From contig JAMPKT010000123.1 of the NCBI GenBank assembly GCA_040004055.1, positions 1-20,167 on the forward strand: 20,167 bases of DNA. Direction: 5' to 3'. Of this stretch, positions 1-20,167 are shown piece after piece. Numbering within the stretch: the first letter of the stretch is position 1; every line of letters begins with the position of its first letter. The notes under the pieces were generated by a model. That model searched no databases. It saw nothing but the letters and a program-made list of their open reading frames with translations, and was not told the origin of the DNA. A program made the position numbers and the translations under genes. The DNA is from Microcoleus vaginatus DQ-U2 (lineage in GTDB: Bacteria; Cyanobacteriota; Cyanobacteriia; Cyanobacteriales; Microcoleaceae).

Positions 1-185
1 CCGTGGGTGTACCAGGATGTGACGAAGGTGGTGCCTGTTAACCAGCCACCGATGGCTAGGTAGGCGCAGGGGAATAGCAGGATGCCAGACCAGCCTACGA
101 AGACGAAGCGATCACGTTTGAGCCAGTCGTCGAGGACATCAAATATGCCTCTTTCGGTCTGGGCGCGTCCGACTGCGATTGTCAT
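1..185 (-). CDS. psbD: Photosystem II D2 protein, N-terminal 61 codons; the gene continues off the left edge of the window
   Basis: The reverse complement from the ATG (complement of 183-185) reads [62 protein letters not shown], which is the near-invariant D2 N-terminus. It is absent from the supplied ORF track because the window edge truncates it. Confidence 0.93.
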
Positions 186-379
186 TTACGCAAATCTCCA
201 AATGGATATAATTACAACGGATCTGTCTCTAGTCATGAGTCTTCCACCGTTGCCTCTGCTTAGCAGAAAACAAGTTGGATTATGAACAGAGTTTACTTTT
301 CTTTACCGTATTGACGATTATAGAGGTAATTCTTTACAAGAGCAAGTTTTTATTAAAAAACTTCTGACTTTTGACTTGT

Positions 380-423
380 GCGAAGTTCTCGAAGTCCGCG
401 AAGCCCTCGAAGTCCCCGAAGTC
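380..423. repeat. Short tandem repeat with a 9-bp period (CGAAGNNNN, about 5 units) in the psbD-divergent intergenic region
   Basis: The units read cgaagttct cgaagtccg cgaagccct cgaagtccc cgaagtc. This repeat creates the low-complexity ORF 318..512(-), which translates as SRASRTSRTS. Confidence 0.8.
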
Positions 424-527
424 TTTGCCCTGCGTTTGGGAACTTCTACTATATAGCAGTCTCTGCGCTTTGCCTCAGAAGCCCGGTCGCTTCGTAGATA
501 TATCGGCCTCAACCTCTTATTTTTCTA

Positions 528-554
528 AGAAACTGGGTTTCCGTGGGTAAGTCC
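528..554. mobile_element. Solo terminal fragment of the MITE-like family seen at 3177-3378 and 6537-6642
   Basis: agaaactgggtttccgtgggtaagtcc resembles the element end (...aaacccggtttc...gcgtaagtcc). Only about 27 nt is present. Confidence 0.4.
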
Positions 555-602
555 TATATATATACTGAGGATAGAGCTCCAAACTTAGGTTTTTAAGACT
601 AT

Positions 603-872
603 ATGTTCAGCATTGACATCATTGTGAAAAATACGCCCGTCTCGCTGTCGGTGCAGCGGAAGTTGGAGGAGGACGCTGAGACTGTTTACCAGCAGGTGCT
701 GGCGGCGATTCGCAACTCCCAACCGCAAATTTTGGAACTCACCTGCGAGAAAAATCCTGAGAAAAAGGTGGCTGTACTCAGCAGCGAAATTTCTGGGGTG
801 GTGGTTTCTCAGAAATCGGGGGCGTCATCTACAGGCAGATCCCCTGGTTTTGTCTCGATGACAGCAGAATGA
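603..872 (+). CDS. Small conserved hypothetical protein (89 aa), translationally coupled to the downstream ABC ATPase
   Basis: The ORF is clean and has a non-repetitive, globular-looking composition. Its stop overlaps the next start (ATGA at 869-872). The pattern of a beta-strand-like N-terminus, an acidic helix, then ...ELTCEKNPEKKVAVL... loosely recalls the small DUF3107-type proteins, but this is unverified. Confidence 0.6.
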   Translation: MFSIDIIVKNTPVSLSVQRKLEEDAETVYQQVLAAIRNSQPQILELTCEKNPEKKVAVLSSEISGVVVSQKSGASSTGRSPGFVSMTAE

Positions 873-1567
873 GGGCTGGGGGTGTTGGTGCCGATATGAG
901 CCAGTCAGCGGTTGCTGTGCGGGATTTGGGTTTTTGCTGGCCGTCTGGCGATCAAGTGTTGCAAGGTTGCTCTCTGGATGTACCTAAGGGCGAGTTTTGG
1001 ATGCTTTTGGGCACTAACGGCAGCGGCAAGTCTACGCTGTTGAGGCTGATGGCTGGGCTGCTGCACCCCCAGTCGGGGGAAATTGACCTCGGCGGGCGGG
1101 TGGGGTTTGTGTTTCAAAACCCCGATCACCAATTGGTGATGCCGACGGTGGGTGCGGATGTGGCTTTTGGTTTGGTGGAGGAAAAGCTTTCTAACGTTCA
1201 GGTGCGGGAGAGGGTGGCGGAGGCTTTGGAGGCTGTGAATTTGCTGGATTTGCAGCGGCGGCCGATTTATGCTTTGAGTGGGGGCCAGAAGCAGCGCATT
1301 GCCCTGGCTGGGGCGATCGCCCGTCACTGCGAAATTCTGCTGTTGGATGAACCGACGGCTTTGTTAGATCCTGATTCTCAGTTGGATTTGGTGGCGGCGG
1401 TGCAGCGGTTGGTGAAAAATCGCGGGATTACGGCTTTGTGGGTGACTCACCGTTTGGATGAGTTGAATTATTGTGATGGGGCTTTTTTGTTGGAAAAGGG
1501 CGAAGTGGTCGATCGGGGAGATCCGGCGCGTTTGAAGCAGCGGTTGATGCAAAGTCAAGATGTTTAG
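869..1567 (+). CDS. ABC transporter ATP-binding protein, ECF/CbiO-like ATPase
   Basis: Motifs present: Walker A GTNGSGKST, Q-loop FQNPDHQ, ABC signature LSGGQKQR, Walker B ILLLDEPT and H-loop VTHR. An alternative start is the ATG at 896. Confidence 0.9.
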   Translation: MRAGGVGADMSQSAVAVRDLGFCWPSGDQVLQGCSLDVPKGEFWMLLGTNGSGKSTLLRLMAGLLHPQSGEIDLGGRVGFVFQNPDHQLVMPTVGADVAFGLVEEKLSNVQVRERVAEALEAVNLLDLQRRPIYALSGGQKQRIALAGAIARHCEILLLDEPTALLDPDSQLDLVAAVQRLVKNRGITALWVTHRLDELNYCDGAFLLEKGEVVDRGDPARLKQRLMQSQDV

Positions 1568-1616
1568 CTGTCAAGCAATTTGAGAATTAAGTCATTCTGC
1601 GAGTGAAATCGCTTCT

Positions 1617-1644
1617 ACAAAAACGAAGTCTGCCTCCGCAGACT
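1617..1644 (-). terminator. Intrinsic terminator for the minus-strand DUF4058 gene
   Basis: On the minus strand the sequence is agtctgc-ggag-gcagact (7-bp stem, 4-nt loop) followed by tcgttttt. It lies just downstream of the stop codon at 1667-1669. Confidence 0.55.
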
Positions 1645-1666
1645 AAAAGGATGGCTGCACCCCAAA

Positions 1667-2455
1667 TCAATCTCGCAATCCTCGATCGCGCAACCAAGCA
1701 TCTGCCCAAATTGTATCGGCTTCTGACAGCGGTGGTATGACTTCCCAGTTGCGATAATCTATCTTCAGGTCGTAACTTGCTATGTCGTAAATTTGAGTGA
1801 ATAATTCCTGCAAATTGATTATAGGTTCGGTATCGCCCGAGCGCAGTGGTAAAGGAAAGGCAGGCAGCGGGCTCTGCAGGTTAAAAGCGTACAAATCTGC
1901 TCTGGGACGGCGATTTCCCCGACACACCAAAACGCTATAGTGGCTTTCAATGTCATTGCCAATAACTGGCATTTTTTGACCGCGCCGCAATAAATCTATT
2001 TCAATTAAATGAGTGCGGCTACCTAAAATTTCTTCTCGCTTTTCTTCGTACATTTGTCGTCCTTTTCCGGTGCGCTTATTGCTAGGTGAGAGGATTTCAA
2101 TCAGTGTGATTAATTCTTGGTTTCCTCTTTCTCTAATTTCTAAATAGCCTTCCCGAACCTGGTAGGGCATGGGAATATTTACTGTCAAGGGTTGGGTTGG
2201 TGGCGCTGCAACTGCTACGTTTGATGTGATTAATTCGGTTGTGGTTCTTGGCTGAATTACGTTTACATCAGGAATGCCAATTGATAAATTGTCGTCAGCG
2301 GTTTCATAGATTCTCACTTCCAAGGAGACTAAATACTTAGGACGAAGTTGGGGAGACAAAAATCTAAAAATTTCACTAATTAACAAGTGGTGTAGGGCGG
2401 GCCAGAGTTCTGGATGCTCTAAATACGGGTCCATACCAGGAAAGGGAGATGGCAT
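1667..2455 (-). CDS. DUF4058 family protein (Uma2/PD-(D/E)xK restriction-endonuclease-like fold)
   Basis: The N-terminus MPSPFPGMDPYLEHPELWPALHH is the hallmark of cyanobacterial DUF4058 proteins. The internal IEILSPSNK and IEIDLLR motifs resemble the Uma2-type nuclease core. Confidence 0.8.
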   Translation of the reverse strand: MPSPFPGMDPYLEHPELWPALHHLLISEIFRFLSPQLRPKYLVSLEVRIYETADDNLSIGIPDVNVIQPRTTTELITSNVAVAAPPTQPLTVNIPMPYQVREGYLEIRERGNQELITLIEILSPSNKRTGKGRQMYEEKREEILGSRTHLIEIDLLRRGQKMPVIGNDIESHYSVLVCRGNRRPRADLYAFNLQSPLPAFPLPLRSGDTEPIINLQELFTQIYDIASYDLKIDYRNWEVIPPLSEADTIWADAWLRDRGLRD

Positions 2456-2584
2456 TGATGTGACTCCTTGACTTAAGTCTATTTACAGTTTAGCAATGTT
2501 GTTTTGCGAAAATTAGGGTCGATCGCACTTCCTGTCAAATAGAATAATTCCTATTTGTGGAAGAGCGATCACACTTGTTAACGG

Positions 2585-2827
2585 TTAAACTTCGATCGGC
2601 AATTGTTTTTGAATTGGAACGCTGTTTTCATCCAACACAGACACCGCATTTACGAACACAATTGTATGCGGGACTGCGGGCATTAAACGGCGCAGCGCGT
2701 TCAAGTAAGATTCGGCATCGGGACGGCGGGCGAAACGGGCGACTGTTAACCGCTGACAGTTGGGGAGGTGGCGAATTAGATGCCAAGGTTGAAGTCGATC
2801 GCGATATGTCGATTGTTTTGGTATCAT
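2585..2827 (-). CDS. Small hypothetical protein (80 aa), upstream of and on the same strand as the DUF4058 gene
   Basis: This is the most protein-like of three overlapping ORFs. The segment RLQPWHLIRHLPNCQRLTVARFARRPDAESYLNALRRLMP resembles, from memory, a recurrent small cyanobacterial protein. There is no strong RBS, and the competing ORFs look low in complexity. Confidence 0.45.
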   Translation of the reverse strand: MIPKQSTYRDRLQPWHLIRHLPNCQRLTVARFARRPDAESYLNALRRLMPAVPHTIVFVNAVSVLDENSVPIQKQLPIEV

Positions 2828-2956
2828 AGATGTGTTCTGCCCACTTTTGTGGGTGGTAAAGGAAAGGCGTTCGCCCTTGATTTCTCAGGTCGGAGGGCGA
2901 TCGCTTGTTTATTGTTTCTATATCAAACACGAATACTCGAGTGTTGTCAATAGGGA

Positions 2957-3169
2957 ATGGGACGAATTAGGCTGCGAGTTCGAGAATTTGCTCAAGAGAA
3001 GGGTTGGAATCTGACAGAAGTCTCCAACAGAACAGGTATTCCATATACCACGATCATTACCTATGCCAATTCTCCTGGCATGGCTACCGTTGACTACACA
3101 GCTTTGGACAAGATGGCTCGTGCCTTCGATATTGCGATCGAAGATTTAGTTGAGATTTTGGAACAGTAA
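2957..3169 (+). CDS. XRE/Cro-C1-type helix-turn-helix transcriptional regulator (70 aa)
   Basis: RLRVREFAQEKGWNLTEVSNRTGIPYTTIITYAN followed by ...LDKMARAFDIAIEDLVE is a typical HTH_XRE layout. Confidence 0.8.
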   Translation: MGRIRLRVREFAQEKGWNLTEVSNRTGIPYTTIITYANSPGMATVDYTALDKMARAFDIAIEDLVEILEQ

Positions 3170-3176
3170 ACTGATT

Positions 3177-3283
3177 AGGACTTACGCACGGGTGGTCAGA
3201 AACCGGGTTTTTGCGGGAATACTTCGCTACAGTCAGCAGATTTCGTAAAAACCAGGTTTCTCGGTGTCGAAGCGCGCAAGTCC
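3177..3283. mobile_element. MITE-like hairpin element, copy 1
   Basis: Terminal inverted repeats are aggacttacgca ... gcgcgcaagtcc. The internal long inverted repeat is cagaaaccgggttttt ... aaaaaccaggtttctc. By eye it is about 80% identical to copy 3 at 6537-6642. Confidence 0.7.
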
Positions 3284-3378
3284 TCGTGGTCAGAAACCGG
3301 GTTTTTTTGCATCAGACTTCGTTACAGCCCGCCTCCAAGGTAAAAAACCCGGTTTCGAGGAGTCGGAGTGCGTCGAAA
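3284..3378. mobile_element. MITE-like hairpin element, copy 2 (abuts copy 1, termini degenerate)
   Basis: The copy reads tcgtggtcagaaaccgggttttttt...acttcgttacagcccgc...ggtaaaaaacccggtttc. It has the same core as copies 1 and 3 and lacks a clean left terminal repeat. Confidence 0.6.
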
Positions 3379-3480
3379 ACAAACTGATTTGTCGCTCTTT
3401 GCAGTAAAAAAATATGGATATTGGAATTTTCCGGCTGTAGACTAGAGTCAGGAGTTTTTCAGTCTGCCGGAGTTATATCA

Positions 3481-3972
3481 ATGCCAATTAATCGGCTGTC
3501 TCAAATTGAAGAAAACTTGGAATTGCTGCAAGAGCAATTAGGGGGCAAGGAGAATGCTCTAATTTTAGCAGCGCCAGAAGAAGAGATCCGAATTAACCAG
3601 CAAATCCGAAAGCTACGCAAGAAGATTCGGGAGCAGGAAGAGGAGTATTGGCAGGTTGTCGCTCAGCAAACGAAAACGGTGGAAATTCCCGAACATGAGG
3701 CTGAGATTATTGTTGCCGAGATTGTCAAAGAAGTTGGGCAATTTGAAGTGCAGGGACAGTATTCAGATGAAGTGCTTCAGATTTTGCAGGAGATTCGGGA
3801 CAAGCTAAACCAACCGGGAGCGACAGCGGCTGCGAAACTTAAAGGCGTAATCTCAAGCATTCCGCCGTTTGTGGGAATTTCCTACGAGGCTGAATTGGAT
3901 ACAGAGAATATTTTCCACCGGCATTTTCCAACGTTTCGGAAATGGGCTAAGGTATTAGCAAAAAAGTCATAG
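3481..3972 (+). CDS. Coiled-coil protein with a C-terminal hydrophobic-hairpin module (163 aa); candidate effector or effector-adaptor of the downstream NB-ARC protein
   Basis: The ATG at 3481 has GGAG 8 nt upstream, so the TTG at 3421 in the track is less likely to be the start. The N-terminus (INRLSQIEENLELLQEQL...IRKLRKKIREQEEEYW) is charged and has heptad character. The tail PGATAAAKLKGVISSIPPFVGISYEAELDTENIF resembles, from memory, the EACC1-type module described in NTPase conflict systems. That resemblance is unverified. Confidence 0.65.
   Translation: MPINRLSQIEENLELLQEQLGGKENALILAAPEEEIRINQQIRKLRKKIREQEEEYWQVVAQQTKTVEIPEHEAEIIVAEIVKEVGQFEVQGQYSDEVLQILQEIRDKLNQPGATAAAKLKGVISSIPPFVGISYEAELDTENIFHRHFPTFRKWAKVLAKKS
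3960..3966 (+). promoter_or_regulatory. Candidate -1 frameshift / homopolymer slippage site A_AAA_AAG joining ORF 3481-3972 to the NB-ARC frame
   Basis: The zero-frame codons are GCA AAA AAG TCA TAG. A -1 slip continues with GTC ATA GAC..., which is exactly the frame of the 4077 ORF. The potential stem 3971-3979 agacctgga / 3995-4003 tccaggttt starts 4 nt downstream. Confidence 0.4.
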
Positions 3973-4076
3973 ACCTGGAGCGAAAAACACCCAATCCAGG
4001 TTTCACAAGTTTTTACCAACTTTACGATATTCCCTCCGAACTCGGTTCAAAAAACTTTGTCGGGCGGGATGAGGAA

Positions 4077-6500
4077 ATGCAGCAGTTGCACGCATTGTTG
4101 CAGGATGGAAGCCGTGTTGCCATTGCCGCTGCGTCGGGAATGGGCGGCATCGGCAAGACAGAATTGGCATGGCAGTATGCAAACTTTCACCGCGAACACA
4201 ATACCTATCCAGCAGGGATTTGGTGGCTGTTTGTCCGGGACAACGATTTAGCACCGCAGGTGTTGCAGAAAGCGCTGCGAATGGGAATTCAGCCGCCGGA
4301 TACTCTCGACAATCTGGAGGAACGGTTGCAGTTTTGCTACCAAGAGTGGGCAAAAAAAACCTCTGGCAATGCTCTGCTGGTATTGGATGATGTCAGCGAT
4401 TACCGCGCGGTGCAGCCGTTGCTGCCTAGAAATCCCCGCTTTAAAGTGTTGCTGACAGCGCGACAAATTGTGCCGCCGCCTGTGGGGTGTTTGCCGTTAA
4501 AAGTGTTGAAACCAGAGGCGGCGCTAAACTTGCTGCGGCTGACGGCTGGGGATTTGCCGGGAAACGGGCTGGGACGGATTGATGCCCAGCTTGAAGATGC
4601 TCAAGCCCTTTGCCAGTGGTTAGATTATTTGCCTTTGGGTATCGAACTGGTGGGGCGCTATCTGCGGCGCAAGCGGGCGCTGTCCTTGGCAGAAATGCTG
4701 GAACGGTTGCAGAGTCAGCGATTGGAGGCGCGGGCATTGCAGGAGGCGGAAGCTGGGATGACGGCTAGGCGCGGAGTGGTGGCAGCTTTTGAGTTGAGTT
4801 GGGCGGAGTTGAAACCTCCGGCGCGGACGCTGGGGTGTCTGCTGAGCGTATTTGCTCAGGCTCCGATTCCTTGGGAGTTGGTAGCTGAGTGTTTGCCGGA
4901 TTGGGATGAGGAGGAGTTGGAGGATTGTCGGGATTACGAACTGCTGGAACAGAGTTTGCTGTCGCTGGTGGAGGATGAAAGCTCAGATCCGGCTCAATCT
5001 GGGCTGGTGCAGCCACGCTATCAACTTCATGCTTTGATTCGGGAGTTTTTTGCAGTCAAATTGCAGGAACGCGCCGATGCTGAGGATTTGCGGAGAAGTT
5101 TTGCTCTGGCGTTGACAGTGGTGGCAAAGACGATTCCGCAGACTGTGACGCTGGAGGTGCAGCAACGGGTGAAGGAGGCGCTGCCCCATTTGGAGGTGGT
5201 GGCGGAGCAATGGTCGCATTTGCTGGAAGATAGCACTGATGCTATGGGGTCTTTCACGGTCTTAGCGTGGGTTGCCGAGGGGCAGAGTTTGTGGGCAGAG
5301 GCCGAAAAGTGGTTCAAAGCTTGCCTCCAGATGACAGAGAAATGCTGCGGAGCTGACCATCCCAATACGGCAATGAGTTTGAACAATCTGGCATTGCTTT
5401 ATTATGCAATGGGTCGCTACCCGAAAGCGGAACCCTTGTATGTGCGATCGCTCGCGATTAGAGAGCAGAAGCTAGGAGCAGAACATCCCTATACGGCAAT
5501 GAGTTTGAACAATCTGGCAGCGCTTTACTGTGCAATGGGACGCTACCCGGAGGCAGAACCTTTGTATGTGCGATCGCTCTCTATCTATGAGCAGCAGCTA
5601 GGAGCAGAACATCCCGATACGGCATTGAGTTTGAACAATCTGGCAGAGCTTTACAAAGCAATGGGACGCTACGCGGAGGCGGAACCCTTGTATGTGCGAT
5701 CGCTCGCGATCAGAGAGCAGAAGCTAGGAGCAGAACATCCCTATACGGCAAGTAGTTTGAACAATCTGGCAGAGCTGTACTATGGAATGAGACGCTACCA
5801 GGAGGCGGAACCTTTGTATGTGCGATCGCTCTCTATCAACGAGCTGCTGTTCGGAGCCGACCATCCTCATACGGCAACGAGTTTGAATAATCTGGCAGAG
5901 CTGTACCGTGCAATGGGAAGCTACCCGGAAGCGGAACGCTTGTATGTGCGATCGCTCTCTATCTATGAGCAGCAGCTCGGAGCCGACCATCCCAATACGG
6001 CAAAGAGTTTGAACAATCTGGCAGGGCTATACGAGTCAATGGGACGCTACCCGGAAGCAGAACCCTTGTATGTGCGATCGCTCTCTATCAACGAGCAGCA
6101 GCTCGGAGCCGACCATCCTCATACGGCAACGAGTTTGAACAATCTGGCAAATCTGTACCATGCAATGGGACGCTACCCCGAGGCGGAACCCTTGCTAGTG
6201 CGATCGCTCACGATTAACGAGCAGCAGTTCGGAGCCGACCATCCCACTACGGCAATGAGTTTGAACAATCTGGCATGGCTCTACTATGCAATGGGTCGCT
6301 ACCCGGAGGCAGAACCGTTTTTTCTGGGAGCATTAGAAATCTTGTTTAACCAATTGGGGAAGAATCATCCCAACACCCAAAGAGTTTGTAGGAATTTCAT
6401 TAATTTTCTCCAGCAGGCCATATCAACTGGTCAAGACTCGAAACTTTCCCAGCATCCAACAACGCAAGCAATGCTTAAGCGAGTTCGGGAGACGGAGTAG
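4077..6500 (+). CDS. NB-ARC (STAND, NLR-like) ATPase with C-terminal KLC-type TPR repeats. Coordinates run from the first ATG; the frame is open from 3951.
   Basis: Motifs present: P-loop GMGGIGKTELA (4137-4169), Walker B ALLVLDDV, KVLLTAR (RNBS-B-like) and LDYLPLGIELVG (GLPL-like). These are followed by 8 x 42-aa repeats G-A-D/E-HP-x-TA-x-SLNNLA-x-LY-x-AMGRYPEAEPLYVRSL plus a degenerate cap. The conserved pre-P-loop segment NFVGRDEE lies upstream of the ATG, so the true N-terminus is probably further 5'. Confidence 0.9.
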   Translation: MQQLHALLQDGSRVAIAAASGMGGIGKTELAWQYANFHREHNTYPAGIWWLFVRDNDLAPQVLQKALRMGIQPPDTLDNLEERLQFCYQEWAKKTSGNALLVLDDVSDYRAVQPLLPRNPRFKVLLTARQIVPPPVGCLPLKVLKPEAALNLLRLTAGDLPGNGLGRIDAQLEDAQALCQWLDYLPLGIELVGRYLRRKRALSLAEMLERLQSQRLEARALQEAEAGMTARRGVVAAFELSWAELKPPARTLGCLLSVFAQAPIPWELVAECLPDWDEEELEDCRDYELLEQSLLSLVEDESSDPAQSGLVQPRYQLHALIREFFAVKLQERADAEDLRRSFALALTVVAKTIPQTVTLEVQQRVKEALPHLEVVAEQWSHLLEDSTDAMGSFTVLAWVAEGQSLWAEAEKWFKACLQMTEKCCGADHPNTAMSLNNLALLYYAMGRYPKAEPLYVRSLAIREQKLGAEHPYTAMSLNNLAALYCAMGRYPEAEPLYVRSLSIYEQQLGAEHPDTALSLNNLAELYKAMGRYAEAEPLYVRSLAIREQKLGAEHPYTASSLNNLAELYYGMRRYQEAEPLYVRSLSINELLFGADHPHTATSLNNLAELYRAMGSYPEAERLYVRSLSIYEQQLGADHPNTAKSLNNLAGLYESMGRYPEAEPLYVRSLSINEQQLGADHPHTATSLNNLANLYHAMGRYPEAEPLLVRSLTINEQQFGADHPTTAMSLNNLAWLYYAMGRYPEAEPFFLGALEILFNQLGKNHPNTQRVCRNFINFLQQAISTGQDSKLSQHPTTQAMLKRVRETE
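5349..6356 (+). repeat. Tandem array of eight 126-bp units encoding the TPR repeats
   Basis: Unit starts are at 5349, 5475, 5601, 5727, 5853, 5979, 6105 and 6231, an exact 126-bp period. Each unit contains gtgcgatcgctc, which is a HIP1 site. Confidence 0.95.
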
Positions 6501-6536
6501 CTGTTGCTGCTAGAGCGATTGTTGCCAATTTCCTAC

Positions 6537-6642
6537 AGGACTTACGCATGGGGCCCAGAAACCGGGTTTTTTCCAGAATACTTCGTTACAGCCCGCAGAC
6601 TCGGTAAAAAACCCGGTTTCTCTGACGAAGCGCATAAGTCCC
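6537..6642. mobile_element. MITE-like hairpin element, copy 3
   Basis: The copy reads aggacttacgcatggggcccagaaaccgggtttttt...acttcgttacagcccgc...ggtaaaaaacccggtttctctgacgaagcgcataagtcc. Terminal and internal inverted repeats are intact. Confidence 0.75.
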
Positions 6643-6791
6643 GATCGCATTAAAAAGAGATAAGTTGCGATTTTTCGTTTGGTGGGGGCGGGTTTTTGAG
6701 ATTGTCTATCTGTGTCATAAAGGGTTGAAAAAACCCGCCGCTACAGGTCTATCGAGGATGCGCGAGATTTAAGATTTTACGGTTGATTCCC

Positions 6792-8300
6792 CTACTTCAT
6801 CTCATATCCAAACAAATTCGGATCGACTTCTCCCAAATTCAAATCTGCCAAACCATACTCGGCCCAACGCCTTTCTACCATCGCGGCCACATCCGGATCT
6901 GACTCCAAAACTTCCCCCCACTCGTGATCGGTTTCCGGCGGCATCTTCGTAGTAGCATCAATCCCCATTCTGCCTCCCAAACCAATCTTTTCACTGGCAA
7001 AATCTAAGGTATCAAAGGGCGTATTCGGCAGAATAAACACATCCCGAACCGGATCGACTTTAGAACTAATTGCCCAAACTACTTGACGCGGGTCGCGAAT
7101 GTTGATACTTTTATCGACAACAATCACAAACTTAGTGTAAGTAAACTGCGGTAATGCACTCCAAAATGCTAAAGCAGCCCTGCGCGCTTGACCGGGATAT
7201 GCTTTATCGATCGAGATAATTGCCGCTTTATAACTCAGCGCTTCCATCGGTAAGAAGAAATCGACAATTTCCGATACTTGCTGCCGCAAAATAGGGGTAT
7301 AAATACGGTTAAGCGCGATCGCCATCATTGCTTCTTCTTTCGGCGGCCGCCCGCTAAATGTGGTCAGATAAATCGGGTCTTTGCGGTGCGTCATGCAGTG
7401 GAACCGCACCAACGGCGAATCTTCCACGCCGCCGTAATAACCCATGTGATCCCCGAAGGGCCCGTCGGGCAGAACTTCCCCCGGCGTAATCGTTCCTTCT
7501 AACACGATTTCCGAGTCTGCCGGTACTTCCAAATCTACGGTTTTGCACTTCGCCAATTGCACGCCGGAACCGCCGTAAAGTCCGGCAAATAACCATTCCG
7601 ATAAATCTACAGGAATTGGGGTTGCTGCGGCGAGGATAATCAGGGGATCGACTCCAAGGGCGATCGCAACTTCCAACTTTTTACCAGCCTGCGCCGCTTT
7701 CCGCAAGTGCCGCGCCCCTCCCCGCACCGATAACCAGTGTACAGTCATCGTGTTTTTTGACTGCAACTGCAACCGATAAACCCCCACATTCGGCGTACCG
7801 GTTTCGCAATCTTTGGTAATTACCAAACCCAGGGTGATAATTTTGCCCGCATCTCCCGGATAAGGGCGAATCATCGGGATTTTGTTCAAATCCAGCCCTT
7901 GTCCCTCAAGTACCACTTGCTGACAAGCTGGGAAAAAGTCTCGGCCGGGTTTGGCTTTCACTACGTCAAACAGCACTTTGCCGAATTCTATGGCTTGGGA
8001 AATCTTTTTCGGCGGTTTCGGCTGTTGCAGCATTCCCAGTTTTTTGCCGAGCTCTTCTAGTTCGATCGGCTTTTCCATGTTCATCGCCCAGCAAACGCGC
8101 TGTTCCGTGCCCAACAGGTTAATTGCGACGGGGAAATCTGCCCCTTTGACGTTTTCAAACAGCAATCCGGGGCCGCCTTTTTGCAGCATTTGGTTGGAAA
8201 TTTCGGCAATTTCGAGGTCGGAATCGACTAAAGCGCTAATCCGGCGCAGTTGTCCCCGTTCTTCGAGTAGTTTTAGGAATCCCCGCAAGTCTCTAGCCAT
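6792..8300 (-). CDS. ubiD: UbiD-family (prenylated-FMN dependent) aromatic decarboxylase; 4-hydroxybenzoate decarboxylase type of quinone biosynthesis
   Basis: The 502-aa protein starts MARDLRGFLKLLEERGQLRRISALVD...GGPGLLFENVKG. It also has ...GDHMGYYGG... and a length typical of UbiD. Confidence 0.88.
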   Translation of the reverse strand: MARDLRGFLKLLEERGQLRRISALVDSDLEIAEISNQMLQKGGPGLLFENVKGADFPVAINLLGTEQRVCWAMNMEKPIELEELGKKLGMLQQPKPPKKISQAIEFGKVLFDVVKAKPGRDFFPACQQVVLEGQGLDLNKIPMIRPYPGDAGKIITLGLVITKDCETGTPNVGVYRLQLQSKNTMTVHWLSVRGGARHLRKAAQAGKKLEVAIALGVDPLIILAAATPIPVDLSEWLFAGLYGGSGVQLAKCKTVDLEVPADSEIVLEGTITPGEVLPDGPFGDHMGYYGGVEDSPLVRFHCMTHRKDPIYLTTFSGRPPKEEAMMAIALNRIYTPILRQQVSEIVDFFLPMEALSYKAAIISIDKAYPGQARRAALAFWSALPQFTYTKFVIVVDKSINIRDPRQVVWAISSKVDPVRDVFILPNTPFDTLDFASEKIGLGGRMGIDATTKMPPETDHEWGEVLESDPDVAAMVERRWAEYGLADLNLGEVDPNLFGYEMK

Positions 8301-8395
8301 TTTTTTTAAGAATTGTTAACGTTCTTTTGTTATTATGAGCCGATCGACTGCCACAAGTTACTCCTGAACCGCTCAAAAGATACGTATTTAACGAA

Positions 8396-8438
8396 CCGCG
8401 AAGACGCGAAGGGCGCGAAGGAAGAGAAAGAAGAAGAT
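8396..8438. repeat. Short tandem repeat (GCGAAGNN, 8-9 bp period) followed by a purine-rich tract
   Basis: The sequence is ccgcgaagacgcgaagggcgcgaaggaagagaaagaagaaga. Its reverse complement aligns with 14527-14565. Confidence 0.75.
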
Positions 8439-8475
8439 AGGTAATGCCTTGTTCGGTTCGGGAGTAGGCTGCATA

Positions 8476-9660
8476 ATGGGTTACATGAAATGTCCAAGAT
8501 GCGAATCTGACCAAGTTCGTAAAAACGGCCGTCCCAACGGGCACCAGCGGTATCTTTGCAAAGCTTGCCGCCAACATTTTTTTGAGCGGTTGAGTCCGCA
8601 GTCTTTCAGTCGCAAATGCACCGAAACACGGTTAAGCGAAGCTATCCCGAAGGAAATCGCCCCTGCAACCACCACAGAGTCAGGCGGAATTGCGATTTTG
8701 CTGTTAGATGCCGAAAATCTGAAACTTAAGGTTAATACAGAACAATTTTTAGCCGATTTGTGCGACTATCCCCTGCAAGTTAAAATTGCTTTTGCTAACT
8801 GGAAAAACCCGAGTATCGGCAAGTTGGATGCTGAACTTTACGATCGCGGTTACGAACTGATTCACGTTCCGGGCGGTGCTAATAGTGCTGATGGTAAAAT
8901 GATTGCTTTTGGCGCTGCTATGTTATACCGCTATCGGGATGTCAAACAAGTGTTTGTCTGTTCTTCGGATGGTTTGTTAAATCATCTTTGCAATCAGTTG
9001 CAAAATCAGGGAGTGACTGTGTTTCGGGTGCGACGGCAAAATGCTGTGTTGTCTGTAGAAAATCCTCTGACTGGTGATACTCATCATTATTCTTGTGAGA
9101 GGGAACTGGAAATCCCTAGTTTTGAAGAATTGGCTAATCAAGTTGCAGAGTTGTTGAAGGCTGAACACAAATCTATTGAGGAGCGAATCGCTCGTTTTTC
9201 TAGTGTGGCGGAGCTTTTTCAAGAGCGCCGAACTGTTGCTTTCACTTCTACAACTTCCCCTGCAGCAGCACTGTCGCAGTCAGTACAAAACGAAGTTACC
9301 CCGGTGTCTGAAGCATCTTTGGCTTCTGTTGCTGTCAATCAAAATTTGCAAGAAATAATTCCAGATCTCAATTCAAATCCTATTGAGTCCCTGGATGTTT
9401 TAAAATATATACTTGTGGAAATAATTGAAACGGCAAAAGTTGAGTTAAAAGAAGATTCTATTCCTGTGGCAATAATTAAGAAAAAGTTTTTTGCCAAATA
9501 TCAGTTTCATGCTGATTTAATTGTCAAACAATTGTTGGGGAATAATTCCAGTCTAATCAAATTATTCCAGTCAGAATCGGCGGATTTTAAAATAAAATTA
9601 ATCGGTAGCGAACATCAAGTGGCAATCATTCCAAAGATTGAAAGTTCAGAAGAAGAATAA
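8476..9660 (+). CDS. Zinc-ribbon (IS1 InsA-like) plus NYN/LabA-like PIN-fold ribonuclease domain protein with a C-terminal OST-HTH/LOTUS-like region
   Basis: The N-terminus is CPRCESDQVRKNGRPNGHQRYLCKACRQHF (C4 ribbon, GHQRYLC as in InsA). The NYN core has LLLDAEN, ANSADGKMI and VCSSDGLL acidic motifs. The start could be the ATG at 8476 or at 8485. GGAG lies at 8460-8463. Confidence 0.8.
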   Translation: MGYMKCPRCESDQVRKNGRPNGHQRYLCKACRQHFFERLSPQSFSRKCTETRLSEAIPKEIAPATTTESGGIAILLLDAENLKLKVNTEQFLADLCDYPLQVKIAFANWKNPSIGKLDAELYDRGYELIHVPGGANSADGKMIAFGAAMLYRYRDVKQVFVCSSDGLLNHLCNQLQNQGVTVFRVRRQNAVLSVENPLTGDTHHYSCERELEIPSFEELANQVAELLKAEHKSIEERIARFSSVAELFQERRTVAFTSTTSPAAALSQSVQNEVTPVSEASLASVAVNQNLQEIIPDLNSNPIESLDVLKYILVEIIETAKVELKEDSIPVAIIKKKFFAKYQFHADLIVKQLLGNNSSLIKLFQSESADFKIKLIGSEHQVAIIPKIESSEEE

Positions 9661-9667
9661 CATTTAT

Positions 9668-9698
9668 GAAGTGGCGATCGCACTTCCCTAGCTTTTTT
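9668..9698 (+). terminator. Possible intrinsic terminator after the NYN gene
   Basis: The hairpin is gaagtg-gcgatcg-cacttc, followed 6 nt later by tttttt. The stem is short and the spacing to the T-tract is not ideal. Confidence 0.35.
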
Positions 9699-9856
9699 AT
9701 AAATACGGCCCTACCTGCGCTATAAATCGCCCGCCAAGCCGTGCGGAATTAGCGGAGTGCGATCGGAAAAATATTTTTTCCGGCGAGCGCCTATTTCGAG
9801 GGTCAACCCTACGCGTAATAACTCCAATATAACTTGCAGCAGTTACCCCTCAAAAC

Positions 9857-9970
9857 CTTAATCTAATGTTAACCATAATTTCAAATAAGCTTATTGTTAT
9901 TGCAGCCATTTCTTAAGAGTTAAAAGTTTAATCTAAAATTAACCATAATTTAAAACAAGCTTATTGTTTT
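9857..9970 (+). promoter_or_regulatory. Two arrays of Pho boxes (SphR/PhoB-type) upstream of pstS
   Basis: Array A boxes are CTTAATCT (9857), gttaacca (9868), tttcaaat (9879) and cttattgt (9890). Array B boxes are TTTAATCT (9927), attaacca (9938), tttaaaac (9949) and cttattgt (9960). Within each array the 8-bp boxes are spaced by 3 bp (11-bp phasing), which fits the cyanobacterial PyTTAAPyPy(T/A) consensus. Confidence 0.6.
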
Positions 9971-10049
9971 CTAGGTCTTTACTTAGGGATTTCAGTCTAT
10001 CCTATGTAGGGATTCCCAAAGCCTGCTATCAATATTGAGGACGACAATT

Positions 10050-11078
10050 ATGACTTTCTTCACAGCACGTTGGCGGCGTGCTTTTATAGTTACGCTAGCG
10101 GTAGCAGCATTTTCGCTCTCGTTGATTACTTCTGCTGTAGCTGCTGTCACACTAAACGGTTCGGGAGCAACTTTCCCTAAACCTCTTTACGATCGCTACT
10201 TCTCTCAGATGAGAAGTGCAAATCAAATTACTGTAAACTACGAAGGAACTGGCAGCGGTGCTGGCATCAAAGCATTAATTGCAGGCACTGTTGATTTCGC
10301 AGGCAGCGACGCGCTGATGACGGCGGCGCAAATCGCTGAGGTAAAGCGCGGCGTCATGGCAGTTCCGACTGCTGGCGGCGCTGTTGCAGTTGTCTACAAC
10401 TTGCCCGGAGTGACGAATCTGAGGCTAAATAACGATGCGATGAAAGGCATCTTTGAAGGCAAGATTACTCGCTGGAATGATGCGAAAATAGCCGGAATTT
10501 CTGGACAAGCTAAAAACTTGCCAAATACTCCCATTCGAGTAGCTGTACGCGCAGATAGCAGCGGTACAACTTTTATTTTTGCTAACCACTTGCAGGCGAC
10601 CGGTAGCAGCATCAAAGCTGCCTCTCAGCCGAGTTGGCCAGGAAGCCCTGTCAGCGGTCAAGGAAACCCCGGCGTAGCTGCTTTGGTGAAAAATACAGCG
10701 GGTGCGATCGGCTACGTTCAAGATACTTTTGCTCGGCAAAACAATCTCCAAACAGCATTTATTCAAAATAAAGCTGGCCGATTTGTAGATCCTAGCTTGG
10801 CTGAAGCAGAGAAAGCTTTAGCAGGGGAAACATTCCCCGCAGACTTCCGCTTAGTAGAAGGCAATCCTAACGACGGCTATCCGATTGTTGGTTTGACTTG
10901 GCTGTTAATCTACAAACAGTATCCTGCTGCGAAAGCAGAGGCTATTAAAAAGATGGTTAATTGGGTGATGACTACAGGTCAAGGTATCAACAAACAGCTA
11001 GAGTTTACTCAGATTCCTTCACCTACAGCTCAAAAGGTGGTTCAAACAGTTAATCAGACTGTGGTTGCCAGAGGTTAA
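10050..11078 (+). CDS. pstS: Phosphate ABC transporter substrate-binding protein PstS
   Basis: The protein has a signal-peptide-like N-terminus and then LNGSGATFPKPLYDRYF and GTGSGAGIKAL, both typical of PstS. The ATG at 10050 has GAGGA 8 nt upstream. The TTG at 10035 in the track is less likely to be the start. Confidence 0.9.
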   Translation: MTFFTARWRRAFIVTLAVAAFSLSLITSAVAAVTLNGSGATFPKPLYDRYFSQMRSANQITVNYEGTGSGAGIKALIAGTVDFAGSDALMTAAQIAEVKRGVMAVPTAGGAVAVVYNLPGVTNLRLNNDAMKGIFEGKITRWNDAKIAGISGQAKNLPNTPIRVAVRADSSGTTFIFANHLQATGSSIKAASQPSWPGSPVSGQGNPGVAALVKNTAGAIGYVQDTFARQNNLQTAFIQNKAGRFVDPSLAEAEKALAGETFPADFRLVEGNPNDGYPIVGLTWLLIYKQYPAAKAEAIKKMVNWVMTTGQGINKQLEFTQIPSPTAQKVVQTVNQTVVARG

Positions 11079-11170
11079 TTCCGGCGATCGCACGGGGTTA
11101 GGAGTTGACGAGTTAAATGTATGACTCAAAACTCATAAATTATCAGGTTAATGTGCGCTAAATTTACTGT

Positions 11171-11195
11171 GTAAGGTACGCATTGCGTACCTTAC
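11171..11195 (+). other. Perfect hairpin (11-bp stem, 3-nt loop) in the pstS-pstC intercistronic spacer
   Basis: The sequence is gtaaggtacgc-att-gcgtaccttac. No U-tract follows. Confidence 0.5.
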
Positions 11196-11280
11196 AAACC
11201 AAGGTCGCAGCGCGCCCCCAGCCCATTACAATTCCTCGTCCTTTAAGCAAATATTTCACTGTGTACGCACTAATTTCGGT

Positions 11281-12282
11281 ATGACCAATATTTCAAAAAA
11301 ACCGAAGAAATTGACTCGGAAAACGACAGAAATAAACACAGAAGTAGATTTGACAGATACTGCTGGTGAAGGTCTATGGATGGAGTCAGGATTTACACTA
11401 TTTGTATGGGGTTTTGCCCTAGTGACAGCGGGCACGTTGTTTTGGATGAGTGCGGTAATTTTTAAAGATGCTTGGCCTGCTATTAGCAAATTTGGACTCT
11501 CATTCTTGTGGAATCCCAAGTGGGATATCGGCGAGTTGCAGTTTGGGGCTTTGCCGTTTATTTACGGTACTGTAATTAGTTCTGCGATCGGCATAATCAT
11601 CGCACTTCCTTTAGGGCTGTCAGTAGCTATAGTTACTAGCGAGAACTTCTTACCCGTTTGGGTGCGATCGCCCTTGGGATTCATGGTTGAATTAATCGCG
11701 GCTATTCCCAGCGTGATAGTTGGCCTGTGGGGAATCTTTGTTTTGATTCCCTTTTTGTTGCCATTGCAGCAGTCATTGTTCGATAATTTCAGTTGGTTTC
11801 CCCTGTTCAGCAGCGAACCTTTAGGCCCCGGAATGCTCCCAGCCGGAATACTGTTATCAATTATGATTTTGCCAACAGTAGCCGCCATCAGCCGCGAGGT
11901 ATTGATGTCAGTTCCAGTAGATTTGCGAAGTGCTTCCATGTCCCTCGGTGCCACCCGCTGGGAAACAATATTTAAGCTGTTATTGCCAGCAGCTAGTTCG
12001 GGGATTATCGGCGCCACCATATTAGCATTGGGACGCGCTTTAGGCGAAACAATGGCAGTCACAATGGTAATTGGCAACTCGATTCAAATTAACTCATCCC
12101 TGCTCGCTCCCAGCTACTCAATTCCTGCTGTTTTGGCAAGTCAATTTCGGGAAGCTGTCGAACCGCTGCACACCGGCGCTTTGATGTATTTAGCCTTAAT
12201 TTTATTTGTGATCACTTTGTTGGTAAATGCGATCGCAGTATTGTTAGTTCAGCTAATTGGCGCCAAGGGAGCTAAAAATTAG
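11281..12282 (+). CDS. pstC: Phosphate ABC transporter permease PstC
   Basis: This is a multi-TM protein with the EAA-type loop SMSLGATRWETIFKLLLPAASSGI. It occupies the expected position in a pstSCAB operon. Confidence 0.9.
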   Translation: MTNISKKPKKLTRKTTEINTEVDLTDTAGEGLWMESGFTLFVWGFALVTAGTLFWMSAVIFKDAWPAISKFGLSFLWNPKWDIGELQFGALPFIYGTVISSAIGIIIALPLGLSVAIVTSENFLPVWVRSPLGFMVELIAAIPSVIVGLWGIFVLIPFLLPLQQSLFDNFSWFPLFSSEPLGPGMLPAGILLSIMILPTVAAISREVLMSVPVDLRSASMSLGATRWETIFKLLLPAASSGIIGATILALGRALGETMAVTMVIGNSIQINSSLLAPSYSIPAVLASQFREAVEPLHTGALMYLALILFVITLLVNAIAVLLVQLIGAKGAKN

Positions 12283-12364
12283 CATCATCGAAAGCAATTT
12301 GGTCACAAGCCGCGCCGCCGGATTTACCCGCTGGTTCAATCTCAAATCTCAAATCTCAAATCGC

Positions 12365-13345
12365 ATGACTCAAGCAAAAAAAATAGACAGTATTCTGGAT
12401 GCAGAAATCAACAACCCCCTGTCGCTAAGCAGAACTTTTTTCAGCCGGGGAATGACAGTTATCGCTTTCGCTCTGACAGCTCTCGCCCTGCTCCCTTTGT
12501 TTGCTATTTTATACAAAATCCTGGGGGAAGGACTCACACATTTGAGCTGGGAAGTGCTAGTGTCTCTACCAGCACCCGTCGGAGTAGAAGACCAGCCCAA
12601 CGGCTTTGCAAATGCGATTCTCGGCACGGCTTTAATGGTGGGAATTGCTACATTAATCAGCGTACCCATAGGCGTAATGACGGGAATATTTTTGTCGGAG
12701 TTTGGTAGAGAAAACAAAGCGATTACCAATACTATTCGCTTTATCACTGTCATTCTCAGCAGCGTCCCTTCGATCGTAGTTGGCGTCTTTTCCTACGCCC
12801 TAATTGTCGTTACCACCAAAGCCTTTTCAGGAGTAGCAGGCGGTTTTGCCCTCGCCGTCATCATGCTTCCAGTTGTTGCTCTGACAACAGAACAAGCATT
12901 AAAATTAGTGCCTACTTCTTACCGCCTCGCTTCTGCTGGTTTGGGAGGCGGACGCTTTCAGACTATGTTTCGGATTATCATACCCTCAGCACTTCCAACT
13001 ATTACCACAGGTATTTTACTCGCTGCTTCCCGGGCCGCCGGCGAAACCGCACCGTTGATAGTAACTGCCTTGTCAAGTCAATTTTGGCCTCCTTTAGTTG
13101 ATAAGTTGGGCGAGATAATGCAGTCCCCCATAGGTGCAGAAACTATCTCAAAACTCAAAGAAATTCCCGAGACACTGCTAACTCCGACTCCTTCTATGTC
13201 GGTATTAATATATAGCTACGCCAGCTCTCCTTACAAGGAGCAGAACGAATTGGCGTGGACTGCTGCCTCTGTCCTTTTGGGCATGGTTTTGATTGCTAGC
13301 GTCGCATCCCGTACAGTAACTCGGAAACGCTTGCAAAACCGATAA
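12365..13345 (+). CDS. pstA: Phosphate ABC transporter permease PstA
   Basis: This is a multi-TM protein containing ASAGLGGGRFQTMFRIIIPSALP and ASRAAGETAPLIVTA. The ATG at 12365 is preferred over the track start at 12257, which overlaps pstC. Confidence 0.88.
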   Translation: MTQAKKIDSILDAEINNPLSLSRTFFSRGMTVIAFALTALALLPLFAILYKILGEGLTHLSWEVLVSLPAPVGVEDQPNGFANAILGTALMVGIATLISVPIGVMTGIFLSEFGRENKAITNTIRFITVILSSVPSIVVGVFSYALIVVTTKAFSGVAGGFALAVIMLPVVALTTEQALKLVPTSYRLASAGLGGGRFQTMFRIIIPSALPTITTGILLAASRAAGETAPLIVTALSSQFWPPLVDKLGEIMQSPIGAETISKLKEIPETLLTPTPSMSVLIYSYASSPYKEQNELAWTAASVLLGMVLIASVASRTVTRKRLQNR

Positions 13346-13401
13346 ATCAATAACTAAAGTGCATCTCTCAGTCAAATATTAACCATATAACCAGGCAAAT
13401 A

Positions 13402-14253
13402 ATGAAACCTAAAGCTAACTTGAAATCAGAAAACTATACAGATCAATTCCTAGACGATGCCACCCCGGAAATTGACCCCCATGCACTCCCAGCATTGCGG
13501 GTTCAGGACTTGAGTTTTTCCTACGGCACTCACAAAGTCCTCGAAAATTTATCCATGAATATTCCTCACCCACAAGTTACGGCTATTATTGGCCCATCAG
13601 GTTGTGGCAAATCCACTTTTCTCAAAGCTCTAAACCGGATTGGTGAATTGGAGGGAAAAGTTAAAATTGAAGGAAGAGTAGAGTTTTTTGGACAAGATAT
13701 TTACAGCCCGAAAGTAAACATTAATAGTTTGCGCCGCCAAATTGGGATGGTGTTTCAAAGACCAAATCCTTTTCCGCTGAGCATCTACGATAATATTGCT
13801 TACGGGGTGAGGATTTTTGGTCGCAAAAGCAAAGCAGAATTAGATGAAATTGTGGAATCTGCACTCAAAAGTGCGGCGCTTTGGAATGAAGTCAAAGACG
13901 ATTTGAAAAAATCGGCTCAGGGGATTTCGGGGGGACAGCAGCAGCGACTTTGTATTGCTCGCGCTTTGGCTGTGAAGCCGAAAATTTTGCTGATGGATGA
14001 ACCTTGTTCTGCTCTAGATCCGATTTCAACGATGAAGATTGAGGAGTTATTTCAGACTCTGCGGCAGCAGTTAACTGTTGTGATTGTGACGCACAATATG
14101 CAGCAGGCTGCTCGCGTTTCTGATTACACGGCCTTTTTTAATACTGATGAAAGTCGCATCGGTCGCATGGTTGAATTTGGGCCGACAAGTAAGATTTTTA
14201 CTTCGGCGGGCAATTCGAGTACGAGAGATTACATTCAAGGCCGTTTCGGTTAA
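13402..14253 (+). CDS. pstB: Phosphate ABC transporter ATP-binding protein PstB
   Basis: Motifs present: Walker A GPSGCGKST, MVFQRPNPFPLSIYDNIAYG (PstB-specific), signature ISGGQQQRLCIARA and Walker B ILLMDEP. Confidence 0.95.
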   Translation: MKPKANLKSENYTDQFLDDATPEIDPHALPALRVQDLSFSYGTHKVLENLSMNIPHPQVTAIIGPSGCGKSTFLKALNRIGELEGKVKIEGRVEFFGQDIYSPKVNINSLRRQIGMVFQRPNPFPLSIYDNIAYGVRIFGRKSKAELDEIVESALKSAALWNEVKDDLKKSAQGISGGQQQRLCIARALAVKPKILLMDEPCSALDPISTMKIEELFQTLRQQLTVVIVTHNMQQAARVSDYTAFFNTDESRIGRMVEFGPTSKIFTSAGNSSTRDYIQGRFG

Positions 14254-14526
14254 TACCAGGGTTTTTTCCTGTCTCTCAGTCGCTATATTCCGACAGGGGC
14301 TTAAGTCCCTGTCTCACCGTTAAAGTTCTCTTAAGAACACTATGAAATAGTAATAGTATTTGAGTTATAGCAATCCTAAATCATTTGTGTAATTCTTGTA
14401 GGGGCAAACCCCCCGTGGTTGCCCCATGAAGCCGGGGTAGGCACTCTTGGCACTACCCCTACATCTTTTTACGATTCATTTAGGATTGCTATATATCAAA
14501 TCCGTTAGTATCGGAATTATTCATCT

Positions 14527-14565
14527 CTCTGTTCTCTTCCTCTGCGTACTCTGCGTACTCTGCGG
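14527..14565. repeat. Short tandem repeat (CTGCGTACT, 9-bp period) preceded by a pyrimidine-rich tract; same family as 8396-8438 in the opposite orientation
   Basis: The sequence ctctgttctcttcctctgcgtactctgcgtactctgcgg compares with the reverse complement of 8396-8438, cttctttctcttccttcgcgcccttcgcgtcttcgcgg. Confidence 0.75.
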
Positions 14566-14761
14566 TTTAATCATTCCAATGCAAGCGGAATTGATATTAG
14601 TGTTGACTCAGATTGGGAAACATTATCAATAAGTATTTCAGTCCTCCTAGCTGGGGACTTGATTTTTGATGCGGGGGTTTAGACCCCTGCCGGAATTATT
14701 GCAAATATTACTAGATGTAACCTAATATCAGTATGGCACGGAACAGAAAACCGCTATATTT

Positions 14762-16033
14762 ATGTCTTCACCACTTCTTAAGCGAGAGTTAGGTGTTTTC
14801 GGCGCAACTCTCATGGGCCTGGGCTCAATCCTCGGTACTGGGGTATTTGTGAGTATCGGCATTGCTGCGGAAGTTGCTGGGCCGGGGGTGATTTTGGCTG
14901 TAGGTATTGCAGCTTTTGTTGCTGTTTGCAATGGCCTTAACAGCGCTCAATTAGCGGCAAATCATCCTGTTAGCGGCGGTACTTATGAATATGGCTACAA
15001 ATATCTCAATCCTTGGCTGGGTTTCACTGCCGGCTGGATGTTTTTGTTGGCGAAAACGGCTTCTGCGGCTACTGCTGCTTTAGGTTTTGCGGGGTATTTT
15101 TTAAATGCAGTTGGTGTAGCCGATCGCACTTACTCGATCCTAACAGCTTTAGTCGCCGTCGCCACCATCACTTTAATTGTATTGACGGGAATTAGGCGAT
15201 CGAATATTGCCAATACTGCCATAGTCTCAGTTACACTTCTATCCTTAGCGGTGTTTGTTGCTGTCGGTTTGCCAGAGGTAAGGTGGGAAATGGCCGCGCT
15301 ACAGAATCATAGCTCGATCGGCTCCATCTTCCAGGCCACCGCCCTGATGTTTGTCGCTTATAGCGGTTACGCCCGCATCACCACAATGAGCGAGGAAGTG
15401 CGGGAACCGAGGGAAACCATTCCCAAAGCCATAATTTTCACTTTGGTGCTGACAATGCTGCTTTACGTGGGGGTAGCAGTAGTTGTCGCGGGCGCGGGGG
15501 GAGCCGCTAAATTGTCGTTACAAACAGGCGGCACGGCTGCACCTCTGGAAGTCATCGCCCGGAGTTTCCGAATTCCGGGAGTTTCTCAACTGCTAGCCGT
15601 CGGCGCAATTACCGCTATGTTGGGAGTCTTGCTGAACTTAATTTTAGGGCTGTCGCGCATCTGGCTGGCGATGGGGCGGCGCTTGGATATGCCGAGAGTC
15701 TTGGCGCGGCTGAATCCTTCGGGGACAACTCCCTACGTGGCTGTGGTGGTTGTGGAAGTTACGATCGCACTTTTAATCCTCGTCGGCGATGTCAAAACCA
15801 CTTGGTCATTTAGCGCTTTTAGCGTTTTGATATATTACGCTATCACCAACCTCGCCGCGCTGCAACTTTCCCCCGCCGAAAGGCTTTATCCGCAGTGGTT
15901 GGCTTGGGTTGGTTTGGGCAATTGTCTGTTTCTGGCTTTCTGGGTGGAGAGGCAAATTTGGCTGACAGGATTGGCATTAATTGCCGCCGGTTTAATTTGG
16001 CGGGCGATCGTCCGACTCCCGGCGAGAAACTAG
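14762..16033 (+). CDS. APC-superfamily amino acid/polyamine permease
   Basis: This is a 423-aa polytopic membrane protein. The N-terminal LGVFGATLMGLGSILGTGVFVSIG motif and about 12 hydrophobic segments are typical of APC permeases. Confidence 0.85.
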   Translation: MSSPLLKRELGVFGATLMGLGSILGTGVFVSIGIAAEVAGPGVILAVGIAAFVAVCNGLNSAQLAANHPVSGGTYEYGYKYLNPWLGFTAGWMFLLAKTASAATAALGFAGYFLNAVGVADRTYSILTALVAVATITLIVLTGIRRSNIANTAIVSVTLLSLAVFVAVGLPEVRWEMAALQNHSSIGSIFQATALMFVAYSGYARITTMSEEVREPRETIPKAIIFTLVLTMLLYVGVAVVVAGAGGAAKLSLQTGGTAAPLEVIARSFRIPGVSQLLAVGAITAMLGVLLNLILGLSRIWLAMGRRLDMPRVLARLNPSGTTPYVAVVVVEVTIALLILVGDVKTTWSFSAFSVLIYYAITNLAALQLSPAERLYPQWLAWVGLGNCLFLAFWVERQIWLTGLALIAAGLIWRAIVRLPARN

Positions 16034-16075
16034 AATTGTGATAAATTGAAACAGCATCCCGCATTGTAGAGGGCC

Positions 16076-17485
16076 ATGCCCGATCGAACCCCCTTGCTGG
16101 CGACTCAAGAAACTCCCGCATTGAGCGCTATCAGTCGCTATATAGCTCAAACCCTAATTACCATTCAGGAACAGCATCCCGAATGGATAGCTGAAAAATA
16201 CAGGAAAACCCCCTGGGCCCAACCTGATTTTCAGTCAGTTTTGATTGGAAAATTGACAAAAAGTTTCACAGTAGCCAGCGATACAGATTCCCTGGTGCTG
16301 ACTGCGAAAAAATACCTACAAATTCTGCTGGTTCCAGAATTCGTTAATTCACCTCAATTCAGCAAATTATCGGTCAAAATTCAGCAGCTAGCCCAATCTC
16401 AAACAGCGCCACCTAAATCACAAAACTCAGTTTCGTCAAAGCCTCCCACTCCCACCACCCATCAAACAAATTCGCTTCCAATCGGCATTGCTATCTTGCT
16501 GCTAGATGTCGAAAATTTGCAACTAACCGTCGAAACCGAAAAATTCCTAGAGGGAATTTGCCACTATCCAATCCAAATCAAAGTGGCCTTTGCCAACTGG
16601 CGCAGCATGGGCAAAAAAGATGCCGAATTTCACCAGCGCGGCTATCAACTAATTCACGTCCCCCCCGGCAAAGACAGCGCCGACTTAAAAATGGCTACAG
16701 TCGGCGCATCGATTTTCGTACATTATCCCACAGCCAAAGAGATTTTTGTCTGTTCGTCCGATCGCGCCCTCACTCACCTCAGCAATACACTGCAAGCCCA
16801 CGGATTAACCGTATTTCAAGTCCGCAAACAAATAGATAAAATCATAGTTTTAAACAGCAAAACCGGACAAATGGAAACCCATTCCCTTGTAACCGTACCG
16901 GAAATTACACCCCTAGAACAATTAGTTGTTCAGCTAAAAGAATTAATCAAAAAAGAGCAAAAACGCACCTCGACTCAGTGGATCAAAGTTTCTACTGTTT
17001 CAGCTTTATTTAGGGAAAATTACGGCTTAGTCCTCAATCAAGTTGTTGCCCATCATTTGCTCGGTACTAAAACCCGGGATATCTTTCTGAAATATCCCAC
17101 CGATTTTGTCCTCCACAAACCCTCAGAAGTTTCTCAAACTTATGTCACTCTTTTTGAAGTAAGATTATCGCCCCCACCGCCAATACTGAGCCAAGAAATT
17201 CTGAATAACCACCAGACAGCACCTGCGACTTTGACCGATATTAATTCTTTGGAAGACTTGGAAAGAGCTCTTGTCAAAATCGTTGGCGACTTAACCGGCA
17301 ACTCTCGTGAAAATTCTGTATTTCTCTCCAATGTAGGCAGCGAATTTCACAGACAATACGGCAAACAAATTACCCAAATAATTAAAGATTTTAATCTCGG
17401 TAGGAAATTTACTAAGTTTTTGCAATCCTGCACTTCTCTCCAGCTAAAAAAAGCCGAAAAAGGCTGGCAAGTTTCTCTCAATTAA
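16076..17485 (+). CDS. NYN/LabA-like ribonuclease-domain protein with two C-terminal OST-HTH/LOTUS-like modules; paralog of 8476..9660
   Basis: The core GIAILLLDVENLQLTVETEKFL...VAFANW...GYQLIHVPPGKDSADLKM...IFVCSSDRALTHL...GLTVFQV aligns residue for residue with the 8476 protein. The C-terminal segments ...VSTVSALFRENYGLVLNQVV... and ...LSNVGSEFHRQYGKQITQIIKDFNLGRKFTKFLQ are LOTUS-like. Confidence 0.78.
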   Translation: MPDRTPLLATQETPALSAISRYIAQTLITIQEQHPEWIAEKYRKTPWAQPDFQSVLIGKLTKSFTVASDTDSLVLTAKKYLQILLVPEFVNSPQFSKLSVKIQQLAQSQTAPPKSQNSVSSKPPTPTTHQTNSLPIGIAILLLDVENLQLTVETEKFLEGICHYPIQIKVAFANWRSMGKKDAEFHQRGYQLIHVPPGKDSADLKMATVGASIFVHYPTAKEIFVCSSDRALTHLSNTLQAHGLTVFQVRKQIDKIIVLNSKTGQMETHSLVTVPEITPLEQLVVQLKELIKKEQKRTSTQWIKVSTVSALFRENYGLVLNQVVAHHLLGTKTRDIFLKYPTDFVLHKPSEVSQTYVTLFEVRLSPPPPILSQEILNNHQTAPATLTDINSLEDLERALVKIVGDLTGNSRENSVFLSNVGSEFHRQYGKQITQIIKDFNLGRKFTKFLQSCTSLQLKKAEKGWQVSLN

Positions 17486-17568
17486 TTAAAAATTAAAATA
17501 TATCAACCTCCCCATTACTAGCAACTTGAGTTATCATACAATCGAGACGTAAAGAAATGTAAAGGGAT

Positions 17569-18276
17569 ATGCAGGACAAAGTTGTGGTTGTGGTGGGTGC
17601 AACTGGCGGCATCGGTTCAGCGGTGGCCCGCAAACTCGCTGATGCGGGTGCGAGGCTAGTGCTCGCCGCCAGAGACAGCAGTAAATTAGACGCTTTAGCT
17701 AGCGAACTTTCAACAACAGAGGTACTGTGCGTACCCACAGATATCACCGATTTGCCCCAAGTCGAGACGCTGATGCACAAAGCTGGGGGGCATTTCGGAC
17801 AAATTGATGCCCTCGTAAACGCCGCCGGTGCCGGAATTCTCAAGCAGTGGAACAAGTTAGAACCCGCTGATTTAGATGCAATGCTTGACTTGAACTTGAA
17901 AGGCAGTTTTTACACGTCTCAAGCAGCGGCGAATGTGATGAAAGAGCGCAAATCCGGCCACATTTGCAATGTTATCGGGATTTTGGGCAAGCATTCGATG
18001 GCGATGGGAACGGCTTATTGCGCTTCAAAGTTTGGGGTAGTTGGTTTCAGCAAGTGCATGGCAGATGAGCTGCGACGCTACGGCATTAAGTTTACGCTAT
18101 TCTATTTTGGCGGGGTGGATTCTCCGTTTTGGGATAATGTGAGTTTGAAGGTAGACAGGTCAAAAATGCTGACTACCGACACTGCCGCCAATGCGATTAT
18201 GTTTGCTCTTTCGGCTGACCCGCAAGCTGTGCCGATGGAGATTAATATTCAGCCGGAAAGTCATTTGTTCTTTTAG
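17569..18276 (+). CDS. Short-chain dehydrogenase/reductase (SDR) family oxidoreductase
   Basis: The protein has the Rossmann motif GATGGIGSAVARKL, NAAG, and the catalytic YCASK (YxxxK). Confidence 0.9.
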   Translation: MQDKVVVVVGATGGIGSAVARKLADAGARLVLAARDSSKLDALASELSTTEVLCVPTDITDLPQVETLMHKAGGHFGQIDALVNAAGAGILKQWNKLEPADLDAMLDLNLKGSFYTSQAAANVMKERKSGHICNVIGILGKHSMAMGTAYCASKFGVVGFSKCMADELRRYGIKFTLFYFGGVDSPFWDNVSLKVDRSKMLTTDTAANAIMFALSADPQAVPMEINIQPESHLFF

Positions 18277-18677
18277 CTATTGAGGAGTGATTTGAAGGCA
18301 GAAGCCAGCGGAAGCTGAAGGCAAAAAAAATTATGATATTTTTAGGTTTGAGAACTTGTACAGCCGTTAATTATGTAGGGTGCATGGGTTCGCGCACCTT
18401 ACCCCTATAAATAGCACGTCAAACCATTTTTTTGCCTTAGTCCTATTGGTGAAGGCCTAGCGGTCAAACCTAAGTTATCGCACACACCGGGTTTCTTTTA
18501 AGGGCCGACTTATTTCTACCTTCAGAGGGAGCTAGGATATTCAATCTTTAGGTTATTATTAAGTGGGCGCGCAATAAAAAGTATGAAAAATATCCATTAC
18601 TCAATTCCTCCTTTGCAATTTCGCCTTGAAAATCAGCAGATTTTCCATTTTTCAGTTTCCATTTTCAATTATTGATT

Positions 18678-19739
18678 ATGGAGTTCGATCGCATTCAATT
18701 TTACGTTGAAAACGCTAAAGTATCCCGCGAGTGGTTTGTCAGCCAGTTAGGCTTTCAATCAATAGCAGGTTATGCCAACAGCCACACTCACACTGAAGTT
18801 GTCAGCAGTGGCAATGTATGTTTTGTTTTATCTTCGCCCCTGACACCCGCTAGTCCCGCTGCTAGTTGGTTGAAGTTTCATCCTCCAGGGATTGCCGATG
18901 TGGGTTTTCGGGTAAAAGACATTGAATTAGCGGTAGCTAGAGCGGCTGCTGAAGGCGCTAAAATCCTGGAACCGATTCAAGAAGACCTAAACGCAGGAGG
19001 CTATTTTAAGCGGGCAAAAATCGCGGGCTGGGGAGATTTAAGCCATACGCTCGTGGAGCGAATTGGCAGCCATTCACTGCTATCAGCTTCGGATAAGCTG
19101 CCGTTGTTTACCCGGATTGACCACGTAGTGTTAAATGTTGAATCTGGGGATTTGTCAAGTGCTGTGAGTTGGTATCAAAAAATATTAGGTTTTCAACCGC
19201 AGCAAAATTTTGACATTCAGACTGAGAAATCGGCTTTGCGGAGCCAAGTTATGGTGCACGCTGAAGGTGGGGTGCAATTCCCGATTAATGAACCGGCATC
19301 AGCTAATTCTCAAATTCAAGAGTTTTTGAGCGCAAATCGGGGGCCGGGAATTCAGCACATGGCTTTGCAAACTAATAATATTGTGGGTGTTGTGGCCGAT
19401 TTGCGATCGTGCGGTTTGCCTTTTCTGCCGGTTCCTCCAACATACTACTCCGAATTGCAGCAGCGGCAAAACTATTTGCCCGCAGATTGGCAAGCAATTG
19501 CAGCTTGTCAAGTTTTGGCAGATTGGCAAGAAGATACTCCCGCAGCGATGCTGCTGCAAATCTTTACCCAGCCAATTTTTGCAGAACCGACTTTCTTTTT
19601 CGAGATTATTGAGCGCCGAGTTAGTTTAGTTAACGGCAAACAGGTGCAAGCTGGAGGTTTTGGGGCGGGGAATTTTCGAGCTTTGTTTGAGGCAATTGAA
19701 CGGGAACAAATGAAGAGGGGAAGTTTGATAGATGATTGA
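18678..19739 (+). CDS. hppD: 4-hydroxyphenylpyruvate dioxygenase
   Basis: Two VOC-type modules are present, with IDHVVLNV, GIQHMALQTNNIV, FFEIIERR and GFGAGNFRALFEAIEREQ, all diagnostic of HPPD. The ATG at 18678 is preferred over the TTG at 18672. Confidence 0.9.
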   Translation: MEFDRIQFYVENAKVSREWFVSQLGFQSIAGYANSHTHTEVVSSGNVCFVLSSPLTPASPAASWLKFHPPGIADVGFRVKDIELAVARAAAEGAKILEPIQEDLNAGGYFKRAKIAGWGDLSHTLVERIGSHSLLSASDKLPLFTRIDHVVLNVESGDLSSAVSWYQKILGFQPQQNFDIQTEKSALRSQVMVHAEGGVQFPINEPASANSQIQEFLSANRGPGIQHMALQTNNIVGVVADLRSCGLPFLPVPPTYYSELQQRQNYLPADWQAIAACQVLADWQEDTPAAMLLQIFTQPIFAEPTFFFEIIERRVSLVNGKQVQAGGFGAGNFRALFEAIEREQMKRGSLIDD

Positions 19740-19759
19740 CAAAATTTCCACTTTTTAGG

Positions 19760-20167
19760 TCATACAGGCGTGTTAATCAGCACTGCGATATCTTTCCAAC
19801 CGTAGGCAATTTCTTTGAGTGCAACTCCTGCTCTACTTGTTTGCTGTTCGTCTACTTTTTCACCTCCTAAGAATTCATAAAATTTATAGGCTGAATTGTC
19901 TCCTAGTACCCAAACTAGCATCGAGTTCAAACCTAACTCTGCCAATTTTGTGGCAACTGTTCTCACGAGTTGCCGTCCGATTCCTTGACGCTGATATTCC
20001 TCCAAAATATAGATGGCAAATAATTCTCCTTTATATACATATTTGCCGGTGCGCTCGCAACCACCTGCCGCAAAACCCACAATTAGTCCCAAGTCATTCT
20101 CAGCAACGCAGACAAAAACCCCAGTATTTTTGACGTTTGCCAGGATTTCTTGCCAACGGCTTTCTGC
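19760..20167 (-). CDS. GNAT-family N-acetyltransferase; the N-terminus runs off the right edge
   Basis: The acetyl-CoA-binding motif is ILEEYQRQGIGRQLV (Q/RxxGxG/A). The frame stays open upstream of the track's TTG through the window end (AESRWQEILANVKNTGVFVCVAENDLGLIVGF...). Confidence 0.8.
   Translation of the reverse strand, partial: AESRWQEILANVKNTGVFVCVAENDLGLIVGFAAGGCERTGKYVYKGELFAIYILEEYQRQGIGRQLVRTVATKLAELGLNSMLVWVLGDNSAYKFYEFLGGEKVDEQQTSRAGVALKEIAYGWKDIAVLINTPV

Follow-up and report, generated by a model that had tools for sequence, protein, structure and literature searches.

The locus analysed here lies in a window of 20,167 nucleotides (the whole stretch of DNA studied) from Microcoleus vaginatus DQ-U2. 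It places a 163-residue ORF, hereafter ORF-A, immediately upstream of an 807-residue NB-ARC-TPR ORF, and the question it raises is whether these are two genes, as gene callers annotate them, or one gene with two products. The initial annotation had favored a two-gene pair, with an NLR-like protein devoid of an N-terminal domain next to a separate small protein; our comparisons suggest instead that the NLR does have an N-terminal domain, namely ORF-A, to which a conserved -1 frameshift site connects it. We consider it likely that ORF-A and the NB-ARC-TPR ORF constitute a single gene expressed by programmed -1 frameshifting, which would yield a free N-terminal domain (N-domain) as well as an N-domain-NLR fusion. 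The sequence features listed earlier were all found where they had been placed (Table 1).

Table 1. Coordinates of observed and predicted features of the ORF-A/NB-ARC-TPR locus in the window.
Feature	Position	Strand	Details
ORF-A, zero-frame product	3481..3972	+	ATG 3481, stop TAG 3970-3972; 163 aa, 18.8 kDa; helical N-domain
Slippery heptamer A_AAA_AAG, proposed -1 shift site	3960-3966	+	ORF-A frame gcA AAA AAG = A160 K161 K162
Linker, -1 frame (VIDLERKTPNPGFTSFYQLYDIPSELGSKNFVGRDEE)	3966..4076	+	111 nt, 37 aa; predicted to be translated only upon ribosome entry from ORF-A
Candidate stimulatory hairpin	3971..4003	+	AGACCUGGA (3971-3979) pairs with UCCAGGUUU (3995-4003); 15-nt loop
807-aa NB-ARC-TPR ORF	4077-6500	+	ATG 4077
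NB-ARC (AP-ATPase type) NTPase domain	4095..4733	+	Pfam PF00931, E=1.4e-13, aa 7-219
Walker A GMGGIGKT	4137-4160	+	aa 21-28 of 807-aa ORF
Walker B LLVLDD	4374-4391	+	aa 100-105 of 807-aa ORF
LLTAR (sensor-1, TAR/TTR)	4449-4463	+	aa 125-129 of 807-aa ORF
GLPL-like LPLGIEL	4629-4649	+	aa 185-191 of 807-aa ORF
Array of eight 42-aa KLC-type TPR units	5348..6316	+	TRF; Pfam TPR_12, TPR_10; 126-nt period
Predicted trans-frame product	3481..6500	+	codons 3481-3966, then 3966-6497; 1006 aa, 113.7 kDa; N-domain-linker-NB-ARC-TPR

The 807-residue ORF encodes a STAND ATPase of the NB-ARC/AP-ATPase type, with all four motifs and a profile score of 51.2 bits against a curated cutoff of 23.5, and carries at its C-terminus a superstructure-forming repeat sensor, the TPR array (TPR_12, E=8.7e-136; TPR_10, E=2.5e-112). 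Tandem Repeats Finder reported 7.7 copies with 85% matches, and the eight LNNLA-anchored repeats are spaced at exactly 42 residues, confirming the eight KLC-type repeats that had been read from the sequence. The suggestion that this sensor is diversifying was borne out as a pattern: among 114 repeats from 19 relatives, positions 8, 11, 18, 21 and 40 of the 42 had an entropy of 2.7-3.5 bits, set in a scaffold that is mostly invariant (10 positions fully so), and the number of LNNLA-anchored repeats ranged from 4 to 10 depending on the strain. Pfam and the entropy analysis together uphold the description of the protein as an NLR-like STAND ATPase whose TPR array is hypervariable, and in its NB-ARC motifs, C-terminal KLC-type array and hypervariable positions the protein resembles the bacterial and cyanobacterial NB-ARC-TPR STAND proteins and NLR-like receptors. 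It differs from them in that its N-domain would be joined by predicted recoding, not by ordinary fusion, and in that a scan of PADLOC-DB 2.0 (including Avs) gave no defence-system assignment, its only matches being a generic TPR model (1.4e-13) and, at chance level, GajA (0.0076); a defence role is a putative one.

Upstream of ATG 4077 the NB-ARC frame is open to about position 3951, leaving the -1 frame open from 3951 to 6500; both this extension and the heptamer at the end of ORF-A had escaped the initial annotation. Among 21 unique relatives, the linker upstream of the ATG contained no ATG, GTG or TTG and no stop in the -1 frame (nt 3966-4076 would give, for example, the peptide TPNPGFTSFYQLYDIPSELGSK), and pairwise codon differences were 751 synonymous vs. 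528 non-synonymous in that frame as compared with 71:1228 and 278:1061 in the two remaining frames. These counts suggest that the linker evolves as coding sequence, and in the -1 frame only; it also includes FVGRDEE, the usual start of a STAND module. Such purifying selection on 37 codons lacking any start in 21/21 relatives is difficult to reconcile with two separate genes, in which the NB-ARC-TPR protein would initiate by itself, using either ATG 4077 or a non-canonical linker codon, the 163-residue protein would be its partner or effector, and the heptamer would be no more than a by-product of a conserved C-terminal Lys-Lys. In favor of separate initiation, a GAGGAA does precede ATG 4077, but it is separated from the ATG by just 0-2 nt and codes for the conserved DEE in FVGRDEE; ORF-A, for its part, has GGAG at 3469-3472, 8 nt 5' of its own ATG, and no terminator-like site was found between the two ORFs. 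The combination of an absent start and a coding linker is not true of every lineage, with several having a canonical start 20-60 nt from the ORF-A stop, where independent initiation is possible. In addition, L064-type loci harbor a ParE-toxin gene between the two ORFs, and because their NB-ARC ORF has its own ATG after this insertion, the NLR part can be uncoupled from ORF-A. Against these points, the -1 frame is always long and the +1 frame always short among the metagenome loci, in-frame fusions span the same junction, and the codon usage at the heptamer, described below, is not that of a protein motif; we therefore regard two separate genes as quite unlikely.

The heptamer has the X_XXY_YYZ form, lies in the zero frame where the ORFs overlap and ends three nt 5' of the ORF-A stop. 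Heptamer, stop and open -1 frame occurred together in 14 of 16 genome loci, in 58 of 60 metagenome loci with ORF-A identity down to 41%, and in 19 of 21 clusters of <70% identity. A KK or KKx C-terminus was present in 60/150 representatives (<=50% identity) vs. ~1% expected. The residue preceding KK differs among lineages (A, L, P, V, T or K), yet the third base of its codon is A in 19/19 against a background of 28% (naive P~3e-11, which is optimistic since the lineages share phylogeny); AAA serves as the first Lys codon in all 19 (background 61%), and the pair reads AAA-AAG in 15 lineages and AAA-AAA in the remaining 4. Because the wobble base before KK is fixed as A though the amino acid varies, the heptamer seems to be conserved beyond what the protein needs, which points to selection at the nucleotide level; a KK motif cannot explain an A shared by codons for five or more amino acids. 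One MAG, GFS_6261, has two ORF-A-type copies (L012 and L014), of which L014 is a solo homologue without a downstream ORF, and there the heptamer is gone (GGA GAA AAC).

Comparison across loci also bears on the idea that an intact NLR gene has been split by a frameshifting mutation, or seems split through a sequencing error in a homopolymer, which we hold to be extremely improbable. Shortened -1 ORFs do exist, in L015 (stop 18 residues past the heptamer), L019 and L033, and the 681-residue -1 ORF of L080 has no called gene, but the same "lesion" would have to be present in >70 independent assemblies and 19 divergent lineages, always at a perfect slippery heptamer, while both ORFs have stayed intact and purifying selection acts on them. 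Gene decay is effectively refuted by these comparative data.

The fusion predicted by frameshifting has natural counterparts. L042 is an in-frame fusion with 67% identity over 611 residues to the conceptual fusion of L035, spanning the junction, and P0178 is another, with the junction "...ALKKVVGIAP...FVGREAEL"; further in-frame fusions are P0184 (nSTAND1), P0227 (AAA_16-TPR) and P0196 (GUN4). The L042/L035 pair is a sister arrangement of the present locus. The -1 partners of ORF-A homologues vary (NB-ARC-TPR, NACHT, nSTAND4, NPHP3_N/AAA_16, GUN4, VMAP-C), and different as they are, all are conflict-system modules. Taken together, comparative sequence evidence supports recoding at the heptamer and the fusion architecture.

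Recoding off the ribosome, either by RNA polymerase slippage on the A-run or by phase variation of the A-run in DNA that joins and separates the ORFs, strikes us as unlikely. L036, L046 and L049 do harbor A9-A10 runs (...AAAAAAAAAC...), a length known for transcriptional slippage (PMC3711429), and the in-frame L042 reads GCA AAA AAA GCT, with A7 where L035 has A6G. In most lineages, however, the run ends in G after A6. This is short for slippage by the polymerase and is exactly the heptamer of classical ribosomal shifting, placed in the frame that such a shift needs; moreover, run length was constant among 21 unique Microcoleus sequences, and a hairpin is enriched at the spacing of a ribosomal stimulator.

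This candidate hairpin begins 4 nt past the heptamer (RNAfold -11.6 kcal/mol, z=-3.45; positional stem test P=0.02 at this locus). Hairpins starting 3-7 nt past the heptamer were enriched over 19 lineages (Fisher P=2e-7, an optimistic value as the lineages are not phylogenetically independent), with an individually significant one (P<=0.05) in 8/19 and about half of the lineages without; their sequences differ from lineage to lineage. Within the Microcoleus cluster no compensatory change was found in the hairpin, and two or three variants disrupt a pair. Sites of the dnaX/IS3 type are expected to have a stimulatory RNA structure 5-9 nt downstream, an SD-like element upstream, or both; conservation of such an element (AAGG) was not found among lineages.

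What, then, is the N-domain? ORF-A has 398 homologues, nearly all 163 residues in length. Homologues come from Microcoleus, Stenomitos and Phormidium, in keeping with the filamentous cyanobacterial host anticipated earlier, and the proposed tie to STAND NTPases held, with homologues found directly 5' of, or fused to, NB-ARC, NACHT and nSTAND modules. The predicted fold (AF2) is an all-alpha bundle of soluble type (pLDDT 84.7), roughly 160 residues with a long helical hairpin, and ORF-A matched no family in Pfam, PADLOC or the PDB (Foldseek against the PDB, none below E=0.17). The tail of ORF-A, which contains AAAKLKGVISSIPPFVGISYEAELDTENIF, had been likened to a membrane-inserting hairpin and to EACC1. 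EACC1 is defined by one conserved TM helix that has a patch of small residues/Gly at its centre (PMC7159879), and in the two-gene EACC1-caspase system a 3' partner with an N-terminal caspase-superfamily peptidase cleaves it (PMC7159879; bioRxiv 10.1101/2025.11.14.688446). Like that system, the present locus belongs to a multicellular bacterium and has a small conserved 5' ORF beside a variable conflict protein of larger size; in contrast, ORF-A has no TM helix, Gly patch, caspase partner, beta elements or HMM match. Neither proposal could thus be sustained: the best 19-residue Kyte-Doolittle mean in ORF-A is 1.04 (TAAAKLKGVISSIPPFVGI), with no TM-grade stretch, and Pfam gave no EACC1 match in ORF-A at E<=1 nor in 38 family members at E<=0.01 (Pfam carries at least the EAD9 model of PMC7159879, the presence of an EACC1 model there being unconfirmed).

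That ORF-A might nonetheless be an EACC1-like or membrane-inserting death effector, released or activated by the NLR and acting by membrane disruption, appears to us very unlikely. The tail AKLKGVISSIPPFVGISYEAELDTE is the most conserved segment of the family and AF2 confidence falls to pLDDT 55-77 in this region, which may be conformationally labile. In plant CC-NLRs and in MLKL/HeLo proteins, helical N-domains form membrane pores, a precedent for such an effector. Nevertheless, the want of a TM-grade stretch, of the beta elements described for EACC1 and of any family match all argue against it, as does the partner, which matched only NB-ARC and TPR profiles, with no caspase or other protease; a peptidase was likewise found in 0/10 of the -1 partners scanned.

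The domain contexts of ORF-A suggest the behavior of an adaptor. It is found N-terminal to nSTAND1, AAA_16-TPR, TIR, GUN4 and PBP, and C-terminal to SEFIR/TIR, TRADD-N, SNF2, NACHT and STAS-LRR-Roc-COR. EADs and the "EAD principle" were set out by Kaur et al. in 2020 and 2021 (PMC7159879, PMC8195603), with frameshifting mentioned in neither. By its position on STAND NTPase N-termini, its fusions to signaling and effector domains (TIR, SEFIR, TRADD-N, Roc-COR, SNF2, GUN4) and its free-standing copies, the ORF-A domain seems to behave like an EAD, even though its size and long helical hairpin set it apart and it showed no homology to a named EAD family (EAD1-11): among 38 family members searched with the EAD models of Pfam, only one matched, to EAD9 (E=0.0082, below any cutoff and amid coiled-coil noise). 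Neighbourhoods of TRADD-N with AP-ATPase-TPR are on record among bacterial conflict systems (PMC8195603); one relative, P0121, has TRADD-N ahead of the ORF-A domain and AKKS as its last residues.

Under the frameshifting model, a single mRNA would carry both ORFs, with translation starting at ATG 3481. Most ribosomes would pass A_AAA_AAG and terminate at UAG 3970, releasing the helical N-domain, while a fraction would slip back one nt as two tRNA-Lys re-pair in tandem, in the manner of dnaX/IS3, probably aided by the adjacent stop and the candidate hairpin, and would continue through the linker into the ATPase and TPR array to complete the 1006-residue NLR-like protein. The host tRNA-Lys repertoire governs shift efficiency at A_AAA_AAG. 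How efficient the shift is, what the short product does and what the system's output may be are matters of inference: efficiency would set the ratio of free to sensor-fused N-domain, and the N-domain may be a homotypic, EAD-like adaptor or assembly module. We surmise that ligand binding to the hypervariable TPRs could trigger NB-ARC oligomerisation and cluster the fused N-domains, which may then recruit or nucleate the free N-domain pool along with other cell proteins bearing this domain. The free N-domain may equally be a brake, like OrfA in IS elements. No earlier report of a frameshift-built immune-type receptor was found in the literature.

The proposed device has parallels elsewhere. IS3/IS1-family transposases (IS2, IS150, IS895) use a -1 frameshift on A_AAA_AAG in an orfA/orfAB arrangement (PMC2246112). 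The present locus resembles them in having the same heptamer close to where a short upstream ORF ends, a -1 shift that would lead to a long fusion bearing the catalytic or NTPase part, a short product with the fusion's N-terminal interaction domain and possibly able to regulate it, and often a candidate downstream hairpin; it differs in encoding a STAND/NLR-like receptor or other conflict module in lieu of a transposase, with an N-domain that is not DNA-binding. E. coli dnaX (tau/gamma) likewise combines A_AAA_AAG with an upstream SD-like element and a downstream hairpin (PMC3711429). Shared with dnaX are the identical heptamer, a candidate hairpin a few nt downstream and, as predicted, two products with a common N-terminus at a set ratio; unlike dnaX, where the shift leads to immediate termination and the short product, the shift here would give the long product, and the SD-like stimulator is not conserved.

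Eukaryotic NLRs have domain-only regulators and adaptors (CARD-only and PYD-only proteins, ASC), and fungal and bacterial NLRs are paired with an adjacent gene sharing a short amyloid motif (HET-S/NWD2, BASS). As in those systems, the receptor's N-terminal module would also exist in free form beside the receptor, where it might be templated, recruited or used as a competitor; in contrast to them, the module here is a helical domain of ~160 residues with no death fold or amyloid motif, and a single gene would give both copies, identical by construction.

Pfam searches of the 807-aa ORF recovered an NB-ARC domain (aa 7-219, E=1.4e-13, 51.2 bits against a cutoff of 23.5) and a massive KLC-type TPR signal (TPR_12, E=8.7e-136; TPR_10, E=2.5e-112), in keeping with the NLR-like reading of the initial annotation. 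The four NB-ARC motifs quoted there are all present (GMGGIGKT, aa 21-28; LLVLDD, aa 100-105; LLTAR, aa 125-129; LPLGIEL, aa 185-191), and the count of eight TPR repeats is borne out by 8 LNNLA-anchored units at an exact 42-aa spacing. A phmmer search of the NB-ARC half against the PDB gave no match at 1e-3. Positions 4001-5500 show a strong G-over-C skew (up to 0.27), with GC raised to 0.55 over the NB-ARC half relative to its flanks.

Features of the window, with positions on the forward strand
Feature	Positions	Strand	Details
ABC ATPase	869-1567	+	Pfam
DUF4058	1667-2455	-	Pfam
Direct repeat, 21 nt, GTGGTCAGAAACCGGGTTTTT	3192-3212 and 3286-3306		intergenic, upstream of ORF-A
Inverted core of the repeat, AAAAAACCCGGTTTC	3342-3356		100% complementary
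ORF-A	3481-3972	+	ATG to TAG, 163 aa; GGAG 8 nt before the ATG
Heptamer A_AAA_AAG	3960-3966		proposed -1 slippery site
Candidate hairpin, AGACCUGGA pairing with UCCAGGUUU	3971-3979 with 3995-4003		starts 4 nt after the heptamer
NB-ARC-TPR ORF	4077-6500	+	from ATG, 807 aa; next long ORF after ORF-A
TPR array	5348-6316		126-nt period, 7.7 copies, 85% matches (Tandem Repeats Finder)
UbiD	6792-8300	-	Pfam
InsA zinc-ribbon (PF03811) + NYN ribonuclease domain (PF01936)	8449-9660	+	403 aa; Pfam
pst-like phosphate ABC transporter operon	10035-14253	+	Pfam
Amino-acid permease	14762-16033	+	Pfam
469-aa ORF	16076-17485		no Pfam match at 1e-5; strongly negative GC skew

The NB-ARC frame is open far 5' of the ATG at 4077, back to a stop at 3948-3950, and reads ...KKVIDLERKTPNPGFTSFYQLYDIPSELGSKNFVGRDEEMQQL over this stretch. 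FVGRDEE-x-QL is the usual start of a STAND module and, because it lies upstream, initiation at this ATG would cut into the domain. ORF-A ends in gcA AAA AAG tca TAG, placing A_AAA_AAG in the X_XXY_YYZ register of ORF-A; the identical sequence serves as a -1 slippery site in E. coli dnaX (PMC3711429) and in many IS elements (PMC2246112). Following a -1 slip at the heptamer, reading would continue as GUC AUA GAC... (VIDLER...), giving a predicted trans-frame protein of 1006 aa and 113.7 kDa made up of ORF-A residues 1-162, a 37-aa linker, the NB-ARC domain and the TPRs. We compared this linker, the 111 nt from the heptamer to the first ATG (TPNPGFTSFYQLYDIPSELGSK is an example of the peptide encoded in nt 3966-4076 in the -1 frame), among 21 unique Microcoleus-type sequences: 1) ATG, GTG and TTG are absent from the NB-ARC frame in 21/21; 2) there are no stops in the NB-ARC frame vs. 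1-3 in each of the other frames; 3) synonymous to nonsynonymous pairwise codon differences are 751:528 in the NB-ARC frame vs. 71:1228 and 278:1061 in the other two. As the linker is start-less in the NB-ARC frame yet carries coding-type substitutions, it is presumably translated in the -1 frame, and frameshifting from ORF-A would be the straightforward explanation of how it is reached. No terminator-like site was found between the two ORFs.

The arrangement is conserved well beyond this strain. ORF-A has 398 homologues at E<=1e-3, the majority from Microcoleus and nearly all of them free-standing, exactly 163 aa long and 71-95% identical, with K161 and K162 invariant. At 14 of 16 genome loci the heptamer occupies the same codons, with the stop two codons on, and the -1 frame continues for 730-940 aa into the NB-ARC ORF, so the association of the 163-aa protein with STAND genes suspected in the initial annotation is indeed seen. 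Owing to its narrow alignment, the genome scan drew almost solely on Microcoleus loci; taxonomic breadth beyond it comes from Stenomitos and Phormidium loci and from unlabelled metagenome contigs. Two genome assemblies from other genera, Stenomitos frigidus ULC029 (L079, on chromosome record CP170648.1) and Phormidium sp. CLA17 (L080), share this arrangement, with an NB-ARC-TPR partner in the -1 frame. Searching 1.84 billion representatives with a profile put the family at 269 members at E<=1e-3, mostly 160-175 aa; a KK or KKx ending is seen in 60 of the top 150 (expected ~1%). A metagenome scan with an 11-sequence alignment gave 61 loci whose ORF-A is 41-86% identical to that of the window. 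An in-frame A_AAA_AAG (in a few cases A_AAA_AAA) lies 0-3 codons before the ORF-A stop at 58 of the 60 analysed, and at these 58 the -1 frame opens just 5' of the stop into a long ORF while the +1 frame is always short. A gene split by pseudogenization or sequencing error is excluded, the same arrangement recurring in >70 assemblies.

When all loci were clustered at 70% identity, the heptamer was kept in 19/21 clusters. The residue before the two lysines can be Ala, Leu, Pro, Val, Thr or Lys, yet its codon ends in A in 19/19 heptamer clusters, against a background of 28% at four-fold sites of the same ORFs (naive P ~3e-11, an optimistic value since shared ancestry is ignored). The first lysine codon is AAA in 19/19 (background 61%) and the second AAG in 15/19. 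Although such P values are optimistic, the direction is unambiguous, pointing to selection on the nucleotides rather than on a Lys-Lys terminus. Independent initiation of the NB-ARC ORF may apply in lineages with a start codon close by and in L064-type loci, where the NB-ARC ORF carries an ATG of its own behind an inserted ParE gene; as a general account it conflicts with both the coding linker, which lacks a start, and this wobble-A signal. The insertion at L064 (6859-7125) is an 88-aa ParE-toxin ORF (PF05016, E=1.1e-9) between a heptamer-bearing ORF-A and the NB-ARC-TPR ORF, which has gained a new N-terminus, a natural uncoupling of the two halves; it recurs in L052, L056, L067, L068, L070 and L076, all of one lineage.

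The partner in the -1 frame is not always NB-ARC-TPR, as in L051, L041, L074, L079 and L080, but can be NACHT (L035, L063), an nSTAND4-type P-loop protein (L049), NPHP3_N/AAA_16 (L057), GUN4 (L045), VMAP-C (L039) or a TPR protein (L034), all of them modules from the repertoire of NTP-dependent conflict systems of multicellular bacteria (PMC7159879, PMC8195603). Peptides directly after the shift site resemble the usual pre-STAND linkers, e.g. VSIPSIPSNVGKSTVNFVGREDEL and VSASPGTSRGDQEKRIPHNLDQRSTDIFVGREQEL. Some relatives have joined the two halves in a single frame. L042 is one 729-aa ORF with the junction GCA AAA AAA GCT, and matches the conceptual -1 fusion of L035 (GCA AAA AAG TCA TAA) at 67% identity over 611 aa, across the junction; P0178 likewise reads ...ALKKVVGIAPRRIPSNLGSRGIRADSFVGREAEL... 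in a single frame. The ORF-A domain also occurs in ordinary N-terminal fusions to nSTAND1 (P0184), AAA_16-TPR (P0227), GUN4 (P0196), TIR (P0265) and a periplasmic-binding domain (P0232). At the level of sequence, these natural in-frame fusions confirm the predicted trans-frame product. A solo ORF-A homologue with no partner ORF (L014, 62% identity) has lost the heptamer, ending in CTA GGA GAA AAC TCA TAG. Two further features were noted at these loci: tandem GGGCATA/GGGCATT-type heptanucleotide repeats occupy the place of the partner ORF in L014 (~1170-1260), and the NACHT-type partners of L035 and L042 carry a long C-terminal Gly/Leu/Val repeat (GLVFGLVGGLVVGL...) that looks multi-pass or repetitive hydrophobic and is unusual for a STAND protein.

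The comparative evidence shows the locus to be, as far as sequences can tell, a single recoded gene in which the heptamer joins the frames, with the putative 1006-aa N-domain-NB-ARC-TPR protein as a selected product. That recoding takes place at this heptamer we regard as very probable; that the event is ribosomal, i.e. -1 frameshifting, is likely, if a step less secure. Ribosomal frameshifting is favored because the heptamer is a classical one, in the correct register, and because a candidate hairpin follows it at a suitable distance. For the A9-A10 variants, transcriptional slippage or phase variation is a plausible alternative, but for A6G it is unlikely, and no run-length polymorphism was seen among 21 sequences. 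The candidate hairpin of the window has an MFE of -11.6 kcal/mol (z=-3.45). Its stem is nearly invariant in the Microcoleus cluster (2-3 pair-breaking variants and one G-U-compatible variant), with zero compensatory pairs; as this cluster gives no covariation, the hairpin is supported by other lineages alone. Stems of differing sequence take up the equivalent position in L034 (CCCUCGAU/GUCGAGGG), L029 (CCUUGAUC/GAUCAAGG), L026 (GCGCUUCUCCUGGU/AUCAGGAGAAGCGC), L041 (UGCCCCUGGCU/AGUCAGGGGCA), L079 (GUCUCCCGAUC/GAUCGGGAGAC) and L063 (CCCCAGA/UCUGGGG). A positional test, which set the best perfect stem beginning 2-9 nt past the heptamer against 300 random positions of the same locus, yielded P<=0.05 in 8/19 lineages (Fisher combined P 2e-7); about half of the 19 have no convincing stem. 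The zero-frame stop directly abuts the heptamer in 10/19 lineages and is a possible stimulator. An upstream SD-like stimulator was considered and rejected: AAGG lies ~8-10 nt upstream in the window and is AAAG or absent elsewhere.

As to the ORF-A domain itself, an AlphaFold2 model built on a 38-sequence alignment is all-alpha (mean pLDDT 84.7, pTM 0.73), with a long helical hairpin (3-29 and 32-64) followed by helices 71-91, 96-110, 116-136, 141-148 and 150-162; the most conserved segment, AKLKGVISSIPPFVGISYEAELDTE, is of lower confidence (pLDDT 55-77). Foldseek found no structural relative in the PDB below E=0.17, a profile search of PDB sequences nothing below E=0.06, and Pfam, NCBIfam and PADLOC no family, with only chance-level coiled-coil matches. 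Among 38 diverse members scanned against Pfam, the sole conflict-system match was one EAD9 (E=0.008) amid coiled-coil noise. EACC1 or EAD identity was rejected on these profile scans. The defining traits of EACC1 are a conserved TM helix containing a Gly patch and a partner that bears a caspase (PMC7159879); another study showed EACC1 to form pores upon activation by a protease and to contain beta elements (bioRxiv 10.1101/2025.11.14.688446). The EACC1 resemblance suggested in the initial annotation did not hold, none of these features being found here, and neither did the proposed membrane-inserting hairpin tail, for the best 19-residue hydropathy mean is 1.04, below transmembrane grade. A membrane-effector role for ORF-A has no positive support. 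The domain was also found C-terminal to SEFIR/TIR (P0250), TRADD-N (P0121, P0229), SNF2 helicase (P0128), NACHT (P0197) and STAS-LRR-Roc-COR (P0211). Like effector-associated domains, the family sits on STAND N-termini and is fused to varied signalling and effector proteins, and by its architectures it does appear to behave like an effector-associated (adaptor) domain. P0121, a 406-aa metagenome protein in which a TRADD-like N domain (PF20694, E=2.6e-16) precedes the ORF-A domain, ends in ...ALAKKS, sharing the AKKS ending with ORF-A of the window. The short product in some strains may accordingly carry a signalling domain itself. PMC8195603 mentions 'TRADD-N next to AP-ATPase-TPR' neighbourhoods, of which P0121 may be a case.

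The TPR array, which the initial annotation took to be a diversifying sensor, was analyzed by pooling 114 repeats from 19 Microcoleus-type relatives. Ten of the 42 repeat positions are fully invariant and most others nearly so, with entropy reaching 2.7-3.5 bits at positions 8, 11, 18, 21 and 40. The number of LNNLA-anchored repeats varies from 4 to 10 among strains; the post-shift product spans 730-927 aa, its length changing by ~42 aa at a time. Hypervariable NLR repeat arrays are described as having this kind of pattern, variable positions on an invariant scaffold; with its five high-entropy positions and copy-number variation, the array does resemble a diversifying sensor.

The short zero-frame product is most likely functional too, because otherwise lineages would be expected to fix the in-frame fusion, as L042 did; any specific role assigned to it is tentative. 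We surmise that the N-domain would act as a homotypic adaptor: ligand binding by the TPRs would drive NB-ARC oligomerization, clustering the fused N-domains, which could engage N-domains of the free pool as well as other proteins tagged with this domain. A role of opposite sign would fit the data just as well, the free domain then being a brake in the manner of IS OrfA or CARD-only proteins. More broadly, we lean slightly towards the view that, across the family and since ancient times, filamentous cyanobacteria have used a portable recoding cassette (helical N-domain, A_AAA_AAG and stop, frequently with a hairpin) to join one adaptor domain to many sensors (NB-ARC-TPR, NACHT, nSTAND, GUN4, VMAP-C), each gene yielding free adaptor and adaptor-tagged receptor in a translationally fixed ratio. 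If so, free adaptor and receptor tag would be identical by construction, the system would work through their ratio, by either nucleating assembly or buffering an NLR-like death switch, and we would have here the first case of programmed frameshifting described for an NLR/STAND immune-type receptor, whatever the organism.

Both ingredients, A_AAA_AAG frameshifting and NB-ARC-TPR receptors, are known already; a combination of the two, a cassette of this kind throughout a family, and the N-domain family itself are not known to have been described. We found no report of frameshifting in STAND, NLR, NACHT or anti-phage proteins in a literature search that took in the two Aravind-lab papers defining these systems, the GeneTack survey, the recoding review of Atkins (2016) and a survey of frameshifts from 2025, a coverage that is incomplete and makes this absence of evidence only. 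NLR/STAND receptors are dangerous, and control of their dosage and N-terminal signalling domains is a central question of immunity; a receptor family whose free and sensor-borne signalling domains were held at a set ratio by translation itself would introduce a new principle of regulation. A large cellular family outside mobile elements would also join the very short list of bacterial chromosomal -1 frameshift genes, and a new ~160-aa putative adaptor domain, outside Pfam coverage, is defined. Censuses of bacterial NLR architecture miss such N-terminal domains because the loci are annotated as 'hypothetical protein' plus 'TPR protein' or are uncalled. Gene callers evidently drop or split them: in Phormidium sp. 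CLA17 an intact 681-aa NB-ARC-TPR ORF in the -1 frame behind the heptamer (L080, 5480-7522) has no gene call. In Stenomitos frigidus, small toxin-antitoxin-like ORFs (DUF4160, DUF2442, DUF2283, HicA_toxin) follow the frameshifted NB-ARC-TPR gene (L079, 7701-9739).

A Pfam scan of the window ORFs gave no evident defence island around the locus. The ORF with InsA and NYN domains adjoins an AT-rich stretch (GC 0.38 at 9001-10000). For the direct repeats and inverted core upstream of ORF-A (3192-3356), a small repeat element and a regulatory structure are both conceivable.

Follow-up and report, generated by a model that had tools for sequence, protein, structure and literature searches.

A putative -1 programmed frameshift joining a helical N-terminal domain to an NB-ARC/TPR protein in Microcoleus vaginatus and related cyanobacteria

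Positions 3481-6500 of the 20,167-nt stretch of Microcoleus vaginatus DQ-U2 DNA analysed here (contig JAMPKT010000123.1; "the window" denotes the whole stretch) probably constitute a single recoded gene, which would use dnaX/IS3-type -1 programmed ribosomal frameshifting to produce two proteins, a short helical one and a fusion of 1006 aa. In the mechanism we propose, ribosomes would initiate at ATG 3481 and synthesize a 163-aa helical domain (N-dom). On reaching GCA AAA AAG (3958-3966), most would stay in frame and terminate at TAG 3970, releasing free N-dom, while a fraction would slip back one base at the heptamer, either by tandem re-pairing of two tRNA-Lys (A_AAA_AAG to AAA_AAA) or, alternatively, by P-site slippage beside the nearby stop. 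A hairpin 4 nt downstream would help the slip, as perhaps would a weak Shine-Dalgarno-like (SD-like) AAGG upstream. The shifted ribosomes would then read on from GTC 3966 into the fusion, composed of N-dom, a linker, NB-ARC and TPR and predicted to contain TPNPGFTSFYQLYDIPSELGSK and a junction peptide. We infer both the ribosomal nature of the slip and the accumulation of the two products. In E. coli, the efficiency of A_AAA_AAG is governed by the tRNA-Lys repertoire, being high when AAG is decoded by tRNA-Lys(UUU) only. We found no earlier description of this frameshift arrangement in the literature.

The locus and its two reading frames

The elements of the locus, from 5' to 3', are as follows.

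3469-3472, forward strand: GGAG, Shine-Dalgarno-like, read from the sequence 8 nt 5' of the upstream ORF start
3481-3972, forward strand: 0-frame ORF encoding the 163-aa all-helical N-dom, the predicted short termination product (ATG 3481 to TAG 3970-3972)
3948-3950, forward strand: TAA, -1 frame stop and 5' limit for a possible shift, read from the sequence and at the same position in all Microcoleus orthologues
3949-3952, forward strand: AAGG, weak SD-like motif 7 nt 5' of the heptamer, a possible upstream stimulator (anti-SD pairing)
3960-3966, forward strand: A_AAA_AAG slippery heptamer, 0-frame register GCA AAA AAG (sequence and family conservation)
3966-4076, forward strand: start-less -1 stretch VIDLERKTPNPGFTSFYQLYDIPSELGSKNFVGRDEE, 37 codons without ATG, GTG or TTG, covering the linker and the beginning of the STAND module (ORF listing, sequence)
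3970-3972, forward strand: TAG, 0-frame stop one codon past the heptamer, read from the sequence and 0-6 nt after the heptamer at every locus compared
3971-4003, forward strand: hairpin with 9-bp stem AGACCUGGA/UCCAGGUUU and 15-nt loop, candidate downstream stimulator (predicted MFE structure)
4056-4076, forward strand: FVGRDEE motif, first AAA_16/STAND profile positions, before the first ATG (Pfam AAA_16 match from profile position 1)
4077-6500, forward strand: gene-caller ORF of 807 aa, NB-ARC NTPase with a TPR_10/TPR_12 array (Pfam, ORF listing)
4137-4160, forward strand: Walker A/P-loop GMGGIGKT, read from the sequence inside the NB-ARC match
5348-6316, forward strand: tandem TPR repeat array, 126-bp (42-aa) unit, 7.7 copies (repeat analysis)

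The upstream ORF ends with GCA AAA AAG TCA TAG (3958-3972). Its product has at least 396 homologues, nearly all of 162-167 aa and forming 223 clusters at 50% identity, and the position of the start Met is equivalent in all of them. An AlphaFold2 model of N-dom comprises seven helices (pLDDT 86), and searches of Pfam, NCBIfam, PADLOC and PDB returned no convincing match. The predicted product of the second frame is an NLR-like, immune-type STAND NTPase of the NB-ARC clade with a TPR sensor, with Pfam matches to NB-ARC (52.5 bits, cut-off 23.5) and TPR_12 (E = 1.8e-135); this ORF ranges from 767 to 890 codons across orthologues. Gene callers annotate two genes at such loci.

The -1 frame is open from 3951, and in all Microcoleus orthologues it opens 9 nt 5' of the heptamer. 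Its first ATG, GTG or TTG is ATG 4077, and the only near-cognate codons before it are ATT 3954, ATA 3969, CTG 3975 and ATT 4029. After a -1 slip the next codon would be GTC 3966, giving a predicted product of 162 + 844 = 1006 aa. A preliminary description of this DNA had pointed out the heptamer, the -1 opening, the start-less codons, the stem, the AAGG and a product of about 1006 aa, and all of these, with their coordinates, check out in the sequence. It had also taken the FVGR element for a conserved part of the STAND N-terminus, which is borne out by the Pfam matches: position 1 of the AAA_16 profile falls on FVGRDEE, at residue 35 of the extended -1 frame, and position 3 of the NB-ARC profile at residue 41, upstream of Met 4077.

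The start-less stretch behaves as coding sequence. Nucleotide identity is 96-98% within it vs 87-91% in the flanks, and codons 13-37 of the -1 frame have taken 7 synonymous and 4 non-synonymous substitutions, whereas reading in the other two frames gives ratios of 0:10 and 2:8. This pattern shows the putative -1 codons to be under purifying, protein-level selection. Equivalents of FVGRDEE (FVGRE, FTGRE or WVGRD) are present in the predicted -1 products of other lineages. In several lineages the first available start lies even further downstream: it is a Met within the Walker A motif in L026 and the L035 group, and a TTG at codon 183 in the Anabaena locus L055, whose recorded gene is without the P-loop. 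Since FVGRDEE precedes the first ATG, and the first start of other lineages lies in or after the P-loop, the downstream frame, as predicted, needs the shift.

Conservation of the shift site and its surroundings

Taken individually, the features of the single sequence are not beyond chance; AAAAAAG, for instance, occurs 8 times in the 20,167-nt window vs 11.7 expected. What makes them significant is where they lie, their register and their conservation in relatives, and not the window by itself. An identical GCAAAAAAGTC[A/C]TAG junction is found in syntenic orthologues from Microcoleus genomes and metagenome contigs, with the DUF4058 ... UbiD flanks checked for ten of the orthologous loci, and the split is also present in two genomes from other cyanobacterial genera. 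The A6 tract is identical at 14 orthologous loci from differing assemblies and technologies, including the single-record assemblies CP031705 and CP170648, and the C-terminus xKK[S/P]-stop was seen in 120/120 close homologue clusters.

We then compared the heptamer at 54 loci spanning 40-95% protein identity, among them assembled genomes of Stenomitos, Phormidium and Anabaena. A_AAA_AAG stands in register at 50 of the 54, and the remaining 4 have A_AAA_AAA within A7 or A9 runs. Throughout (54/54), the heptamer has the same register and lies 0-6 nt 5' of the 0-frame stop, and the -1 frame passes through the site without a stop and on into NB-ARC, NACHT, nSTAND, VMAP-C, GUN4 or TPR modules. The heptamer is invariant and the flanking codons vary. 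NNA AAA AAG was found in 14/17 lineages vs 0.068 expected per lineage, probabilities that overstate independence given the shared ancestry of the lineages. Elsewhere in these genes KK is coded AAA-AAG in only 3/22 cases, and an exact KK C-terminus is present in 33 of 75 full-length representatives (mutual identity <50%), with a background KK frequency of 0.34%. Judged by this codon usage, selection at the putative slippery codons is on the nucleotides and not on Lys-Lys. Overall, in a large cyanobacterial family the comparison shows selection at the nucleotide level on the predicted site, on its register and on the openness of the -1 frame. The comparison of related loci that had been proposed beforehand, made here with orthologues and paralogues, thus supports the earlier suggestion of a -1 programmed frameshift at A_AAA_AAG: the two ORFs, the in-register heptamer and a -1 frame opening shortly before it are kept throughout.

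N-dom also occurs in a single frame on nSTAND1, AAA_16+TPR, TIR, GUN4, PBP and TPR modules, and KK is missing at the junction in 5/6 of these in-frame fused relatives; P0174, also in a single frame, reads ...ALKK-VVG...FVGREAEL...GIAGVGKSE. As a cassette, N-dom and the shift site are found ahead of no fewer than seven module types that are unrelated to one another. At five loci of one lineage a toxin-antitoxin insertion separates the NB-ARC gene from the heptamer, yet the heptamer is kept, so that N-dom can be retained without coupling to the sensor; in L031, the sole member of the five with its ORFs read, the NB-ARC gene is truncated. A sister subfamily has ordinary separate starts at two loci (a GTATGA start/stop overlap in L060, a separate ATG in L059), and appears to use a second, non-canonical -1 site, CGC CCY NAG UAG, with a covarying GC-rich hairpin immediately after it. 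If this second site is real, selection would be for recoding itself and not for one particular slippery sequence.

The stem and the SD-like motif had been put forward as support for frameshifting. Both are present, but they are weaker than was implied. The hairpin (arms 3971-3979/3995-4003, one G-U pair, 4-nt spacer from the heptamer) has a predicted energy of -11.6 kcal/mol, the 19th percentile of control windows from the same genes, and the 101-nt fold at the site has a z-score of -1.19. Across the 14 Microcoleus orthologues 98% of the stem cells are paired, no covariation was detected in the stem and one pair is broken in two sequences. The AAGG/anti-SD duplex (-5.4 kcal/mol) is at the 32nd percentile of control windows from the same genes and so is not distinctive at this locus. 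Family-wide, both SD-like pairing upstream (Fisher p 1.3e-4) and hairpins downstream (Fisher p 9e-6) are enriched, and the two tend to compensate for each other. Other lineages have hairpins of unrelated sequence at the same place, often much stronger (L054, -20.6 kcal/mol; L023, -19.6 kcal/mol), or strong SD-like pairing (L035, -12.6 kcal/mol). These candidate stimulators of the family fit the dnaX layout.

Alternative readings of the locus

The locus might instead hold two ordinary genes, with N-dom ending at TAG 3970, the NB-ARC/TPR protein starting independently from ATG 4077 or a near-cognate codon (CTG 3975, ATT 4029), and KK kept for protein reasons. The two-gene annotation by gene callers agrees with this, as do the separate starts of L060 and L059 in the sister subfamily and the persistence of N-dom where the toxin-antitoxin insertion parts it from the NB-ARC gene. 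ATG 4077 is moreover preceded by GAGG, at a spacing of just 2 nt, and by a weak promoter-like match at 4002-4031, although such matches are at chance level (2 found vs 2.8 expected). From the GAGG and the promoter-like match, an additional N-dom-less product may be made from ATG 4077. As the sole source of the sensor, however, this start would cost the protein FVGRDEE, part of the STAND profile, and in other lineages the first start lies in or beyond the P-loop. The near-cognate codons fare no better: CTG 3975 is CGG in L001 and L006 and ATA 3969 is CTA in all other orthologues, so that none of the near-cognate starts available before the conserved peptide is itself conserved. With the synonymous codon choice of the heptamer fixed and a -1 frame coding pattern in the codons before the ATG, we regard two independent genes as quite unlikely.

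If anything less likely still is that RNA polymerase slips on the A run and adds one A in a fraction of the mRNAs, giving a single-frame fusion. Runs prone to polymerase slippage have about 8-9 or more A/T. Exactly A6 followed by G is present at 50/54 loci, too short for efficient slippage, and A9 was found in only 3 of about 17 lineages (L019, L028/L036 and L055), with A7 in L048. The A9 lineages speak for polymerase slippage: they are without SD-like and hairpin stimulators, matching the poly-A recoding pattern known for Thermus dnaX and Mg-chelatase genes (PMC3711429). At the family level, strict register, the conserved G and downstream hairpins, all irrelevant to polymerase, define ribosomal tandem slippage.

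The preliminary description had also allowed for an A6/A7 homopolymer sequencing error, a phase-variable ON/OFF tract or a frameshift that had genuinely split the gene; a sequencing error, such a tract or a pseudogene created by a recent frameshift would each mean that the split is not functional. Homopolymers are error-prone, and a few database proteins with an uninterrupted frame (P0174, P0133) might represent A7 variants or errors. A sequencing error is nevertheless excluded by the identical A6 in independent assemblies, CP031705 and CP170648 included, and phase variation finds no echo in tract length, for which no polymorphism was seen at the 14 orthologous loci or in the 120 homologue clusters, all of which share the same C-terminus. 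A broken gene is contradicted by the nucleotide-level conservation of the slippery codons and the purifying selection on the start-less -1 codons, and relatives at identities as low as 40% still have the arrangement, with neither ORF disrupted. We therefore consider a non-functional split highly improbable, and return to programmed ribosomal frameshifting as the preferred reading.

Relation to known recoded genes and conflict systems

Among the closest parallels are the IS3-family transposases (IS911, IS150 and IS3; OrfA/OrfAB), which share with the locus the A_AAA_AAG heptamer, an early 0-frame stop and a start-less downstream frame; there the shift adds a large C-terminal module to a small helical protein, as it would here, the short and long products sharing their N-terminus (PMC5009743). 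In the IS3 family, frameshifting is stimulated by an SD-like element before the heptamer and a structure after it (PMC5009743). Unlike IS3, the locus appears not to be a mobile element: in Microcoleus genomes it keeps its place between DUF4058 and UbiD genes, no transposase domains were detected when its two proteins were scanned against Pfam, and its downstream module is an NB-ARC/TPR STAND NTPase. E. coli dnaX (tau/gamma) has the same heptamer and the same layout of SD-like motif, heptamer and, a few nt further on, a hairpin (PMC3711429). A ribosome that shifts on dnaX meets a stop almost immediately, which makes the frameshift product the short one, whereas at our locus it would be the long one, and the stimulators in the window are much weaker than those of dnaX. 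Phage tail assembly chaperones G/GT and viral gag/gag-pol follow the same logic, in which one mRNA yields, at a fixed ratio, an abundant short form and a rare form extended at its C-terminus (PMC13581612); the heptamers, proteins and genomic context of the locus differ, and the likeness to these assembly systems is one of logic only. Chromosomal -1 frameshifts (Mg-chelatase chlD/bchD, csoS2, copA, cdd) likewise concern cellular, non-mobile genes annotated as two ORFs, with fused homologues elsewhere and an A-rich shift site (PMC3711429, PMC9227772). They belong to other gene families, however, and here the shift site accompanies the N-terminal domain, the two forming a cassette before different modules.

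A weaker claim concerns N-dom, which may be comparable in behaviour to the effector-associated adaptor domains found in NTP-dependent conflict systems of multicellular bacteria. The effector-associated domains (EADs) of these systems were described by Kaur, Burroughs, Iyer and Aravind in 2020 (PMC7159879). Like them, N-dom is small, non-enzymatic and all-alpha, is N-terminal on VMAP-C, STAND, GUN4 and TIR proteins of multicellular cyanobacteria, and has copies in adjacent genes; it is fused or frameshift-coupled to STAND, VMAP-C, GUN4, TPR, TIR and PBP modules. The N-dom of the window (about 160 aa) had no match among Pfam EAD1-EAD11, with sub-threshold EAD9 hits in 3/72 relatives (best E = 0.0029), so we describe it as EAD-like in behaviour and do not file it as an EAD member. 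The word "frameshift" is absent from PMC7159879, and EAD coupling by recoding is thus not described in that paper.

Given this adaptor-like placement before STAND NTPases, VMAP-C, GUN4, TPR and TIR modules, the frameshift would fix the ratio of a free adaptor/effector-like protein to a rarer sensor bearing the identical domain, a ratio that could serve homotypic recruitment or inhibition upon NTPase oligomerisation. More tentatively, cyanobacterial NLR-like conflict systems may possess a portable "adaptor-and-frameshift" cassette made up of N-dom and its recoding signal, by which one mRNA would supply both the free protein and the rarer sensor. If so, the stoichiometry required in homotypic recruitment, nucleated assembly or auto-inhibition would be hard-wired, an arrangement comparable to the CARD-only or ASC-type logic of animal inflammasomes.

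The junction between N-dom and the sensor

In the window, the ORF for an all-helical protein (N-dom) is followed, in the -1 frame, by that for an NB-ARC/TPR protein (the sensor). The features of this junction are:

3481-3972, + strand: N-dom ORF, 163 residues, from ATG 3481 (GGAG eight bases 5' of it) to the end GCA AAA AAG TCA TAG (3958-3972)
3948-3950, + strand: TAA closing the -1 frame, which is open from 3951 (read from the sequence)
4077-6500, + strand: sensor ORF, 807 residues; ATG 4077 is the first ATG, GTG or TTG in the -1 frame
3971-3979/3995-4003, + strand: candidate hairpin with a 9-bp stem, the predicted minimum-energy structure

A -1 slip at the slippery heptamer A_AAA_AAG (3960-3966) would make GTC 3966 the next codon, and the predicted product, 162 + 844 = 1006 residues, has the size anticipated in the preliminary description, whose coordinates for the ORF end, the heptamer, the open -1 frame, the first ATG and the stem all match the sequence. 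Before ATG 4077 the -1 frame encodes TPNPGFTSFYQLYDIPSELGSK. Pfam recognises NB-ARC in the sensor (52.5 bits, cut-off 23.5) together with a long TPR_10/TPR_12 array, and position 1 of the AAA_16 profile falls on FVGRDEE (extended-frame residues 35-41), upstream of Met 4077, as expected from the earlier claim that the FVGR element of the NB-ARC N-terminus precedes the first ATG.

A second heptamer, A_AAA_AAC (4049-4055), is in register with the NB-ARC frame (TCA AAA AAC of GSKNFVGR), and every Microcoleus orthologue keeps it; slipping by -1 at this point would bring the ribosome to TGA after five codons, and the heptamer may be a chance occurrence. The TPR region contains a 126-bp tandem repeat (5348-6316, 7.7 copies, 85% match), and orthologous sensor ORFs span 767-890 codons, pointing to a variable number of repeats in what is presumed to be the sensor domain. 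Directly upstream of the N-dom ORF lies a 70-aa Cro/C1-type HTH protein (2957-3169; HTH_26, E = 4.5e-8), whose 233-bp unit is tandemly repeated in orthologous loci (five copies in locus L002, L002:2543-3697) and varies in copy number between strains. The surroundings encode an ABC transporter, DUF4058, UbiD and NYN-domain proteins, an amino-acid permease, and the usual components of an ABC uptake system (a PBP, an ATPase and two permeases); judged by these genes, the context is chromosomal housekeeping.

Conservation of the split arrangement and of the heptamer

The same locus is found in at least five Microcoleus genomes, among them the single-record assembly CP031705; these five came from a genome scan with the single N-dom protein, and further genomes from exact-protein look-ups. 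The loci are syntenic orthologues, with the DUF4058 and UbiD flanks aligned in order, and their junction is identical (GCAAAAAAGTC[A/C]TAG). The comparison of related genomes that had been proposed as a check thus returned two ORFs with the heptamer kept in register, the -1 frame opening 9 nt 5' of it and having as its first start the equivalent ATG, 37 codons on. At E <= 0.001, N-dom has at least 396 homologues; those listed (120) measure 162-167 aa, longer ones only by N-terminal over-extension, and none spans the linker. The preliminary description had allowed that an A6/A7 sequencing error hides a single ORF, that the tract is a phase switch, or that a frameshift truly split the gene. With the A6 tract unchanged in 14/14 aligned orthologous loci and the C-terminus xKK[S/P]* in 120/120 listed homologues, comparison indicates that the arrangement does not stem from mis-sequencing and is neither a pseudogene nor a phase switch.

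Searching cluster representatives (50% identity) gave 223 N-dom clusters. The Lys-Lys encoded by the heptamer (KK) is the exact C-terminus in 33/75 full-length stand-alone representatives and lies within the last four residues in 42/75, against a background KK frequency of 0.34% in the remainder of those proteins. A metagenome scan, run with a 17-sequence alignment of close N-dom relatives, added 48 loci at 40-85% identity. In 54/54 loci the final codons are A_AAA_AAG (50) or A_AAA_AAA within an A7/A9 run (4), the register is constant, the heptamer lies 0-6 nt 5' of the 0-frame stop, and the -1 frame is open across it, usually for 400-890 codons beyond. Genome look-ups recovered the same arrangement in Stenomitos frigidus CP170648, Phormidium sp. 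CLA17 and Anabaena sp. UHCC 0451. Synonymous sites are expected to be randomised at 40-50% protein identity. Given x-K-K, NNA AAA AAG is used in 14/17 lineages versus 0.068 expected per lineage from the codon usage of the same genes (the product of the per-lineage probabilities overstates significance because the lineages share ancestry); the remaining three have longer A runs, and elsewhere in these genes only 3/22 KK pairs are AAA-AAG. From these sequences we conclude that selection at the heptamer acts on nucleotides.

The -1 products carry NTPase modules (NB-ARC + TPR, NACHT, nSTAND3/4 and NPHP3_N/AAA_16 by Pfam), VMAP-C, GUN4 or TPR proteins, and in one case no Pfam match. In L026 and the L035/37/40/41 group the first canonical -1 start is a Met within Walker A (GMPGIGKSE, GDPGMGKSS), and in Anabaena L055 it is a TTG at codon 183, 3' of the P-loop, where the recorded gene call (5044) begins. 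Within the window's clade, the variant codons among pre-ATG codons 13-37 are 7 synonymous to 4 non-synonymous when read in the -1 frame and 0:10 and 2:8 in the other frames, and the 120 nt 3' of the heptamer are 96-98% identical versus 87-91% in the flanks. A similar count for codons 37-137 was discarded, the sequences not being gap-aligned. The near-cognate starts previously put forward fared poorly: none is conserved among the orthologues, CTG 3975 being CGG in two of them and ATA 3969 being CTA in all others. The downstream frame, as its coding pattern indicates, needs the shift. The downstream STAND genes are called inconsistently in public records, with truncated N-termini, some genes without the P-loop and some loci uncalled: the L054 call overlaps the N-dom ORF and starts at 4462, where the sequence has ATT, and no gene is called along 1.8 kb of open -1 frame at L056:4499-6360. 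Because downstream genes are truncated or uncalled, surveys of domain architecture miss the true N-terminal domain of the sensors.

In three pairs of loci (L020 and L022, L027 and L032, L030 and L031) the N-dom 3' ends and heptamers are near-identical and then diverge fully within 0-40 nt, a pattern that would fit recombination, or an exchange of modules, at the frameshift site or immediately 3' of it. At L031 the heptamer is present and the -1 frame ends after 32 codons. Two small ORFs, one of which resembles a ParE/RelE-type toxin by eye, separate the heptamer from an NB-ARC ORF whose ATG the insertion supplies and which breaks off after 314 aa, beside an unrelated gene. L034, L042, L044 and L052 share this 32-codon stop (ORFs were read in L031 only).

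Probable recoding mechanism and its candidate stimulators

The preliminary description's main reading, a -1 frameshift at A_AAA_AAG fusing N-dom to the NB-ARC frame, is the one that comparative evidence supports best: dnaX/IS3-type -1 ribosomal frameshifting would yield N-dom alone as the short product and an N-dom, NB-ARC and TPR fusion as the long one. Internal initiation at ATG 4077 may add a third. In many lineages a stop directly follows the heptamer (A_AAA_AAG_UAA), which would also permit P-site tRNA-Lys slippage during stop decoding.

The window's sequence features are by themselves not beyond chance: AAAAAAG occurs 8 times against 11.7 expected, and the local fold at the junction has a z-score of -1.19. 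The stem noted earlier is present and 98% of its cells are paired in aligned orthologues, but its rank among control windows drawn from the same genes is the 19th percentile; one pair is broken in two orthologues and none of the pairs covaries, a test that is uninformative because 7/9 pairs never vary. As a stimulator, the 3971-4003 stem is plausible but unproven. The weak SD-like AAGG is likewise present, but its anti-SD pairing is ordinary (32nd percentile). An Rfam search at the junction found no family. The hairpin was also considered as an intrinsic terminator or attenuator and rejected, a terminator scan giving no terminator-like site there.

Stimulators were then assessed with one representative for each of 19 lineages, scoring anti-SD pairing over positions -22 to -3 and folding over +1 to +45 against windows from the same genes. 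Both were enriched (Fisher combined p = 1.3e-4 for SD-like pairing, 9e-6 for hairpins), and they tend to complement each other across lineages: in L035 the SD-like motif is strong and the hairpin weak, and in L023, L049 and L051 the opposite holds. The hairpins begin 3-7 nt 3' of the heptamer, are unrelated in sequence between lineages and reach -20.6 (L054), -19.6 (L023) and -17.1 kcal/mol (L056). The A9 lineages have neither stimulator, which fits compensation by the longer A run, perhaps through transcriptional slippage.

A sister subfamily, a full-length N-dom homologue (hhalign E = 7e-52), does not end in KK. Four of its junctions (L058:4005-4056, L061:4008-4059, L062:4005-4056 and L063:4005-4056) read CGC/AAC CCY NNN TAG with a hairpin immediately 3', GC-rich, of about -19 to -24 kcal/mol and with compensatory changes in 3/10 pairs among only four sequences. 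The -1 frame runs 467-870 codons into STAND/NB-ARC proteins in 3/4 loci, and at L058 its first start codon lies 161 codons in, 3' of the P-loop. These junctions may represent a second -1 recoding site of non-canonical type, the slip perhaps being that of tRNA-Pro on C_CCY. Two other members are ordinary gene pairs: L060:3990-4010 has a GTATGA stop/start overlap and an NB-ARC protein with its own ATG, and in L059:3975-3995 a separate ATG 10 nt past the stop opens the ORF of a WD40 protein, for which the recorded call begins 93 codons too late.

Identity of N-dom and significance of the arrangement

N-dom also occurs in single-frame proteins.

Database proteins with N-dom fused in frame at the N-terminus
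P0189: nSTAND1, 1169 aa
P0245: AAA_16 + TPR, 1315 aa
P0268: TIR
P0193: GUN4
P0220: periplasmic binding protein
P0179: TPR

KK is absent from the domain boundary in 5/6 of these fusions; the motif therefore tracks the split arrangement and not the protein fold. P0174, whose contig is truncated, has ...ALKKVVGIAP...FVGREAEL...GIAGVGKSE within a single frame and looks as the predicted trans-frame product would.

An AlphaFold2 model of N-dom (72-sequence alignment) is all-helical, with seven helices (pLDDT 86.3, pTM 0.75); the most conserved motif, AKLK...PPF..SYEAELDTE, lies in or around a lower-confidence loop. Foldseek against the PDB returned nothing significant (best E = 0.39, TM 0.3-0.4), a profile search of PDB sequences gave no match, the window's N-dom had nothing above curated cut-offs in Pfam or NCBIfam, and PADLOC has no matching model. 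EAD9, one of the effector-associated domains (EADs) of NTP-dependent conflict systems, matched 3/72 N-dom relatives below threshold. In L060, which lacks the frameshift, the N-terminal helix of the downstream NB-ARC protein shows a weak hhalign match to N-dom helix 1 (probability 69%) and matches EAD9 at E = 0.018. The partners STAND, VMAP-C, GUN4 and TIR all belong to the NTP-dependent conflict systems that multicellular bacteria carry; N-terminal all-alpha EADs have been proposed to couple the proteins of these systems through homotypic contacts (PMC7159879). By analogy N-dom would work like an EAD, assigned to no EAD family, and we infer that the arrangement serves to fix the ratio of free adaptor- or effector-like N-dom to a sensor with the same domain.

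The slippery signal of the N-dom genes is classical, and the closest layout is IS3-family OrfA/OrfAB, a short 0-frame product plus a long -1 fusion; unlike these, the N-dom/sensor locus is not a mobile element. To our knowledge, few chromosomal, non-mobile bacterial genes use -1 programmed frameshifting. What is unusual, on the gene arrangements compared, is that the recoding site travels with an N-terminal domain ahead of many unrelated modules. Cyanobacterial STAND genes are absent from the main text of the GeneTack cluster study (PMC3711429) and of the 2016 recoding review (PMC5009743), conflict-system papers do not mention frameshifting (PMC7159879), and in a 2026 STAND-receptor survey (PMC13581612) frameshifting comes up for phage tail chaperones alone. 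The literature searched, with most subscription journals outside its scope, gave no description of frameshifting in cyanobacterial STAND/NB-ARC genes.

If true, this would be the first case found, within that literature, in STAND/NLR-like conflict or immunity genes, and filamentous cyanobacteria would contribute a large family of at least 223 clusters (50% identity). The practical consequence concerns annotation of the downstream sensors. The ratio of free N-dom to domain-tagged sensor would be set at translation, and mutating the heptamer synonymously, or inserting a single base, would fix the system in its short-only or fusion-only form.
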